Shown here: piece after piece, positions 1-47,544 of the stretch
Position numbering within the stretch: position 1 is the first letter of the stretch
Layout: the number at the start of each line of letters is the position of its first letter
From: Minisyncoccia bacterium
GTDB lineage: Bacteria > Patescibacteriota > Minisyncoccia > Phycocordibacterales > XYD1-FULL-46-19
Direction of reading: 5' to 3'
NCBI GenBank assembly: GCA_041601795.1
Contig: JBFIHK010000002.1
Coordinates: 1 to 47,544, forward strand
Length of the DNA stretch: 47,544 nucleotides
Notes under the pieces: generated by a model
What the model saw: the letters and a program-made list of their open reading frames with translations, nothing else
Database searches by the model: none
What the model was told of the DNA's origin: nothing
Position numbers and translations under genes: made by a program

Positions 1-128
1 ATGTAGGGTGGCGGATAGATTATTTTTATATTTCAGATTCATTAAAAAATAAAATTAAAAAGGCCGATATTCTGACCGATATTTATAATTCCGATCATGC
101 TCCTGTTTTACTAGAATTAAATTTGTAG
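1..128 (+). CDS. xth: Exodeoxyribonuclease III / EEP-family nuclease, C-terminal fragment (5' end outside window)
   Basis: Frame 3 reads [47 protein letters not shown] and SDHxPV are the C-terminal motifs of ExoIII/APE1-type nucleases. Confidence 0.75.
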
Positions 129-131
129 TCA

Positions 132-848
132 ATGTTGTATTTAATTTGTGGTACCGATAGTAAAAAAATAGAGGCCAAAGTGTCAGAGCTGGTGGAGAAG
201 ATGGTGGTTAAAAAGCCAACAGCCGAGATTTTTGTAATTGATGAAGATAATTTCTCTGAAAGCTATGTTGAAGAATTGTTGGTTTCTCGAGGTTTATTTT
301 CTAATCAATATTTGGTTAAGTGTCAAAACTTATTAACAAGCACCACTAGTGCTAGTTGGGTGCTAGAAAAAATAGAGGATATTGCTAACTCTGGTAATAT
401 TTTTCTCTTTAAAGAGAAAGAAATAGATAAAAAAAGTTTTAAAAAATTAGAATCTACAGCTGTTAAGACTTGGGTTTTCGATCAAACAGACAAAAAAGTT
501 TTTAATGATAAATTCATTTTTTCTATTGGTGAAGCTTTTACAGCGAGAGATCGAAAAAAAATGTGGTTGGCGGTAGCTCGCGCTCGGGCTAAAAATATGC
601 CGGCTGAAATAGTGTTTTGGCAAATTGTAAATTCGATTCGTAATATAAATTTTTTATTACTTGGCGGGGACTTGGCTGAGTTAAAACTCCACCCTTTTGT
701 TATTAGTAAAACAAAAAAAGAGGCTCAAAATTTTACCTTAGCCGAAATTCAAGATTTTCTAAATGAGCTTTTTGTGCTTTATCATGAAAGTAGGCGAGGG
801 GGTTTAGATTTGTATGACAGATTAGAGCGGTTTAGTTTAGGGGTTTAA
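132..848 (+). CDS. holA: DNA polymerase III delta subunit-like protein
   Basis: 238-aa ORF. The N-terminal LYLICG...start and overall size/charge pattern resemble short HolA proteins. No sharp motif, so this is a weak call. Confidence 0.45.
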   Translation: MLYLICGTDSKKIEAKVSELVEKMVVKKPTAEIFVIDEDNFSESYVEELLVSRGLFSNQYLVKCQNLLTSTTSASWVLEKIEDIANSGNIFLFKEKEIDKKSFKKLESTAVKTWVFDQTDKKVFNDKFIFSIGEAFTARDRKKMWLAVARARAKNMPAEIVFWQIVNSIRNINFLLLGGDLAELKLHPFVISKTKKEAQNFTLAEIQDFLNELFVLYHESRRGGLDLYDRLERFSLGV

Positions 849-851
849 GTT

Positions 852-1078
852 GTGCAGGATTCTCGAGCTACACTCGCTATGGTACCCCGCCATGCGTGCA
901 TGGCGGGGTCTTTCTAATTCGTGCAGGATTCTTTCATTACACAAACAGTATACCTTTGCGATTTTCTCTCGGCCAAGCCGCTCGAAAATAACGCAAAGCT
1001 TTTCGAATCCTGACATAACCCAAGCAGTTGGCTTATTCACGGGTCACATATAAATACTTTTCAGTATTTATAATTTTG
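852..1078 (-). repeat. tRNA-Lys-linked trailing element, two stacked modules (proximal 921-1078, distal 852-920)
   Basis: Sense remnants gtgcaggattc at 852-862 and 921-931 equal tRNA gene 1085-1095. Antisense box ttcgaatcctg at 1002-1012 is the reverse complement of 1088-1098. CTGC-loop hairpin at 1015-1036. Perfect 11-bp GC hairpin at 885-908. Confidence 0.7.
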
Positions 1079-1151
1079 TGCCCCGTGCAGGATTCGAACC
1101 TGCGACCGTTCGCTTAAAAGGCGACTGCTCTACCAACTGAGCTAACGGGGC
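1079..1151 (-). tRNA. tRNA-Lys (anticodon UUU)
   Basis: The reverse complement folds as a cloverleaf: acceptor GCCCCGT/ACGGGGC, D-arm TAGCTCAGTTGGTAGAGC, anticodon loop CTTTTAA, T-arm GCAGGTTCGAATCCTGC. No encoded CCA. Confidence 0.9.
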
Positions 1152-1226
1152 TTACAAAAACTGTTTACGGCATTATCTTACCTAAAAAACCTTGTTTTGT
1201 CTACGTTTTTAATTTAGTATAGCGGA

Positions 1227-1700
1227 ATGATTGAGGAACAAAAATACTTAGTTTTAGACAATATTCGTTCTAGTTATAACGTAGGAGCTATTTTTAGGAC
1301 AGCTGATGCTGTGGGGATAAATAAAATATTTTTAACTGGAGTCACTCCTTGTCCGGTTGATAAGTTTAACCGCGTTAGTAGTCGGATTGCTAAATCAGCT
1401 TTGGGGTCAGAACAAACGGTTAGTTGGGAATACAAAAAAAACATTAGTTCTGTTTTAAAAAAATTAGTTGAGTCTAGGGTCCAAATTATAGCTTTAGAAC
1501 AAGCACCTAAATCTGTAAACTATAAAAAAATAAAACTTGCTAAAAATTGGGCCTTAGTTTTAGGCGAAGAAACCAAAGGTTTACCAAGGGCTGTTCTTGG
1601 TAAATGTGATGTGATTGCTGAAATACCAATGAAAGGAAAAAAAGAATCTCTTAACGTATCGGTAGCTACAGGAGTGGCTTTGTTTGAATTTACTAAATAA
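1227..1700 (+). CDS. SpoU/TrmH-family RNA 2'-O-methyltransferase
   Basis: LDNIRSSYNVGAIFRTADAVG and LVLGEETKGL...IPMKGKKESLNVSVATG match SPOUT (SpoU) motifs. Confidence 0.8.
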   Translation: MIEEQKYLVLDNIRSSYNVGAIFRTADAVGINKIFLTGVTPCPVDKFNRVSSRIAKSALGSEQTVSWEYKKNISSVLKKLVESRVQIIALEQAPKSVNYKKIKLAKNWALVLGEETKGLPRAVLGKCDVIAEIPMKGKKESLNVSVATGVALFEFTK

Positions 1701-1706
1701 ACGTTT

Positions 1707-2582
1707 TTACTTTTGACATTTAGGACAAAAGTGAGTGCCTCGACCAGCGTGTTTTATTTTTAAAATTGTAGTGCCACAAGTTTTGCAAGGTTTTTTTTCT
1801 AAGCCATAAACATTTAAATGTTTAACAAAACCTCCAGGGGTGCCAAGGGCGGTTAAATAATTTTTAGCTGAAGTTCCTCTATTTTTAATTGATAGTTTCA
1901 AGACGGTGATAATATTGTTTCTTAGTTTTTCAATTTCTTTTTTGTTTAAAGTGGATACAATTTTGTCTGGTTTTAAACCACTTAAAAAACAAGCTTCATC
2001 AATGTAAATATTACCTAAGCCTGCAATGTGATGTTGGTCAAATAAAGCTTTTTTAATAGACCTTCTAGGAAAGCGCCTAAAAATATTTTCCAGTTTTAGA
2101 GGAGTGAAATCTTTAGTTAAAGGTTCCACGCCATATTTGTTTAAAGTATTTTCTTTTTCAGTGAAACTAACTAGTCTCATCCAACCAAATTTTCTCATGT
2201 CATTAAAATATAAAGTGTCGCCGTTTTTTAAGTCAAAAACAAGACGAGTAAAATTGTTGGGTAAATAGGTGGCCCCATTTTTTTGAGGATGACCACCAAT
2301 AACTAAGGAGCCAGCTTGAGGTTTTAAAATAAGCTGACCTGTCATTTTAAGATGACACAGAAGGTGAAATTCTTTTTCATTTTTATTTAAAGTTAGGTTG
2401 ATTATTTTGGCTCGGCGCGAGACATTTAAAATGGTGGCGTCTTTAGTTTGGTTAATAAAAACTTTAACCTCTAAAGGGGCGACTGTTTTAGGATTTAAAA
2501 CAGTCGTTTTTTTAATAGTTTGTCCAACTAATTTTTTTTGCAAGTCTCGAACAATAGTTTCAACTTCGGGTAATTCAGGCAT
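1707..2582 (-). CDS. mutM: Formamidopyrimidine-DNA glycosylase
   Basis: N-terminal MPELPEVE catalytic motif. C-terminal zinc finger CKTCGT...HFCPKCQ. Confidence 0.92.
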   Translation of the reverse strand: MPELPEVETIVRDLQKKLVGQTIKKTTVLNPKTVAPLEVKVFINQTKDATILNVSRRAKIINLTLNKNEKEFHLLCHLKMTGQLILKPQAGSLVIGGHPQKNGATYLPNNFTRLVFDLKNGDTLYFNDMRKFGWMRLVSFTEKENTLNKYGVEPLTKDFTPLKLENIFRRFPRRSIKKALFDQHHIAGLGNIYIDEACFLSGLKPDKIVSTLNKKEIEKLRNNIITVLKLSIKNRGTSAKNYLTALGTPGGFVKHLNVYGLEKKPCKTCGTTILKIKHAGRGTHFCPKCQK

Positions 2583-2634
2583 ATATTTTATATAACAGAA
2601 AATGACTTTAAAAGCACTTTTTAGTTTTTATGTC

Positions 2635-3927
2635 TTATTCTTTTTTCGTATTGTTGTTTTTTCGTTGGGTCAGAATTTTTTCTAATTCTTCTTCTGCCAC
2701 CTTAGCATCACTCCAAGGCTCTTTGGCACCATTTTGGCGCATAATATAGGGGTCGGTACCCTTACCAGTGATGATAACCACTCCTTTAGAGGTAACTTTT
2801 GTTAAAGCTTCTTTAATGGCTAACCGTCTATCCATTTCGATTGTTTTAGGGGTAGAACTAATACCTTCTGCTATCATGTTTACTATTTGTTTTGGATCTT
2901 CATCATAAGGATCCTCATCGGTTAAAATAATGTGTTGGCAATGTTTGTCGGCCACTTTACCCATAGCAACTCTTTTTTGAGTGTCGCGCCCACCACCAGC
3001 TGATCCTAAGACGCAAACTTTTTTATAGTCTTTATAGAGGGAATATATTTTATCTAAAGAGTCGGCAGTATGAGCATAGTCAACAATTACATCAAAATCT
3101 TGATAAGGGGTTAAATTTTTGTTTTGGGGGTAAATTTTTTCTACGCGTCCAGGAATGCCGTTAAAATTTTCTAAACCTTTTTTAATTGTTGGTAAATCAA
3201 TATCTAAATGCTCAGCTATTTTAATAGCTGATAAGATATTGTACAGATTAAAAATACCAGCTAAATGACTTTGAATTTTTGTATTTTTGTAGGTAAAAAA
3301 TAAACCGTCGATAGTAGAAGTGTAGGGTTCGGCCTCTGTGAGGTGAGTTTGAATAATTTTTTCTAAAGGGGGTAGTTTTAATTTAAGACTTTCTTCGTCG
3401 TCGCCATTGGTAACTAAAATTTTATTTTTTTTAGGAGAATTTTTTAAAGTTTTAACTATTTTTAACTTAGCTTTAGTATATTTTTCATAAGAACCGTGAG
3501 ACTCTATGTGTTCTGGTGAAAGATTGGTGAAGATTAAACCATTTAAATAAATAAATTTATGTCGCCACTGCTTAGTGCCTTCTGAGGTCATTTCGATAAT
3601 GGCACAAGTGGAGCCTTTATGAACGGCTTCGTATAAAAACTTTTGCAAGAAAGCCCGTCCAGGCATTGTCATTTTTAATAAATTTGGTTTAGTGTCAGAA
3701 TTAATTTTAAAACGTAATGTCGAAGCAATGGTAGTTTTGTGACCAGCAGCCTCTAAAATAGAATTCAAAATTTCCACTGTACTAGTTTTGCCTTTAGTAC
3801 CAGTAATACCAATAGTTATTATTTTTTTAGTCGGAAAACGGTAATAAATAGCTCCACCTAAAGCAATTAGAAAATGATAAATAGAGACGATAAAATTAGG
3901 GGTTATTTTTTTTATTTTATTTAGCAT
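2635..3927 (-). CDS. murE: Mur ligase, UDP-N-acetylmuramoyl-tripeptide synthetase (MurE-like)
   Basis: P-loop GITGTKGKTST. C-terminal TDEDPYDEDP sits in the position of the MurE DNPR motif. Adjacent to a FemAB gene. Confidence 0.8.
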   Translation of the reverse strand: MLNKIKKITPNFIVSIYHFLIALGGAIYYRFPTKKIITIGITGTKGKTSTVEILNSILEAAGHKTTIASTLRFKINSDTKPNLLKMTMPGRAFLQKFLYEAVHKGSTCAIIEMTSEGTKQWRHKFIYLNGLIFTNLSPEHIESHGSYEKYTKAKLKIVKTLKNSPKKNKILVTNGDDEESLKLKLPPLEKIIQTHLTEAEPYTSTIDGLFFTYKNTKIQSHLAGIFNLYNILSAIKIAEHLDIDLPTIKKGLENFNGIPGRVEKIYPQNKNLTPYQDFDVIVDYAHTADSLDKIYSLYKDYKKVCVLGSAGGGRDTQKRVAMGKVADKHCQHIILTDEDPYDEDPKQIVNMIAEGISSTPKTIEMDRRLAIKEALTKVTSKGVVIITGKGTDPYIMRQNGAKEPWSDAKVAEEELEKILTQRKNNNTKKE

Positions 3928-3928
3928 A

Positions 3929-4957
3929 TTAAATATTTAATTTTTTTTTAATTATATAAAGATAATACCAAAAAGGTGATATAACCAAATCAAAAGTAGG
4001 GCCAAAATCTTTAATTAAGCCTGTAAACTGTTTTTTAAAATGACTCACATTTTGCCACGATAAATCTGTTCCATGGCTAACACCGCCAAAGCTATAATAT
4101 TTGGCTCCCAAGCGAGCACTTTCTAGAAAACCTATCCAATGAGCCAAATAAGTGGAAAATTGTTCTCTATAAGAACTACTAGAAGCTCCGAAAACAAATA
4201 AAGCTGTCCCACCATAAACTACTATTAAATTAATGGCTAATATTTCTTGTTTAAATTCTGATACAACTAAAAAACCATTCTTTTGATTATTGAGACTATT
4301 AAAAATATGTTGATAGTATTTTTTAGGGTGAAGTTTAAAATTTGCTCGATTAGCTGTTTCTTCCATTAAACGATAAAATTCAGGGAAATACTGACTTAAA
4401 TTATTAGAGATAATTTTAGTGGTGGTGCCTCTTTTTGTGGCCGTTCTAATAGAATAGCGAGTGTTTTTATTGAGTGAATTTAATAATTCCGTTTCAGGTT
4501 TTGATATGTCCACCACCCATTCATATCGAGGTTGGCTTAAAACAGAGTAATAACCTTTTTTAGGGGTGGGGTGAGTTTTTCTTTTAATGTTTCTTAAAGC
4601 CTCAGGAGTAAAGAATTGAGGATTAAAACGAATAAAGGCAATATTGTTTTTTTGACTATATTGTTTAAGGTAAAAAACTAAAGCTTCTACACTTTCTTGG
4701 TTTGTATTTTTTGTTAAAACAATAGGGCCATGGGGAATGAAAGCTTGTTTTTTACCTCCAGCTAGAGGGGTTGTTAAAATTTGTAAAAATATTTGAGGTT
4801 TTGTTTGTTTTTGTAAAATGAGCCTCTCTACTTTTACTCCAGGTCTTTCTTTTTGCCATAAGTTATATAAAAAACTTTGAGTTAGGTGGCCACCGATGGC
4901 GTTTATTGTTTCATCGTACATTGACGAATCTAGGGTAGTGAAAGTGAAATCTTTCAT
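3929..4957 (-). CDS. FemAB-family peptidoglycan interpeptide-bridge aminoacyltransferase
   Basis: 342 aa. Length and pattern (NKNTRYSIRTATKRG, FKLHPKKYY, YGGTALFVFGASS, YYSFGGV) are typical of FemX/FemAB proteins. Translationally coupled to murE. Confidence 0.7.
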   Translation of the reverse strand: MKDFTFTTLDSSMYDETINAIGGHLTQSFLYNLWQKERPGVKVERLILQKQTKPQIFLQILTTPLAGGKKQAFIPHGPIVLTKNTNQESVEALVFYLKQYSQKNNIAFIRFNPQFFTPEALRNIKRKTHPTPKKGYYSVLSQPRYEWVVDISKPETELLNSLNKNTRYSIRTATKRGTTTKIISNNLSQYFPEFYRLMEETANRANFKLHPKKYYQHIFNSLNNQKNGFLVVSEFKQEILAINLIVVYGGTALFVFGASSSSYREQFSTYLAHWIGFLESARLGAKYYSFGGVSHGTDLSWQNVSHFKKQFTGLIKDFGPTFDLVISPFWYYLYIIKKKLNI

Positions 4958-4959
4958 AT

Positions 4960-5532
4960 TTATTTTCGACCTAATTTTTTTATAGCTATTTTTATTTTTT
5001 CGTCGACCGTTGTGTCTTCGCCGGTAATTTGTTTGAAAATATTTCTAATATCAGAAATGTTATAACCAAGGGCGATTAAAGCATCGACAGCGTCATTATC
5101 ATTTTTAGAAATTTTACTTTGGTCATGGGGTAGAGTGCCAATTTTGTCTCTTAATTCTAAAATAATTTTTTCGGCACTTTTACGACCAATACCAGAAACT
5201 TTAGTTAAGTAACTAATGTTTTCCGATAAAATGGCTTGGCGCAGGGTCTCTGGGGGAGCGATAGACAAAATAGACAAGGCACTTTTAGGGCCAATACCAG
5301 AAATATTTACCAGAAGTTTAAAAAATATTAATTCTTCATTTTCTATGAAGCCGTACAAATCTAAAACATCTTCCCTGACTATTAGATGTGTTTTTAATTT
5401 AACTTCATCGCCGATGTTTAAACTAGATAAAGCGTGTTCTGTTAAATAAACAATATAACCAAGATCACTTGTTTTTATTAAAGCGGATCTATGTTGGAGG
5501 TCTATAATTTGTCCCTGGAGATAGCCTATCAT
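4960..5532 (-). CDS. ruvA: Holliday junction DNA helicase subunit RuvA
   Basis: MIGYLQG start and two helix-hairpin-helix motifs (ISGIGPKSA, VSGIGRKSAEKI). Confidence 0.9.
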   Translation of the reverse strand: MIGYLQGQIIDLQHRSALIKTSDLGYIVYLTEHALSSLNIGDEVKLKTHLIVREDVLDLYGFIENEELIFFKLLVNISGIGPKSALSILSIAPPETLRQAILSENISYLTKVSGIGRKSAEKIILELRDKIGTLPHDQSKISKNDNDAVDALIALGYNISDIRNIFKQITGEDTTVDEKIKIAIKKLGRK

Positions 5533-5601
5533 TAATATATATAATACATTTTGCTTTCGCCCCTTGCAATTTAAAGAAATATTATGTAATATTCTCCTCG
5601 T

Positions 5602-5874
5602 ATGCCAATAACTAAATCAGCTAAAAAAGCTTTGCGAGGAAGCGCTAAAAAACGCGTTTTTAATAATACTCGTAAGAAAAACATGAAAGACGCCGTTAAG
5701 AGGATAAAAAAGTCTTTAATGGTTAAAGATGTAGCCACAGCTGAAAGTAAGCTCAGTGAAGCTTATAAAGCCATAGACAAGGCTTTTAAGCGGGGGGTAA
5801 TCAAGAAAAATACAGCTGCTCGAAAAAAATCTCGCTTAACTAAAGCTATTATTAAAACTAAAAAAGCTAAGTAA
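5602..5874 (+). CDS. rpsT: 30S ribosomal protein S20
   Basis: Basic 90-aa protein. MPITKSAKKALR...start is typical of S20. Confidence 0.9.
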   Translation: MPITKSAKKALRGSAKKRVFNNTRKKNMKDAVKRIKKSLMVKDVATAESKLSEAYKAIDKAFKRGVIKKNTAARKKSRLTKAIIKTKKAK

Positions 5875-5891
5875 AAATAAAATTAAGCCTC

Positions 5892-5923
5892 AAAAAAAAC
5901 ACTTCAAGAGAAGTGTTTTTTTT
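5892..5923. terminator. Bidirectional intrinsic terminator (rpsT / tRNA-Arg)
   Basis: A-run, stem cacttc / gaagtg with loop aaga, then T8. Confidence 0.7.
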
Positions 5924-5968
5924 GATCTTATAAATTGAAATTGCTAATTTATTTTTTATCAAAAATTT

Positions 5969-6043
5969 TGGTGCTCTCACCAAGAGTCGAACTTGGATTA
6001 CGGGTTCCGCAAACCCGCGTTCTATCCATTGAACTATGAGAGC
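5969..6043 (-). tRNA. tRNA-Arg (anticodon GCG), CCA encoded
   Basis: Reverse complement GCTCTCA-TA-GTTCAATGGATAGAAC-G-CGGGT-TTGCGGA-ACCCG-TAAT-CCAAG-TTCGACT-CTTGG-TGAGAGC-A-CCA. Confidence 0.85.
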
Positions 6044-6076
6044 TTAAATTTCTTAGGCTAGATTATCATAAAAAAA

Positions 6077-6571
6077 TTAAAAGCCCAACTGCTCTGATAT
6101 TTTATCTACTAGTGATTCTTCAAAGTCTACCTCTGGTATAAAGTCAGCTAAAAAGTCGCGTACCTCTTCAGGGTCAATATGGCTTAGGGGTATGACAATA
6201 TGAGGGAAGATCATACGTCCAGTTTCTACCATTAATTTATAAGGTTTTTCATCGTCTTTAATGGCAAAAGAGTCTATTTCTTTTAAAGGGTATAAATTAT
6301 TTTTTATTTTTATACCTTGAGTGGAGATTGAAAAATTTATTAATTCTGGTTTCCTGTTAACTAAAGCCATGGCTGTACCCATGCCGATTAATAAAATGAG
6401 AGCCAGTAAAAAGTTTTTTAAAATAATAGCCAGTAAAATTCCTCCGGCGGTAACAGCTCCTACAACCCAAAACCAGTCTTGAGTTTTGTCTTCTTGTTGG
6501 GTGTATTCAAAATCTTGCCAGTCTATAGTTTGGCCTCGTCTATTTTTCCTAGGATTTAGAGTAGGGTTCAT
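6077..6571 (-). CDS. Hypothetical membrane protein
   Basis: 164-aa ORF with two adjacent hydrophobic helices (WFWVVGAVTAGGILLAIILKNFLLALILLIGMGTAMAL). No recognisable family. Confidence 0.6.
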   Translation of the reverse strand: MNPTLNPRKNRRGQTIDWQDFEYTQQEDKTQDWFWVVGAVTAGGILLAIILKNFLLALILLIGMGTAMALVNRKPELINFSISTQGIKIKNNLYPLKEIDSFAIKDDEKPYKLMVETGRMIFPHIVIPLSHIDPEEVRDFLADFIPEVDFEESLVDKISEQLGF

Positions 6572-6688
6572 TGTTCATATTGTAACAACGCTCATAGATT
6601 ACTTCAATTTTTTTACACACAAATTAAATAAAATTTATTTTGCCTTTAACATCATTTGTATTAACAGTATAATACTGAAGATACTTTT

Positions 6689-8146
6689 ATGTTTAATTTT
6701 GAAAAATGGCTTTTTAGTTTTGTTGTTTTCAGTAGTTTAAGTGCTATCTTGTCGATAGTAGTTTTTTCTCCTGTTTTAAATAAGGATAAGTGGCTGACAT
6801 TAGCAGAAGAAGCTTTAGTGGTGTTTGATTTAAAATCTAAAGCTGTTTTGTCGCAAGTAGAAGATATTAAAGTTTTTGAACCTGTAGATTGGGTCGAAGA
6901 AGGGGCAGTTCAAGTGATAGACGAAGGCAATCCTATGAATTTTAAAGTTTGGCGACCGCAGGTAGAAGTTAAAGATAATTTAATTAAAAATAAAATTGAT
7001 TTTTTAGAAATAAATTTTCCGACCGGTAAAATAATTAAACACAAATCGGGTCAGTCTGAACTAAAAAAAGATATTTTGGCGGCGGGTGATCCTCAAGGTT
7101 GGGGTGGAACACCAGCTGGACTTTATAATGTTTTGAGTAAAAATGAAAAATCTTTTTCCATGTCTAGTAGTGCTTATATGCCTTATGCTGTGCATTTTTA
7201 TGGTAAGTATTTTATTCATGGTGAGCCATATCTTACCACTGGAGATAAAATAGACTCTGTTTATTCTGGGGGCTGCATCAGAGTAGCTGACAAAGATGTT
7301 CAAAATATTTTTACCGCTAGTGATGTAGGGCTACCTGTTTTAGTTATTGATAAAAATTACATTGATCGCTCATTTATAGTCAAAGATTTACCTAAACCAT
7401 TAGTATCGGCTAAATCTTTTGCGGTGGTTGACTTAGAGTCGGGGGTGGTTTTAGCTGACAAAGAAGCCCAAACCAAAAGACCAATTGCTTCTATTACTAA
7501 ATTAATGACAGCGGTAGTGGTAGCTGAAAATATAGATTTACGTAAAGGGGTTTATGCTACCGATAATATGTTGGAAGCTTATGGGTCGACCGAAGGTTTA
7601 ACTAGTGGGGGTTTTTATAAGGCGGTGGAACTTTTTCATTTATTGTTAACAGAAAGTTCCAATGACGCAGCCGAGGTTTTAACTGGTTTTTTAGGACGTG
7701 AGGCTACTATTAATTTAATGACCGAAAAAGCTAAAAGTTTATTTATGGCAGACACTAGCTTTGCCGATCCGTCTGGGTTTGATAGGGACAATATTTCGAC
7801 CGCTAAAGATTTAACTTTTTTAGCTCGTTATATTTACAACAATCGAAAGCCTATTTTAGACATTACAGCTGGGAGAAAAGTCACCACTTTTGGACCCATG
7901 CAATTTGAGGTTAGCAATTTAGTTAATAAAAATAGTTTTAAAAATGGTATTGGTTTTATTGGTGGCAAAACTGGCTTTATTAACGATGCTCGTAACACCG
8001 GACTTTTTATTTTTAAGATGAAAAATAGTTTAGGCGAAGAGTTTCCAGTAGGGGTGACCGTTTTAGGGTCTGAAAGTTTAAAGCAAGATACTGAAAAATT
8101 GCTCGAGTGGGTAGAAGAGGAGTATGAGCTTGAAAGGGTGGGGTAG
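6689..8146 (+). CDS. Fusion protein: L,D-transpeptidase (YkuD) domain + D-alanyl-D-alanine carboxypeptidase (S11/PBP5-like) domain
   Basis: N-terminal anchor. YkuD motif HGEPY...SGGCIRV. Then SxxK (ASITKLM), SxN (ESSNDAA) and KTG (GGKTGF) motifs of class-A low-MW PBPs. Confidence 0.8.
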   Translation: MFNFEKWLFSFVVFSSLSAILSIVVFSPVLNKDKWLTLAEEALVVFDLKSKAVLSQVEDIKVFEPVDWVEEGAVQVIDEGNPMNFKVWRPQVEVKDNLIKNKIDFLEINFPTGKIIKHKSGQSELKKDILAAGDPQGWGGTPAGLYNVLSKNEKSFSMSSSAYMPYAVHFYGKYFIHGEPYLTTGDKIDSVYSGGCIRVADKDVQNIFTASDVGLPVLVIDKNYIDRSFIVKDLPKPLVSAKSFAVVDLESGVVLADKEAQTKRPIASITKLMTAVVVAENIDLRKGVYATDNMLEAYGSTEGLTSGGFYKAVELFHLLLTESSNDAAEVLTGFLGREATINLMTEKAKSLFMADTSFADPSGFDRDNISTAKDLTFLARYIYNNRKPILDITAGRKVTTFGPMQFEVSNLVNKNSFKNGIGFIGGKTGFINDARNTGLFIFKMKNSLGEEFPVGVTVLGSESLKQDTEKLLEWVEEEYELERVG

Positions 8147-8189
8147 GGTTGGTTTACTTGAAAAAAATTTGAGATTTAGGTAATGTTTT

Positions 8190-8405
8190 ACTTGGGTAAG
8201 TAACAACAGTTGTCATGGTGACATCTCTGTTGGTTGCTGGGTAGGCAACCAAATGAGTAGTCGGGTTCGATGCCCGAAACTGGACCGATAAGAGAGAAAT
8301 GGTTGTCTAGAATAAGTGGGAGCCGTTGAGACTTTTTCGCTAGAAAAAGAGGAGGCGTCGTTGGAATACCACTCTCCATTAATCAAATTGAGGTTTGTTA
8401 CCCTT
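8190..8405 (+). ncRNA. Unassigned structured RNA candidate (or long structured 3' UTR of the preceding gene)
   Basis: No credible ORF. Several hairpins: GTCAtggTGAC; GGTTGC-tgggtag-GCAACC; perfect T-arm-like TCGGG-TTCGATG-CCCGA at 8261-8277; CTTTTTC-gcta-GAAAAAG. Immediately followed by an intrinsic terminator. Confidence 0.35.
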
Positions 8406-8407
8406 CT

Positions 8408-8443
8408 GAGCTTGTCACTTTGTGTGGCAAGCTCTTATTTTTT
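8408..8443 (+). terminator. Intrinsic terminator
   Basis: Stem gagcttg...caagctc (8408-8434) followed by ttatttttt. Confidence 0.7.
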
Positions 8444-8451
8444 ATAGGTTT

Positions 8452-8621
8452 AGGGAGGGATTCGGTCACAAATAATTCTCTTGCCGTCGCTCGAGAATTT
8501 CCGCGACCCCGGCTCGGCTATTCACACTGCTGTGTTAATTATGCCTGCGCCTTTCGAATCCCTCACGCGACTGAAGCAGTTCAGTCGCTCCTCTCCTTGT
8601 CAAAATTTTCAATTTTGCCTG
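8452..8621 (-). repeat. tRNA-Ser-linked trailing element
   Basis: Sense remnant 8452-8464 equals tRNA gene 8627-8639 (13 nt). Antisense box 8553-8564 ttcgaatccctc. 9-bp hairpin with CTGC loop at 8567-8588. Confidence 0.7.
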
Positions 8622-8708
8622 CGGAGAGGGAGGGATTCGAACCCTCGGTGCCCTTGCGGACACTCCGGTTTTCAAGACCGGTGCGATCAACCACTCTGCC
8701 ACCTCTCC
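8622..8708 (-). tRNA. tRNA-Ser (anticodon UGA), class II
   Basis: Reverse complement GGAGAGG-TG-GCAGAGTGGTTGATCGC-A-CCGGT-CTTGAAA-ACCGG-(long variable arm)-GAGGGTTCGAATCCCTC-CCTCTCC-G. Confidence 0.9.
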
Positions 8709-8740
8709 AAAAGTAAGCCCTAGGGCTTACTGGTTGTTAT

Positions 8741-9187
8741 TTATTTGTTGTTGTCACCACTATGATCTGTTGTCATAGGGGTGTAGTCTTCAGCTGTTGT
8801 CGGCATTGGATTTGGGTTTGTTGTCGGTACAGTGCTAGCTTCAGATTCTGAAGACATAGTTTCTGGAACGTTTTCTTTGGTGCTGTTTTCTGTTTTTGGA
8901 GCTTTTGATTTAAGACTCTGGGTTTGGGGTGGGGTTTTAGGTTTAGTATCTGCAATAAAAGATCCAGTTGGACGATTTAAGCTTTTGGAAATAAAAAGGA
9001 TATAGATAATTTCTAAAATACCTAAAGTGTTAATCAAGATTAAGGCAATAAACCATAATTTATGATTGTTGCGAGCTGCTTGCCAGAGGGCAATAGCTTT
9101 CCAAACTATAGACCAGACGATAATAAAGATCAGTATCGACCAAAAAATAAAAACGACACTATCAGAAAAATTCAATGTTTGTTCCAT
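8741..9187 (-). CDS. Small membrane protein with Pro/Thr/Ser-rich C-terminal tail
   Basis: Two TM helices (IFWSILIFIIVWSIVW; LWFIALILINTLGILEIIYILF) followed by a low-complexity tail. Confidence 0.6.
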   Translation of the reverse strand: MEQTLNFSDSVVFIFWSILIFIIVWSIVWKAIALWQAARNNHKLWFIALILINTLGILEIIYILFISKSLNRPTGSFIADTKPKTPPQTQSLKSKAPKTENSTKENVPETMSSESEASTVPTTNPNPMPTTAEDYTPMTTDHSGDNNK

Positions 9188-9260
9188 AATTGTTATAGTA
9201 CAATAATATTATTAAAAATCAACCACGACTTAAAAGGTCTATATAGTATATAATAAGAAA

Positions 9261-9656
9261 ATGAAAATTGCAGGCAAAGTTTTGGGTATAGATTTTGGAA
9301 CTAAAAAAATAGGCCTAGCTTTGTCGAATGAGCTTAGAAGTGTGGCTTTTCCTTATGATGTAATACCAGTAAGCAAAGAACTTGTGGAAAAGGTGGTCGA
9401 CATCTGTCGCCGAGAAGAAGTTGAACTAATAGTGGTGGGTGAGTCTAAAAATAATAATGGACTATATAATGAAGTCCATGAACTAGCGGTTAAGTTTATA
9501 GTTGAGTTAAAAAAAGTTTTAGATATTGAAGTTGTTTTTCAGCCAGAAATGTTTTCGACTCAAGAGGCTACAAGAACCGCTCCAAAAGACAAAGACACTG
9601 ATGCTAGAGCGGCAGCTATTATTTTACAAAGTTATTTAGAGAATTATAATTTATAG
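9261..9656 (+). CDS. ruvX: Holliday junction resolvase-like / pre-16S rRNA nuclease YqgF (RuvX)
   Basis: VLGIDFGTKKIGLALSN N-terminal RNase H-fold motif. 131 aa. Confidence 0.85.
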   Translation: MKIAGKVLGIDFGTKKIGLALSNELRSVAFPYDVIPVSKELVEKVVDICRREEVELIVVGESKNNNGLYNEVHELAVKFIVELKKVLDIEVVFQPEMFSTQEATRTAPKDKDTDARAAAIILQSYLENYNL

Positions 9657-9658
9657 TC

Positions 9659-10258
9659 ATGAACTGGCCAAAAAAATTATCTCGTGACTACCTGCACTTA
9701 TGGTTGAAAAATCAAGCTACTAGAAAAGAAGCTTCTTGGGTTTTAGGGGTAATTTCGTTTACTGAAAGCTCTTTTTTTTTAATTCCACCCGACTTTTTCT
9801 TAATTAGTATTTTGTTGGCCGATAATAAACGTTGGTGGCATTATACTTTAATCACCATTGTTGGCTCCGTACTCGGAGGTATTTTTGGCTATTTAATTGG
9901 ATTGCTTTTTTTTGATACAGTGGGAGTTTGGGTTATTGAGACTTATAATCTGACCACTGAAGTTCAATTGGTAGGACAAAAATTTAATGACAATGCTATG
10001 TGGGCTATTTTTGTGTCTGCTTTTACGCCTATTCCATATAAGGTGTTCACCATTTCAGCTGGGTTTTTTAAAGTAAATTTATTTATTTTTGTTTTAATGT
10101 CTTCTTTAGGGCGAGGTTTAAGATTTTTAATCATTGGTTATATTATGCGTTTATATGGTCCGATGGCAGGGAAGTTGATGTATAAATATTTTAATGGCAT
10201 ATCTTTGTTTTTAGCTTTAGTTATTTTAACCTTAGTTTTTTATTCATATATTTTTTAA
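9659..10258 (+). CDS. YqaA/DedA-type (VTT/SNARE-associated domain) membrane protein
   Basis: TESSFFLIPPDFFLISI motif and four or more TM segments. Confidence 0.65.
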   Translation: MNWPKKLSRDYLHLWLKNQATRKEASWVLGVISFTESSFFLIPPDFFLISILLADNKRWWHYTLITIVGSVLGGIFGYLIGLLFFDTVGVWVIETYNLTTEVQLVGQKFNDNAMWAIFVSAFTPIPYKVFTISAGFFKVNLFIFVLMSSLGRGLRFLIIGYIMRLYGPMAGKLMYKYFNGISLFLALVILTLVFYSYIF

Positions 10259-10309
10259 CTTGCTCTAGAGAAAAAATAATAGTAATCTAAAAATTGTAAA
10301 TTAAAGTTT

Positions 10310-10381
10310 GCCCCGGTAGTTCAATGGATAGAACTGCGGACTTCTAAGCCGTTAATGGGGGTTCGATTCCCTCCCGGGGCA
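10310..10381 (+). tRNA. tRNA-Arg (anticodon UCU)
   Basis: GCCCCGG-TA-GTTCAATGGATAGAAC-T-GCGGA-CTTCTAA-GCCGT-TAAT-GGGGG-TTCGATT-CCCTC-CCGGGGC-A. One A.G mismatch closes the anticodon stem. Confidence 0.85.
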
Positions 10382-10543
10382 CAAAGAAAAAAGACGCTAT
10401 CAAGCGTTTTTTTTATTTGTGTTTCGGAGAAACTAAACTGCTTTAGTTTCGTGAGGTAATCGAAAAGGTTCTTCCTTACCGTCTCGCCGAATAGAGCGAG
10501 ACGGTGGAAAACCTGTACTGTTCCTGTAAGGAAAGATTCCCTC
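10382..10543 (+). repeat. tRNA-Arg(UCU)-linked trailing element
   Basis: 9-bp hairpin with CTGC loop at 10429-10450. Antisense box gaggtaatcgaa at 10453-10464 (11/12 to the complement of the tRNA T-arm). Nested hairpin at 10479-10504. Sense remnant gattccctc at 10535-10543. Confidence 0.7.
10386..10414 (+). terminator. Intrinsic terminator directly after tRNA-Arg(UCU)
   Basis: aaaaaagacgct-atca-agcgtttttttt. Confidence 0.55.
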
Positions 10544-10678
10544 TTGGTATTCTAAAACAAAACGTAAGTTTTGGCTGATTATATTTTAGTAGCCCCGGGA
10601 AGGAATCGAATTAGTAAGAAAATTTTATTTAAAACGTTATACAGTATAGTAAATAATTATTACTTAACTATCTTGTAC

Positions 10679-11245
10679 ATGTTAACCAAAATCATTGTTA
10701 TTTTAATTGTTGGTGTAATTGGTGTAGGAGGTTATTTGGTCATTTCTAGTGAGGGTGAAGTTTATGATACCGATTTATCAAACAGTACATCAACTGCAAC
10801 TACAACAACATCTAATATTAGTGAATCAAAAGAAGACAACTTTATTGAGGAAGATTTGTCTATCAAGTGGAAACAAATAGATGCTCCTAATTTTACTTTA
10901 TTTATTCCGACTGATTGGAAATTTAATCAGCTACAAGGTATAGATTCATATTTAGGGGAGTTGGTGGGGCCTGAAGCTAAATTAACTTTTGACTTTGGTT
11001 TATATTCTGATTCACTGGTGGCAGACGACGATCCTAATTATGTGATTACATATGAAAATATAGATGGTTACAAAGCTAAAATAATTAAACCTAAAACAAT
11101 TGGTCTGGGTACAGTTGGTGTTTATTTCGATAATGTTGGTGGAGGTGGCTTTCAAACTACTAAATTACAGATATCTGGCCAAGATTTATCTAAGAAAAAT
11201 CAAGAAATAGCTCTACAAATATTTAGATCTATAGAGTTTAAATAA
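10679..11245 (+). CDS. Hypothetical N-terminally anchored secreted protein
   Basis: The track ORF 10571-11245 starts at TTG inside the tRNA-linked region. The first ATG (10679) gives MLTKIIVILIVGVIGVGGYLV signal anchor, then a Thr/Ser linker. Confidence 0.6.
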   Translation: MLTKIIVILIVGVIGVGGYLVISSEGEVYDTDLSNSTSTATTTTSNISESKEDNFIEEDLSIKWKQIDAPNFTLFIPTDWKFNQLQGIDSYLGELVGPEAKLTFDFGLYSDSLVADDDPNYVITYENIDGYKAKIIKPKTIGLGTVGVYFDNVGGGGFQTTKLQISGQDLSKKNQEIALQIFRSIEFK

Positions 11246-11369
11246 TTAATTGTAAAGAAAGCTTCAGCTTAATATTTTTTAACAGATATTTAATAACAAA
11301 ATCTTTTCTAGTCCCTTAGTGTGTTGCTACAAAATCAACAGCCCCGAAGCTTTTACTGAAACATAAAAA

Positions 11370-11645
11370 CTGAGGGACTCTCGAGCTACACTCACTGGTA
11401 CTTTTCGATTAAATATTCTTAATCAGATATTTAATAACGAAAAGTCTTTCGAGATACCCGTACTTTTTTTGGGACTCGGTCACAACTCTTCTGTTTCGAT
11501 AAATCTACACAACGAAGGTCGCGACCCCGTCTCAGCGACAAGTACTCACTTGGTTCGTCTTGTATACCGCTTCCGACCTTCGAGTCCCTCAGCGCCTACA
11601 AAACAAAAATATTCTAAAGCAATACTTTAGAATCTAATGTTTTTG
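11370..11645 (-). repeat. tRNA-Val-linked trailing elements, stacked modules (proximal 11471-11645, distal 11370-11470; older decayed copy likely 11246-11369)
   Basis: 17-nt antisense box at 11579-11595 is the exact reverse complement of tRNA gene 11649-11665. Sense remnants gggactcg at 11471-11478 and ctgagggactc at 11370-11380. Confidence 0.75.
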
Positions 11646-11719
11646 TGCGCGCTGAGGGACTCGAACCCCCGGCCTACCCGGTGTAAACGGGTTGCTCTAG
11701 CCAACTGAGCTAAGCGCGC
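11646..11719 (-). tRNA. tRNA-Val (anticodon UAC)
   Basis: Reverse complement GCGCGCT-TA-GCTCAGTTGGCTAGAGC-A-ACCCG-TTTACAC-CGGGT-AGGCC-GGGGG-TTCGAGT-CCCTC-AGCGCGC-A. Confidence 0.9.
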
Positions 11720-11758
11720 AATATTGCTACAATACCTTATTTGTATTACTTTATCAAG

Positions 11759-12490
11759 ATGGGTTTTGAACCAAAAATTATATTTGAAGATGAAAATGTT
11801 CTAGTTTTAGACAAGCCAGCGGGCTTGTCTGTTCATGGTGACGGTTTTAAAAAAGAAATTACTTTAGCTGACTGGTTGGTAGGCAGGTGGCCTAGTATTG
11901 TAAATGTAGGGGAATCAACTATTAAAAACGGTCAAGAGATTTTGCGGCCAGGAATAGTTCATCGTTTAGATAGAGATACTAGCGGAGTGATGGTGGTGGC
12001 TAAAAATGAAACAACTTTTAAATATTTAAAAGAGCAATTTAAAAATAGACAAGTTCAAAAAACTTATAGAGCTTTGGTTAAAGGAGTTTTTTCGAAGCCA
12101 GAAGTAGAAAAAATAGTTTATCTACCTATTGGCCGAAGCGATAAAGATCCTAGGAAAAGGGTCGCCAGTCTTAAAGCTGCTGGTAAGTTAAGGTCAGCCG
12201 AAACTAGGTTTAAAGTTTTGGCAACTTCAGGTGAAGGGTATTCTTATATTGAAGCTTATCCGAAGACGGGCCGGACTCATCAAATTAGGGTTCACTTAAA
12301 AGCCATTCAACACCCTATAGTAGGAGATAAGTTGTATGCCGGGGAGTTATTTAATTTATCAGATTTAAATAGACAAGCTCTCCATGCTTATAAATTAACC
12401 CTTTCTTTACCTGGAGGTATAAAAAAAGAGTTCACAGCTCCCATTCCAGCTGATATGGCTTTAGCCCTTGATAAGCTTAAATTATCGTGA
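11759..12490 (+). CDS. rluD: RluA/RluD-family 23S rRNA pseudouridine synthase
   Basis: HRLDRDTSGVMVVAK catalytic motif. Start moved to ATG 11759 (the track start 11741 is TTG, adjacent to tRNA-Val). Confidence 0.85.
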   Translation: MGFEPKIIFEDENVLVLDKPAGLSVHGDGFKKEITLADWLVGRWPSIVNVGESTIKNGQEILRPGIVHRLDRDTSGVMVVAKNETTFKYLKEQFKNRQVQKTYRALVKGVFSKPEVEKIVYLPIGRSDKDPRKRVASLKAAGKLRSAETRFKVLATSGEGYSYIEAYPKTGRTHQIRVHLKAIQHPIVGDKLYAGELFNLSDLNRQALHAYKLTLSLPGGIKKEFTAPIPADMALALDKLKLS

Positions 12491-12506
12491 TAAACTACCT
12501 CTCGTT

Positions 12507-13004
12507 ATGAATACTATGACACTTGCCATCTCACCGGTGGATATCGCTAAAAGAAAAAAAATAGATTTGACCCCAGGTAATACTGTTCGGGTGTTTTTAA
12601 AGATTGAAGAAAAAGGTAAAACTCGATTGCAGATGTTTGAAGGTTTAATCATTTCTCGTAAACACGGCACTGAAGCTGGCGCCACTTTTACTGTCCGTAA
12701 AGTAGCCTCAGGGGTAGGGTTAGAAAAAACTTTTCCTTTATATTCTCCAGTAATTGATAAAATAGAAGTAGTTAAAAAATCTAAAGTTCGTCGATCTAAA
12801 CTTTATTATATTCGTGATAAAGCTGCTAAAGAAATTCGTCGTCGTATGAAGCAAATCATTGGAGGAAAACAAGATGACAACTTAAATGACGAGGAAGAAA
12901 CAGAAGAGGTGGTGGAAGTTTTAGACAGTCCAGATGTTAACCCCGAAGAGGTGGTTGCAACTGAAGCAGAAACACCAGAAACAAAACCAGAAGAAAACAA
13001 ATAA
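12507..13004 (+). CDS. rplS: 50S ribosomal protein L19 with acidic C-terminal extension
   Basis: GNTVRVFLKIEEKGKTRLQMFEGLIISRKHGTEAGATFTVRK...FPLYSPVIDKIEVV is canonical L19. The ATG 12507 start is preferred over the overlapping track start 12468. Confidence 0.9.
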   Translation: MNTMTLAISPVDIAKRKKIDLTPGNTVRVFLKIEEKGKTRLQMFEGLIISRKHGTEAGATFTVRKVASGVGLEKTFPLYSPVIDKIEVVKKSKVRRSKLYYIRDKAAKEIRRRMKQIIGGKQDDNLNDEEETEEVVEVLDSPDVNPEEVVATEAETPETKPEENK

Positions 13005-13014
13005 ATTTAAAAAA

Positions 13015-13042
13015 ACAAACCCTGAATCAGGGTTTGTTTTTT
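13015..13042 (+). terminator. Intrinsic terminator after rplS
   Basis: acaaaccctg-aat-cagggtttgt followed by ttttt. Confidence 0.8.
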
Positions 13043-13077
13043 AAATGACTTTTCTTTACAATTTTAAATATAAAATT

Positions 13078-13161
13078 GCGCGAGTGCTGAAACTGGTAGA
13101 CAGGCACGCTTGAGGGGCGTGTGCTCGTAAGAGCGTGGAGGTTCAAGTCCTCTCTCGCGCA
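13078..13161 (+). tRNA. tRNA-Leu (anticodon GAG), class II
   Basis: GCGCGAG-TG-CTGAAACTGGTAGACAG-G-CACGC-TTGAGGG-GCGTG-(variable arm GCTCgtaaGAGC)-GGAGG-TTCAAGT-CCTCT-CTCGCGC-A. Confidence 0.9.
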
Positions 13162-13304
13162 CAATTGAACAAAGTTTAAAATTGTACGCGAGAGGCGCAT
13201 CTGTTTTTTATAAAATAAAAAACAGGAGCAGGACTTGAAAAGACCCCGCCCTTCTAGAAGGGCGGGGTTGATGTGAGTTGACCCCAAGCCCCCTCGTTAC
13301 GCAC
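13162..13304 (+). repeat. tRNA-Leu-linked trailing element
   Basis: Antisense pieces cgcgagag(g) at 13187-13195 and aggacttgaa at 13230-13239, separated by an AT hairpin. GC hairpin at 13244-13267. TTGACCCC end. Decayed sense remnant aagccccctcgttacgcac at 13286-13304. Confidence 0.65.
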
Positions 13305-13379
13305 CCTTTACTTTTATTTTTAATATGATATAATAAAAATAGTTAGATTCATAAAATACTACCAGAGGAGAATACAGTC

Positions 13380-13586
13380 ATGGCTCGACAGTTTTTCCAA
13401 GTATTTTTTTATGATGAATTAGGACGTTGTTTGTGCCAATGTCCTAAAGTGTGGGGTCTTAATTTAGACCATGCCATTAGGCGTGTTCGAGACAAAAGAC
13501 CAGACCTTGAGGAAACTTATGTTTACGGCAAGAGATTACCCAAAAAATCTCGCACCCAAATGATGGGTGGCAGAGAGATTCATTGA
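13380..13586 (+). CDS. Small hypothetical protein (68 aa, Cys-containing)
   Basis: Strong RBS ggaggag 7 nt upstream of the ATG. A strong terminator follows. No recognisable family. Confidence 0.55.
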   Translation: MARQFFQVFFYDELGRCLCQCPKVWGLNLDHAIRRVRDKRPDLEETYVYGKRLPKKSRTQMMGGREIH

Positions 13587-13600
13587 TAAGTGGATCTCGC

Positions 13601-13634
13601 ACGGGCCCGACTTTTAGTCGGTGCCCGTTTTTTC
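13601..13634 (+). terminator. Intrinsic terminator
   Basis: acgggcccgac-tttta-gtcgg(t)gcccgt followed by tttttt. Confidence 0.8.
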
Positions 13635-13665
13635 TTTTTGTTAAAGATTTTGCTAAAATACTCTG

Positions 13666-14223
13666 ATGGCATTATTTACAGGTAAAGGCGACGGGGGTAC
13701 AACTAAAACTTTCGGCTGTAATCAAAGAGTATCTAAAAGCTCTAACGTGGCTGAAGCACTAGGCACTTTAGATGAGGTGAATTCTTTTTTAGGTGTTTGT
13801 AAGGAAAAAGCTCGAGCGAGTTTTTCTGTACCACCTTACGATATGCCTTTGTCACAATTATTACATCAAACTCAAGGCAATTTGTTTATTGTACAAGCTG
13901 AACTAGCTGGAGCTGAAAAAACAATCACTAAAGTCAAAGTGGTTGAAACTGAAAATATAATCAATGAAGTTGAAAAAATGATGCCACCCATTACTACTTT
14001 TTTTATTTCTGGTGGCACAGAATTAGCGGCTCATTTAGATTTTGCTCGAACGCTGGCCAGAAGAGCTGAGCGTCAGGTGGTGGGAGTTAAAGATGAGGGA
14101 GTACAAAAAATTGGGGCTGACACCCTGGCTTATTTAAACCGTCTATCTAGTTTATTGTACGCCCTGGCTAGACTTACTAACCATTTATCTGGTATAAAGG
14201 AGGAGTCGCCTAGATATAAGTAG
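13666..14223 (+). CDS. PduO-type ATP:cob(I)alamin adenosyltransferase family protein
   Basis: N-terminal TGKGDGGTT motif plus helical-bundle-length protein (185 aa). Confidence 0.8.
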   Translation: MALFTGKGDGGTTKTFGCNQRVSKSSNVAEALGTLDEVNSFLGVCKEKARASFSVPPYDMPLSQLLHQTQGNLFIVQAELAGAEKTITKVKVVETENIINEVEKMMPPITTFFISGGTELAAHLDFARTLARRAERQVVGVKDEGVQKIGADTLAYLNRLSSLLYALARLTNHLSGIKEESPRYK

Positions 14224-14235
14224 GCGATAATAGAT

Positions 14236-14308
14236 GGTGCCTATGGTGTAACGGTTAACACTGAGGTTTGTGGAACCTTCGATTCGGGTTCGATTCCCGA
14301 TAGGCACC
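14236..14308 (+). tRNA. tRNA-His (anticodon GUG) with encoded G-1
   Basis: G(-1)-GTGCCTA...GAGGT-TTGTGGA-ACCTT...CGGGTTCGATTCCCG-TAGGCAC-C. G-1 pairs with C73. Confidence 0.9.
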
Positions 14309-14519
14309 CAAAAATAATAAGTTTAAACTGAAAGTTTGAACGATTGTATTTTTGGTGTTGATCTATCCGGAATCGAAAGACGGAGGCGGTACACAAGACG
14401 AGGAGAAAAACGACGAGTGCTTGTCGCCGAGTCCGGGGAGGAAGCACTTAGTGAACGAAGACCGGAGGGATGAGTGAACTTAGTGACTTGACCCCGATTC
14501 CCGATAGGCACCCAAAAAT
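14309..14519 (+). repeat. tRNA-His-linked trailing element bounded by a perfect 24-nt direct repeat of the tRNA 3' end
   Basis: gattcccgataggcacccaaaaat at 14292-14315 and again at 14496-14519. Antisense box ccggaatcgaa at 14367-14377 (10/11). Confidence 0.8.
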
Positions 14520-14727
14520 TAAAGATAGGCATTTTTACTTATCCACAAGTTGTTGGTTTTAAAAAATATGATATTTGTTAGGCTAATAAGTGAGGTAGGA
14601 TAGTTTGAAAGATTATGCTGTAAGGTTATAATCACTCGTTTTTTAAACGAATCGATAGAACTATTTTACCTCATTAAAGAAACCGGCTTTGAAGCGGGTT
14701 TTTTTAATGTTTGGTATAATAAATATT

Positions 14728-15405
14728 ATGATGAAAAATATTTTTATTACAGGTATAGATAAAGGAATAGGGTTGGCGCTAGCTGAGAAGTTTTTAGACC
14801 AAGGTCATTTTGTTTTTGGGACCGTTTTAACTAAAAAACCTAATCTCCCTCTAGAGAATTTACAAATTTTTACTTTAGATTTGTCCTCGACCGAAAGTGT
14901 TGGAAATTGTAGTCGGGAAATTTTAGCTGCTAGTAAAAAGATTGATATTTTTATTAATAATGCTGGTGTTTTAATAGATAAAGAAGAAGAGGGGGTAGTA
15001 ATCGAAAAACTTCGTCAGACTCTAGAAGTAAATTTAATTGGTACGATAGATATTACAGAGAAATTATTATCGGCCATTAATACCGACGGCCATATAATAA
15101 ATATTTCTTCATCGGCCGGGTCTCTTACTTTAACGGGTTCGGGCACTAGTCATTATCCGGGCCACTACCCAGCTTATAAAATATCTAAAACTGCGCTCAA
15201 TATGTATACTCGGACTTTGGCTGAGAGATTAAAAGATTGGGGTATTATAGTGTCAGCAGTTAATCCAGGTTGGGTTAAAACCGATATGGGTACAGAAAGG
15301 GCAAACTTAGAACCACAAGAAGTAGCCACTAATATATTTAATTTTGCTTTATCTAAACCTGAAACGGGCCACTTCTGGTTTAAGGCAGAAAAAATGCCTT
15401 GGTAA
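14728..15405 (+). CDS. Short-chain dehydrogenase/reductase (SDR)
   Basis: ITGIDKGIGLA cofactor motif, NNAG, and catalytic YKISK. ATG 14728 preferred over the TTG 14689 track start. Confidence 0.85.
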   Translation: MMKNIFITGIDKGIGLALAEKFLDQGHFVFGTVLTKKPNLPLENLQIFTLDLSSTESVGNCSREILAASKKIDIFINNAGVLIDKEEEGVVIEKLRQTLEVNLIGTIDITEKLLSAINTDGHIINISSSAGSLTLTGSGTSHYPGHYPAYKISKTALNMYTRTLAERLKDWGIIVSAVNPGWVKTDMGTERANLEPQEVATNIFNFALSKPETGHFWFKAEKMPW

Positions 15406-15472
15406 AATGTTACAAGTTAAAAACAAGTGTTATAATAAGTAATAAGGTATTAAAAGTTTAATTTTTAATTTT

Positions 15473-15589
15473 ATGATGAACGTATATGGACAATTGTTCG
15501 GTTTAGTTAATAGTTTAGTAGCTTTAGTGGTGTTGGTGGATTTAATTTTGGTTGGCATTTGGTTGTGGCAGAAAATTTCTAAGAAATAA
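15473..15589 (+). CDS. Possible 38-aa hydrophobic micro-protein
   Basis: ATG...TAA ORF read by eye: MMNVYGQLFGLVNSLVALVVLVDLILVGIWLWQKISKK. One TM helix. Not in the ORF track (below the length cutoff). Confidence 0.3.
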   Translation: MMNVYGQLFGLVNSLVALVVLVDLILVGIWLWQKISKK

Positions 15590-15706
15590 GTTAAATAAAA
15601 AGTCTCGGAAAGTTATGAAGATTTGCCGTCTTTATATTTTTTAATTGACCTATAAAGGTTATTTTTATAGCTGTTTTTAAATTTTAAATTTGATATTATA
15701 AAATAA

Positions 15707-16141
15707 ATGTCGACGTCTCTGAAATTTTTTTTGTTGTCACGCTCTTATGAGCAATTTTTGGTTACAGCTTTACGGCTAGGCTTAGGCCTTATCTTTATTT
15801 GGTTTGGTCTTTTGAAAGTTTTTGGATTTAATCCTGTTTTTGATCTTATTTATCACTCGCTTATGCCGTGGCTGGCGGCTGATGTTGGTCTTATTGTCCT
15901 AGGAGTAGGCGAATTTATTATTGGGTTACTTCTGTGTGTAAATCGTTTTTTAGTTTTTACCCATAGTCTTGTGTTTTTGCATTTAGTAGGTACTTTTTCA
16001 ACTTTTATTTTTGGATGGACTATTATTTTTGACCCTTATTTTCCAGTTTTATCTATAGACGGGGAGTTTGTAATAAAAAATATTATTTTAGCTTTGTCTG
16101 GGCTTGTGGTTTTAACTTATGAATTAAGGAAAAAGAGTTAA
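15707..16141 (+). CDS. Hypothetical integral membrane protein (4 TM)
   Basis: 144-aa hydrophobic ORF. Resembles DoxX/YkgB-like small membrane proteins, but no firm motif. Confidence 0.6.
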   Translation: MSTSLKFFLLSRSYEQFLVTALRLGLGLIFIWFGLLKVFGFNPVFDLIYHSLMPWLAADVGLIVLGVGEFIIGLLLCVNRFLVFTHSLVFLHLVGTFSTFIFGWTIIFDPYFPVLSIDGEFVIKNIILALSGLVVLTYELRKKS

Positions 16142-16205
16142 TATTTTTTGTTGGTCAAAAACAAAAGACCTTATTATGAGAAAAAATACAATATTGGTAT
16201 AAGTT

Positions 16206-16245
16206 AAAAACCACTTACTTTACAGGTAAATGGTTTTTGTTTTTG
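16206..16245. terminator. Hairpin terminator between convergent genes
   Basis: aaccacttac...gtaaatggtt stem (one mismatch) flanked by an A-run and a T-run. Confidence 0.55.
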
Positions 16246-16258
16246 GGTGTTGTTTTGT

Positions 16259-19200
16259 TTATTTGTTTTGAGCTTGTTTAATAATGTTTAAGGCTTTACT
16301 CAGAGCACCTTCAAAAGTGTTTTCATTGAGTGAGTAGCTAAAGAAGCGAGCACTGTCTGTTTTCCAGCCGTCTTGGCTTAAGAGTCTACCAACAGAAACT
16401 TTTTTGGTGGCAAAGTCTATCATGAGTGAACCTTGGAAACCACCTATTTTATGTAAGGACAGTTTAGTGCCGTCTATTTTAACTTTAATATTATCGGGGA
16501 CAATATCTTTTCCTAAAAGGGCTTGCCACAGAGCTGGCCGGTCTGGGTTAACTAAAGCTTGAGCCAGTTTTAGTTCGCCGTCCGGAGTCCAATTTAAACT
16601 TCGAGTAATATCTAGAGCGGATAAAATAGCTTGAGGGTTATTGCTGTTTTCAACTAAATTGTTGAAAATCACTAATTGATTGGTATCTAAATTGCCTTTA
16701 GCGTCTGTTAAAAGAATAGACCTTTCTCCATTTAACAAATTAACTAAAACATCAAATTTGCTACCTGGTTTTATGTCACCATTTTCAGCTAAACCGGTAA
16801 TATTAAAATCTTTTTCATAATGAGAAATAGAGTTCGCCAGACCTTGGGGGAAGTTGTATTTTTCATGCAGAATAGAAGCGGTGTGGTTTAAGTTGGTATC
16901 TACTTCGGTCTTAATAGATTCTAGAGGTGTTTTTGCTTCCATTTGTTTTTCTAAGACAGAAATGTCTTTGGGGGTTCTTTCAGTGGGGGCTTCTGGAGAG
17001 ATTTGTGTTTCTTGATGATGAAAATTAGGCTCAATTACAGATTCTTTGCTTTCATATTTATCGGCTAGCATTTGTTGCCAAGTTCCTTCGCCGGTGGCTT
17101 GAGCGTATTTTATAATAGGTGAGTCTTGATCTATTTTTTCAGTAGCCCTGTCTAAGAGGGGTTTAAAAACATCGCGGTTAAATTTGTCATAATCGGAAAT
17201 AATTAATTGGCCGTCAGAAAATTTTACATATTCTCCAACTGTATTGGGATTAAGACCAGCAATAGCATGTTTATTGATTATAACTTCTCTAATATTAGCT
17301 AAAACATTTTCTAAGCGTGCGGCTTCCACTTTATCAAAAAATTCTGGTGTTTTATCGTCGTAAGCTTGCATGACTACTCGACGCAAGGTTTGGTCTAGAG
17401 TTTTAAAATCACCATTTTGACCGACTTCATAAACAACAGAAACCTTACCATAAGGATCGGTGATAACATTAGCCCCTGTGTTTTCAAATAGAGCCAAGCG
17501 CGAATAAGGTTTCCTGTTGATGTCTTCTAAGTTTATATCCGGGCGGTAGGGAATAGGGGGAATATCATCATTACTTTCTTGGTCGGTGATACTTTTAAAG
17601 ATATCACCAAGAGGGTTCGATTCTGCATCTTTTTCAGCTGAGTAACGTATAGGGCCTTCAGGTAGGATGTCAGGTTCTAAATCGTCGGGAGTGTTTTTAT
17701 CTTGTGTTAAAATACTTTCAAAATACTCGCTTTTGTCTAGAGCTAGGTTGTAAACATGGGTGGCAGCTTTGTATAAAGTGTCGGCCATCATGGCAAGCAC
17801 CACCCCTTTAGAAGCTGTTTCCACATTTTTGGCAGTCATCGCTAGAACATCAATAGTGCCGTAGCCACTGATCATACGTTCCATTTCTGTAAGCTTATTT
17901 TCATAAGAGGCAAATAACTTTTGCTTTTTAAGTTCTTTTTTAGAGCTTGCCAGTTTATCGTCGTTTTCAATTTTATTTAACTTTTTTTCTACTCGGCTTA
18001 ACCAAAATTTATTTTGCCATTGGGCTACTCCTTGAGACATACCAGCAAGCATTAAGCGAGCTTCGTCTAATTTGTTGATATTTTTTTTCTTACCCTTAGA
18101 AATACTACGAGCAACCCTTTGTAATCGTTGCCGGCTTTCTTTTAATTCATCATAGCTCCTCATTTTACGAGTTAGTGAACCGTAAAGAGTATTGTCTAAG
18201 TTGTTTGCTGTTTCTCTGGCTGTTTCTTGAATTGATATTTCTTCTTCAATTTCCTCGATAGTTTTTCCTTCTTTTTGACCTTTTTTTATAATAGCTTCTT
18301 TTTCATGCCATTTTAAGCTTGTATTTCTTTCTGCTTTTTTCCGAAGAACATCATCACCAGAAAGGCGAGCTTCTTTGGTTCCTCTGGATATTTCTTCTAC
18401 TCCACTGGCGATTAACATAACAGAGCGCAAAGGGGCTCCAGCTCCAACGTCGCTTAAGATGCGACTAATTTTAAGAGCGGTACCAATTGGCCGGCCAATG
18501 TTGCCAGCTGAAGTTAAAAAACCACCTTGTTTGTTTTGGGTATTGTTTATAATGTTTTCTACTTGTTCTGCTTTACCACGACGACCAGAGGCTAATCCAT
18601 GTAGAAATCTAGTTAAAGTATCTTGGTCGCGTAAATCTTGATTATTTTCATTAGGATTTTTAAATTTTGTGGCTGACTTTTCTAATATGTTAGCAATTTT
18701 TTCATTTTTCCATTTATCAATTCGATAACCTAAAGTATTTAAGCCGTATTTAACTTTTTCTTTTTTATCGTCGGGTAGAGATTCTATTTCTGCCATCACT
18801 TCTTCAGCTCTAGAGGCCACTTTTTCTATATTTTCTATTAAACCGTCAGAAGCTAAATTCTCTTTTATTTCTTTAATAGTTTCTGGAGGTAGAAGTTCTT
18901 TTTTACTGCCCTCGACTTCTATGTGGTCAGATAAATCTAAATTTTCTTTAAATGCAGGGTCAATATTTTTATCTAAATCAGCCTCGTTGAAAGGCGTTTC
19001 TGTATTTTCTTTGGCCGTTTTGTTCCTGGTCTCTAGGGTTTCTTTTATATCAGCAACAGCTTTTTTATAAGTAGGGGGGTAATCCGGATTGGGGTTGTTT
19101 TCTCTGTCGTAAGCCGCTTGCAAGATTTCTTTATTTGGAAGGTCTTTTGGTTGATTTCTATCTGTAGTATCAAATTTAGGCACTAAAGTATTGTCTTTTA

Positions 19201-19738
19201 GTCTATTTGTCTGATTGGTTATTAGTTTTGTTTCTTCGCCGGTCGAATCATTTTTTTGTCTAGTTTTTAAAATATCTTCCAAGGCTGTTTTGTAGGATTG
19301 GGGGTAAGATTTTCCAAGTTCATTTTTGGGGTCATTAGTTTCATTCGGAGAAGTAGCCTCAACATTTGGTTTTGAGGTATCAGAAGGTAGATCTGATTCT
19401 GAGTTTTCTAAAGGTGGAGTTTTGATTTCTGAAATGTTTTCTTGAAGTGTCTTTTTTGGGGCTTGAGTTTCTTCTTCGTGTTTTAATTTTTTATATAATG
19501 GTTCTAATTTGTCTGCTAAATTCACCCCAATTGTTTCTTCGGGAGTGTTTACTTGATTGTTAAAAGGAGTTCTTTCTTGAGGCGTTTCTTTTGTTTCAAG
19601 TTTTAAATTTATTTCTGTGTGGTCATTGAAATTTCGTTTCAATTCTTCCATCGTTTCTTGGTCTCTAAGGTCTGGTTTTCGGGTGATTCTAGAGCCTTCC
19701 TTAGGTTCATTTTTATTGAAAGAATATTCTTGATTCAT
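16259..19738 (-). CDS. Large orphan protein (1159 aa), charged low-complexity N-terminal third
   Basis: Long uninterrupted ORF. No signal peptide, TM segment or enzymatic motif recognised. Internal repeated motif YPxxYKxAxxDIxxT occurs twice. Confidence 0.75.
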   Translation of the reverse strand: MNQEYSFNKNEPKEGSRITRKPDLRDQETMEELKRNFNDHTEINLKLETKETPQERTPFNNQVNTPEETIGVNLADKLEPLYKKLKHEEETQAPKKTLQENISEIKTPPLENSESDLPSDTSKPNVEATSPNETNDPKNELGKSYPQSYKTALEDILKTRQKNDSTGEETKLITNQTNRLKDNTLVPKFDTTDRNQPKDLPNKEILQAAYDRENNPNPDYPPTYKKAVADIKETLETRNKTAKENTETPFNEADLDKNIDPAFKENLDLSDHIEVEGSKKELLPPETIKEIKENLASDGLIENIEKVASRAEEVMAEIESLPDDKKEKVKYGLNTLGYRIDKWKNEKIANILEKSATKFKNPNENNQDLRDQDTLTRFLHGLASGRRGKAEQVENIINNTQNKQGGFLTSAGNIGRPIGTALKISRILSDVGAGAPLRSVMLIASGVEEISRGTKEARLSGDDVLRKKAERNTSLKWHEKEAIIKKGQKEGKTIEEIEEEISIQETARETANNLDNTLYGSLTRKMRSYDELKESRQRLQRVARSISKGKKKNINKLDEARLMLAGMSQGVAQWQNKFWLSRVEKKLNKIENDDKLASSKKELKKQKLFASYENKLTEMERMISGYGTIDVLAMTAKNVETASKGVVLAMMADTLYKAATHVYNLALDKSEYFESILTQDKNTPDDLEPDILPEGPIRYSAEKDAESNPLGDIFKSITDQESNDDIPPIPYRPDINLEDINRKPYSRLALFENTGANVITDPYGKVSVVYEVGQNGDFKTLDQTLRRVVMQAYDDKTPEFFDKVEAARLENVLANIREVIINKHAIAGLNPNTVGEYVKFSDGQLIISDYDKFNRDVFKPLLDRATEKIDQDSPIIKYAQATGEGTWQQMLADKYESKESVIEPNFHHQETQISPEAPTERTPKDISVLEKQMEAKTPLESIKTEVDTNLNHTASILHEKYNFPQGLANSISHYEKDFNITGLAENGDIKPGSKFDVLVNLLNGERSILLTDAKGNLDTNQLVIFNNLVENSNNPQAILSALDITRSLNWTPDGELKLAQALVNPDRPALWQALLGKDIVPDNIKVKIDGTKLSLHKIGGFQGSLMIDFATKKVSVGRLLSQDGWKTDSARFFSYSLNENTFEGALSKALNIIKQAQNK

Positions 19739-19840
19739 AAGTTAAGTATAAAGGTAATTTTTTTTTAAAAAAAGGTTTAAAATTATATTTTGTTGATAAA
19801 GCGACAGACAAAATTTAAAACGGAGACTATACTTTTACAT

Positions 19841-20320
19841 ATGAATAAAGTACTAGAAAAAGTTGGTTTCGCTGGAGGGTGTTTTTGGGGTGTTCAACAA
19901 ATTTTTGACCACTTGGTGGGGGTAAAGAAAACACAGGCCGGTTATATGGGGGGCGATAAAGATAATCCAACTTATGAAGAAGTATGTACTGGCCGGACAG
20001 GTCACGCGGAGGTGGTAGAGGTTATCTATGATCCTAATATAATTTCTTTTAATGATTTATTGGAAAAATTTTGGAGCCTGCACGATCCTACAACAAAAAA
20101 CCGTCAAGGGCCTGATGTGGGCACTCAATATCGTTCGGTTATTTTTTATTATACGGCAGACCAAAAAGTGCTAGCAGAATCTGCCAAAGAAAAATTAAAT
20201 CAATCAGGTAAATTTTTCAATCCTGTAGTGACGGAAATAGTACCCGCGACACATTTTTGGCCAGCCGAAGATTATCATCAAAAATACAATGAGAAAAATG
20301 GACGAACTTGCCATATATAA
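19841..20320 (+). CDS. msrA: Peptide methionine (S)-S-oxide reductase
   Basis: GGCFWGVQ active-site motif. Start set at ATG 19841. Confidence 0.9.
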   Translation: MNKVLEKVGFAGGCFWGVQQIFDHLVGVKKTQAGYMGGDKDNPTYEEVCTGRTGHAEVVEVIYDPNIISFNDLLEKFWSLHDPTTKNRQGPDVGTQYRSVIFYYTADQKVLAESAKEKLNQSGKFFNPVVTEIVPATHFWPAEDYHQKYNEKNGRTCHI

Positions 20321-20912
20321 AAAATATATTTACCCGATAATATTTTCATTACTTTATATCTGTGGTTTTAGTATTTACTATTTGCTAATCGGAGACTGGG
20401 AATTTTTGTGGTATGTGGTGGTAATGATATTTTTTCTATGTTTAATTATTGGAACTATTAAATATACTAAACTTAGTTTGCTGGCGGTATGGGGTTTGTG
20501 TTTGTGGGGGTTGCTTCATATGGCTGGAGGAGGTTTGGTGGTAGGAGGAGAAGTTTTGTACGCTTATAAAATATTTCCTTTTCTAGACTTAGGCGGTGAG
20601 TTTTATATTTTAAAATTTGATCAAGTAGTACATGTTTTTGGTTTTGCAGTGGCTACTTTAGTTATGTATGAAATTATGACGTCTAGATGGACTGGTAGTC
20701 GAAACTTGTTAATTTTTGTGGTTGTTTTAACTGGTATGGGGTTGGGGGTAATTAATGAAATCGTAGAATTTGTGGCAGTGATTATTTTTCCAGAAACTGG
20801 AGTTGGGGGGTATCACAATACTTTATTGGATTTAATTTTTAACACCCTAGGTTCTATTATGGTGGCTACTTATATTTATTTCCAACGTGGGGTAAGAGAA
20901 GTGAGAAAGTAA
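20289..20912 (+). CDS. Hypothetical integral membrane protein
   Basis: 207-aa ORF with five or more hydrophobic helices. Overlaps the msrA stop by 32 nt. Confidence 0.6.
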   Translation: MRKMDELAIYKKYIYPIIFSLLYICGFSIYYLLIGDWEFLWYVVVMIFFLCLIIGTIKYTKLSLLAVWGLCLWGLLHMAGGGLVVGGEVLYAYKIFPFLDLGGEFYILKFDQVVHVFGFAVATLVMYEIMTSRWTGSRNLLIFVVVLTGMGLGVINEIVEFVAVIIFPETGVGGYHNTLLDLIFNTLGSIMVATYIYFQRGVREVRK

Positions 20913-21012
20913 TTTTTCTTACTTACGAGCTTAAAAAGGGGAGCAGGGGTTTGATTTGACCTTATATATAGACAGCTATTTTTTATTTTAAAAAACATAT
21001 ATAGTATTAAAT

Positions 21013-22014
21013 ATGTTGACTACTGATGAAAAAAAGATAGGCCAAGAAATTTTGTTAGAAATAAAGCAAGCCAAAAGTATTTTATTACACTTGCATCCTA
21101 ACCCCGACCCCGATTCAATCGGTTCAGCTCTAGCTATGGCCGAAGCTTGTCAGAATTTGGGTAAAAAAGCCACCATTATAAGTGGTGACTCAGCTTTACC
21201 AAAGTCTCTTGTTTTTTTACCTGGATTTAATGATATTTTAGTTCAATCTTGGACAGATATAGATTTAACAACCTTTGATTTATTTATTGCTGGTGACAGT
21301 GGTTCACCCGAAATGGTAAGTAAGGAGGTAGATGTTACTCAAGTTGATAGTTTAAAAATAATAGTTATAGACCATCACGCTACGAATACTTTTTATGGAG
21401 ACATTAATTTTGTTATAGATGCTCCGGCTACAACTCAAGTTTTGTTTGAACTTTTTTCTTTGTGGGGAATAGAAATTTCTTCAACTATGGCTACTAATAT
21501 GTTTGTTGGGCTGTATGCTGATACGGGAGGTTTTAAATACGACTACACTCAACCAGAAACTTTTGCTATTGCAGGTAGGTTGATTGCTAAAAACCCAAAA
21601 GCTCTAAAGATGGTACGAATGATGCAAATGCAAAATACTCCTAAAAGTCTAGATTATAAAATGTTGGCTTATCAAAATATAAATATTTGTGCCAATGGTA
21701 GGGCTGCTGTGTCGGCTATGTCTTTTTCAGATTTGGAAGCTAAAAAAATAAAAACAGAAGATGTTGAAAGTGTGTCTTTGGGCAATGACTTATTATCTGT
21801 AGCTAAGTGGCAAGTTGTGGCTACTTTGGTTGAAAAAAGGCCAGGAGAAATAAAGTTAAGTTTACGATCTAAAGATGAAAATTTATATAATGTGGCTAAA
21901 GTGGCTCAAATTTTTGGTGGTGGTGGCCACAAAGCAGCCGCTGGGGCTAAACTAGAAACCACCTTAGAGGAAGCTTTAATTAAGGTTGTTTCAGCTATTG
22001 AGAATATTTTTTAA
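21013..22014 (+). CDS. nrnA: DHH-family phosphoesterase (NrnA-like oligoribonuclease/pAp phosphatase)
   Basis: HPNPDPDSIGS, DHH (VIDHHATN) and DHHA1 GGGHKAAAG motifs. Confidence 0.85.
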   Translation: MLTTDEKKIGQEILLEIKQAKSILLHLHPNPDPDSIGSALAMAEACQNLGKKATIISGDSALPKSLVFLPGFNDILVQSWTDIDLTTFDLFIAGDSGSPEMVSKEVDVTQVDSLKIIVIDHHATNTFYGDINFVIDAPATTQVLFELFSLWGIEISSTMATNMFVGLYADTGGFKYDYTQPETFAIAGRLIAKNPKALKMVRMMQMQNTPKSLDYKMLAYQNINICANGRAAVSAMSFSDLEAKKIKTEDVESVSLGNDLLSVAKWQVVATLVEKRPGEIKLSLRSKDENLYNVAKVAQIFGGGGHKAAAGAKLETTLEEALIKVVSAIENIF

Positions 22015-22104
22015 ATTGGACTTTAACAAAATTACATGCTTTTATTTTAGGGAAACGAGGTCTTTAACTTTAAGTTAGACAAAGAAAAAGGAAAGGAGGA
22101 AGTT

Positions 22105-22299
22105 ATGTCTGAGTCTCGGTTGGAAGTTCCAGTCAAAAAAGTCGTCATTTTTGGCGACAAGGAAAATAGAAAAGCAGCTAGAATTTTTTTAGTTAATCAC
22201 AAAGGGCTCAAATCTGAAATAGTGACGGAAGAAGATCGTCCTCGGGATTTTCGTCAAGATGAAATTCCAATTAACGCAGACGCCTTTCTTTTTGGTTGA
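22105..22299 (+). CDS. Small hypothetical protein (64 aa)
   Basis: Strong RBS aaggaggaag upstream. A 12-bp terminator follows directly. Confidence 0.5.
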   Translation: MSESRLEVPVKKVVIFGDKENRKAARIFLVNHKGLKSEIVTEEDRPRDFRQDEIPINADAFLFG

Positions 22300-22305
22300 C
22301 TGGTA

Positions 22306-22346
22306 AAGCTGGTGCGCAACTTGGGTGCGCACCAGCTTTTCTTTTT
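22306..22346 (+). terminator. Intrinsic terminator
   Basis: aagctggtgcgc...gcgcaccagctt 12-bp stem, then ttctttt. Confidence 0.85.
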
Positions 22347-22392
22347 AAAAATTTATGGTATAAATAAAATATATAAGATAATTTATATATTT

Positions 22393-22593
22393 ATGACTCA
22401 CAAAAAACTCTACCGCAGTAATAAAGATAAGATAATTTCTGGCTTTTTGGGCGGAATAGCAGAATATTCTGATGTTGATGCCACTATTTTAAGATTGATT
22501 TATGTCGCCTTGTGTTTGGTTACAGGCGGAGTACCTTTTGTTATTTTGTATTTACTAGCCATAGTGATTGTTCCTAAAAACCCTAAAGATTAG
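22393..22593 (+). CDS. PspC-domain membrane protein
   Basis: LYRSNKDKIISGFLGGIAEYSDVDATILRLIYV is the PspC N-terminal domain. The track start 22312 lies inside the upstream terminator, so ATG 22393 is used. Confidence 0.8.
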   Translation: MTHKKLYRSNKDKIISGFLGGIAEYSDVDATILRLIYVALCLVTGGVPFVILYLLAIVIVPKNPKD

Positions 22594-22622
22594 ATTTAAG
22601 GTTTAAATTAGGGCTTCTTTTA

Positions 22623-22651
22623 TTGACTTTACTTATTTATTGACGTAGTAT
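22623..22651 (+). promoter_or_regulatory. Candidate sigma70-type promoter for secE-nusG-rplK
   Basis: TTGACT - 17 nt - TAGTAT. Confidence 0.3.
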
Positions 22652-22705
22652 AAAAGAGCCCTGCGGGGTTTTTTTATTAGCGTCTACTCGCTTATTATAA
22701 AATAA

Positions 22706-22885
22706 ATGTCTTTTTTAAATTATTTACAATCAACTAAAGCTGAGTTGAAACATGTTAACTGGCCAACTCAAAAACAAGCCATTATTTATACTGCTATAGT
22801 TATAGTAATCGCTCTTGGAGTGGGAGCATATTTGGGTGCTCTTGATTTTATTTTTATTACATTATTAGAACAGTTTATTTTATAA
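22706..22885 (+). CDS. secE: Preprotein translocase subunit SecE
   Basis: 59-aa ORF read by eye: MSFLNYLQSTKAELKHVNWPTQKQAIIYTAIVIVIALGVGAYLGALDFIFITLLEQFIL. Position immediately upstream of nusG. Confidence 0.85.
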   Translation: MSFLNYLQSTKAELKHVNWPTQKQAIIYTAIVIVIALGVGAYLGALDFIFITLLEQFIL

Positions 22886-22890
22886 AAATT

Positions 22891-23436
22891 ATGGCTAAAC
22901 AAGAATTAGATCAAGGTCGTAATTGGTATGCTATTCATACTTATGCTGGTTATGAAAATGCGGTTACTCGTAACTTGAAACAACGTATAGAGTCTTTAGG
23001 AATGGAAGATAAAATTTTTAATGTTTTAGTCCCAACAGAAAAAAAGGTTAAAATTAAAGCTGGGAAAAGAGTAGAGGAAGAAGAAAAGATCTATCCTGGT
23101 TATGTTTTGGTAGACATGATAGTAAATGATGATTCTTGGTATGTGGTTAGAAACACTCCGCGGGTGACTGGTTTTATTGGCTCTGGAGTAGTACCAGTAC
23201 CACTAGAAAAAGGAGAAGTAGATGAACTATTTCGTCGCATGAACTCAGATAATACTACTCATACTATAGATTTAACCCTAGATGAGGCTGTAACTATTGT
23301 TGATGGTCCGTTTAAAGATTTTGAAGGTAAAGTCAGTGAGGTGGATAATGCTAGAGGTAAAGTAAAAGTTTTAGTCACCATGTTTGGACGAGAAACACCA
23401 GTAGAGTTAGATTTTTTGCAGGTCAAAAAGATTTAA
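22891..23436 (+). CDS. nusG: Transcription termination/antitermination factor NusG
   Basis: WYAIHTYAGYENAV NGN start and a C-terminal KOW region. Confidence 0.92.
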   Translation: MAKQELDQGRNWYAIHTYAGYENAVTRNLKQRIESLGMEDKIFNVLVPTEKKVKIKAGKRVEEEEKIYPGYVLVDMIVNDDSWYVVRNTPRVTGFIGSGVVPVPLEKGEVDELFRRMNSDNTTHTIDLTLDEAVTIVDGPFKDFEGKVSEVDNARGKVKVLVTMFGRETPVELDFLQVKKI

Positions 23437-23482
23437 CTTGCGATTATATGAAAAATCAGTATAGTAAAACAGTTATAAAAAC

Positions 23483-23905
23483 ATGGCTAAAAAAATAATA
23501 AAAAAATTAAAGTTACAAATTCAAGGTGGAGCCGCTAATCCAGCCCCTCCTGTAGGACCAGCTTTAGGACAAGCGGGTATTAATATTGGTGAATTTGTTA
23601 ATCAATTTAACTCGGCCACAGCTGAAATGAGGGGGGATGTGATCCCGGTAGAGATTTCAGTTTTTGAGGATAGAAGTTTTAGTTTTGTTTTAAAAACTCC
23701 TCCTGCTTCTCGCCTCATATTAAAAGCTGCTGGTATAGCTAAGGGTTCTGGTAAGAATTTAGTTAAGAAGGCTGGCAAAATTTCTATGGATCAAGTGAGA
23801 GAAATTGCTGAAAAGAAATTGGTTGATTTAAATGCTAGAGACATAGACGCAGCCGCTAAAACTATTGCTGGCACTGCTCGCTCTATGGGGGTGGAAGTGA
23901 AATAA
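23483..23905 (+). CDS. rplK: 50S ribosomal protein L11
   Basis: [16 protein letters not shown] motif. Confidence 0.95.
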
Positions 23906-23993
23906 GATACTTCCACTAGCCGGAACGCGACGGCGTGAGGCGGGCCTGCGCAATTTTTCAGCAGAAAAATATGTGTGAGTGGAAGTGAAATAA
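23906..23993 (+). repeat. Short element after rplK with sense-antisense-sense copies of the rplK 3' end
   Basis: gtggaagtgaaataa at 23891-23905 is repeated at 23979-23993. The antisense acttccac is at 23909-23916. Confidence 0.65.
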
Positions 23994-24018
23994 TTACTGT
24001 TACGAATAAATAAATTTA

Positions 24019-24055
24019 AAAAACAAAAATCCACCTAAGTGGATTTTTGTTTTTT
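24019..24055 (+). terminator. Intrinsic terminator of the secE-nusG-rplK operon
   Basis: aaaaatccac-ctaa-gtggattttt followed by gtttttt. Confidence 0.85.
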
Positions 24056-24120
24056 AACCAGTTTGTGGTAGTAATAAGTCTAGATTCTTTCACAATTAAA
24101 CACTAGAGGAGAAATAGGTT

Positions 24121-24786
24121 ATGTCTGATAATGGAGAACTGAAAAGCAAAATTAGAAGACTTAGTGTTGAAGCTTCTAATGCAAGCTCTTTGTCTTTTGA
24201 GGATCGTTACATCCAAGATTTGGAGGAAGCTAAAACAATAGTTGAAGCCATTCGTGTAGGAGGGTGTCGAATTGTGCTTACTTCAGGAACCTTTGATTTG
24301 GTGCATATAGGGCATGCTCGGTATGTATCTGAAGCTAAGAGAAGCGGCGATTTTTTGGTTGTTGGTGTCGACGATGACAAGAAAGCTAGAGGTCGCAAGG
24401 GCGAAAATAGACCCGTAGTGCCTGAGCTGGAAAGAGTCGAGATGTTGACTCATTTGCGTTGGGTGGACCTGGTTGTCCTCAAACGGCATGACGAGGAAAA
24501 ATGGGGTCTAATTAAACTGTTAGTCCCCGATGTTTTAATTATCGTTGAGGGGACTTATAAGCAGGAAGAAATCGATCAATTGGAGCGGTTTGTAGGTGAA
24601 GTCGTAGTTCTACCTCGTCAGGCGGATACAAGTACTAGTGCCAACGTCAGAAAAATGATGCTTGGCGGAGCGGATGATATGGTTAGACGCATTTTAGAAA
24701 TCTTACCTGTTAAACTGGCTGAACTGTTGAATGAACATGTTTCAAGTATTGTTCGTTCTACGTACGACGCCATGAAAAAGGATTGA
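24121..24786 (+). CDS. Cytidylyltransferase-superfamily nucleotidyltransferase, RfaE domain II / TagD-like
   Basis: IVLTSGTFDLVHIGHARYVSEAK...LVVGVDDD...RPVVPELERVEML...STSANVRKM parallels the HldE C-terminal adenylyltransferase (HxGH and ISSTxxR-like motifs). Confidence 0.75.
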   Translation: MSDNGELKSKIRRLSVEASNASSLSFEDRYIQDLEEAKTIVEAIRVGGCRIVLTSGTFDLVHIGHARYVSEAKRSGDFLVVGVDDDKKARGRKGENRPVVPELERVEMLTHLRWVDLVVLKRHDEEKWGLIKLLVPDVLIIVEGTYKQEEIDQLERFVGEVVVLPRQADTSTSANVRKMMLGGADDMVRRILEILPVKLAELLNEHVSSIVRSTYDAMKKD

Positions 24787-24790
24787 CCCC

Positions 24791-25642
24791 ATGACGAAAA
24801 AAAGAGTGGTTGTAGTGTATGTGCCAGTGATTCATCAAGGGTACATTAATTTTATTCGAAGTATGGAGGATAAAATAGAAGAAGTCTTACTTTTAGGGTC
24901 AGAAATCATAAGCATTTTCGACCATTTGGCTCGAAAAGATCTTAGAGCTATTGATCCGTTTTTGGCTCTTTTGACTCTGAAAGAATGTGGTTTTTCTATT
25001 CCAATTAGTTTGTGTACAAAGTCTACTCTACTTAGCATTGCCAACAATAAGATGGTGCAAGTAATAATGCCCGACGAACATGAGTGTCGTGAGGTGGCGA
25101 AAATGTTTGCGTTAACTGATGTTGAGTATGAAAAAGTTTTTCTGCGTTGGCATCAAGGTAACATTTTGGCTCAAAACAAAGTGATACCAGATGAGAAAAT
25201 TGCTATAGACGATTTTAATCAACAAATGATGATGTCAGTGGCTAAAATTCAATCCGAAAAAAGTCTTGATTGGTGGCGTCAGGTGGGTGCTGTATTGGTT
25301 CGAGGCGAAGAGATTGTTTTGAGTACATACAACCAACACGTACCAGATGAACGTATTCCGTATGTTGTGGGTGATCCTAGGGCGTGTTTCAAGAAAGGAT
25401 TAACTATAGAACTGTCGACAGCGGTGCATGCTGAAGCCGGATTAATTGCCGAAGCAGCTAGACGAGGAATATGTACAGAAGGGTGCTCTCTCTACGTCAC
25501 TACATTTCCTTGTCCTCCTTGTGCAAAGTTGGTAGCCTATTCTGGTGTTAAAAAAGTTTACTTCCAGGATGGTTATTCAATGCTTGATGGTGAAAACATT
25601 CTTCGTCATCAGGGTGTGGAAATAGTACAAGTTTTGAGCTGA
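24791..25642 (+). CDS. dCMP deaminase (ComEB-type) with about 150-aa N-terminal extension
   Basis: C-terminal HAEAGLI...TTFPCPPCAKL zinc-binding deaminase motifs. The N-terminal VVVVYVPVIHQGYINFI resembles a degenerate HxGH nucleotidyltransferase start. Confidence 0.8.
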   Translation: MTKKRVVVVYVPVIHQGYINFIRSMEDKIEEVLLLGSEIISIFDHLARKDLRAIDPFLALLTLKECGFSIPISLCTKSTLLSIANNKMVQVIMPDEHECREVAKMFALTDVEYEKVFLRWHQGNILAQNKVIPDEKIAIDDFNQQMMMSVAKIQSEKSLDWWRQVGAVLVRGEEIVLSTYNQHVPDERIPYVVGDPRACFKKGLTIELSTAVHAEAGLIAEAARRGICTEGCSLYVTTFPCPPCAKLVAYSGVKKVYFQDGYSMLDGENILRHQGVEIVQVLS

Positions 25643-25665
25643 CCCTTTTAGGGTCAGCTTTTTTT
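25638..25665 (+). terminator. Intrinsic terminator
   Basis: gctgaccc-tttta-gggtcagc followed by T7. Confidence 0.85.
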
Positions 25666-25666
25666 A

Positions 25667-25697
25667 TATAAAAACCCGGTAACTTGCGTTACCGGGG
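25667..25697 (-). terminator. Intrinsic terminator for the convergent folA-HIT/thyA unit
   Basis: cccggtaac-ttgc-gttaccggg. A T-run follows on the minus strand. Confidence 0.8.
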
Positions 25698-25724
25698 TCT
25701 TAAGGTTCTGCCTTATTTTATCCT

Positions 25725-26684
25725 TCAACCAAAACCCAATTTAACCTTGATGGGTTGACCTTCTCCATCTTCGTTTTGACCAGACAGTAAGTGAAAATGT
25801 AGGTGGGCAACAGTAGCGCCTGTTTGCTTCATATTACCAGAGCGACAAAACAATGAGTACCCAGTAAGACTATGGTCAGTGACCAATTTTTTTATTATTG
25901 ATCCTAGGTCTAACCATTCTATTTGGGAAATTTGTGTCAAATCTGTCAGGTGTCTTTTAGGTATAACAAGTAGATGGATACTGGTGCCTTTGTAGGGCCA
26001 ACCGTTATTAACTACTTGCCAGTTAGTATTTTGGGTCACAATTCCACCAGTGTGAAATCGAGGTAAATATTGAGGGCAAAACGAACAAATCCCTTTACTG
26101 GAAATAATCAACATTTTTACTAATTGATCCAGATGGCGAGCACTGTTTAGGTAAAAGGTTTCTGGTGGAGGATGGTCTTCTCGATCCCAGACTTCTAAGT
26201 TGAAATCGTGCTCATTCTTTACATCTTTAGGATGAGAAAGAGATGCTGTTTTGTGCCAAGGTGTAGTTAAGGCGACCATTTCTGGTATAAAAGTATCGCC
26301 ATTGGCTATTATGGTTTGAACCGAGGTTTTGATAATTCGACTAGCTTGAGGTAAGGCTAAGCGAAAAATATCGGCTCCTCCAATGACAAAAACATATTTG
26401 TTCGTTGTTGACTCTAAGGCTTGGTTCCATGAATTAACTACGGTAACTTGGTTGCCGTAGTTTAAACTACTTTCTCTGGTGATGACGATATTTTGTCTTT
26501 CTGGTAAAGGTCTGAATTGGGGTGGTAAGGAATTGTAAGTCTTACGTCCCATAATTACTGATTGACCTATTGTGAGTTTACGAAAGATTTCCATGTCTGC
26601 TGCTAATCGCCAAGGTATTTGGCCTTTTTTACCAATACAACCTTTAAGATCGCAAGCGACAATGAGGGTAATGAGTTTTTCCAT
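25725..26684 (-). CDS. folA: Fusion protein: dihydrofolate reductase + HIT (histidine triad) domain
   Basis: N-terminal LIVACDLKGCIGKKGQIPW...VIMGRKTYNSLP...VIGGADIF is DHFR. C-terminal CSFCP...HLLVIPKRH...HLHFHLL is a HIT domain. Confidence 0.85.
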   Translation of the reverse strand: MEKLITLIVACDLKGCIGKKGQIPWRLAADMEIFRKLTIGQSVIMGRKTYNSLPPQFRPLPERQNIVITRESSLNYGNQVTVVNSWNQALESTTNKYVFVIGGADIFRLALPQASRIIKTSVQTIIANGDTFIPEMVALTTPWHKTASLSHPKDVKNEHDFNLEVWDREDHPPPETFYLNSARHLDQLVKMLIISSKGICSFCPQYLPRFHTGGIVTQNTNWQVVNNGWPYKGTSIHLLVIPKRHLTDLTQISQIEWLDLGSIIKKLVTDHSLTGYSLFCRSGNMKQTGATVAHLHFHLLSGQNEDGEGQPIKVKLGFG

Positions 26685-26695
26685 AATCCTTCCCT

Positions 26696-27610
26696 TTAGA
26701 TGGCTACCGGAATATTTTTAATACCCGGATGCGGATAGTAGTCGGATAGAGTGAAATGTTCCCGTCTGAAATCGAACAAGTTATTGATGTCTTGATCGAG
26801 GGTCATGGTGGGAAACAGACGAGGTTTACGTTTTAAGATTGTTTCCACTGCTGGTATTTGCTTCACATAAATGTGAGCATCTGAAAAGCTGTGGCAATAA
26901 TAACCCGGGGTATAACCAAGTACTTGAGCCAAAGCCATAGTCAGGGCAGCATACTGGACAATATTAGAAGGAACTCCTATTGGTACGTCGGCGCTGCGTT
27001 GAAACATGTGTAAATCTAAACGTCCATTTATGATCCTAATATGGACCCATCCATGACAGGGGGCTACCACTACTTGCTGAACTTTTCCTGGTCTGCGAGC
27101 GATACCGTAGGGTATCCACGGGGTAACAAAATGTGTTCTCAATTGAGGATTAATCCTAATTTCGCTAATCAGGTCCTCAAATTGATTAAAGGGACCGTCC
27201 TTACTTGGAAAATCATGGAAGGCTCCCCCGTAAGAACAGGGACCGTTACTACCAGGGGGCAGATTACGTTTCTGACATTTTTTGTCAGTCAACCAGTATT
27301 TCCACCATAGACAGCCGAATTTTTCCAGCTCTTCTAGAGTGGTGGCTCCATTAATAAAAGCCAGTATTTCACCGATGGCTTGCTGCCAAATAGTGATTGG
27401 TAATTTCTCACTCGTTGCTGGGTTCAAGTTGCGCTCGGTTAACATGGGAAAACCATTTTGCAGGTTGTAGCGCAAGTTAATCGGGGGAGCAAAGAGGGTT
27501 AAAGCATATTCGTCTTGCTGGACATACACTTTTTCTCCTTTATCCAAGATAAGCCGAAGTAAATTTTGGTACTGTTCGTCGGGGGTCCTTTCTTCATATG
27601 GATTCATCAT
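26696..27610 (-). CDS. thyA: Thymidylate synthase (ThyA family), divergent N-terminal half
   Basis: APCHGW (catalytic Cys), FQRSADVPIGVPSNIVQYA (Asn retained), SDAHIY, and C-terminal YYPHPGIKNIPVAI almost identical to E. coli ThyA. Confidence 0.85.
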   Translation of the reverse strand: MMNPYEERTPDEQYQNLLRLILDKGEKVYVQQDEYALTLFAPPINLRYNLQNGFPMLTERNLNPATSEKLPITIWQQAIGEILAFINGATTLEELEKFGCLWWKYWLTDKKCQKRNLPPGSNGPCSYGGAFHDFPSKDGPFNQFEDLISEIRINPQLRTHFVTPWIPYGIARRPGKVQQVVVAPCHGWVHIRIINGRLDLHMFQRSADVPIGVPSNIVQYAALTMALAQVLGYTPGYYCHSFSDAHIYVKQIPAVETILKRKPRLFPTMTLDQDINNLFDFRREHFTLSDYYPHPGIKNIPVAI

Positions 27611-27716
27611 TATCTTACCTTTCTTTAGGGTTGAAGGGTTGGTTTTTATTTATTGTTAAGGTGTCTGGTTAAACTTCTAGCATAAAATAATAGTTTGTGC
27701 GAGTATAAGAAGTAAT

Positions 27717-28880
27717 ATGAAAGACAAACAAATAGAAAGTTTAATAAAAGATGAAAAAAAGCGTCAGCAGAAGGGGATAAATCTAATAGCATCGGAAAAC
27801 TATGTTTCAGATGATGTGTTAAAGGCTTTAGGTTCAGAACTAGTCAATAAATATGCCGAAGGTTACCCAGAAGCCCGTTATTATGGTGGTAATAGTGTGG
27901 TCGATAAAATAGAGAAGTTGTGTCAGAAAAGAGCTTTGAAGGCTTTTAAATTGTCTGAAAAAGATTGGAGTGTGAATGTGCAACCCCTGTCTGGTTCGCC
28001 GGCTAACCTTGCTGTTTATACCGCTTTAGTGCCTCAAGGGGGAAAAATTATGGGCCTTGATTTAGTCGATGGGGGGCATTTAACTCATGGCTATAAAGTT
28101 TCAGTAACTGGTAAGTTTTGGACTCAAGTGGCCTATGGAGTAGATCCAGAGACAGAAGTTTTAGATTATGAAGAGATAAAAAAAATTGCTCACCAAGAAA
28201 AACCAGCTCTGATTGTGGCTGGATTCACAGCTTATCCGCGAAAAATAGATTGGCAGAAATTTAGAGCTATCGCAGATAGCAGTGGAGCAATTTTAATGGT
28301 GGATATGTCGCATGTGGCAGGACTTATAGCAGGTGGAGTTTATCCCACGCCTTTCTCTTATGCTGATGTAGTGACCACCACAGTTCATAAAACCTTACGG
28401 GGTCCTAGGGCAGCGATGATTTTTTCCCGTCTTGAGTATGCTCAAAAAATAGACAAAGCTGTTTTCCCAGGTTTACAAGGTGGGCCTCATGTAAATCAAA
28501 TAGCTGCTACTGCTGTGGCTTTAGAAGAAACAATGGCGCCAGAGTTTAAAATTTATGTGGAGCAGGTGATTAGAAACGCCAATGTTCTAGCTGAAGAATT
28601 AACTAAACTTGGCTGGCGGCTGGTAACAGGTGGCACTGACTCGCATTTAATTTTAGTTGATACTTGGCTGAACGGGCAAGGTATTTCCGGCGGAGAAGCA
28701 AGTAAAAAGTTAGAACAAGCTGGTATTATTGTAAATAAAAATACTATTCCGGGGGACAAAAGAAGTCCCACTGATCCATCGGGTATTCGTTTAGGGGTGG
28801 CCGCCGAAACTACTAGAGGTAAAAAAGAAGTTGATATGGTATCTATTGCGGGGGAAATAGATCAGATTTTACGCTCTTAA
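27717..28880 (+). CDS. glyA: Serine hydroxymethyltransferase
   Basis: INLIASENY, SGSPANLAVY and the PLP-lysine motif TTTVHKTLRGPR. Confidence 0.95.
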   Translation: MKDKQIESLIKDEKKRQQKGINLIASENYVSDDVLKALGSELVNKYAEGYPEARYYGGNSVVDKIEKLCQKRALKAFKLSEKDWSVNVQPLSGSPANLAVYTALVPQGGKIMGLDLVDGGHLTHGYKVSVTGKFWTQVAYGVDPETEVLDYEEIKKIAHQEKPALIVAGFTAYPRKIDWQKFRAIADSSGAILMVDMSHVAGLIAGGVYPTPFSYADVVTTTVHKTLRGPRAAMIFSRLEYAQKIDKAVFPGLQGGPHVNQIAATAVALEETMAPEFKIYVEQVIRNANVLAEELTKLGWRLVTGGTDSHLILVDTWLNGQGISGGEASKKLEQAGIIVNKNTIPGDKRSPTDPSGIRLGVAAETTRGKKEVDMVSIAGEIDQILRS

Positions 28881-28881
28881 T

Positions 28882-29304
28882 ATGATTCTTAAAATAAAAA
28901 AATTAAATTCTTTGGCTAAAGTTCCACATTATGCACATTCAACTGATGCTGGGCTTGATTTATGTACGGTCGAAAAAAAGGTGGTGCCGGCCGGTGGGCG
29001 AGCCTCTATTTCTACAGGGCTCGCTTTTGAAATTCCAGATGGTTTTGTGGGCTTAGTATGGGATAAAAGTGGTTTAGCTTTTAAACAAGGGTTAACCTCA
29101 CTGTCGGGAGTCCTTGATTCTGGCTACCGAGGGGAACTTTTATTGTGCTTATTTAATACTACAACAGAAGATTATGTTTTTAATGTTGGTGATAAAGTCG
29201 CTCAATTATTAATTCAGCCAGTGGTTCAGGTGAAAATAGAAGAGGTTGTCACACTGACTGATTCAAGCCGAGAAGAAGGTGGTTTTGGTTCAACGGGTAA
29301 GTAA
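28882..29304 (+). CDS. dut: dUTP diphosphatase
   Basis: DAGLDL, VLDSGYRGEL and C-terminal GGFGSTG motifs. Confidence 0.92.
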   Translation: MILKIKKLNSLAKVPHYAHSTDAGLDLCTVEKKVVPAGGRASISTGLAFEIPDGFVGLVWDKSGLAFKQGLTSLSGVLDSGYRGELLLCLFNTTTEDYVFNVGDKVAQLLIQPVVQVKIEEVVTLTDSSREEGGFGSTGK

Positions 29305-29371
29305 TTAAAAAGTGGCCAAAACAGATAAATGGCTCTAGTCAAGGGTCTTTTTTGTGATATAGTGAACATAA

Positions 29372-31087
29372 ATGGTAAAAAGTAACTTAGAAAAAGCAAT
29401 TAAAGAAGAATTGCGTCATTTGGGCGTTAAAAGTCCTAAATTTGACTTAGAGCATCCACAGGATTTGGCTAGAGGTGATTATTCTACTAACGTGGCTATG
29501 GTTTACGCTAAAGTTTTAGGTCGGGACCCAATCGAGCTAGCCGGTGATATTGTTCAAAATCTAAAAGATAAAAATTTAGATTATGTGGAGAAAATCACAG
29601 TAGCTGGTTTTGGGTTTATTAATTTTTACCTTACTCCCCAATTTTTTGCTGATCAAACTAAACAAATTTTAGCCGACAAAAAATTTGGCCAGAATAGAGT
29701 TTTTAAAAAACATAAAACTATTATTGAGTATACCGATCCTAATTTATTTAAAGTTTTTCATATTGGCCATTTAATGAGTAATACTATTGGTGAAGCTTTA
29801 TCACGGTTATTGGAGTGGAATGGAGCTGAAGTCAAGCGGGCTAACTATCAAGGAGATGTTGGTATGCATGTAGCCAAAGCGGTTTATGGTATGCGTGGGA
29901 AACCTTGGACTGTTTTGAAATTAAAATTATTTGGTCGGACTAGAACTAGAGTAGAGTTTTTAGGTCAGGTTTATGCTGAGGGGGCTAAGGTTTTTGAGGA
30001 AGACAAAAAATTAGCTGAAGATATTAAAGTTATTAATAAAAAAATATATGAAGGGAGTGATAAAACTATTTCCTATTTATATCATTTAGGACGAGCGTGG
30101 AGCTTGGACTACTTTGAAACTATTTATAAACGCTTGGGGACTAAATTTGATTTTTATTTTTTTGAAAGCGAGGCTGGTCCGGTGGGGAAGAGTTTAATTG
30201 AAAAAAATCTTAAAAACCAAGTTTTTGAAAAAAGTGATGGAGCAATTGTTTATAAGGGTGAGGCCGAAGGACTGCACACTCGAGTTTTTATGAATTCTGA
30301 AGGGTTGCCTACTTATGAAGCTAAAGAATTAGGAGTAGCTAAATTGAAAGAGTCTAAATATAAGTTCACTCATTCTGTTGTTATAACCGGCAGTGAGCAA
30401 TTAGATTATTTTAAAGTGGTATTAAAAGCTATGACTTTAGTGTTGCCAGATATTGCTAAAAAAATAACTCATATTACCCATGGTTTTTTAATGTTGCCAA
30501 CAGGTAAAATGTCTTCTCGTACCGGTGATGTGGTACCAGCTGAAACCCTCCTTGCTCAAATTGAAACTAAAATAGCCGCCAAGACAGTAGATAGAAGTTG
30601 GCCGAAAAAAGAAAAAAATATTATAGTTGAACAAATAGCTATTGGAGCTTTGAAGTTTTCTATTTTAAAACAGTCTCCGGGTAAGGATATAATTTTTGAT
30701 TTTGATAAGTCTTTGTCGCTAGAGGGAGACTCAGGGCCTTATCTTCAATATACAGCTGTTAGGGCTGGGTCTATTTTAACTAAAGCTAAAGAAATGAATT
30801 TAAGTTTAAGTGAAATTAAGCCCACAGCGGATATTTTAGATTTAGAGCGAAACCTTTATCTATTACCAGAAATAATAGAGCGGGCTGGCAGAGAAAATAG
30901 CCCCCAGTTGGTGGTGACTTATTTGCTCGAATTAGCCTCCGTTTTTAATGGTTTTTATGCTTCCACTAAAGTTTTAGATGCTGATAATATTTTAACTCCT
31001 TATCATTTAGCTTTAACTAAAGCCACTAGAAGAGTGCTTAAAAATGGTTTATCTGTTTTAGGAATTAAGGTGCCAGCAAAAATGTAA
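29372..31087 (+). CDS. argS: Arginine--tRNA ligase
   Basis: HIGH-type motif FHIGHLMSN, MSSRTG, and a C-terminal DALR anticodon-binding-like region. Confidence 0.92.
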   Translation: MVKSNLEKAIKEELRHLGVKSPKFDLEHPQDLARGDYSTNVAMVYAKVLGRDPIELAGDIVQNLKDKNLDYVEKITVAGFGFINFYLTPQFFADQTKQILADKKFGQNRVFKKHKTIIEYTDPNLFKVFHIGHLMSNTIGEALSRLLEWNGAEVKRANYQGDVGMHVAKAVYGMRGKPWTVLKLKLFGRTRTRVEFLGQVYAEGAKVFEEDKKLAEDIKVINKKIYEGSDKTISYLYHLGRAWSLDYFETIYKRLGTKFDFYFFESEAGPVGKSLIEKNLKNQVFEKSDGAIVYKGEAEGLHTRVFMNSEGLPTYEAKELGVAKLKESKYKFTHSVVITGSEQLDYFKVVLKAMTLVLPDIAKKITHITHGFLMLPTGKMSSRTGDVVPAETLLAQIETKIAAKTVDRSWPKKEKNIIVEQIAIGALKFSILKQSPGKDIIFDFDKSLSLEGDSGPYLQYTAVRAGSILTKAKEMNLSLSEIKPTADILDLERNLYLLPEIIERAGRENSPQLVVTYLLELASVFNGFYASTKVLDADNILTPYHLALTKATRRVLKNGLSVLGIKVPAKM

Positions 31088-31092
31088 TATAT

Positions 31093-34000
31093 ATGACAGA
31101 CAACAAAAATTCATCAAACAATAAAAGTGATTTGGCTAAAAACGAGGAAGAGGTGCTAAAGTTTTGGACAACTAACAAAATTTTTGAGCAATCCATGGCT
31201 AAGGAGTCTACTGGTGGTGATTTTGTTTTTTACGAAGGCCCACCAACCGCTAATGCTAAACCCGCTCTACACCACTTAGAAGCTAGAGCTTTTAAGGATG
31301 TTATTCCTCGTTATAAAACTATGAGAGGTTTCAAAGTAAGAAGAAAAGCCGGTTGGGATACTCACGGTCTACCAGTAGAACTTCAAGTTGAAAAAGCTTT
31401 AGGTTTAAAATCAAAAAAAGAAATAGAGGCTTATGGGATAGAAAAATTCAATCAACAGTGTCGGGCTGACGTGTGGAAGTTTTTGAACCTGTGGAGCGAT
31501 TTTACAAATAGAATAGGTTATTGGTTGGATCGTACTGACGAATATATTACATATAACAATTCTTATATTGAATCGGTGTGGAATATTTTAAAGACCACTA
31601 ACGACAAAGAATTGCTTTATAAGGATTATAAAGTTGTGCCCTGGTGTCCACGCTGTGGAACTGGGTTATCTAGTCATGAACTCGCTCAAGGCTATGCTGA
31701 AATTAAAGACTTATCTGTTTATGTAAAGTTTAAAATCGCAGGTCAAGACAATACTTATTTACTAGCTTGGACTACTACCCCTTGGACTTTGCCAGGCAAT
31801 GTGGCCTTAGCAGTGGGTAAGAATATAGCTTATGTTGAAATAGAGTTGGATAATAAAGACAGATTAATTTTAGCTAAGAGTAGATTAGAGGACGTTTTGG
31901 GGGAAAATAAATACACCGTGGAAAGAGAAATGAAGGGGAGCGATTTGGTAGGTCAAAATTATGAGCCTGCTTACTCTTATTTAACTGATAAATTTAAAGC
32001 TAAGGATGAAACAGCTTTTGCTAAAAGTTTTAAAGTCTATACAGCTGATTTTGTTACCACCGAAGATGGAACTGGTATTGTTCATACAGCAGTCATGTAT
32101 GGACAAGACGACTTTGAATTGGGTACCAAAGAAGGTTTACCCAAATTCCATTTAGTAAATGAAGACGGAACTTTTATTGAAGGTTGTGATTTTTTGTCAG
32201 GCAAATTTGTTCGCAGTGAAGAAGTGGCTATAGATATTATAAAAGATTTAGCTCATCGGGGTTTGTTGTTTAAAAAAGAAAAATACGCTCACACTTATCC
32301 GCATTGTTGGCGTTGTAAAACTCCTCTTATTTATTATGCTCGCGACTCTTGGTATATCAGAATGTCGAAGCTTAGAGATCAATTGGTGGCTGGTAATGAA
32401 AAAATTAACTGGGAACCAAGTCATATTAAGGAAGGCCGATTTGGTGAATGGTTGCGTGAGGTAAAAGATTGGGCTATTTCTCGTGAACGTTACTGGGGGA
32501 CTCCACTACCTATTTGGCAAGACGCTCAAGGTCAAATCACTGTTATTGGAAGCATAGATGAATTAAAACAAAAAACTAAAAAATCTGGTAATAGTTATAC
32601 TGTTATGCGCCACGGGCAGGCAGAAAACAATGTTAAAAATATAGTTAATTCCGATAACTCTACTCCAGTTTCTTTAACTGAAGTAGGTAAAGAACAAGTT
32701 GGGGCTCAAATAAAAAATTTACAAACTAAAAAAATAGATTTAATTTTTACTTCACCCCTTAAAAGAACAAAAGACACAGCCGATATGGTAGCGACCGCTT
32801 TAGGGGTGTCAGAAGTGGTTACAGATGATAGGTTGCAAGAAATAAATACGGGTGAATTTAGTGGACGTCCTGTGGCCGATTATCATAATTTTTTTGACAA
32901 GCCTGAAGATTATTTTTCTAAAACTCCAGCCGGAGGCGAAAATTTATTGGATGTTAAAAAAAGAGTAGGGGATTTTATTTATGAATTAGAACAAAAATAT
33001 CAAAATAAAAATATTTTAATCATTGGCCATGAATATCCTTTGTGGATGTTATTTGGAGTGGAGGTTGGGGCTGATGTTAAAAAATTAATTAATATGAAGG
33101 AGGATGAATTTATTCAAAATGCCGAAATTAGAGATTTAGATTTTGCACCTCTACCTCATAATGATATTTATGAACTTGATTTGCATAGGCCATATATAGA
33201 TCAGGTGGAAATTTTAAATGAACAAGGCGAAACTTTGACTAGAGTAAAAGAGGTGGCTGATGTGTGGCTTGATTCTGGCGCTATGCCGTTTGCTCAGGAC
33301 AATTATCCTTTTTCCATTTCTGACGAAGAGCTTTTGTATCCGGCTGATTTTATTTCAGAAGCCATCGATCAAACTCGGGGTTGGTTTTATACTCTGCATG
33401 CGGTGGGGATTTTAATGAGTAAAGGGCCGGCTTATAAAAATGTTATTTGTCTGGGACATATTTTAGATGCCGAAGGTAAAAAAATGTCTAAGTCTATTGG
33501 TAATATCATAGAACCTGATTTACTAATCAATAAATATGGTGTTGATGCCCTCCGTTTATGGATGTATTCAGTTAATCAACCAGGAGACTCTAAAAATTTT
33601 GATGAAAAAACCGTTGATGAAATAGTTAAAAAAGTCTTTAACTTATTAAATAATGTTTATGCTTTTTATGATCTTTATCAAGATAAATCTGTTTTGCCTC
33701 ATGCGGGTAATACCAACGTTCTTGATGTGTGGATCATCAACCGGTTAAACGAACTCCTTTCTAAGGGTACTTCTTATTTGGATGATTATAAAATCTTTGA
33801 AGCTAGTCGATTGATTCGTGATTTTGTAAATGATTTTTCTACTTGGTATGTCAGGCGATCGCGTGATCGGTTTAAAGAAGAGGGGACAGATAAAAAAGAA
33901 GCTTTAGCTACGACCAGATTTGTTTTATTGGAGCTAGCTAAATACATGGCTCCGTTCACACCATTTTTTGCTGAGAATTTATATTTAAAATTAAAACAAG

Positions 34001-34542
34001 AAGGTGGTCCTTCTAGCGTTCATTTGTCTGATTGGGCGACCGTTTCTACTCCTGACGAAAAGGTGCTTAATTTAATGGCTCAAACTAGAGAATTAGTGTC
34101 AGTGGGGTTAGAAAAAAGAGCTTCAAGTGGAGTTAAGGTTCGACAAGTTTTGGCTAGTATGAGTATTAATATAGAATTACCTGTTGAATATTTAGCTTTA
34201 ATTAGAGATGAAATCAATGTGAAAGAGGTGACAGTAAAAAAAGATCAAAAAGAGATGGTGGTGCTTGATTTTAATCTTACTCCCGAATTACAACAAGAAG
34301 GTTATGCTAGAGAGTTGATTCGTTTTATCCAAAACTTACGCAAAACCAAGAATTTGTTGCCAGCCGATAAAATTAAATTAAATATTAAAACAGCCTCAGA
34401 CGGGCAGGACCTAATTGATAAATTTAATGATGAAATAAAAAAAGCCGTCGGAGCTACTACTATTTTTGTTACACCTTTAGAATTAAAGGGAGAAAAAATA
34501 TCAGTAGATGGTATGGATTTTATTATCGCTTTAGAATTATAA
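31093..34542 (+). CDS. ileS: Isoleucine--tRNA ligase (type 2) with an inserted histidine-phosphatase (PGAM-like) domain
   Basis: PPTANAKPALHH, editing-domain TTTPWTLPGN, WAISRERYWGTPLPIW and KMSKS. About 200 aa between WGTPLPIW... and DLHRPYID carry RHGQAENN, SPLKRTKDTA and IIGHE motifs. Confidence 0.9.
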   Translation: MTDNKNSSNNKSDLAKNEEEVLKFWTTNKIFEQSMAKESTGGDFVFYEGPPTANAKPALHHLEARAFKDVIPRYKTMRGFKVRRKAGWDTHGLPVELQVEKALGLKSKKEIEAYGIEKFNQQCRADVWKFLNLWSDFTNRIGYWLDRTDEYITYNNSYIESVWNILKTTNDKELLYKDYKVVPWCPRCGTGLSSHELAQGYAEIKDLSVYVKFKIAGQDNTYLLAWTTTPWTLPGNVALAVGKNIAYVEIELDNKDRLILAKSRLEDVLGENKYTVEREMKGSDLVGQNYEPAYSYLTDKFKAKDETAFAKSFKVYTADFVTTEDGTGIVHTAVMYGQDDFELGTKEGLPKFHLVNEDGTFIEGCDFLSGKFVRSEEVAIDIIKDLAHRGLLFKKEKYAHTYPHCWRCKTPLIYYARDSWYIRMSKLRDQLVAGNEKINWEPSHIKEGRFGEWLREVKDWAISRERYWGTPLPIWQDAQGQITVIGSIDELKQKTKKSGNSYTVMRHGQAENNVKNIVNSDNSTPVSLTEVGKEQVGAQIKNLQTKKIDLIFTSPLKRTKDTADMVATALGVSEVVTDDRLQEINTGEFSGRPVADYHNFFDKPEDYFSKTPAGGENLLDVKKRVGDFIYELEQKYQNKNILIIGHEYPLWMLFGVEVGADVKKLINMKEDEFIQNAEIRDLDFAPLPHNDIYELDLHRPYIDQVEILNEQGETLTRVKEVADVWLDSGAMPFAQDNYPFSISDEELLYPADFISEAIDQTRGWFYTLHAVGILMSKGPAYKNVICLGHILDAEGKKMSKSIGNIIEPDLLINKYGVDALRLWMYSVNQPGDSKNFDEKTVDEIVKKVFNLLNNVYAFYDLYQDKSVLPHAGNTNVLDVWIINRLNELLSKGTSYLDDYKIFEASRLIRDFVNDFSTWYVRRSRDRFKEEGTDKKEALATTRFVLLELAKYMAPFTPFFAENLYLKLKQEGGPSSVHLSDWATVSTPDEKVLNLMAQTRELVSVGLEKRASSGVKVRQVLASMSINIELPVEYLALIRDEINVKEVTVKKDQKEMVVLDFNLTPELQQEGYARELIRFIQNLRKTKNLLPADKIKLNIKTASDGQDLIDKFNDEIKKAVGATTIFVTPLELKGEKISVDGMDFIIALEL

Positions 34543-34580
34543 AACTTTGTTTTTTGGATTAATACCTTTACTATTTATAG

Positions 34581-35186
34581 ATGAGTCATCAGCACTATCA
34601 CACTGAGGGTTTTATTTTAAAACAAACACCAGTTGGGGAAAAAGATTTATTGCTCGCTATTTTTACTCGAGATTTTGGTTTAGTCAGAGCTAAATTAAAA
34701 GCCGGTCGAAGCCTAGCTTCTAAAATGAGATTTCATGCTTCTTTGTTTTCTTGGGTGGAGGTATCTTTAATTAAAACTAAAGGGGACGCTTGGAAAATTG
34801 TCGGGTTAGATTCTAAGTCTTCTTTATTTGATTTAAAACAAAAACCTCATCAATATAAAATTGTCGACAATGTGATTTCAATGTTGTCTCGTATGGTGGT
34901 GGGTGAAAATCCTCAAGAAGAAATATTTACTGATTTAGTTGATTTTTTTTCAGTTATTAAGCAAGAAGTTGGAGTGGAAAAAGAAGAAGGGTCAAAATTA
35001 TTGACTAGTTTAGAGGTAATAATAGTTTTTAGAATTTTATATTATTTGGGGTATATTTCTCCAACTACAGAAATGCAAGATTTATTGCAGACTAAAATAG
35101 ATAACAGATTAATGTCTGTCGTTGCCAAACAAAGAAGACAAGTGATAGGAGTAATTAATCAAGCTTTTTATGCTTCAGGGATGTAA
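34581..35186 (+). CDS. recO: DNA repair protein RecO-like
   Basis: N-terminal OB-fold pattern TEGFILKQTPVGEKDLLLAIFTRDFGLVRAKLKAGRS. Short form (201 aa). Confidence 0.6.
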   Translation: MSHQHYHTEGFILKQTPVGEKDLLLAIFTRDFGLVRAKLKAGRSLASKMRFHASLFSWVEVSLIKTKGDAWKIVGLDSKSSLFDLKQKPHQYKIVDNVISMLSRMVVGENPQEEIFTDLVDFFSVIKQEVGVEKEEGSKLLTSLEVIIVFRILYYLGYISPTTEMQDLLQTKIDNRLMSVVAKQRRQVIGVINQAFYASGM

Positions 35187-35240
35187 GTTTTCCAATAAGT
35201 TATATTCTAGCTCTGTTTGGTCTATGGTATAATTTAATTT

Positions 35241-37139
35241 ATGTCAGATGAAAAAAAGAGCCCTATTGGGGAATTAGAAAAAACTTTATATAGCAAAACC
35301 ATAGAACCGGCACCACTTGTTCGGAGTAGGCTTAAGCCTAAGATGACATATGGTAAAAGAGCTCACCAGGTAAGCCCAGCTACAATTACTGGTGAAAAAG
35401 AGCAGACTTCTAATTCTTTTTTAACTAAACTTTTATTAATTACTTTTTCTTTTTTTATCGTTACTGTTGGGGTGGCTGGGTTTGTTTTGTGGCAAGGAGG
35501 AAACTCTGTCTCAGGGCAAAATATAAATTTTGATATCAAGGGTCCGGTAGCGGTGTCGGCTGGTGATGAAACTACTTTTCAAGTGCTAATGTCAAACAGT
35601 AATACTGTTCAATTGCAAAACGTTGTTTTAAACGTTGAGTTTCCAGCTGGGACTAAAATGGCTAGTACCACAGGTAGCACCAACACCAATCGTATTAGTG
35701 AAAATATTGGAGCTGTTGATCCAGGGTCTTTAGTTAATAAAAGTGTGAAAGCGATTTTTTTTGGTAACAAAGGTGAGGTTCAAGAAGTTAAGGCTACTAT
35801 AGAGTACAACATACCTGGGTCTCAGTCTTTGTATACTAAAAATGCTAATATTTCTTTTTCTATTGATTCTCCACCTGTAAATTTATCAGTTGAAGTACCA
35901 GATGAAATTACTTCAGGACAAGAAATGGCTTTAACTATAAATATGACTCCTCAATCAGAAGATAGTTTAGAGCCTATGCTGATTACCGTTTTATATCCAT
36001 CAGGTTTTAGTTTTTCTAGGTCAAGTCGCGAACCTACTTATGGGCAAAACACTTGGCTTGTTTCTAGTCCTAAAGCTGGTCAAACTGAAAACATTATTAT
36101 TTACGGGGTAATAGAAGGTGTAAGTGGGGCAGAAAAAATATTTCAAGTCACAGCTGGGGCTCAAGATTTAGTGTTAGAAGATGTGGTGGAATTGGTTTTT
36201 AATCAAACTTCAATCACTACAGTTTTAGCTTCAGCTTTTGTTGATTTAGGTTTAATTGTTAATGAAAAAGTTGGTTCTCAGGTGGTGGTATCAAGTGGAG
36301 ACAAAGTGACTGTGTCTTTGCCTTATAAAAATAATTTAGATACGGTTTTAAATGATGTTGAAATTAAGTTAAGTTTAGACAGTAATATTGATATTGCTGA
36401 GAGTATATCGGTTAGTAATGGGTTTTATAGTTCAACCAATAATCAAATTACTTGGAATAAAACTACCACCGATGCTTTTACCTCCTTAGCCCCCAATTCT
36501 TCGGGGAGGGTTAATTTTTCTTTTAGAGTGCCAGATTTAAGCTCGGGGCAAGTAGCCAATCCAACCATAGCTTTAAAGGCTAATTTTGTGGGTGTGAGAG
36601 AGGGAACTGGTTTTACTGGCCGTCAAATTACTGCTGACATAGAAACTAAAATTCAAGTAGCTTCAGCTGCCACAGTTACCAATCAGGCTTTTTACACTGG
36701 TGGACCTTTGCAAAACACTGGCCCCTTACCACCTAAGGTGGGCGAGGCAACTACTTATACTGTCACTTGGACAATAAATAATCCTTCCAATAATTTGCGC
36801 GATGTTTTGGTTAAAACCACTTTACCTGTCTATGTGGATTGGGAAAATAGATACTTGCCATTAAGTGAAGCTATATCTTTTAATGCCACTAGTCGCGAGG
36901 TGGTGTGGCAAGTAGGCCAATTAGAAGCTGGTGCGCGTGAAAAAAAGGTTTCTTTTCAGGTTGAACTAAACCCTAGTCTCTCTCAAGAGGGTACATCGCC
37001 TAACTTGACAAGTGAGGTTAGATTGTCTGGATTTGATACTTTTACTGATACGGTATTGAATAATACTGCTCGAGCAGTTAATATCAGGACATTAGCAGAT
37101 AGTAATTTTAATAATAGAGACGGTGTCGTGACCCCGTAA
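35241..37139 (+). CDS. Hypothetical membrane-anchored surface protein, beta-rich repeats
   Basis: One N-terminal TM (FLTKLLLITFSFFIVTVGVAGFVLW), then about 540 aa of Ser/Thr/Val/Asn-rich sequence resembling DUF11/CARDB-like Ig-fold repeats. Confidence 0.7.
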   Translation: MSDEKKSPIGELEKTLYSKTIEPAPLVRSRLKPKMTYGKRAHQVSPATITGEKEQTSNSFLTKLLLITFSFFIVTVGVAGFVLWQGGNSVSGQNINFDIKGPVAVSAGDETTFQVLMSNSNTVQLQNVVLNVEFPAGTKMASTTGSTNTNRISENIGAVDPGSLVNKSVKAIFFGNKGEVQEVKATIEYNIPGSQSLYTKNANISFSIDSPPVNLSVEVPDEITSGQEMALTINMTPQSEDSLEPMLITVLYPSGFSFSRSSREPTYGQNTWLVSSPKAGQTENIIIYGVIEGVSGAEKIFQVTAGAQDLVLEDVVELVFNQTSITTVLASAFVDLGLIVNEKVGSQVVVSSGDKVTVSLPYKNNLDTVLNDVEIKLSLDSNIDIAESISVSNGFYSSTNNQITWNKTTTDAFTSLAPNSSGRVNFSFRVPDLSSGQVANPTIALKANFVGVREGTGFTGRQITADIETKIQVASAATVTNQAFYTGGPLQNTGPLPPKVGEATTYTVTWTINNPSNNLRDVLVKTTLPVYVDWENRYLPLSEAISFNATSREVVWQVGQLEAGAREKKVSFQVELNPSLSQEGTSPNLTSEVRLSGFDTFTDTVLNNTARAVNIRTLADSNFNNRDGVVTP

Positions 37140-37144
37140 AATAT

Positions 37145-38503
37145 ATGACAAATACCGACACAATGAAATCTTTAGTGGCCCTAGCTAAAAGGCGGGGGTT
37201 TATTTATCAGGGTTCAGACATTTATCAAGGTTTGGCTGGAACTTATGATTACGGTCCTTTAGGAGTGTTATTAAAAAATAATATCAAAAATTCTTGGTGG
37301 CAAACTTTTGTGGTTGACCGAGAAGACATTTTTGGCTTAGACGCTGCCATTTTAATGAACTCTAAGGTCTGGGCTGCTAGTGGTCACGTGGACGGTTTTT
37401 CCGATCCTTTAGTTGAAGATCTAACAACTAAAAAAAGATACAGAGCTGACCATTTATTGGAAGAGGCGGGGGTAAAAACAGAAGGTTTAAATCTAGATCA
37501 AATGTCTAAAGCCATAGAGAAAAATAATATTACCAGCCCTGATGGTAATAAGGTTTCTAATGTGAGGCAGTTTAATATGATGTTTGAAACAAAAGTAGGT
37601 GCGACCGGTGGCGATGTGTCTTATTTGCGTCCAGAAACAGCTCAGGGAATTTTTGTCAATTTTAAAAATGTTATAGATTCTTTTCACCCTAAAATTCCTT
37701 TTGGTATTGGTCAAATTGGTAAAGCTTTTCGCAATGAAATTACTCCACGGGATTTCCTATTTCGAGTTAGAGAATTTGAACAAATGGAAGTAGAATATTT
37801 TGTTAGACCCGATGATTGGGAAAGTCATTTTGACGCTTGGCAAAAAGACATTAGCTCCTGGGCTTGTAGTATTGGTATTGATAAAGAAAAAATTCATGCT
37901 AAGGAAATTGGCCCCGAAGACAGAGCTCATTATTCTAAAAAAACTATTGATTTTGAGTTTGATTATCCGTTTGGCCGAAAAGAGCTTTTTGGTTTAGCTT
38001 ATAGAGGAGACTATGATTTGTCTTGTCACAGTAAATCAAGCGGGGTGAGTTTAGATTATTTAGATCAAGAGACGAATACTAAATATATACCTCATGTCAT
38101 TGAACCGTCTTTAGGGGTAGATAGAGCTGTTTTAGCGGTGCTAGTTTCAGCTTATCGGGAAGATGTTTTAGGAGAAGAGCCCCGTACTTTTTTAGCCCTA
38201 CCTTATTTGGTGGCACCAATTAAAGTAGCTGTTTTTCCACTTCTTAAAAACAAACCACAGTTGGTGGAAAAAGCCAGAAGTATTTTTAAAGATTTAAAGT
38301 CTGAGTTGTCTTTTGTGATGTGGGATGACAATGGCAATATTGGTAAGCGTTATCGTCGACAAGATGAAATTGGCACTCCTTTTTGTGTGACAGTAGACTT
38401 CGATACCATGGAAGATGGTACCGTTACCGTTCGTGATCGAGATACTGGAGGGCAGGTGAGGGTGGCTATAGATGACTTATTAAATCACATTAAACAACAG
38501 TAA
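37145..38503 (+). CDS. glyQS: Glycine--tRNA ligase (alpha2 type)
   Basis: Class II motifs: YLRPETAQGIFVNF, FRNEITPR, GVDRAV. C-terminal anticodon-binding domain. Confidence 0.92.
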   Translation: MTNTDTMKSLVALAKRRGFIYQGSDIYQGLAGTYDYGPLGVLLKNNIKNSWWQTFVVDREDIFGLDAAILMNSKVWAASGHVDGFSDPLVEDLTTKKRYRADHLLEEAGVKTEGLNLDQMSKAIEKNNITSPDGNKVSNVRQFNMMFETKVGATGGDVSYLRPETAQGIFVNFKNVIDSFHPKIPFGIGQIGKAFRNEITPRDFLFRVREFEQMEVEYFVRPDDWESHFDAWQKDISSWACSIGIDKEKIHAKEIGPEDRAHYSKKTIDFEFDYPFGRKELFGLAYRGDYDLSCHSKSSGVSLDYLDQETNTKYIPHVIEPSLGVDRAVLAVLVSAYREDVLGEEPRTFLALPYLVAPIKVAVFPLLKNKPQLVEKARSIFKDLKSELSFVMWDDNGNIGKRYRRQDEIGTPFCVTVDFDTMEDGTVTVRDRDTGGQVRVAIDDLLNHIKQQ

Positions 38504-38521
38504 AATTTTAACAAAAATATT

Positions 38522-39577
38522 ATGAGTTCAATCGATAAACAAACATTAGTTATTAGCACCGGCACCATTGTTAGAACTATTTTAGTGTTAGCAGTCGCTT
38601 TTTTGATGTACTTGTTGCTTGATTTAATGTTTATTATTTTAACTTCAGTGGTGATCGCTTCTGCTGTAGAGCCAGCTACTAGATGGCTTTTGACTTACAA
38701 AATTCCTCGTGTTTGGTCGGTACTTGGTATTTATGCTTTGTCTTTTGTGGTTATTTTAGGCTTTTTATATTTCTTTATTCCACCACTTTTTGTCGATATT
38801 TCTCGTTTAGCTGAAACTCTACCCGAAAAAATAGAAGCCATTAGTTTATTTGATCAAATTGGTCCGCTGGCTGAATTTACAGGAGGGCCTTCATCTAGTT
38901 TGTCTTTAGAAAACATGTTACGCGACTTACAAATACTTTTAGCTGATTTATCGGCAGGAAGTTTTTCTACTGCCACTACTGTTTTTGGTGGAGCTTTTAG
39001 TTTTATTTTAATTATGGTGCTGTCTTTCTATTTAGCGGTTCAAGAAAGGGGAATAGAAAACTTTTTACGTATTATTGTACCTGTTCAATACGAAGCCTAT
39101 GTTATAGACCTATGGAATAGATCTCAATATAAAATTGGTCAGTGGATGAAAGGGCAATTACTTTTAGCTTTAATTGTGGGAGTGTTAGTTTATTTAGGTT
39201 TAACTATTTTAGGCGTTAAATATGCTTTAACCTTAGCTATCCTAGCGGCTATGTTTGAGCTTATTCCTATTTTCGGTCCAATTCTATCAGCTATTCCAGC
39301 CGTGCTACTTGCTTTTATAGACAATACTACCTTAGGTTTAATGACAATTGGCTTATATATTATTATTCAGCAATTTGAAAATCATCTTATTTATCCTTTG
39401 GTGGTTAAAAGTATAGTTGGAGTGCCAGCTATTATTGTGATTATTGCTTTGGTTGTTGGAGGACAATTGGCTGGCTTTTTGGGTATTATTTTGGCCGTAC
39501 CGGTAGCGACGGTGTTTATGGAGATGGCCCGTGATGCCGAAAAAAGAAAACTCAAAAGTTTATCTCAAAATGTTTAA
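38522..39577 (+). CDS. AI-2E/PerM (UPF0118) family transporter
   Basis: Eight-TM pattern with a conserved ELIPIFGP-like segment. Confidence 0.75.
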   Translation: MSSIDKQTLVISTGTIVRTILVLAVAFLMYLLLDLMFIILTSVVIASAVEPATRWLLTYKIPRVWSVLGIYALSFVVILGFLYFFIPPLFVDISRLAETLPEKIEAISLFDQIGPLAEFTGGPSSSLSLENMLRDLQILLADLSAGSFSTATTVFGGAFSFILIMVLSFYLAVQERGIENFLRIIVPVQYEAYVIDLWNRSQYKIGQWMKGQLLLALIVGVLVYLGLTILGVKYALTLAILAAMFELIPIFGPILSAIPAVLLAFIDNTTLGLMTIGLYIIIQQFENHLIYPLVVKSIVGVPAIIVIIALVVGGQLAGFLGIILAVPVATVFMEMARDAEKRKLKSLSQNV

Positions 39578-39595
39578 GTAGAAAACTGTATTATT

Positions 39596-41032
39596 ATGCC
39601 AAACAAGACATTTTACATTACTACCACTTTGCCTTATGTTAATTCTGATCCTCATATAGGTTTTGCTATGGAATTGGTTCGAGCTGATATTATTGCTCGT
39701 TATAAAAAATTATTAGGGCAAGAAGTGTTTTTTAACACGGGTACTGATGAACATGGGCAAAAAATTTACGATGGAGCTAAAAAGGCCGGGTTAGACACTA
39801 AAACTTATGTCGATAATTTTGCGGCTAAGTTTAAAAATTTAATTCCACTTTTAAATATCGACCCCGAAGTAAATTTTATTCGCACCACTGACAAGTCTCA
39901 TATAAAATCAGCCCAAACTTTTTGGCAGAGATGTGATGCTGGTGGTTTTATTTATAAAAAAAACTATCAAGTTAAATATTGTGTTGGTTGTGAGTTAGAA
40001 AAGACAGATTCTGATTTAGTGGACGGTCATTGTCCGCTTCACCCTAAAATTGATTTAGAGCTAAGAGATGAAGAAAATTATTTTTTTAAGTTTTCGGCTT
40101 TTGGAGATAAATTGTTAGATTTTTATGATAAAGAGTCGGGGTTTGTGGTTCCTAGTTGGCGCCTGAAAGAAATTAGAAATTTTGTTCAAGGGGGGTTGCA
40201 AGATTTTAGTATTTCTAGATTGAAAACTAAAATGCCTTGGGGAATACCGGTTCCTGGTGATGACAGTCAGGTGATGTATGTTTGGTTTGATGCTTTAGTC
40301 AATTATATTTCAGCTTTAGGCTGGCCAGATAATGTTGATTCTTTTAATAAATGGTGGCCAGCGGTTCAATATGCTGGCAAAGACAATTTACGCCAACAGT
40401 CGGCCATGTGGCAGGCTATGTTAATGTCGGTGGGGCTTACTCCTTCTAGGCGGGTGGTTATTAACGGTTTTATAAATGGTCCCGATGGTAGCAAAATGAG
40501 TAAAAGTTTAGGTAATGTGGTTGCCCCTGAAGATTTAGTAGGCGAGTTTGGTGCTGAAGCAGTGCGCTATTATATTGCTCGTCATTTTCAAAATTTTGAA
40601 GATTCAGATTTTTCACTCATTAGGTTTAAAGAAGCTTATAATGCCAACTTAGCCAATGGGTTGGGTAATTTGGTGTCACGGATTATGAAAATGGCTACCA
40701 CTTACAATGTGTCTATTGCAGATAAGGGCAAAGAAGAAAACTTTTTTACAGTCGAGAACCTAGAGTTAGAAAACTATAACATCAATAAATTTGTCGATGA
40801 TATTTGGGTCGATATTAGTAAACTCGATGAATATATTCAAAAAGAAGAGCCATTTAAAAAAATAAAGGTAGATAAAACCGGTGCTGAAAAAGATGTAGCC
40901 TATTTGTTGGCTTCTTTGTTTAAGGTGGCTTGTAAATTGGAACCTGTGATGCCTGACACAGCTCAAAAAATAAAAACACTTATTTTAGATAATAAAATGC
41001 CAACCGAGGCTTTGTTTTTGCGCAAAGATTAA
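39596..41032 (+). CDS. metG: Methionine--tRNA ligase (short form, no C-terminal tRNA-binding domain)
   Basis: TTTLPYVNSDPHIGFA, zinc knuckle CVGCE...CPLH, and KMSKSLGN. Confidence 0.92.
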   Translation: MPNKTFYITTTLPYVNSDPHIGFAMELVRADIIARYKKLLGQEVFFNTGTDEHGQKIYDGAKKAGLDTKTYVDNFAAKFKNLIPLLNIDPEVNFIRTTDKSHIKSAQTFWQRCDAGGFIYKKNYQVKYCVGCELEKTDSDLVDGHCPLHPKIDLELRDEENYFFKFSAFGDKLLDFYDKESGFVVPSWRLKEIRNFVQGGLQDFSISRLKTKMPWGIPVPGDDSQVMYVWFDALVNYISALGWPDNVDSFNKWWPAVQYAGKDNLRQQSAMWQAMLMSVGLTPSRRVVINGFINGPDGSKMSKSLGNVVAPEDLVGEFGAEAVRYYIARHFQNFEDSDFSLIRFKEAYNANLANGLGNLVSRIMKMATTYNVSIADKGKEENFFTVENLELENYNINKFVDDIWVDISKLDEYIQKEEPFKKIKVDKTGAEKDVAYLLASLFKVACKLEPVMPDTAQKIKTLILDNKMPTEALFLRKD

Positions 41033-41037
41033 TTTAA

Positions 41038-41895
41038 ATGATAAACAAACCTTATTTAATAGATGCTCACTCCCATATCAATTTTGATCGTTTTGACGAT
41101 GACAGGCAGGAGGTGATAGATAGAGCGCTTGCAAAAAATATTTGGCAAGTTAATGTCGGTACTAGTAGAAAAACATCTACTCAAGCAGTGGCTTTGGCTC
41201 AAAAATACAATCAAGGAGTTTATGCTATTGTTGGTTTACATCCGGTGCACACTAGTAGTTCTCATCTAGATCAAGCAGAATTAAGTCCAGAAAAAGCCGA
41301 GCAGTTGTTTACAGAGGGTGAGCAATTTGATTTAGATTTTTATACTTCTTTAGCTAAAGAGCGAGGAGTCGTTGGTGTAGGGGAATGTGGCTTGGACTAT
41401 TTTCGAGCTGATGCTAGCCAGAAAGAACTTCAGATTAAAAATTTTGTCGATCAGATTCATTTAGCTAACACTGTAGATAAACCTCTGATGCTTCACTTGC
41501 GTTCTGGACAAACAGATTCGGCCTATTTAGATGCAATAGATATCTTAAAACAAGAATCTAAAGTGGTAGGGGACGTTCATTTTTTTGCCGGTAGTGTAGC
41601 TGAAGCTCAAAAATTTTTAGATTTAGGATTTTACATTTCTTTTACTGGTGTCATTACTTTTGCTCGTGATTATGAAGAGTTGGTTAAATATGTTCCTTTA
41701 GATAGATTGCTTATAGAAACAGATTGTCCATATGTAGCCCCTGTGCCATATAGGGGTCGTCGTAATGAACCAGCGTATGTTGAAGAAGTAGCCAAAAAAG
41801 TAGCCGAGTTAAAAAAAATAAGCCTAGAGGTAGTAGCGGAGAAAACAACTGACAATTGGTTAAAGCTTTTTGGGGGTCATTTAAATAATAATTAA
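41038..41895 (+). CDS. tatD: TatD-family metal-dependent hydrolase/DNase
   Basis: IDAHSHINF, GECGLDY and IETDCPY motifs. Confidence 0.88.
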   Translation: MINKPYLIDAHSHINFDRFDDDRQEVIDRALAKNIWQVNVGTSRKTSTQAVALAQKYNQGVYAIVGLHPVHTSSSHLDQAELSPEKAEQLFTEGEQFDLDFYTSLAKERGVVGVGECGLDYFRADASQKELQIKNFVDQIHLANTVDKPLMLHLRSGQTDSAYLDAIDILKQESKVVGDVHFFAGSVAEAQKFLDLGFYISFTGVITFARDYEELVKYVPLDRLLIETDCPYVAPVPYRGRRNEPAYVEEVAKKVAELKKISLEVVAEKTTDNWLKLFGGHLNNN

Positions 41896-41985
41896 AACTT
41901 TTTTTAGCTAAATTTCGCAACCACTTGTCCGGAAAGGTGACTTTGTCTTTATTTATTTTATGCCGTCTATCCGTGTGGGGAGGTT

Positions 41986-42014
41986 TTGACAGCGACAAAT
42001 ATATCTGATAGTAT
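41986..42014 (+). promoter_or_regulatory. Candidate promoter of the rpsF-ssb-rpsR operon
   Basis: TTGACA (41986-41991) - 17 nt - TAGTAT (42009-42014), 10 nt before the ATG region. Confidence 0.35.
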
Positions 42015-42024
42015 CTAGACACAT

Positions 42025-42564
42025 ATGGTAGACACAAATACAACTGAAGACAATTTAGATTTAAAAGACCCCAAGGTATATGAAATTGGTTATCTTTTGG
42101 TGCCTCTAGTGCCAGAAGCTGATAAATTGAGTATTGTAGATGAGGTTATTACAAGTAATATTAAAAGTAAGGGGGGGGTTGTTATTACTGATATGGCTCC
42201 AGAAATGAGGAAACTGGAATACACCATCAGAAAAATGATGAATAATAAGTATGCTAAGTTTTCCGATGCCTATTTTGGAGCTATTAAATTTGAATTAAAC
42301 CCAGCTGATGTAGCTAGTATTAATGAAGTGGTTAAAAAATCAGATCATATTTTACGCTATATTTTAATTGAAAGTTCTAGAAATAATGAAGCCAAACCTG
42401 CCAAACAAGTAGAAGGGGTCAAAAAAATTGCCTCTAAAACTAAAACAGAAAGTAAGTCCGCATCAACTACTACGGAGAGTGTGAGTGCAGATGATGTAAA
42501 AAGTGTCGACCCAGAGTCTAAAAAAGTTATTGATAAAGAAATTGAAGACTTATTAACCTCTTAG
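42025..42564 (+). CDS. rpsF: 30S ribosomal protein S6 with long C-terminal tail
   Basis: YEIGYLLVP...start and the conserved rpsF-ssb-rpsR gene order. Confidence 0.8.
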   Translation: MVDTNTTEDNLDLKDPKVYEIGYLLVPLVPEADKLSIVDEVITSNIKSKGGVVITDMAPEMRKLEYTIRKMMNNKYAKFSDAYFGAIKFELNPADVASINEVVKKSDHILRYILIESSRNNEAKPAKQVEGVKKIASKTKTESKSASTTTESVSADDVKSVDPESKKVIDKEIEDLLTS

Positions 42565-42573
42565 TTTTAAAAT

Positions 42574-43035
42574 ATGTATTTAAATAAAGCTTTAATTATT
42601 GGTAATTTAACTAGAGATCCCGAAGAACGCCAAATGCCTTCTGGAGTATCAGTGGTCAATTTTTCTGTTGCTACTAATAGGTATTGGAAAGATAAAAATG
42701 GAGCCAGACAAGAAGATACTCAATATCATAATGTAGTTGTTTTTGGTGCTCAAGCTGCTAATTGCGCTCAATATTTAAAAAAGGGGAGTTCAGTTCTAGT
42801 TGAAGGTCGAATGCAAACTAGAAGTTGGGACGATGCCGATGGCAACAAAAAATACCGGACTGAAATAGTGGCCGACAGAGTTCAATTTGGGACCAGAAGT
42901 GATGCCTCTGGCTCTTCTAATTATAATTCTGGAGCTAATAACAACAAAGCTGAAGAGGGTAATAAGGCGCCAGCAGATGATAATCAAATAGATTATCCCG
43001 ACGAAGATATTAACCCGGAAGACATTCCTTTTTAA
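42574..43035 (+). CDS. ssb: Single-stranded DNA-binding protein
   Basis: OB fold MYLNKALIIGNLTRDPE and acidic tail ending DIPF. Confidence 0.93.
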   Translation: MYLNKALIIGNLTRDPEERQMPSGVSVVNFSVATNRYWKDKNGARQEDTQYHNVVVFGAQAANCAQYLKKGSSVLVEGRMQTRSWDDADGNKKYRTEIVADRVQFGTRSDASGSSNYNSGANNNKAEEGNKAPADDNQIDYPDEDINPEDIPF

Positions 43036-43057
43036 GTAATTTAAAGAAAAAAATATC

Positions 43058-43258
43058 ATGAAACAATGTTACTTTTGTACAAATAATATTAAAGATGTTG
43101 ACTACAAAGAAGTTGAGATATTGAAAAATTATCTTGACACTCATAGTCGAATTTTGCGTCACAGCCGTACTGGTACTTGTGCCAAACATCAACGCCGTTT
43201 AGGAACAGCTGTTAAGCGAGCTCGTTTTATGGCTCTTCTTCCTTTTGTTCAAGGTTAG
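43058..43258 (+). CDS. rpsR: 30S ribosomal protein S18
   Basis: CYFC...IDYKEV...RILRHSRTGTCAKHQRRLGTAVKRARFMALLPF. Confidence 0.93.
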   Translation: MKQCYFCTNNIKDVDYKEVEILKNYLDTHSRILRHSRTGTCAKHQRRLGTAVKRARFMALLPFVQG

Positions 43259-43278
43259 ACTCTAAATTTACTCTCTAT

Positions 43279-43839
43279 ATGTTAAGTTATAACGAAATAA
43301 AACCCAGAAAGTTTATTATTTTTAATGGTGATCCTTGCGAAGTCTTAGATTCGCATGTTTTTCGTAAACAACAAAGAAAACCAGTCAATCAAACTAAATT
43401 AAAAAACCTTATCACTGGTAAGGTAGTTGAAAATTCCTTTCATCAAAGTGAGCAAGTAGCTGAAGCTGATATAGAAAAAAGACCTATTAAATATTTATAT
43501 ACTAATAAAGGTGAGTATTGGTTTTGTGAAAAAGATGACCCTAGTAAGCGTTTTACTATTCCTCATGATTCTGTTGCCAGTAAAATTATTTATGTTAAAC
43601 CAAACGATATTGTAGACTTTTTATCTTTTGACGATAAGCCAATTAGTATTGATATTCCAATTAAAGTGACTTTAAAGGTAACCGAAGCCCCGCCGTCTAT
43701 TAAGGGTAATACTGCTCAAGGGGGCAATAAACAAGTAACAGTAGAAACTGGAGCCGTTGTTACCACTCCAATGTTTATAGAAGTAGGTGATACTATTGAA
43801 ATTAATACCGATACTGGCGAATATACTAGTCGAGTTTAG
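43279..43839 (+). CDS. efp: Elongation factor P
   Basis: Three-domain length. C-terminal VETGAVVTTPMFIEVGDTIEINTDTGEYTSRV matches EF-P. Confidence 0.9.
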   Translation: MLSYNEIKPRKFIIFNGDPCEVLDSHVFRKQQRKPVNQTKLKNLITGKVVENSFHQSEQVAEADIEKRPIKYLYTNKGEYWFCEKDDPSKRFTIPHDSVASKIIYVKPNDIVDFLSFDDKPISIDIPIKVTLKVTEAPPSIKGNTAQGGNKQVTVETGAVVTTPMFIEVGDTIEINTDTGEYTSRV

Positions 43840-43842
43840 TTT

Positions 43843-44862
43843 TTATACTTCTTCTAAACTTTTCTTCACCTTCTTTACTATTTCAGCCATAGTTTTAGGG
43901 TTATCTTTTAAGAAGGTTCTAGTGGCGTCATAACCTTGACCTAGTTTTATTTTTTCGTCTTTACTGTCGGTGTAAGAGTAGAAAGCCCCTGATTTTTTAA
44001 TGATGTCATATTTTTCGGCTAGGGCAATAATTTCACCTTCTGGAGAAATGCCTTCGTTATATAAAATATCAAATTCAGCCACTTTAAATGGTGCCGCGAC
44101 TTTGTTTTTAACTACTTTTACTCGAACTCGGCCTCCAACAATTTCTTCGCCTTTTTTAATTTGGGCAATTCGGCGCACGTCTAAGCGAACAGAAGAGTAA
44201 AACTTAAGGGCTTTACCACCAGGGGTGGTTTCGGGGTTGCCAAACATGACCCCAATTTGCATTCTAATTTGATTAATAAAAATAACAGTTGTTTTAGATT
44301 TGGCGGTAATAGCTGTCATTTTACGCAAAGCTTGACTCATCAGTCGAGCTTGCTTGCCTACATGGTGAGCACCGACATCACCCTCTATTTCATCTTTAGG
44401 GGTTAGGGCAGCCACCGAGTCGACAACAATCACATCTATTTTACCTGAGCGAACTAGGCTTTCAGTAATTTCTAGGGCTTGCTCACCATAATCTGGTTGT
44501 GAAATTAACAAATCATCTATTTTAACTCCTAATTTTTTGGAGTATTCAGGGTCCATGGCATGTTCAGCGTCAATAAAAGCACAAACGCCACCTTTTTTTT
44601 GAGCTTCAGCAATAATATGTAAAGCGAGGGTGGTTTTACCAGAAGACTCAGGGCCGTAAATTTCTATCACTCGGCCTCGAGGTACTCCACCTATACCAAG
44701 AGCTAAATCAAGCCCCAAGGAGCCAGTGGGAATAGCGTTAACATTAACTTTAGGTTTTTCGCCTAGTTTCATTAGGGCTTCATCGCCAAAACGAGATTGA
44801 ATTGATTTAATAGTATCTTCAATGCTGTCACCAGTTTCTTTTTTAACATTTTTCTTAGGCAT
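43843..44862 (-). CDS. recA: Recombinase RecA
   Basis: GPESSGKTT Walker A, and the [14 protein letters not shown] and [22 protein letters not shown] motifs. Confidence 0.97.
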
Positions 44863-44890
44863 AAGTCGTTATTCTAAAATTAAATAGTTG

Positions 44891-45340
44891 CTAAATCGTA
44901 TCTATACTAGGGGAAGTGGTTGCTAGAGCTTGGCTAGTGGTGGAAGTGTAGTTTTGAATAAAAGTCGGAAGTCCTTCTTGGGGGCTGTGGACTATATGAA
45001 GTTTTTTTATCACTTGACGGCCAAATTTATCTTCGGCTCTTAGAGTTAGTATATTATAGCCAGGGAAGAGGAGCAATGGCTCTCTAAAAATGCCCTCTTT
45101 GTCGGTAAAGATTTGTCTATTGTTTAAATATATTTTAGCTATTCGTTTAGCCGAACCTTTTATTTCTATAAAATTGTCTTGATAGGTGGTGGCATTGGTG
45201 GGGGAAATAATATCTATAGAGGGCCCACTAACCAAATTAGCTGTTTTAAAATAAGCAAAGATTAAAATTATAGCTAATACAGTGAGCATTAAGAAAATTT
45301 TAATCACTAAGTGTTTATTGTAAATCAGTAAATTTTTCAT
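44891..45340 (-). CDS. Hypothetical N-terminally anchored protein
   Basis: 149 aa with one TM (VIKIFLMLTVLAIILIFAYF), then a beta-rich Ig-like region. No family recognised. Confidence 0.55.
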   Translation of the reverse strand: MKNLLIYNKHLVIKIFLMLTVLAIILIFAYFKTANLVSGPSIDIISPTNATTYQDNFIEIKGSAKRIAKIYLNNRQIFTDKEGIFREPLLLFPGYNILTLRAEDKFGRQVIKKLHIVHSPQEGLPTFIQNYTSTTSQALATTSPSIDTI

Positions 45341-45406
45341 AAATAGTTTCTATTGGAAGTCTAATACTTCACAGCTCTGCTGCGGGGATTGGACGGGAGG
45401 ATTGTT

Positions 45407-47544
45407 TTATTCTTCATAGTCATTTTTGGGGTTATTATCATAAACATCGCGTGGCTTAGCCCCATCGGCTGGGCCCACTACACCTCGTTCTTCTAACATG
45501 TCCAACAGGCGGGCTGCTCTGGCATAACCTACACGTAGCTTCCGTTGTAGGTAGGAGGCTGAAGCTTTGCTGGCCTCAAGTACAGCTTGCCTAGCATCTT
45601 CATACAAGTCATCATCATCGTCACCCCCGTCTATACCAGAACTAAAAATGGCATTACCGCTAGAAGAGCTGTCGGCTTCTAAAATAATTTGATCTGGGGG
45701 CGGGGTGTCGCCTTGCTCTTCTATTATGTGCTTCACTACATTTTTGACTTCATTTTCAGAAATAAAAGCCGATTGTAGACGGATAGCTTTAGACATTTCA
45801 CCCGACAGATAGAGCATATCTCCAGCCCCTAACAATTTTTCAGCTCCAGGCGAGTCTAAAATAGTTCGAGAGTCTATTTGACTGGCTACTTGAAGGGCAA
45901 TTCGACATGGAATGTTGGCTTTAATCAAACCAGTAATGACTTCAACTGAAGGTCTTTGGGTTGATAGTACTAAGTGAATACCTACTGCCCGTGACATTTG
46001 AGCTAGGCGAACTACGGCTGCTTCTAGTTCTCTAGGGTAAGTCGACATAATGTCGGCTAGTTCGTCTATAATAATAACTATATAAGGCATCAACTCTATA
46101 TCTTCTCCGTCACCCGTTTGTTTTTTTAAGGCCGGCTCTAAAACGTTGGTATGATAAGACTGAATATCTCGCACTGTTTCTTCTTCCAAAAGAGCGTAGC
46201 GTCGTTCCATTTCTTTAGTGGCCCAGCGTAAGGCCATAATAGCTTTTTTAGGGTCAGTAATAACTGGTGATAATAGATGGGGGGTTTTGTTGTATAAAGT
46301 TAACTCAACTCGTTTAGGGTCTATCATTAAAAACCGTAATCGTTCTGGTGGATTGCGATATAACAGGGAAGTTACCAAAGTATGAATAGTAACCGATTTT
46401 CCAGAACCCGTTGCTCCGGCTATTAACATATGGGGGGCTTTAGCAATGTTGGCAAAATGTGATTCCCCTGAAATACCTCGTCCAAGGCCAATTAAAAGTG
46501 GTAAGTTGGAATTAGAAAATTCTTTGCTACTTAAAATGGATCCTAAGCCGACGGTGGTTTTAGTAGTATTTGGAATTTCTATACCCACTAGCGACCGGCC
46601 AGGAATTGGCGCTTCTATTCTAAGAGGGTGAGCTGCCAAGGCCAGCGACAAGTCGTTTTGAAGATTTAAAATTCGTGACAGTTTAACTCCTTCGGCAGGC
46701 TTTAAGGCATAGCGAGTAATAGAGGGGCCAATAGATATTTCATCCATCTCCACATTAATATTAAAGTTAGCCAAAGTTCTTTTAATAATATTACTATTGG
46801 CTTTAATGTCACCAACTCCAGGTTTACCTTTATCGCGAGAGAGAAGTGATAGTGGGGGTTGAGTAAAAGGTTTACCACCGCTTTTTTTAGTAAAACTCAT
46901 GACCCCAGACAAAAAACCACCCGCTTCTTCTGTGTTGCCACTTGCTTGTGCCGGTCTATTTTTTTCAGGTTGTTTCTGATTTCCATTTTCTTTTTCCGTA
47001 TCTTCGTCTTCTTCGTTTGAGCTGTTATTGATGATTAAAGCTTCAGCCTCATTTTCTAAATCTTCTTCTGTTTCTTTTTTACCAAAACGGAAACCAAAAA
47101 TAGAATTGTCAAAAGATAGCCTAGTGTCAAAAATGACAAACACCGCTATTAGTCCAGCCGAAATTAAAACCACCAAACTGACATAAAAATCAAAAAAAGT
47201 TAATAAAGGTCCAGCAATGGCTCGGCCAATTAAACCTCCAGCTGTGTCGTCGTTTAAAACAATATTAAAAATACCTAAAGTAGAAATAAACAGTAGTGAC
47301 CCACCAATTATTCTATGAAGTAAAAAGTTTGTTTTAACAGCGAGGAAAAAAGACACCCCAATAATAATTAGGATTAAAGGTAGTATCAAGTAGCCCGCAC
47401 CAAGTAAAAAGTCTAAACCTTGATAAGTGTATTTACCGGCCATACCAGCGTAGTCAAATTTAGCCAAAAGGAAAAATATACTAACTGTAATAAAGAGAAC
47501 TCCAAATATGGCGTGTTTAGTGTCTTCTTTTAAACCAGGTAAAA
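45407..47544 (-). CDS. ftsK: DNA translocase FtsK/SpoIIIE (N-terminus outside window)
   Basis: Walker A GATGSGKS, Walker B IIIDELAD, and C-terminal gamma winged helix YLQRKLRVGYARAARLLDMLEERGVVG. The frame stays open upstream of the track TTG start to the window edge. Confidence 0.93.
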   Translation of the reverse strand, partial: LPGLKEDTKHAIFGVLFITVSIFFLLAKFDYAGMAGKYTYQGLDFLLGAGYLILPLILIIIGVSFFLAVKTNFLLHRIIGGSLLFISTLGIFNIVLNDDTAGGLIGRAIAGPLLTFFDFYVSLVVLISAGLIAVFVIFDTRLSFDNSIFGFRFGKKETEEDLENEAEALIINNSSNEEDEDTEKENGNQKQPEKNRPAQASGNTEEAGGFLSGVMSFTKKSGGKPFTQPPLSLLSRDKGKPGVGDIKANSNIIKRTLANFNINVEMDEISIGPSITRYALKPAEGVKLSRILNLQNDLSLALAAHPLRIEAPIPGRSLVGIEIPNTTKTTVGLGSILSSKEFSNSNLPLLIGLGRGISGESHFANIAKAPHMLIAGATGSGKSVTIHTLVTSLLYRNPPERLRFLMIDPKRVELTLYNKTPHLLSPVITDPKKAIMALRWATKEMERRYALLEEETVRDIQSYHTNVLEPALKKQTGDGEDIELMPYIVIIIDELADIMSTYPRELEAAVVRLAQMSRAVGIHLVLSTQRPSVEVITGLIKANIPCRIALQVASQIDSRTILDSPGAEKLLGAGDMLYLSGEMSKAIRLQSAFISENEVKNVVKHIIEEQGDTPPPDQIILEADSSSSGNAIFSSGIDGGDDDDDLYEDARQAVLEASKASASYLQRKLRVGYARAARLLDMLEERGVVGPADGAKPRDVYDNNPKNDYEE

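Follow-up and report, generated by a model that had tools for sequence, protein, structure and literature searches.

A structured 88-nucleotide insert at the rplK stop codon of a Minisyncoccia bacterium carries an antisense copy of the gene end and is related to elements behind tRNA genes

The window analyzed here, a stretch of 47,544 nucleotides from the genome of a Minisyncoccia bacterium, contains a secE-like gene, nusG (22891–23436), rplK (23483–23905, forward strand), and then a cytidylyltransferase-like gene (24121–24786). The rplK reading frame encodes ribosomal protein L11, with matches to the Pfam families Ribosomal_L11_N (4e-26) and Ribosomal_L11 (1.9e-27). rplA does not come next after rplK; beyond the stretch at 23905–24121, the next ORF is the cytidylyltransferase-like one. 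At the 3′ end of rplK lies a sense–antisense–sense arrangement on the forward strand, whose parts we label S1 (the gene end), a loop, AS (the antisense segment), the core with helices P2, P3, and P4, and S2 (a second copy of the gene end). S1, GTGGAAGTGAAATAA (23891–23905), is the terminal 15 nt of rplK with the stop codon included, and its first 8 nt pair with AS to give the helix P1, the loop of which is GAAATAA plus GAT. The guide-like AS, ACTTCCAC(T) (23909–23917), is in its first eight positions (23909–23916) the exact reverse complement of 23891–23898, and as a 9-mer it additionally pairs with 23978–23986 in the context of S2. S2 (23979–23993) repeats S1 exactly, and the direct repeat extends to 20 nt at 90% identity (23886–23905 versus 23974–23993).

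The core (23918–23978, with a size of 62 nt) was delimited by a covariance-model match, a consensus fold, the minimum free energy structure, and covariation. P2 joins 23919–23921 to 23939–23941 around an internal loop GGA/GA, P3 is a hairpin of 23925–23928 with 23933–23936 and the loop GACG, and P4 is a long hairpin (23944–23980) with its tip at 23953–23970. This GC-rich stretch contains CGTGAGG (23934–23940) and, at 23953–23970, the hairpin ATTTTTC-AGCA-GAAAAAT; it ends in ...ATGTGTGA (23971–23978). The native downstream flank follows directly 3′ of S2, and a 19-bp terminator-like hairpin of the rplK transcription unit (24016–24057) comes only after it. The exact repeat of 15 nt, the antisense octamer, the motif and hairpin between the two copies, and the position of the terminator had all been described in the original prediction, and sequence comparison bore out each of them.

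The layout is real and not a chance arrangement. We searched the 613 stop-to-stop ORFs of 100 aa or longer in the genome of 563,632 bases for protein-gene ends of this kind, and rplK alone repeats 12 nt or more of its last 24 nt exactly within 150 nt downstream. A control with random pairing, run for 12,340 trials, gave copies of 15 nt or more in 5 trials and of 12 nt or more in 13. When the insert was compared with its own genome by blastn-short, the GC-rich part gave no second copy, and the U-rich hairpin alone recurred, in the module behind tRNA-Gly(tcc).

A genome of the same genus, G001, in which L11 is 91% identical, has its rplK stop codon joined directly to the sequence that follows S2 in the window, and the same terminator hairpin lies downstream. 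Pairwise alignment of the two loci leaves one clean gap of 88 columns with homologous flanks on both sides, the G001 flank aligning from S2 on. The gap marks what is evidently an insertion of 88 nt (23906–23993, forward strand) that is present in one congener and absent from the other; because of the direct repeat, any 88-nt window inside 23891–23993 would be an equally valid delimitation. An element lies at the rplK stop in 7 of the 30 loci compared among relatives. Four of the seven (our genome, G022, G009, and G033) have a core that we designate type R, and the other three (G038, G036, and G029, in the last of which it sits behind a terminator) have a core unrelated to it. In a sample of 401 genomes from the order, 10 had matches to a strict type-R pattern; inspection left true type-R cores in seven genomes, all at the rplK stop, one of which has an extra copy in another context. 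Two further rplK copies (L292 and L304) come from named Patescibacteria metagenome-assembled genomes (MAGs). As a regulatory structure of the L11 operon, which the original prediction had named as the finding that would count against it, the element would be expected to be conserved at rplK; it is not, given its presence at 7 of 30 loci with two unrelated cores.

The end of the rplK insert resembles the ends of modules found behind tRNA genes, as had been proposed for tRNA-Ser and tRNA-Val: ...ATGTGTGA aligns with ...CCTGACC of the tRNA modules, and the Ser and Val copies also have a partial direct repeat of their target at the 3′ end of the core. A covariance-model comparison had been suggested, and the model that we built, R1, contains only six tRNA-linked cores of class F1 from our own genome. 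R1 matches the window at 23918–23980 end to end (model positions 1–88), on the correct strand and in the correct place, with a score of 23.4 bits and an E-value of 4.5e-3 over 224,448 bases searched, E-values from our home-made, short-calibrated models being rough. With filters off over 19,171 bases, this copy scored 23.4 bits (E 3.9e-4) and L030 28.3 bits (E 2.6e-5); the next best match reached 8.8 bits and the empty site L002 at most 7.2 bits. The larger search gave 22 matches; 21 fall on module cores and are oriented as expected, and the remaining one overlaps a module core on the opposite strand. Among these matches are the rplK inserts L004, L041, L003, L037, L038, and L033 (E 5e-5 to 3e-3). 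In total, R1 detects relatives of the window copy at the rplK stop in nine further genomes of Patescibacteria.

The consensus fold of the six tRNA-linked cores consists of P2 with its GGA/GA internal loop, the P3 hairpin, and a long P4 whose 3′ strand runs up to the junction, and eight rplK inserts have this same fold preceded by P1, formed by S1 and AS. Model and fold together show the core of the rplK insert to be homologous to the tRNA-linked cores and a short member of class F1. It shares with that class the core fold, the position of AS directly 5′ of the core, the abutment of S2 on the core, and variation between presence and absence. Since the insert belongs with the tRNA modules, elements of this family also settle at protein genes. 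The proposal that the family is not strictly tRNA-specific therefore stands on the R1 match and the other rplK copies, whereas its second half, that a target must itself be able to form a hairpin, does not: it is with the element's own AS that the gene end makes the hairpin, and the target need not fold alone. A second model, R2, built from nine tRNA-linked cores of classes F3 and F4, also matches the three rplK-linked elements with the unrelated core, two of them clearly (L024 at E 6e-6 and L023 at E 6e-3) and the third weakly (L008 at E 0.36), values as rough as those of R1, so two distinct core classes of tRNA ends have each reached the rplK stop.

In our genome, the superfamily occupies the 3′ ends of most tRNA genes, of the tmRNA gene, and of rplL. 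At least 20 of the 38 tRNA genes called by ARAGORN carry modules, counted by an uncurated k-mer criterion (an antisense copy of at least 9 nt, a direct copy of at least 11 nt of the gene's own 3′ end downstream, or both). Downstream of the tRNA, a module begins with a spacer that often includes a terminator, followed by a segment antisense to the acceptor 3′ strand and then by a hairpin whose loop is often AACTGCTT. Next come an antisense of the T arm ending in ...TCGAA, a GC-rich core of 60–130 nt belonging to one of several classes, and finally a repeat of the 3′ part of the tRNA, with its start in the T loop. The window holds one or two such modules after each of tRNA-Lys (860–1077, reverse strand), tRNA-Ser (8452–8620, reverse), tRNA-Arg(tct) (10383–10545, forward), tRNA-Val (11370–11644, reverse), tRNA-Leu(gag) (13163–13290, forward), and tRNA-His (14310–14515, forward). 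Occupancy differs sharply between our genome and G001: the Arg-cct, Asn, and Gln-ttg sites are empty in one and filled in the other, and the Cys, Gly-tcc, Phe, Asp, and Leu-taa sites have different core classes. Some tRNA sites carry tandem modules of which the older is truncated, and at the tRNA-Met site the native downstream flank comes directly after S2. The tmRNA gene (contig C6, about 3192–3574) has on the reverse strand a module of class F4 (C6:3029–3106) and a second, degenerate one.

The layout recurs at the stop codon of rplL, which encodes L7/L12 as identified by Pfam, in at least 5 of the 32 sequences examined. These include a short F1 core in G035, tandem units displaced by a newer insert in G036, and a 21-nt perfect antisense directly after the stop in G033; G038 and our own genome (contig C9) have a further core class in common. 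Our own rplL module, on the reverse strand downstream of the stop near C9:14485, is made up of CTTTTC (antisense of GAAAAG), a core of about 64 nt, and a diverged copy of the gene end, GTGGAAAAGTTGAATTAAAGTAA. It was missed by the exact-repeat search described above because its S2 has diverged.

Covariation supports the proposed fold. In 65 model-aligned copies, 98.7% of cells are paired, compared with 76.5% after shuffling and no more than 51% when partners are slid, and compensatory changes occur in 29 of 32 pairs; these figures lean toward the model because the alignment (A4) was fitted to it. A G-U pair 5 bp from the junction is conserved in 61 of 64 sequences. For the rplK insert, the predicted minimum free energy is −34.9 kcal/mol on the forward strand (z −3.3) and −24.8 on the reverse strand, and all copies have the same orientation relative to their own target gene. 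The structure of the element is thus read on the sense strand of the gene. The core is 64–94% identical between genomes (at least 76% in the 15 pairs that exclude G334) and more conserved than the last 400 nt of rplK (61–74% identical) in 20 of 21 pairs; the downstream flank of the insert is about 50% identical.

The antisense segment varies together with the gene to which it is attached. In ten rplK copies, the octamer at the gene end takes five forms (GTGGAAGT, GTCGAAGT, GTGGACGT, GTCGACGT, and ATCGACGT), and AS is the perfect complement of the local octamer in nine of the ten, with one A-C mismatch in G052. Compensatory changes occur in three columns of P1 among the rplK inserts, and S2 equals S1 in only two of the ten copies. 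In each host, AS matches the end of that host's gene. Selection for an RNA hairpin, instead of targeting, could account for this match, and the high conservation and covariation of the core would fit an RNA that is useful to the host equally well. Such an RNA would act in cis from the 3′-untranslated region: the hairpin of S1 and AS, with the stop codon in its loop, would join P2–P4 in stabilizing or processing the 3′ ends of abundant transcripts, and a switch between AS:S1 and AS:S2 pairing might operate when the ribosome reaches the stop codon. It could also be a domesticated former mobile element, so a mobile origin is compatible with this role.

We judge this host role, whether 3′-end protection or a translation-coupled switch, to be unlikely on balance, although it remains a serious rival. 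The strong covariation with the G-U pair conserved on the sense strand, a core conserved beyond the coding sequence, and an AS that keeps up with the evolving gene end are what it would lead one to expect; wobble pairing with AS remains allowed at about 7 of the 12 differences that separate S2 from S1 (by hand tally), and the targets (tRNA, tmRNA, rplK, and rplL) are all abundant RNAs of translation. Against it, most relatives, including G001 of the same genus, lack the element, as the small yield of the strict pattern also indicates (10 of 401 genomes, seven of them true type R), and the same site has been taken by unrelated core families. Moreover, a terminator stands between the gene and AS in several tRNA copies, so that the two need not be co-transcribed. 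At tRNA-Arg(tct), the orthologous copies differ in that AS has decayed in our genome relative to G001, and the tandem and truncated copies resemble the debris of parasites.

The explanation that we consider probable is that the 88-nt block is an integrated copy of a small, structured, protein-less element that is mobile but non-autonomous, that finds its target by base pairing, and that regenerates the gene end on insertion. The element would be mobile still, or have been so recently. We infer that the target is chosen by pairing of AS with its sense strand, because complementarity to AS is the sole feature common to more than 20 different targets. The junction between core and S2 falls 1–3 nt inside the 5′ edge of the AS-complementary stretch at rplK (G|GTGG...), at rplL, and in the common tRNA classes (TTC|GA...), and 7 nt inside it in one tRNA class. 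In the scheme that we propose, the moving unit would be S-spacer-AS-core, for example as a circle arising by recombination between S1 and S2, and its S:AS hairpin would mimic the target duplex. With a crossover placed at the left edge of S, the gene would acquire an equivalent, element-borne end (S1), and the native end would be shifted downstream as S2, where it would then decay. Under this scheme, AS would track S1 because the element supplies S1, and elements would survive only at the 3′ ends of essential genes because the gene end is regenerated and the native one displaced. Catalysis could be provided by a host enzyme such as the one Xer-like tyrosine recombinase, by an enzyme acting in trans, or by the nucleic acid itself.

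The geometry of the guide also calls to mind an intron. Group I and II introns use an internal guide sequence (IGS or EBS) that pairs with the sequence upstream, and the 3′ flank can pair with the same guide in a P1/P10-like manner. By analogy, AS would pair first with S1, as in P1, and then with S2 as the 3′ exon, as in P10; everything from the S1 junction through the last nucleotide of P4 would be excised from the RNA, either autocatalytically or with a host RNase and ligase, and the element would spread by reverse insertion into abundant RNAs. A guide that spans the junction and has S1 and S2 as alternative partners, a P4 that ends exactly at the junction with a conserved G-U pair 5 bp away, and the bias toward very abundant RNAs all accord with this view. 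The case is nevertheless weak and the reading highly improbable, since the 62-nt core is far below the size of any known self-splicing intron and lacks a catalytic core of such size. At the gathering threshold, Rfam 15 returned only tRNAs from the window, and E-value scans of 23700–24200 and five tRNA modules gave only chance hairpin hits, with no ribozyme or intron among them; a search of our genome (98% complete) for reverse transcriptase (PF00078) found none. The upstream copy of the gene is complete without splicing, and many S2 copies are only 7–12 nt long, so splicing would destroy the tRNA. Two apparent insertions within tRNA genes (L166 and L158) were considered as intron-like cases and discarded, each being a partial 5′ tRNA pseudo-copy with a module upstream of an intact gene.

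Likenesses to integrating islands must be weighed as well. Direct repeats of a gene 3′ end are the usual mark of integrase-mediated insertion in tRNA and other conserved genes, and the islands and phages that insert at the 3′ ends of tRNA, tmRNA, and protein genes share with our elements the targets, the restored gene end, the partial copy displaced downstream, and, for the tRNA copies, a boundary in the T loop. They differ in being kilobases long with an integrase of their own, whereas the elements here are 60–190 nt long, contain no ORF, and have an internal antisense copy of the target. The layout might therefore be the relic of an ordinary event, either the att-site scar of an integrase island or a template switch during replication that duplicated the gene end in both inverted and direct orientation, and the genome does encode one tyrosine recombinase. 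We give this reading almost no credence. The whole element is 88 nt, and a conserved, covarying fold is common to dozens of copies in many genomes. More than 20 distinct target sequences show the same architecture, and in every case AS fits its target, an outcome that neither protein-only site recognition nor random slippage would yield. A phage origin was likewise rejected: the type-R pattern had no hits in IMG/VR, and the 29 hits of the F1 pattern there lie inside GC-rich coding regions and are chance matches.

Returning to the probable reading of a guided mobile element, we surveyed our genome for enzymes that might move it. Searches found no IS110-type DEDD recombinase (PF01548) and no TnpB-type nuclease (PF07282), the enzyme of TnpB/IscB omega-RNA elements, in our genome. 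The search for reverse transcriptase, negative as stated above, likewise sets the insert apart from retroelements (group II intron, SINE-like, or DGR), and Y1 HUH transposases (PF01797) gave no matches in either our genome or G001. Y1_Tnp proteins of 220–260 aa do occur in 26 of 41 relatives, with up to five copies, and an IS200-like transposase was considered as the mobilizer. We rejected this candidate: Y1 counts are unrelated to module counts across the 41 genomes, our own genome (G000), G001, and G010 have many modules and no PF01797 protein, and the genomes in which Y1_Tnp is most numerous (G003, G021, and G034) have no hits to the AACTGCTT...TCGAAA module pattern. The single Xer-like recombinase is a Phage_integrase-family ORF of 308 aa (C5:4349–4864), and no connection between it and the elements was seen.

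Closest in logic among known systems are the guides of IS200/IS605 and sites that act as folded hairpins, but the element lacks defining features of those families. IS200/IS605 elements, PATEs, and REP/RAYT systems are small and strand-specific, have hairpin ends, and include non-autonomous copies moved in trans. In IS200/IS605, a guide of about 4 nt at the foot of a subterminal hairpin within the element pairs with the target or cleavage site at the left flank, no target is duplicated, and a Y1 HUH transposase is required. The rplK element and its relatives are similarly small and structured, with an internal guide that base pairs with the target. They differ in the length of the guide (8–24 nt versus about 4 nt), in a direct repeat of 15–20 nt where those families leave no target duplication 3′ of a 4–5-nt target, in the lack of Y1 HUH proteins from our genome and its congener and of any tie to element load in the 41 relatives, and in sharing no sequence or Rfam similarity. 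Integron attC cassettes and CTX-phi-type elements integrate as folded single strands whose hairpin site mimics the target duplex, and they form tandem arrays. Their layout after insertion is also sense–antisense–sense: behind the target site, a variable structured center is bounded by an inverted copy and a direct one. This arrangement and the tandem units are shared, as would be, in our scheme, the hairpin as target mimic. Those systems, however, rely on a single fixed site sequence, which IntI or XerCD recognizes, whereas here the paired sequence varies with the target (more than 20 tRNAs, tmRNA, rplK, and rplL), and our genome encodes only one Xer-like recombinase.

With group I and II introns, the likeness lies in an antisense guide for the sequence just upstream and a 3′ flank that serves as its alternative partner; the differences are those given above. 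Elements of the IS110/IS1111 type choose their targets in a programmable manner through a structured non-coding part, the bridge or seek RNA, which requires a DEDD recombinase and guides that read both strands around a 2-nt core. Nucleic-acid-guided choice of target through a structured non-coding part is the feature in common, but our genome has no such recombinase, and the target duplications of 15–50 nt seen here have no counterpart in IS110/IS1111. Search listings and the openings of abstracts contained no description of elements of the present kind.

A broader claim, which we put forward tentatively and hold to be possible more than probable, is that these are previously undescribed miniature elements of Patescibacteria that use a guide of 8–24 nt to home to the 3′ ends of essential genes of translation (tRNA, tmRNA, rplK, and rplL), rebuild the gene end on insertion, and have no known transposase, recombinase partner, or reverse transcriptase. 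Were this so, they would represent a new chemistry of nucleic-acid-guided insertion, catalyzed by the host or by the element and retargetable through the guide, and tiny elements targeted by base pairing that leave the target gene intact would be at work in a large, little-studied bacterial radiation. The logic of group II introns, CRISPR-associated transposons, and bridge RNAs would then be compressed into 60–130 nt with no dedicated protein visible. The rplK copy indicates that the same cores can serve an ordinary coding sequence with a changed guide, and the arrangement is therefore not peculiar to tRNA structure. For annotation, the elements fill much of the intergenic space around the tRNA genes of these reduced genomes, and they may affect 3′-end formation of the most abundant RNAs.

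R1 cores are found in 30 of the 41 relatives, with a maximum of 13 per genome, and of the best R1 hits, one per genome, 19 of 29 have a tRNA called by ARAGORN within 260 nt upstream. A scan of species-representative genomes gave at least 120 stretches, 80 of 120 of which were taken to R1 filtering; among the matches listed, at least 49 have an E-value of 1e-3 or better (rough, as above), and these listed matches come from MAGs of Saccharibacteria, Paceibacterota, Minisyncoccia, Adlerbacteria, Kaiserbacteria, and Nomurabacteria. Among the 44 listed matches that could be analyzed, 32 follow a tRNA at a distance of no more than 300 nt, and 2 are located at the rplK stop.

Some F1 cores occur in other surroundings. 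On the reverse strand of contig C4 (9218–9387), two tandem F1 cores are intergenic with no intact tRNA upstream; the sequence before them resembles a degenerate tRNA-Glu 3′ end (…GAGCTCAC), and the loop that separates S1 (TCACAAAACG) from AS (CGTTTTGTGA) contains the AACTGCTT hairpin. Partial 5′ copies of tRNA-Ile and tRNA-Ala genes in L158 (G029:C3) and L166/L173 (G022:C3) each contain an interrupting short F1 core and lie immediately before the intact tRNA genes, in what looks like a mirror-image arrangement on the 5′ side. A recurrent non-tRNA context of short F1 cores has the form ...(C/T)TGAAATGC-loop-GCATTTCA(A/G)|core, also written ...TTGAAATGC...GCATTTCAA|, with a possible RNA-like gene upstream; it was seen in five loci from named Patescibacteria MAGs (L234, L260, L265, L284, and L300) and also in L164 and L169.

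What the first reader, a model, noticed from the sequence alone, without database searches (positions are those of the whole stretch)
25725..26684. Dihydrofolate reductase fused to a HIT (histidine triad) domain
Residues 1 to about 168 are a normal DHFR (IGKKGQIPW, VIMGRKTYNSLP, VIGGADIF). After a short Pro-rich linker, residues about 190-319 form a HIT domain with the N-terminal CxxC-like CSFCP, HLLVIPKRH and the catalytic HLHFHLL. HIT enzymes act on nucleotide alpha-phosphates as phosphoramidases, Ap4A phosphorylases or GalT-type transferases. I know of no described DHFR-HIT fusion. The single ORF is continuous in the sequence, so it is not an annotation merger unless there is a sequencing frameshift.
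Basis: partly seen in the sequence, partly recalled or inferred. Interest (0 to 1): 0.6.

Follow-up and report, generated by a model that had tools for sequence, protein, structure and literature searches.

The report
DHFR fused to a thymidylate-module HIT enzyme
A tiny-genome bacterium really does encode dihydrofolate reductase fused to a histidine-triad nucleotide enzyme, and that enzyme is a fixed, so far uncharacterised member of a five-gene thymidylate-making gene set found in some candidate-phyla-radiation bacteria.

Summary
Window 25725-26684 (minus strand) is one 319-aa ORF with DHFR at residues 5-168 and a HIT domain at about 183-319. Both pass Pfam cut-offs and both are confirmed by fold. 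It is not a frameshift artefact: the same fused frame occurs in other genomes, including two Saccharibacteria MAGs.

The fusion is one form of a wider arrangement. The HIT part belongs to a distinct HIT subfamily. In all 20 other loci examined, it lies beside a divergent ThyA that lacks the Arg of the "DRTGTGT" loop. A cytidylyltransferase-like gene lies there too, as does a dCMP deaminase with a unique N-terminal domain. DHFR and HIT are separate adjacent genes in 10 of these loci and fused in 10.

That deaminase domain was found in 15 of 401 sampled genomes of the phylum, all 15 of them HIT-module genomes. Canonical ThyA-DHFR loci lack all three partners.

The HIT chemistry is unknown. My best inference is that it cleaves a 5'-activated pyrimidine deoxynucleotide through a His296-dNMP intermediate, feeding or draining the dC-to-dT route. 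I found no paper describing this.

The parts
25725..26684 (-). Whole DHFR-HIT ORF (319 aa plus stop)
   Evidence: ORF; Pfam DHFR_1 and HIT both above cut-off; orthologous fused frames.
26181..26684 (-). DHFR domain (residues 1-168)
   Evidence: DHFR_1 E 8.1e-46. Foldseek to solved DHFRs at TMt 0.87-0.90. D30, W25, G46-R47-K48-T49, G102-G103 and T120 are invariant in 7 fusions.
26139..26180 (-). Linker (residues 169-182, contains HPPPE)
   Evidence: Lowest-conserved stretch between the domains. In split loci, the DHFR stop and the HIT start lie at this position.
25728..26138 (-). HIT module (residues 183-319): N-terminal helix, CxFC, HxLxIPKxH, RxG...TGATVxHLHFH
   Evidence: HIT-only AlphaFold model pLDDT 95.8. 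VIA Z 12.3/12.0/11.5 to solved HIT proteins. C200, C203, H245, H294 and H296 are invariant in 52 subfamily members.
25785..25805 (-). Histidine triad HLHFHLL (H294, H296, H298)
   Evidence: Read. H294 and H296 are invariant; the third position is H or Q across the subfamily.
26076..26087 (-). CSFC (C200-C203), probable zinc ligands together with H245 and H294
   Evidence: Invariant C, F, C. The best structural matches are zinc-containing HIT proteins 3r6f and 3o0m. Zinc binding itself is inferred.
26696..27610 (-). Divergent thymidylate synthase (ThyA*), directly upstream in the same operon
   Evidence: Thymidylat_synt E 2.4e-56, 191 bits, against 290-430 bits for canonical ThyA of the phylum. 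Keeps PCH, QRSAD, N and E, but lacks the Arg of the DRTGTGT loop and has RT instead of RR.
24791..25642 (+). dCMP-deaminase-family protein with a unique 140-aa N-terminal domain (convergent with DHFR-HIT)
   Evidence: dCMP_cyt_deam_1 at residues 145-258. Closest solved proteins are dCMP deaminases 4p9c and 1vq2. The N-terminal domain has no Pfam or PDB match. It was found only in HIT-module genomes, 15 of 401.
24121..24786 (+). Cytidylyltransferase-like nucleotidyltransferase (HIGH and RxxxTSTS motifs)
   Evidence: CTP_transf_like E 1.3e-17. rfaE_dom_II 108 bits, below its cut-off of 181. Closest solved protein is ethanolamine-phosphate cytidylyltransferase 3elb. Adjacent in 13 of 16 HIT loci; the other 3 loci end at a contig edge.
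25636..25696 (.). Two convergent terminator-like hairpins between the deaminase gene and the DHFR-HIT gene
   Evidence: + strand 25636-25660 (11 pairs, T run); - strand 25696-25675 (9 pairs, T run).
27717..29304 (+). glyA (SHMT) and dut, divergent from thyA: the remaining thymidylate-cycle enzymes
   Evidence: SHMT E 7e-159 and dUTPase E 1.6e-27. The same glyA-dut-argS synteny occurs in L040 with a canonical ThyA and in L055 with the module.

Best explanation
The ORF is a genuine bifunctional protein.

DHFR half. The N-terminal half is an ordinary NADPH-dependent dihydrofolate reductase. It recycles the dihydrofolate made by the thymidylate synthase encoded 11 nt upstream.

HIT half. The C-terminal half is a catalytically intact, probably zinc-containing, single-domain HIT enzyme of a distinct, uncharacterised subfamily. 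That subfamily does not look like a general housekeeping Hint. It is a fixed member of a five-gene thymidylate module in Patescibacteria: divergent ThyA*, DHFR, HIT, a dCMP deaminase with a unique N-terminal domain, and a cytidylyltransferase-like nucleotidyltransferase.

Origin of the fusion. The fusion most likely arose by loss of the stop between adjacent, overlapping folA and hit genes. It fixes a 1:1 ratio and co-location of the two activities.

Proposed mechanism (inferred, not shown). His296 attacks the alpha-phosphate of a 5'-activated pyrimidine deoxynucleotide. Candidates are dCTP, dUTP, a (d)NDP-X, or a dinucleotide made by the module's nucleotidyltransferase. A covalent His-dNMP forms and is released as dCMP or dUMP. 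The deaminase and ThyA* then convert this to dTMP.

My odds: real fusion with both halves active, about 0.9. HIT is a dedicated module member acting on a nucleotide of the dC-to-dT route, about 0.7. The specific 'supplier of dNMP' role, about 0.3-0.35. The confidence figure given for this explanation (0.45) is for the statement as a whole.
For: Shown.
- Both domains pass curated cut-offs and both folds are confirmed.
- The HIT part is as conserved as the DHFR part in orthologues: 89/68/68% against 86/68/67% identity.
- C200, C203, H245, H294 and H296 are invariant in 52 subfamily members.
- The genome has a second, generic 123-aa HIT gene elsewhere.

Module.
- I fetched 16 of 16 loci around the best subfamily matches, from 15 other genomes. 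All have ThyA adjacent and the deaminase nearby. 13 of 16 have the nucleotidyltransferase; the other 3 end at a contig edge.
- 6 of the 16 are fused and 10 are split.
- 4 of 4 further full-length fused hits in named MAGs carry the whole module.
- The deaminase N-terminal domain occurs in 15 of 401 phylum genomes, all of them HIT-module genomes.
- 11 canonical-ThyA loci have none of HIT, the nucleotidyltransferase or this deaminase. This includes L040, from the same order, which shares the window's glyA-dut-argS synteny.
- All 16 HIT-linked ThyAs with data lack the DRTGTGT arginine. 10 of 11 canonical ones keep it.

Bearing on the supplier role.
- A dUTPase-superfamily gene was found in 8 of 16 module genomes against 29 of 32 canonical-ThyA genomes. 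Fisher p = 0.003, but relatives are not independent.
- Where Hint-type proteins have N...GQ(S/T)V before the triad, this subfamily has R...GA(T/S)V (alignment). An extra positive charge there would suit a polyphosphate leaving group; this is inference.
- By recalled knowledge, other deoxynucleotide-modifying pathways are fed by an NTP pyrophosphatase: Dut for ThyA, T4 gp56 for dCMP hydroxymethylase, MazZ for PurZ.
Against: - No assay exists, and the substrate is inferred only from context.
- In this very genome a supplier role looks redundant. Dut is present next door, and no ribonucleotide reductase was found. dCMP would then come from salvage rather than from dCTP.
- MazG-like pyrophosphatases occur in 10 of 16 module genomes. 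Only 3 of the 16 (G248, G030, G351) lack Dut, MazG and dimeric dUTPase together.
- The simple model gives the strictly linked nucleotidyltransferase, the deaminase N-terminal domain and the altered ThyA phosphate site nothing to do.
- To my recollection, HIT enzymes are not established as dNTP pyrophosphatases.
- The fusion partner is simply the adjacent gene, so the fusion alone does not show DHFR-HIT coupling.
- The sequence and fold matches do not place the domain in any characterised HIT branch.
Confidence: 0.45

Rival explanations
1. Tagged-intermediate pathway. The module's nucleotidyltransferase attaches a nucleotidyl or phospho-alcohol handle to the 5'-phosphate of dCMP, making App-dC or dCDP-X. 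The deaminase (through its extra N-terminal domain) and the arginine-poor ThyA* work on the tagged dC, dU and dT intermediates. The HIT domain removes the handle, or passes dTMP to Pi or PPi, at the end. dU therefore never enters the free nucleotide pool.
For: This reading gives every module member a task. The transferase keeps its HxGH and RxxxTSTS motifs (sequence; family). All 16 HIT-linked ThyAs lack the phosphate-binding Arg of the DRTGTGT loop, and 9 have RT for RR. The window's subclass has a conserved K-C-x-K-R-G-L insert. Half of the module genomes lack any Dut or Dcd. By recalled knowledge, pairs of a nucleotidyltransferase and a HIT enzyme that make and break the same NMP-phosphate bond are a recurring theme (GalU/GalT, ligase/aprataxin, VTC1/VTC2).
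Against: Purely inferential; no such pathway is known. ThyA* keeps R166 and the first Arg of the RR pair in most members, so free dUMP may still fit. 5 of 16 HIT-linked ThyAs keep RR. 7 of 16 module genomes still have a true Dut.
Confidence: 0.12
2. The HIT domain is a generic housekeeping Hint-type phosphoramidase or ApnA hydrolase. It merely happens to sit in the thyA-folA operon, with no specific role in thymidylate synthesis.
For: The best sequence and fold matches are Hint-type proteins. HIT proteins are near-universal (14 of 14 control genomes).
Against: Co-location with ThyA*, and with the unique deaminase, was seen in all 20 other loci examined. The deaminase domain was found only in module genomes. 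The genome has a separate generic HIT. The subfamily was found next to ThyA* in only 16 of 401 sampled genomes. It differs from Hint at the N...GQ positions. All NCBIfam Hint models score far below their cut-offs.
Confidence: 0.1
3. The HIT domain acts mainly as a dimerisation or scaffold module. It makes DHFR bivalent and docks it to the ThyA* dimer, a non-covalent analogue of protozoan DHFR-TS. Catalysis would be secondary.
For: By recalled knowledge, HIT proteins are obligate dimers. The genes are translationally coupled or fused. In L021 and L022 the HIT gene directly follows thyA.
Against: The nucleophile His and the whole active-site set are invariant in 52 members, which a pure scaffold would not need. 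The HIT is a separate protein in 10 of 16 loci.
Confidence: 0.1
4. Product-side role. HIT, with the transferase, converts dTMP or a dTMP conjugate to dTDP or dTTP, bypassing thymidylate kinase.
For: No Tmk match in this 98.4%-complete genome, nor in 5 other module genomes.
Against: Tmk was found in 10 of 16 module genomes, 98 of 123 canonical-ThyA genomes and 300 of 401 genomes overall. The module-versus-canonical difference is not significant (p 0.20). Tmk lies inside the cluster in several module loci.
Confidence: 0.05
5. Artefact: two genes (folA and hit) joined by a sequencing or assembly frameshift.
For: Split folA-hit pairs with overlapping frames exist in 10 of 16 loci, so one base change could join them. 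Read depth is only about 8, and the only run found is the probable source.
Against: The fused frame is conserved at 87%, 68% and 67% identity in other assemblies, including across the linker. It also occurs in 6 of 16 G-handle loci and 4 named MAGs. A second assembler gives the identical sequence.
Confidence: 0.01
6. The transferase, deaminase and HIT form an anti-phage nucleotide-depletion system rather than a biosynthetic module.
For: The deaminase's best NCBIfam and PADLOC hits are anti-phage dCTP deaminase models. HIT weakly matches ThsC.
Against: Both hits cover only the roughly 60-residue zinc core or the generic HIT core, and lie far below cut-off (70 against 400 bits). The genes sit between ribosomal-protein genes, in an operon with thyA-folA, across many families.
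Confidence: 0.03

Closest known systems
Bifunctional DHFR-TS of protozoa and plants
   Same: DHFR is covalently joined to another enzyme of the thymidylate cycle, and gene fusion fixes stoichiometry. One DHFR-TS protein appeared among the DHFR homologues (P0081).
   Different: Here the partner is a HIT nucleotide enzyme at the C-terminus of DHFR, not thymidylate synthase. ThyA remains a separate upstream gene.
NitFhit (nitrilase-Fhit fusion of worms and flies, PDB 1ems)
   Same: A HIT domain is fused to a metabolic enzyme that is a separate, functionally linked protein in other organisms. 1ems appears among the hits (Z 9.5).
   Different: The partner and lineage differ. The window's HIT is not a Fhit-branch member by any curated model.
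Zinc-containing single-domain HIT proteins and Hint (3r6f, 4zgl, 3imi, Hint1/2)
   Same: Best fold matches: Z 11-12.3, rmsd 2.0-2.7 over 99-112 residues. They share the CxxC, HxLVIPKxH and HxHxH motifs.
   Different: Only 23-28% identity, and the best profile E-value is 3.6e-11. The window's domain has an extra N-terminal helix (NARxxxQ) and a C-terminal tail. It has R and A where Hint has N and Q before the triad. The third triad position may be Q. Its genomic context is strict.
Ap4A phosphorylase Rv2613c (3ano) and the GalT-type HIT transferases
   Same: Z 10.7 to 3ano. The N-x-x-P-Y motif and the H/Q alternation at the third triad position resemble transferase-type HITs (the GalT HxHxQ motif is recalled).
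   Different: NCBIfam ATP adenylyltransferase scores 16 bits (cut-off 290) and galT 18.7 bits (cut-off 102). It is a single domain, not the tandem GalT repeat.
Phage T4 deoxynucleotide genes (td, frd, cd, gene 56 dCTPase-dUTPase); recalled
   Same: The same logic of thymidylate synthase, DHFR, dCMP deaminase and an enzyme that makes dNMP from dNTP. The deaminase's closest solved relatives are phage dCMP deaminases 4p9c and 1vq2.
   Different: The putative dNMP supplier here would be a HIT, not a dUTPase- or MazG-fold enzyme. No phage record holds this HIT subfamily; 7 records gave partial core matches only.

Membership tests
Dihydrofolate reductase (Pfam DHFR_1, FolA type) | Profile match above the curated cut-off over the whole domain | tested here: met
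   156.1 bits against cut-off 25, profile positions 2-159 of 159.
Dihydrofolate reductase (Pfam DHFR_1, FolA type) | DHFR fold | tested here: met
   Foldseek to 8f09, 4gh8, 7dfr and others: E 1e-18 to 1e-15, TM (target) 0.87-0.90.
Dihydrofolate reductase (Pfam DHFR_1, FolA type) | Catalytic and cofactor residues (Asp of the PW-L-x-x-D motif, GRKT, GG) | tested here: met
   P24, W25, D30, F34, G46-R47-K48-T49, G102-G103 and T120 are invariant in 7 fusions. Their assignment to E. coli D27 and so on is recalled.
Dihydrofolate reductase (Pfam DHFR_1, FolA type) | NADPH-dependent reduction of dihydrofolate | not testable with these tools
   Passages of PMC11974145 say other CPR folA genes complement E. 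coli delta-folA. This protein itself was not tested.
Trimethoprim-resistant Dfr variants (NCBIfam) | Score above the family cut-off | tested here: not met
   The best is DfrA3 at 89.6 bits against cut-off 350, and all others are far below. Nothing marks this protein as a resistance variant.
HIT superfamily (Pfam HIT) | Profile match above the curated cut-off | tested here: met
   38.7 bits for the whole protein and 40.6 bits for the domain alone, against cut-off 21.5.
HIT superfamily (Pfam HIT) | H-x-H-x-H-x-x triad with hydrophobic x | tested here: met
   HLHFHLL at 294-300. H294 and H296 are invariant in 52 members.
HIT superfamily (Pfam HIT) | HIT alpha+beta fold | tested here: met
   Model pLDDT 95.8. 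Z 12.3, 12.0 and 11.5 to solved HIT proteins. Foldseek E about 1e-6.
HIT superfamily (Pfam HIT) | Covalent nucleotidyl-histidine catalysis; homodimer | not testable with these tools
   Needs enzyme assays and a structure.
Hint branch (purine nucleoside phosphoramidase) | Curated equivalog score; the N...GQ(S/T)V motif before the triad | tested here: not met
   PRK10687 12.8 bits (cut-off 206); Mycoplasma HinT 20.3 bits (cut-off 130). R281 and A replace the N and Q (alignment).
GalT branch (hexose-1-phosphate uridylyltransferase) | Tandem HIT repeats in about 350 aa; curated score | tested here: not met
   Single HIT domain. galT_1 18.7 bits (cut-off 102.1). GalP_UDP_tr_C is below cut-off.
Fhit / Ap4A phosphorylase branch | Curated score; fold closer than to the other branches | tested here: inconclusive
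   ATP adenylyltransferase 16.2 bits (cut-off 290). Z 10.7 (3ano) and 9.6 (Fhit) lie within about 2 of the best Hint-like matches.
Patescibacterial thymidylate module (defined here) | HIT-subfamily gene adjacent to R21-less ThyA*, with the N-terminal-domain deaminase and the transferase within about 2 kb | tested here: met
   The window has all five genes at 24121-27610. The same set occurs in 16 of 16 G-handle loci (3 cut by contig ends) and in 4 of 4 named MAG loci.

The most novel reading that the evidence does not exclude
The five-gene module carries out the dC-to-dT conversion on 5'-tagged deoxynucleotides. The cytidylyltransferase-like enzyme puts a nucleotidyl or phospho-alcohol handle on the 5'-phosphate. 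The deaminase holds the handle through its unique N-terminal domain, and the arginine-poor ThyA* accepts the tagged dU. The HIT domain fused to DHFR removes the handle, or hands dTMP to Pi or PPi. Free dUMP and dUTP are therefore never formed, and Dut becomes dispensable.
Probability: 0.1. Interest if true: 0.9.

Novelty: new variant of a known kind. Interest (0 to 1): 0.62.

Why it matters
Thymidylate synthesis (ThyA, DHFR, SHMT, dCMP deaminase or Dut) is one of the best-known pathways in biology and a classic drug target. A further enzyme that is strictly linked to it would therefore be unexpected. This one travels with a distinct ThyA class, a deaminase with an unknown extra domain, and a nucleotidyltransferase.

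The carriers are Patescibacteria, including Saccharibacteria. These are episymbionts with minimal genomes that depend on scavenged nucleotides. Retention of five linked genes in a 0.56-Mb genome argues for an important function.

Solving the HIT substrate would either reveal a new way of supplying dUMP or dCMP, or reveal a new kind of protected nucleotide pathway.

There is also a practical point. At least one public record is named only 'HIT domain-containing protein', which hides its DHFR half. Folate and thymidylate capacity of such genomes can therefore be mis-scored.

Tried and rejected
1. Tmk bypass. This genome has no Tmk match. However, Tmk occurs in 10 of 16 module genomes, 98 of 123 canonical-ThyA genomes, 35 of 48 other TS-like genomes and 157 of 213 genomes without ThyA. 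The module-versus-canonical difference gives p 0.20. Rejected as a general explanation.

2. 'The module goes with loss of ribonucleotide reductase.' No RNR was found in this genome, but 15 of 16 module genomes have one. Rejected.

3. ThyA*-HIT docking. Complex prediction with A6 and A3 gave no verdict (score 0.00, controls not run). This is no evidence either way.

4. Expression. No RNA holder was listed. Only one run holds the DNA, and it is probably the source.

5. Phage origin. A protein search of 50,697 phage records gave 7 records, each with a partial match (46-48% of the query) to the generic HIT core. PHROGs gave only weak unknown-function HIT families.

6. Defence system. PADLOC matched only the zinc core of the deaminase and gave a weak ThsC HIT match.

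7. Deaminase N-terminal domain. No Pfam hit at E <= 10. No PDB hit with a 13-sequence profile at E <= 10. No BLASTP similarity to the transferase. The Atlas feature search scored 0.83 or less, so it gave leads only.

8. Number of fusion events. On a poorly resolved FastTree of 160 HIT domains (19 of 157 branches starred), the fused state needs 24 changes against 29.4 (minimum 25) for shuffled labels. Fused forms are scattered, but the tree cannot count events.

With A1 it returned mostly plain DHFRs and 4 full-length fusions.

10. The search for homologous proteins with 'longer' on A3 was crowded out and listed only 5 proteins.

11. Locus L053 (G026:C1:1-20000) was a guessed region and held none of the query genes.

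12. Supplements of papers were closed and could hold relevant gene tables. I saw passages only of PMC11974145 and PMC12455944, and search listings only for the rest.

13. G154 is flagged unpublished. It is one of the 401 genomes in the tallies, where it has a canonical ThyA and no module. I left it out of the canonical group.
Full report
THE OBSERVATION

Window 25725-26684 holds one ATG-started ORF of 319 aa on the minus strand. HLHFHLL is encoded at 25785-25805.

Pfam results:
- DHFR_1 at residues 5-168: E 8.1e-46, 156 bits, cut-off 25.
- HIT at residues 235-304: E 1.6e-9, 38.7 bits, cut-off 21.5.
- DcpS_C also passes (29.1 bits against 24).
- The GalT C-terminal model does not pass.

NCBIfam sees only generic DHFR similarity. 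All trimethoprim-resistance models score far below their cut-offs.

An AlphaFold model of the whole protein, built from a shallow 7-sequence alignment, has pLDDT 74.8. It matches solved DHFRs at TM (target) 0.87-0.90. A model of residues 173-319 built from 52 subfamily sequences has pLDDT 95.8 and pTM 0.90. An all-against-all structural search places that model with single-domain HIT proteins:

| Chain | Protein | Z |
|---|---|---|
| 3r6f | zinc-containing HIT | 12.3 |
| 4zgl | HIT-like protein | 12.0 |
| 3imi | HIT family protein | 11.5 |
| 6yi0 | Hint2 | 11.1 |
| 3ano | Ap4A phosphorylase Rv2613c | 10.7 |
| 7p8p | Fhit | 9.6 |

The gene starts 11 nt after the stop of thyA, behind a GGAAGG-type ribosome-binding sequence. 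It ends at a terminator-like hairpin that faces a second hairpin belonging to the convergent deaminase gene.

NOT AN ARTEFACT

The same fused frame, linker included, is found at 87%, 68% and 67% identity in other assemblies (P0002-P0004). It is found at 36-37% identity in three more (P0005-P0007). The HIT half is as conserved as the DHFR half: 89/68/68% against 86/68/67%.

A second assembler's contig from the probable source run covers 25600-27700 with no difference at depth about 8. This is not independent evidence, but it does exclude an assembler-specific slip.

HOW COMMON THE FUSION IS

A full HMMER scan of 1.84 billion representatives with the HIT part alone found 735 proteins at E <= 1e-3 and 317 at E <= 1e-10. 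Of the 150 listed, 26 are 259-547 aa long with the HIT at the C-terminus. The rest are about 120-195 aa stand-alone proteins.

I scanned 30 long forms: the window's protein, the 26 above, and P0005-P0007. 29 carry DHFR_1. The exception, P0159, matched no family. P0232 has a partial DHFR and an unexplained C-terminal extension.

In named genomes, four full-length fusions were found: two 'Candidatus Saccharibacteria' MAGs, a 'Patescibacteria group bacterium' and an unclassified MAG.

So the architecture is recurrent. One NCBI record is simply called 'HIT domain-containing protein'.

THE HIT SUBFAMILY

Across 52 members, C200, C203, H245, H294 and H296 (numbering of the full protein) are invariant. 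F202, W222, N227, P230, Y231, H237, R281 and G283 are at least 90% conserved.

The third triad position is H or Q. Where Hint-type proteins have N...GQ(S/T)V before the triad, this subfamily has R...GA(T/S)V (alignment). It also has an extra N-terminal helix (consensus NARxxxQxxxM) and a C-terminal tail.

The best match to any solved protein by profile is E 3.6e-11. No curated NCBIfam HIT model comes near its cut-off. I therefore file the domain in the HIT superfamily but in no characterised branch.

The genome also encodes a separate generic 123-aa HIT protein.

THE REAL FINDING: A FIVE-GENE MODULE

I searched 401 genomes of the same phylum with the HIT part. I then fetched the 16 best non-self places, which lie in 15 genomes.

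- All 16 loci have a ThyA gene adjacent and a dCMP-deaminase-family gene like the window's 24791-25642.
- 13 of the 16 have a cytidylyltransferase-like gene like 24121-24786. The other three loci end at a contig edge inside the deaminase gene.
- DHFR and HIT are in one frame in 6 of the 16 loci.
- They are separate genes in 10: seven loci are thyA-folA-hit, one is folA-thyA-hit, and two are thyA-hit.
- In the split pairs the frames overlap, so a small change can fuse them.
- The four named-MAG fusions carry the same full set.
- The cluster often sits between rplK and rplA.

The deaminase has a 140-aa N-terminal domain with no Pfam or PDB relative. A profile of that domain found it in 15 of 401 genomes, and every one of these is a HIT-module genome. 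The sixteenth module genome has the module on a 2-kb contig that is cut off.

By contrast, 11 loci with canonical ThyA from the same phylum have DHFR directly beside ThyA in 8 cases. None has the HIT, the transferase or this deaminase. One of them, L040, is from the same order as the window and shares its thyA | glyA-dut-argS synteny.

The ThyA of the module is itself distinct:
- It scores 173-279 bits against Pfam, where canonical ThyAs of the phylum score 290-430 bits.
- All 16 HIT-linked ThyAs with data lack the Arg of the 'DRTGTGT' loop. 10 of 11 canonical ones keep it.
- 9 have RT in place of the RR pair.
- The catalytic PCH, QRS(A/G)D, the Asn (Asp in one member) and the Glu are kept.

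Assigning these positions to E. coli R21, R126/R127, C146, N177 and E58 rests on my recollection.

WHAT THE HIT DOES

This is inferred, not shown. The invariant triad argues for catalysis through a covalent His296-nucleotide. The strict context argues that the nucleotide belongs to the dC-to-dT route.

I tested four gap-filling ideas.

1. Tmk. This genome has no Tmk. Tmk is nevertheless present in 10 of 16 module genomes and in 98 of 123 canonical-ThyA genomes, so there is no signal.
2. RNR. This genome has no RNR, but 15 of 16 module genomes have one, so again there is no signal.
3. dUTPase superfamily. A Dut or Dcd-like gene was found in 8 of 16 module genomes. It was found in 29 of the first 32 canonical-ThyA genomes, often right beside ThyA (Fisher p 0.003, relatives not independent). 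This suggests the module is an alternative, dCMP-deaminase-based route to dUMP. Such a route could need an enzyme that makes dCMP or dUMP from an activated precursor.
4. MazG. This weakens point 3. MazG-like genes occur in 10 of 16 module genomes. Only three module genomes lack Dut, MazG and dimeric dUTPase together. The window's own genome has Dut.

My best reading is that the HIT releases dCMP or dUMP from a 5'-activated pyrimidine deoxynucleotide. The substrate could be the product of the co-inherited nucleotidyltransferase.

A bolder reading explains the transferase, the deaminase's extra domain and the arginine-poor ThyA together. In it, the whole conversion runs on 5'-tagged nucleotides and the HIT removes the tag. 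I give this about 0.1.

COMPARISON WITH WHAT IS KNOWN

The nearest precedents are:
- DHFR-TS, where DHFR is fused to a pathway partner.
- NitFhit, where a HIT is fused to a functionally linked enzyme.
- The phage T4 set of td, frd, cd and a dCTPase (recalled).

None combines DHFR with a HIT.

Full-text searches found nothing on such a fusion or module:
- 'dihydrofolate reductase' + 'histidine triad' + 'fusion': 7 papers, none relevant by listing.
- 'HIT family' + 'thymidylate synthase' + 'dCMP deaminase': 0 papers.
- 'histidine triad' + 'thymidylate': 37 papers, 15 listed, all on cancer, Fhit or prodrugs.
- 'Saccharibacteria' + 'thymidylate synthase': 10 papers.

Passages of PMC11974145 report that CPR folA genes complement E. 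coli delta-folA. That paper contains neither 'histidine triad' nor 'fused'. Passages of PMC12455944 mention only a horizontally acquired thyA. Supplements could not be read.

VERDICT

The fusion is real. Its interpretation as DHFR plus HIT is supported.

Its significance is larger than the fusion itself. It marks an undescribed HIT subfamily locked into a distinct thymidylate module of Patescibacteria. I rate it a new variant of known kinds, with interest 0.62. The substrate of the HIT is the open question, and it can be tested directly.

Noticed in passing
window 31093-34542 (+): A 1149-aa class I aminoacyl-tRNA synthetase (tRNA-synt_1, Anticodon_1, DUF5915). It has a histidine-phosphatase (His_Phos_1, phosphoglycerate-mutase-like) domain at residues 504-669 (E 3e-31), in the middle of the synthetase.
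   Followed up: no
window 16259-19738 (-): A 1159-aa ORF with no Pfam family at E <= 1e-5.
   Followed up: no
window 24791-25216 (+), and L015-L029: The 140-aa N-terminal domain of the dCMP-deaminase-family protein has conserved YIPVLHxGY, DIRA and FLRWD motifs. It has no Pfam or PDB relative. It occurs only in HIT-module genomes, 15 of 401.
   Followed up: partly
window 26696-27610 (-), and ThyA genes of L007, L015-L029: The thymidylate synthases linked to the HIT lack the Arg of the DRTGTGT loop and often have RT for RR. The window's subclass has a conserved K-C-x-K-R-G-L insert after the WxxW motif.
   Followed up: partly
whole genome G000 (563,632 bases, 98.4% complete): No match to thymidylate kinase, ribonucleotide reductase (class I/II or III), MazG or ThyX, although a full dTMP-synthesis cluster is kept.
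   Followed up: partly
P0014, P0015, P0017, P0019, P0023, P0029, P0030, P0032: DHFR homologues of 300-350 aa that also carry a 2TM domain (PF13239). This is a different, apparently membrane-anchored DHFR architecture.
   Followed up: no
G218, G305, G063, G318, G344: The thymidylate-kinase domain sits at the start of 737-791-aa open frames, which suggests a Tmk fusion with an unidentified large partner.
   Followed up: no
L025 (G386:C13) and G349 contigs C28 and C54: One genome has two tandem HIT-subfamily genes after folA. Another carries the module twice on short contigs, once fused and once split, possibly from strain mixture.
   Followed up: no
window 21013-22014 (+): A DHH/DHHA1 phosphoesterase (NrnA-like), a likely nucleotide-scavenging enzyme, lies a few kb from the module.
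   Followed up: no

Follow-up and report, generated by a model that had tools for sequence, protein, structure and literature searches.

The type-2 isoleucyl-tRNA synthetase (IleRS) encoded in a 47,544-nucleotide stretch of DNA from a Minisyncoccia bacterium (the window, by which we mean the whole stretch analysed) contains what is, by its sequence, a whole branch-1 histidine phosphatase domain nested in the CP3 connective-peptide subdomain of the enzyme. The embedded domain is under purifying selection and, judged by its residues, looks catalytically live. Hundreds of related species share the nested design, of which there appears to be no earlier description. Our preferred reading, to which we give a probability of roughly 0.55, is that the insert is an active phosphatase functionally coupled to the IleRS.

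The synthetase and its nested domain

The original prediction, made from the sequence alone, described a continuous IleRS reading frame of 1149 amino acids (aa), and this frame is present in the window (Table 1). On its sequence features the product is a bona fide, functional-looking type-2 IleRS. More specifically, it scores 862.1 bits against the ileS equivalog TIGR00392 (cut-off 621.4) and contains the Pfam domains tRNA-synt_1, Anticodon_1 and DUF5915 (aa 1040-1148). The closest solved IleRS is IleRS2 of Priestia megaterium (PmIleRS2; 8c8u, 8c8v, 8c8w; phmmer E=8.5e-235), which, like the Thermus thermophilus enzyme (TtIleRS; 1ile), has the same domain order and the type-2 DUF5915 region. 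DUF5915 and the best structural match, IleRS2 8c8w/8c8v (Foldseek TM 0.79 to 8c8w), both indicate the type-2 C-terminal organisation. The N-terminal part aligns to residues 10-475 of 8c8w and the C-terminal part to residues 485-915. The CP zinc motifs, like KMSKS and the editing motifs, are invariant among IleRS homologues. Invariant positions include WTTTPWT (226-232), C185/C188/C405/C408 and a 10-residue motif (460-469) in the N-terminal part, as well as the CP1 editing residues G326, G328, H331 and D340. The class I signature is of a variant type, A/GXHH, that has been described for many IleRS2 enzymes (PMC10485003).

In the Pfam scan, the tRNA-synt_1 match is cut in two by a match to His_Phos_1 (PF00300; E=3e-31, 109.1 bits against a gathering cut-off of 21.7), as expected from the earlier claim of a complete histidine phosphatase domain. 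The insert alone reaches E=8e-33 and 114.2 bits, and the domain covers profile positions 3-170 of 194. All motifs quoted in the original prediction were located, namely MRHGQ (aa 505), LTEVGKEQ (528), SPLKRT (554), EINTGEF (583), GGENLL (614) and IIGHEY (643), together with the flanking IDELKQ (488) and DLHRPY (696). Alignment with 8c8w places query residue 492 on chain residue 475 and query residue 694 on chain residue 485, so that about 200 residues occupy the place of a reference linker of about 9, in agreement with the proposed replacement of a short type-2 linker. The insertion had been assigned to the catalytic core. It does lie in the catalytic body, but the exact site is the CP3 subdomain and not a strand of the Rossmann core: query aa 495 corresponds approximately to residue 492 of ScIleRS, in which CP3 spans residues 459-526 (473-534 in CaIleRS; PMC7191050 / PMC7955072). 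A CxxC...CxxC zinc knuckle flanks the short hairpin normally found at this point in PmIleRS2, TtIleRS and insert-less IleRSs of Parcubacteria and is absent from the window IleRS.

The insert is predicted with confidence to fold as a discrete lobe, a point that the original prediction had proposed to check. The AF2 model of the window protein has a pLDDT of 88.8 and a pTM of 0.80, with the blocks of the insert at pLDDT 83-96, and the insert modelled by itself reaches pLDDT 86.3. Foldseek searches with the latter model return phosphatases with probability 1.00 and TM 0.72-0.78 (PspA, GpgP, PhoE, CobC and HFP; entries 4ij6, 6s2q, 1h2e and 9mmh among them), and the AF2 and Foldseek results agree on the alpha/beta phosphoglycerate-mutase-like fold. 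The insert matches free-standing proteins of 189-192 aa end to end over about 190 aa, from their residue 2 to their last residue. These homologues end in ...EIRELN, and the return linker that leads back into the synthetase is found in the embedded form only.

Table 1. Features of the ileS locus. Positions are those of the window; residue numbers are those of the window IleRS.
Feature	Position	Strand	Basis or remark
argS (ArgRS)	29372..31087	+	5 nt upstream of ileS; Pfam tRNA-synt_1d, DALR_1, Arg_tRNA_synt_N
ileS, type-2 IleRS with nested phosphatase	31093..34542	+	1149 aa + stop; ORF list
IleRS N-terminal part, aa 1-493	31093..32571	+	First Rossmann half, CP core, CP1 editing domain, CP2, first CP3 half to ...GSIDELKQ
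Class I signature, A58-L-H-H61, non-canonical A/GXHH type	31264..31275	+	Sequence; clade consensus GIHH
Inserted histidine phosphatase module, aa 494-695	32572..33177	+	PF00300, free-standing homologues, AF2, Foldseek
Pfam His_Phos_1 match proper, aa 504-669	32602-33099	+	PF00300
R506-H507-G508, RHG motif with predicted phospho-accepting His	32608..32616	+	R, H 100%, G 98% in 120 homologues
N513, conserved phosphate-pocket Asn	32629..32631	+	100% conserved
R558 (in SPLKR), second phosphate-binding Arg	32764..32766	+	100% conserved
E583, predicted general acid/base	32839..32841	+	99% conserved; one E-to-D change in 116
H646, second catalytic His	33028..33030	+	100% conserved
Return linker F684-APLPHNDIYEL-695	33142..33177	+	Embedded form only; P688 100%, H689 98%, N690 94%
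IleRS C-terminal part, aa 696-1149	33178..34539	+	Remaining CP3 (DLHRPYID...), second Rossmann half, KMSKS, anticodon-binding and type-2 C-terminal domains
KMSKS motif, aa 797-801	33481-33495	+	K797, M798, S799, K800 invariant
recO-like gene, syntenic anchor downstream of ileS	34581..35186	+	RecO_N E=5.8e-11

Several small branch-1 phosphatases share the fold and the R-H-G...R...E...H catalytic set of the insert at similar size: the PspA/iPSP1 phosphoserine phosphatase (4ij5), PhoE/YhfR (1h2e, 1ebb), GpgP Rv2419c (4pz9), the CobC alpha-ribazole phosphatase (6e4b, 6nru) and a riboflavin-pathway HFP (9mmh). They are only 20-27% identical to it, however, and are free-standing enzymes with small-metabolite substrates, whereas the window domain is nested in an aminoacyl-tRNA synthetase (aaRS). 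Scores of the insert fall below the NCBIfam subfamily cut-offs for PspA (NF045917, 73.6 against 350 bits), CobC (TIGR03162, 78.2 against 162.9), archaeal dPGM (NF038349, 85.2 against 225), SixA (TIGR00249, 34.9 against 74.5) and the best NCBIfam match, RNase H/acid phosphatase (NF005567, PRK07238; 90.3 against 326). With no curated cut-off reached, the sequence is silent on the substrate. The PRK07238 proteins (Rv2228c-type) do offer a precedent for a CobC-like histidine phosphatase fused to a nucleic-acid enzyme, although end to end and not nested. An IleRS with an embedded GNAT domain (NF040702) is a precedent for a foreign catalytic domain in IleRS, in that case an acetyltransferase and not a phosphatase; the window protein scores 315.7 bits against the NF040702 cut-off of 1999, and a Pfam scan finds no GNAT domain in it.

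The junctions were checked at the assembly level, on Logan contigs of the single run that contains the sequence. An independent contig is identical over 32231-34700 and spans both junctions, and the same layout recurs in every close homologue. Chimeric mis-assembly, which the original prediction had named, beside the lack of a significant His_Phos hit, as a finding that would undo it, showed no sign and was rejected on these grounds. An intein was rejected as well. The earlier statement that the insert is not an intein stands, since its fold is that of a histidine phosphatase and the His-Asn dipeptide is followed by Asp or Glu, with the refinement that a conserved dipeptide of this kind does occur near the C-terminal junction: H689-N690, followed by D691 (clade consensus E) in place of Cys, Ser or Thr. 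The insert has no N-terminal Cys/Ser nucleophile pattern, and a Pfam scan of the window protein found no Hint/intein domain. A recent horizontal insertion was rejected because the insert has a GC content of 0.32 (GC3 0.20), little less than the 0.35-0.37 of its flanks (GC3 0.27-0.29); with the insert common to relatives down to 56% identity, this indicates that it is old.

Conservation, distribution and genomic context

The full catalytic set of a histidine phosphatase is present in the insert (R506, H507, N513, R558, E583 and H646), and R506, H507, R558, E583 and H646 are all intact in 115 of 116 homologues. These residues are invariant or 99% conserved, compared to a mean column identity of 55% over the whole insert. 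Conservation is low (0.42) in the substrate cap (aa 584-616), whereas the phosphate pocket is invariant. The insert has a dN/dS of 0.15; the values for the two parts of IleRS are 0.05 and 0.115.

PF00300 and PF00133 occur together in 120/120 of the nearest protein clusters, and the order IleRS N-terminal part, insert, IleRS C-terminal part is colinear in all 80 GTDB species-representative loci checked (Paceibacteria/Parcubacteria). No other form of ileS was seen in these loci, an indirect argument that charging of tRNA(Ile) and Val editing may proceed with the insert present. A survey of CPR relatives, which the original prediction had proposed, thus finds the same architecture in every close homologue, and the nested form goes back to the ancestor of a large part of Paceibacteria (Parcubacteria). 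The insertion had also been called unusual; this is true by comparison with the literature and with textbook aaRSs, yet within its own clade the insertion is the norm (120/120 clusters, 80/80 genomes).

The genomic neighbourhood follows a conserved order, argS-(hisphos)-ileS-recO. Upstream, argS is syntenic in 42/80 loci and in L001-L004, and recO lies downstream of ileS in 46/80 loci and in L001-L005. A gene for SHMT, a serine user, is found two genes upstream in the window and also near ileS in L001. No second His_Phos copy was found within +/-5 kb of the embedded ones in the 80 loci, and no second His_Phos gene anywhere in the window.

The nearest relatives of the insert found among 5.8 billion proteins are three free-standing homologues from related Parcubacteria (P0121, P0122 and P0123; E 1e-29 to 1e-32), 39-43% identical to it over the whole length. 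Each is encoded immediately upstream of an insert-less ileS, and their loci, among L001-L005, represent three different contexts; the His_Phos-ileS adjacency persists even where the upstream neighbour has changed (L005 compared to L001/L002). Four more distant free-standing homologues are not beside ileS. The partner IleRSs of the three keep the CP3 zinc knuckle and are only 37-44% identical to the window IleRS. As separate polypeptides, the ileS-adjacent proteins are strongly basic (net charge +7, +12 and +18), in contrast to the window insert (-7) and the embedded domains as a group (mean -4.1), a difference that is weak evidence because basic charge is common among small proteins of AT-rich CPR genomes. 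Together, the ileS-adjacent free-standing phosphatase and the nested form constitute a Rosetta-stone link.

The same domain family is found in a paralogous class Ia synthetase of another CPR class. Valyl-tRNA synthetases (ValRSs) of Gracilibacteria/Peregrinibacteria (for example P0292-P0301 and P0314) carry 1-3 His_Phos copies, often 2-3 in tandem, at the homologous CP3 position between WxISRQxWWG and DxxDTWF. Around P0169, 70 of 119 ValRS clusters have the domain, and 73 of 83 copies are at the homologous site. Unlike the window domain, about one third of the ValRS copies are without the general-acid Glu, the second His or both: the Glu is lost in 28/82 and the second His in some, while RHG and the second Arg are kept. 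For some lineages at least, these losses suggest that the domain serves in binding or has a structural role. Some variants of IleRS itself carry copies at two further sites, or tandem arrays of 2-4.

A neighbour-joining tree of His_Phos domains (HMM alignment) places the IleRS inserts in a sister position to the clade of ileS-adjacent free-standing proteins, the ValRS inserts separately and some variant copies with other free-standing proteins, at bootstrap values of 7-17%. Such values do not prove that IleRS and ValRS captured the domain independently, and the phylogeny was set aside as a judge of fusion versus fission and of single versus multiple capture.

Candidate functions

Under our preferred reading, the insert would be a working phosphomonoesterase acting via a phospho-His507 intermediate, and its job would be coupled to that of the synthetase carrying it. 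The module was probably at first encoded in an operon with ileS, as its partner, and only later became part of the enzyme. Coupling is counted as supported by features of the sequences, namely the adjacency to ileS, the lack of a second nearby copy, the ValRS copies and the extra IleRS copies. Operon adjacency and fusion could also come from co-expression alone.

An unlikely but by no means negligible alternative is that an ordinary metabolic phosphatase of the PhoE/PspA/CobC type, acting independently of IleRS on, for example, phosphoserine or a sugar phosphate, happened to be encoded alongside ileS in its operon and came to be fused into a surface loop that tolerates insertions, with the fusion only guaranteeing co-expression in a streamlined genome. 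In both sequence and structure the domain is best matched by phosphatases of small molecules (PspA 4ij5/4ij6, GpgP, PhoE, CobC and riboflavin HFP), but no subfamily threshold is reached, and an enzyme dedicated to metabolism would not be expected to have so poorly conserved a substrate cap. Gene fusions are frequent in the reduced genomes of CPR bacteria, and SHMT, as a serine user near ileS, would fit; the adjacency of His_Phos and ileS nevertheless outlasts the change of upstream neighbour. CP3 is variable, lies exposed at the surface and has a topology that changes from one IleRS to another (PMC7191050), and it is therefore plausibly permissive to insertion, yet a neutral fusion does not predict the recurrences in ValRS CP3 of another CPR class, at two other IleRS sites and in tandem arrays of 2-4.

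It is improbable that the phosphatase serves self-protection, removing an inhibitory phosphate that a HipA/HipT-like kinase toxin has added, either in cis from the synthetase itself or from a partner protein, or, in another form of the idea, operating a regulatory phospho-switch. Such toxins phosphorylate class I aaRSs near the ATP site, and the domain is tethered in the catalytic body beside the CP2-CP3 linker of the active-site cleft; however, no kinase is seen in the window neighbourhood, no phospho-acceptor site can be identified from sequence, and the idea is purely analogical. Some histidine phosphatases are protein phosphatases (SixA, PGAM5, Sts), and SixA is among the weak NCBIfam matches of the insert, although its cut-off is missed (35 against 74.5 bits). 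The multiplication in tandem, and the variation from lineage to lineage, recall conflict systems.

A shade less probable is a mainly structural or binding module, that is, an expansion of CP3 that binds phosphate or the tRNA backbone or acts as a scaffold, with catalysis dispensable. Multi-copy arrays occur, and ValRS copies without Glu (28/82) or the second His do keep the phosphate-binding RHG and second Arg, but in the IleRS clade of the window all five catalytic residues are intact in 115/116, including a general acid and a second His that mere binding does not need, and the embedded domains are net acidic. Finally, an artefact (chimeric assembly, or else an intein or other element that is taken out before the protein matures) has a negligible probability, with only the prior and the conserved His-Asn dipeptide near the C-terminal junction in its favour, against an in-frame architecture common to 120/120 clusters and 80/80 species loci across NCBI, JGI, ENA and Logan, on contigs of up to 688 kb, and an insert GC of 0.32 that resembles the host gene (0.35-0.37).

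Returning to a phosphatase coupled to IleRS, the synthetase might supply substrate binding while the phosphatase removes a terminal phosphate from the ligand held by IleRS. Three features are hints of such IleRS-delivered substrates: the position of CP3 directly after the CP2-CP3 linker (ARDWNVSRNRYWG), the variable substrate cap beside an invariant phosphate pocket, and the contrast between basic ileS-adjacent proteins and acidic embedded domains. The linker lines the pocket for tRNA A76 and reveromycin (PMC7955072). Among the substrates on which the original prediction speculated, we consider a phosphorylated tRNA end the most compatible with the new evidence. The substrate that we favour, although doubtful, is the tRNA acceptor end bearing a 3'-phosphate or 3'-pyrophosphate from nucleases or toxins, and its dephosphorylation would make the tRNA chargeable again. 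Pyrophosphorylation of the tRNA 3' end is an established toxin mechanism (10.1101/2021.04.30.441581; PMC11559606). Against this substrate, the closest solved relatives of the domain all act on small molecules, none on RNA or protein. Moreover, we know of no His_Phos enzyme that acts on RNA 3' ends.

More doubtful still is the full scenario of a synthetase with its own tRNA-end repair or immunity enzyme, in which a blocking 3'-terminal phosphate or pyrophosphate is stripped from the tRNA(Ile) held by IleRS. Possible sources of the block are toxSAS-type toxins and nucleases, produced by hosts, phages or competitors, that leave a 3'-phosphate. Detoxification would then be coupled directly to recharging, and the same solution may have been adopted in the ValRS of Gracilibacteria/Peregrinibacteria and, as a two-gene operon, in other Parcubacteria.

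Novelty and implications

Aminoacyl-tRNA synthetases are among the most studied enzymes, and their accessory domains, whether for editing, tRNA binding or signalling, have each revealed new biology. Full-text searches of the literature on IleRS or aaRSs combined with histidine phosphatase, phosphoglycerate mutase and CPR/Patescibacteria returned no description of a nested phosphatase, and recent papers on IleRS evolution and structure make no mention of an embedded one. Current annotations call these proteins no more than 'isoleucine--tRNA ligase' or 'class I tRNA ligase family protein', so that a second, predicted enzymatic activity is invisible in genome-based metabolic reconstructions.

To our knowledge, no phosphomonoester takes part in the canonical aminoacylation or editing reactions. 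There is no known rationale for a phosphatase that looks catalytically intact and sits within the catalytic body of IleRS, and the pattern is broad: it extends over a large part of one bacterial class, is mirrored in the ValRS of a sister class and appears as an operon partner elsewhere. Identification of the substrate could reveal a new quality-control or repair step in translation or, alternatively, a defence against toxins directed at tRNAs or synthetases, or some trait peculiar to the host-dependent way of life of Patescibacteria.

Site and integrity of the phosphatase domain

The isoleucyl-tRNA synthetase (IleRS) of the window is encoded by a single unbroken open reading frame (ORF), as the original prediction had it, and the phosphatase motifs quoted there were all found at their positions in this ORF. 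The host protein is a type-2 IleRS; it scores above the NCBIfam ileS equivalog cut-off (862 bits versus 621.4), its nearest solved relatives are type-2 IleRSs, and its signature, editing and CP-core zinc residues do not vary among homologues. The class I 'HIGH' signature reads A-L-H-H (clade consensus G-I-H-H), the non-canonical A/GXHH form, which many IleRS2 enzymes are reported to have and which is associated in them with mupirocin hyper-resistance (Brkic et al., PMC10485003).

The insert is a member of the His_Phos_1 family (PF00300). Pfam matches aa 504-669 of the full protein at E=3e-31 (109 bits versus a gathering score of 21.7), dividing tRNA-synt_1 in two, and the segment originally flagged reaches E=8e-33 on its own. 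In alignment with Priestia megaterium PmIleRS2 (8c8w), query residues 492 and 694 pair with chain residues 475 and 485, so that about 200 residues stand for about 9. The connective-peptide subdomain CP3 spans residues 459-526 in ScIleRS, directly after the linker 453-ARDWNVSRNRYWG-465, and 473-534 in CaIleRS, and contains a zinc motif in TtIleRS (PMC7191050, PMC7955072). Because query residue 495 aligns with approximately Sc 492, the insertion falls within CP3 and outside the Rossmann-core strands. The predicted location inside IleRS is therefore borne out by the Pfam split and the alignment, but not its assignment to the catalytic core. PmIleRS2 and insert-less Parcubacteria IleRSs (loci L001, L002 and L005) have a CxxC...CxxC zinc knuckle around this point, whereas the window IleRS lacks it, with no cysteine on either CP3 flank of the insert.

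Across 120 homologues, in which the insert has a mean column identity of 55%, R506, H507, N513, R558 and H646 are invariant and E583 is 99% conserved; the R-H...R...E...H set is complete in 115 of 116. Relative to an 89%-identical homologue, dN/dS is 0.15 for the insert and 0.05 and 0.115 for the two IleRS parts. AlphaFold2 modelled the whole protein from a 74-sequence alignment with a pLDDT of 88.8 and a pTM of 0.80, resembling IleRS2 (TM 0.79), and with 83-96 pLDDT per 10-residue block in the insert. Modelled alone (pLDDT 86.3), the insert is confidently predicted to adopt the fold of small branch-1 phosphatases (TM 0.72-0.78). Judged from sequence and predicted structure, this IleRS is otherwise normal but bears on its CP3 an entire histidine phosphatase whose active site is intact and which is under selection.

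Coordinates of the features discussed (window unless a locus is named)
Feature	Position	Strand	Remark
ileS	31093-34542	+	1149 aa
Class I signature	31264-31275		aa 58-61
Insert	32572-33177		aa 494-695
CP3 flanks of insert	32512-32571, 33178-33260
Class II aaRS gene	37145-38503		housekeeping block with argS and ileS
metG	39596-41032		housekeeping block
Dense housekeeping block	27717-41895		four aaRS genes; also SHMT, dUTPase, recO-like gene, DUF11 surface-type protein, AI-2E transporter, TatD
ORF, 1159 aa	16259-19738	-	no Pfam match at E<=0.001
Seven tRNA genes, dispersed over first 14 kb	1078-14309		Lys-TTT, Arg-GCG, Ser-TGA, Arg-TCT, Val-TAC, Leu-GAG, His-GTG; no tRNA-Ile among the seven
hisphos upstream of ileS, L001	10001-10570
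hisphos upstream of ileS, L002	6001-6579
hisphos upstream of ileS, L005	2116-2685
Locus L090	4001-8212		distant free-standing homologue

Artefact explanations are refuted. An independently assembled contig from the sole public run with the sequence, a marine metagenome, covers 32231-34700 identically, both junctions included. Stronger evidence is that homologues share the architecture: each of the 120 closest protein clusters at 90% identity combines PF00133 with PF00300 (56-89% identical; 1111-1197 aa; sources NCBI, JGI, ENA and Logan; contigs of up to 688 kb), and in a scan of GTDB species-representative genomes, which yielded at least 468 loci for relatives, the best 80 all have ileS-N, insert and ileS-C in colinear order. 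Source names comprise Paceibacterota, Nomura-, Kaiser-, Wolfe-, Campbell-, Taylor-, Zambryski- and Vogelbacteria, and Minisyncoccia. In an insert-only search, at least 100 of the best 150 50%-identity representatives are IleRSs or IleRS fragments, and the base composition of the insert is close to that of the remainder of the gene. An intein was rejected, as originally proposed, on the lack of a HINT signal and on the His_Phos fold; a conserved H689-N690 is present near the C-terminal junction, but the residue after it is Asp/Glu. The observation is thus confirmed and its first interpretation supported.

Free-standing homologues and copies at other sites

The insert-only search also finds free-standing His_Phos proteins of 175-214 aa. 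These align with the insert from residue 2 to the last (M-KLNNKYYILRHG... with KKSGNSYTVMRHG..., and ...GEIRELN with ...AEIRDLDF), so a whole gene product is nested in IleRS. The genes of the three nearest (P0121, P0122 and P0123; 39-43% identity, E 1e-29 to 1e-32) each lie directly upstream of an insert-less ileS (966-987 aa) on Parcubacteria contigs, in the order argS-hisphos-ileS-recO in L001 and L002-L004 and mbnB-like-hisphos-ileS-recO in L005. The window has the order argS-ileS-recO likewise, minus the separate hisphos gene, and no second His_Phos copy was found near any of 80 embedded loci or within the window. The IleRSs encoded beside the free-standing genes share only 37-44% identity with that of the window and comprise HYGH as well as GxHH types, so the association spans divergent IleRS lineages. 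For the three nearest free-standing homologues, this genomic coupling to ileS constitutes a Rosetta-stone link. Furthermore, the hisphos genes of L002 and L005 share a 4-nt overlap with the gene before them, suggesting that the two are translationally coupled in an operon. The ileS-adjacent proteins are strongly basic (net charge +7, +12 and +18), and the embedded domains are acidic (mean -4.1).

Four more distant free-standing homologues do not adjoin ileS; one is next to enolase. At L090, the gene of the likewise more distant, free-standing P0131 adjoins those of an AAA protein and a Metallophos phosphoesterase, and the opposite strand encodes a 349-aa RelA_SpoT-domain protein; this locus shows no link to ileS.

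Other IleRSs carry the domain at further sites. In P0269 (1419 aa; 816 bits to the ileS equivalog) the zinc knuckle is intact and CP3 lacks the insert; one His_Phos copy follows DCWFESGSMPYAS (DxWFESGSMPYA) and a second stands where the anticodon-binding region begins. All three sites are occupied in P0259, and P0243 carries a tandem pair in CP3. In the 1066-aa IleRS fragment P0258, CP3 holds a His_Phos, a GNAT acetyltransferase follows the DxWFESG motif, and the CP1 region contains a transposase-like domain (REP-associated tyrosine transposase/IS200-like; NF047646 at 81 bits, cut-off 80).

The domain also occurs in ValRS. Among 119 clusters (P0292-P0410) neighbouring the ValRS P0169, 70 contain 1-3 His_Phos domains; these are named Gracilibacteria or Peregrinibacteria and lie on contigs up to 1.37 Mb. 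Most copies (73 of 83) occupy the homologous counterpart of the IleRS CP3 insertion site, flanked by WCISRQxWWG and DxxDTWF. By an alignment-dependent count, the full catalytic set is present in only 54 of 82 and about one third lack the Glu and/or the second His, with Ser, Ala or Gly often standing in for the Glu and Asn sometimes for the second His. A neighbour-joining tree of the domains had bootstrap values of only 7-17% and so gave no supported number of independent captures.

Possible function of the embedded phosphatase

We infer from these sequence features that the insert would be an active phosphomonoesterase, acting via phospho-His507 with E583 as acid, whose function would be tied to the synthetase. 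Such coupling is favoured over neutral hitch-hiking by the recurrence at the homologous ValRS site, by the further sites and tandem copies, by the His_Phos-ileS adjacency kept despite a different upstream neighbour, and by the local mutual exclusivity of embedded and adjacent forms.

The insert reaches no curated His_Phos subfamily cut-off (NCBIfam), so its substrate is not readable from sequence. The fold is like that of PspA phosphoserine phosphatase, GpgP, PhoE, CobC and the riboflavin-pathway HFP, relatives also at the sequence level, and a metabolic phosphatase independent of the synthetase is an unlikely but serious alternative. A cis-acting protein phosphatase countering aaRS-directed kinases is improbable. 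Least probable, by a little, is a mainly structural or binding role; ValRS copies often lose catalytic residues, in contrast to those of the IleRS clade.

For a synthetase-coupled phosphatase, we know of no phosphomonoester in canonical aminoacylation or editing. The cap region of histidine phosphatases usually shapes specificity, and here (aa 584-616) it is among the least conserved parts of the insert (0.42); a variable cap with a fixed phosphate pocket fits a substrate positioned by IleRS. Our favoured candidate, on circumstantial grounds and with a probability of roughly 0.15-0.2, is a phosphorylated tRNA acceptor end. CP3 directly follows the linker that lines the A76/reveromycin pocket (PMC7955072), the basic free proteins versus acidic embedded domains would be expected if the free protein must itself bind RNA, and some toxins are known to block tRNA 3' ends by pyrophosphorylation (10.1101/2021.04.30.441581; PMC11559606).

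Full-text literature searches and recent papers on IleRS evolution and structure yielded no account of histidine phosphatase domains in IleRS or ValRS, and public annotations read only 'isoleucine--tRNA ligase' or 'class I tRNA ligase family protein'. Precedents for a foreign catalytic domain are the NCBIfam model of IleRS with an embedded GNAT and, on a nucleic-acid enzyme, PRK07238, an RNase H/acid phosphatase family that scores highest of the NCBIfam models against the insert, although far below cut-off. IleRS-His_Phos is an aaRS with an accreted domain, widespread and no one-off; its clade-wide conservation, Rosetta-stone operon partner and ValRS parallel make it relevant to both aaRS and CPR biologists.
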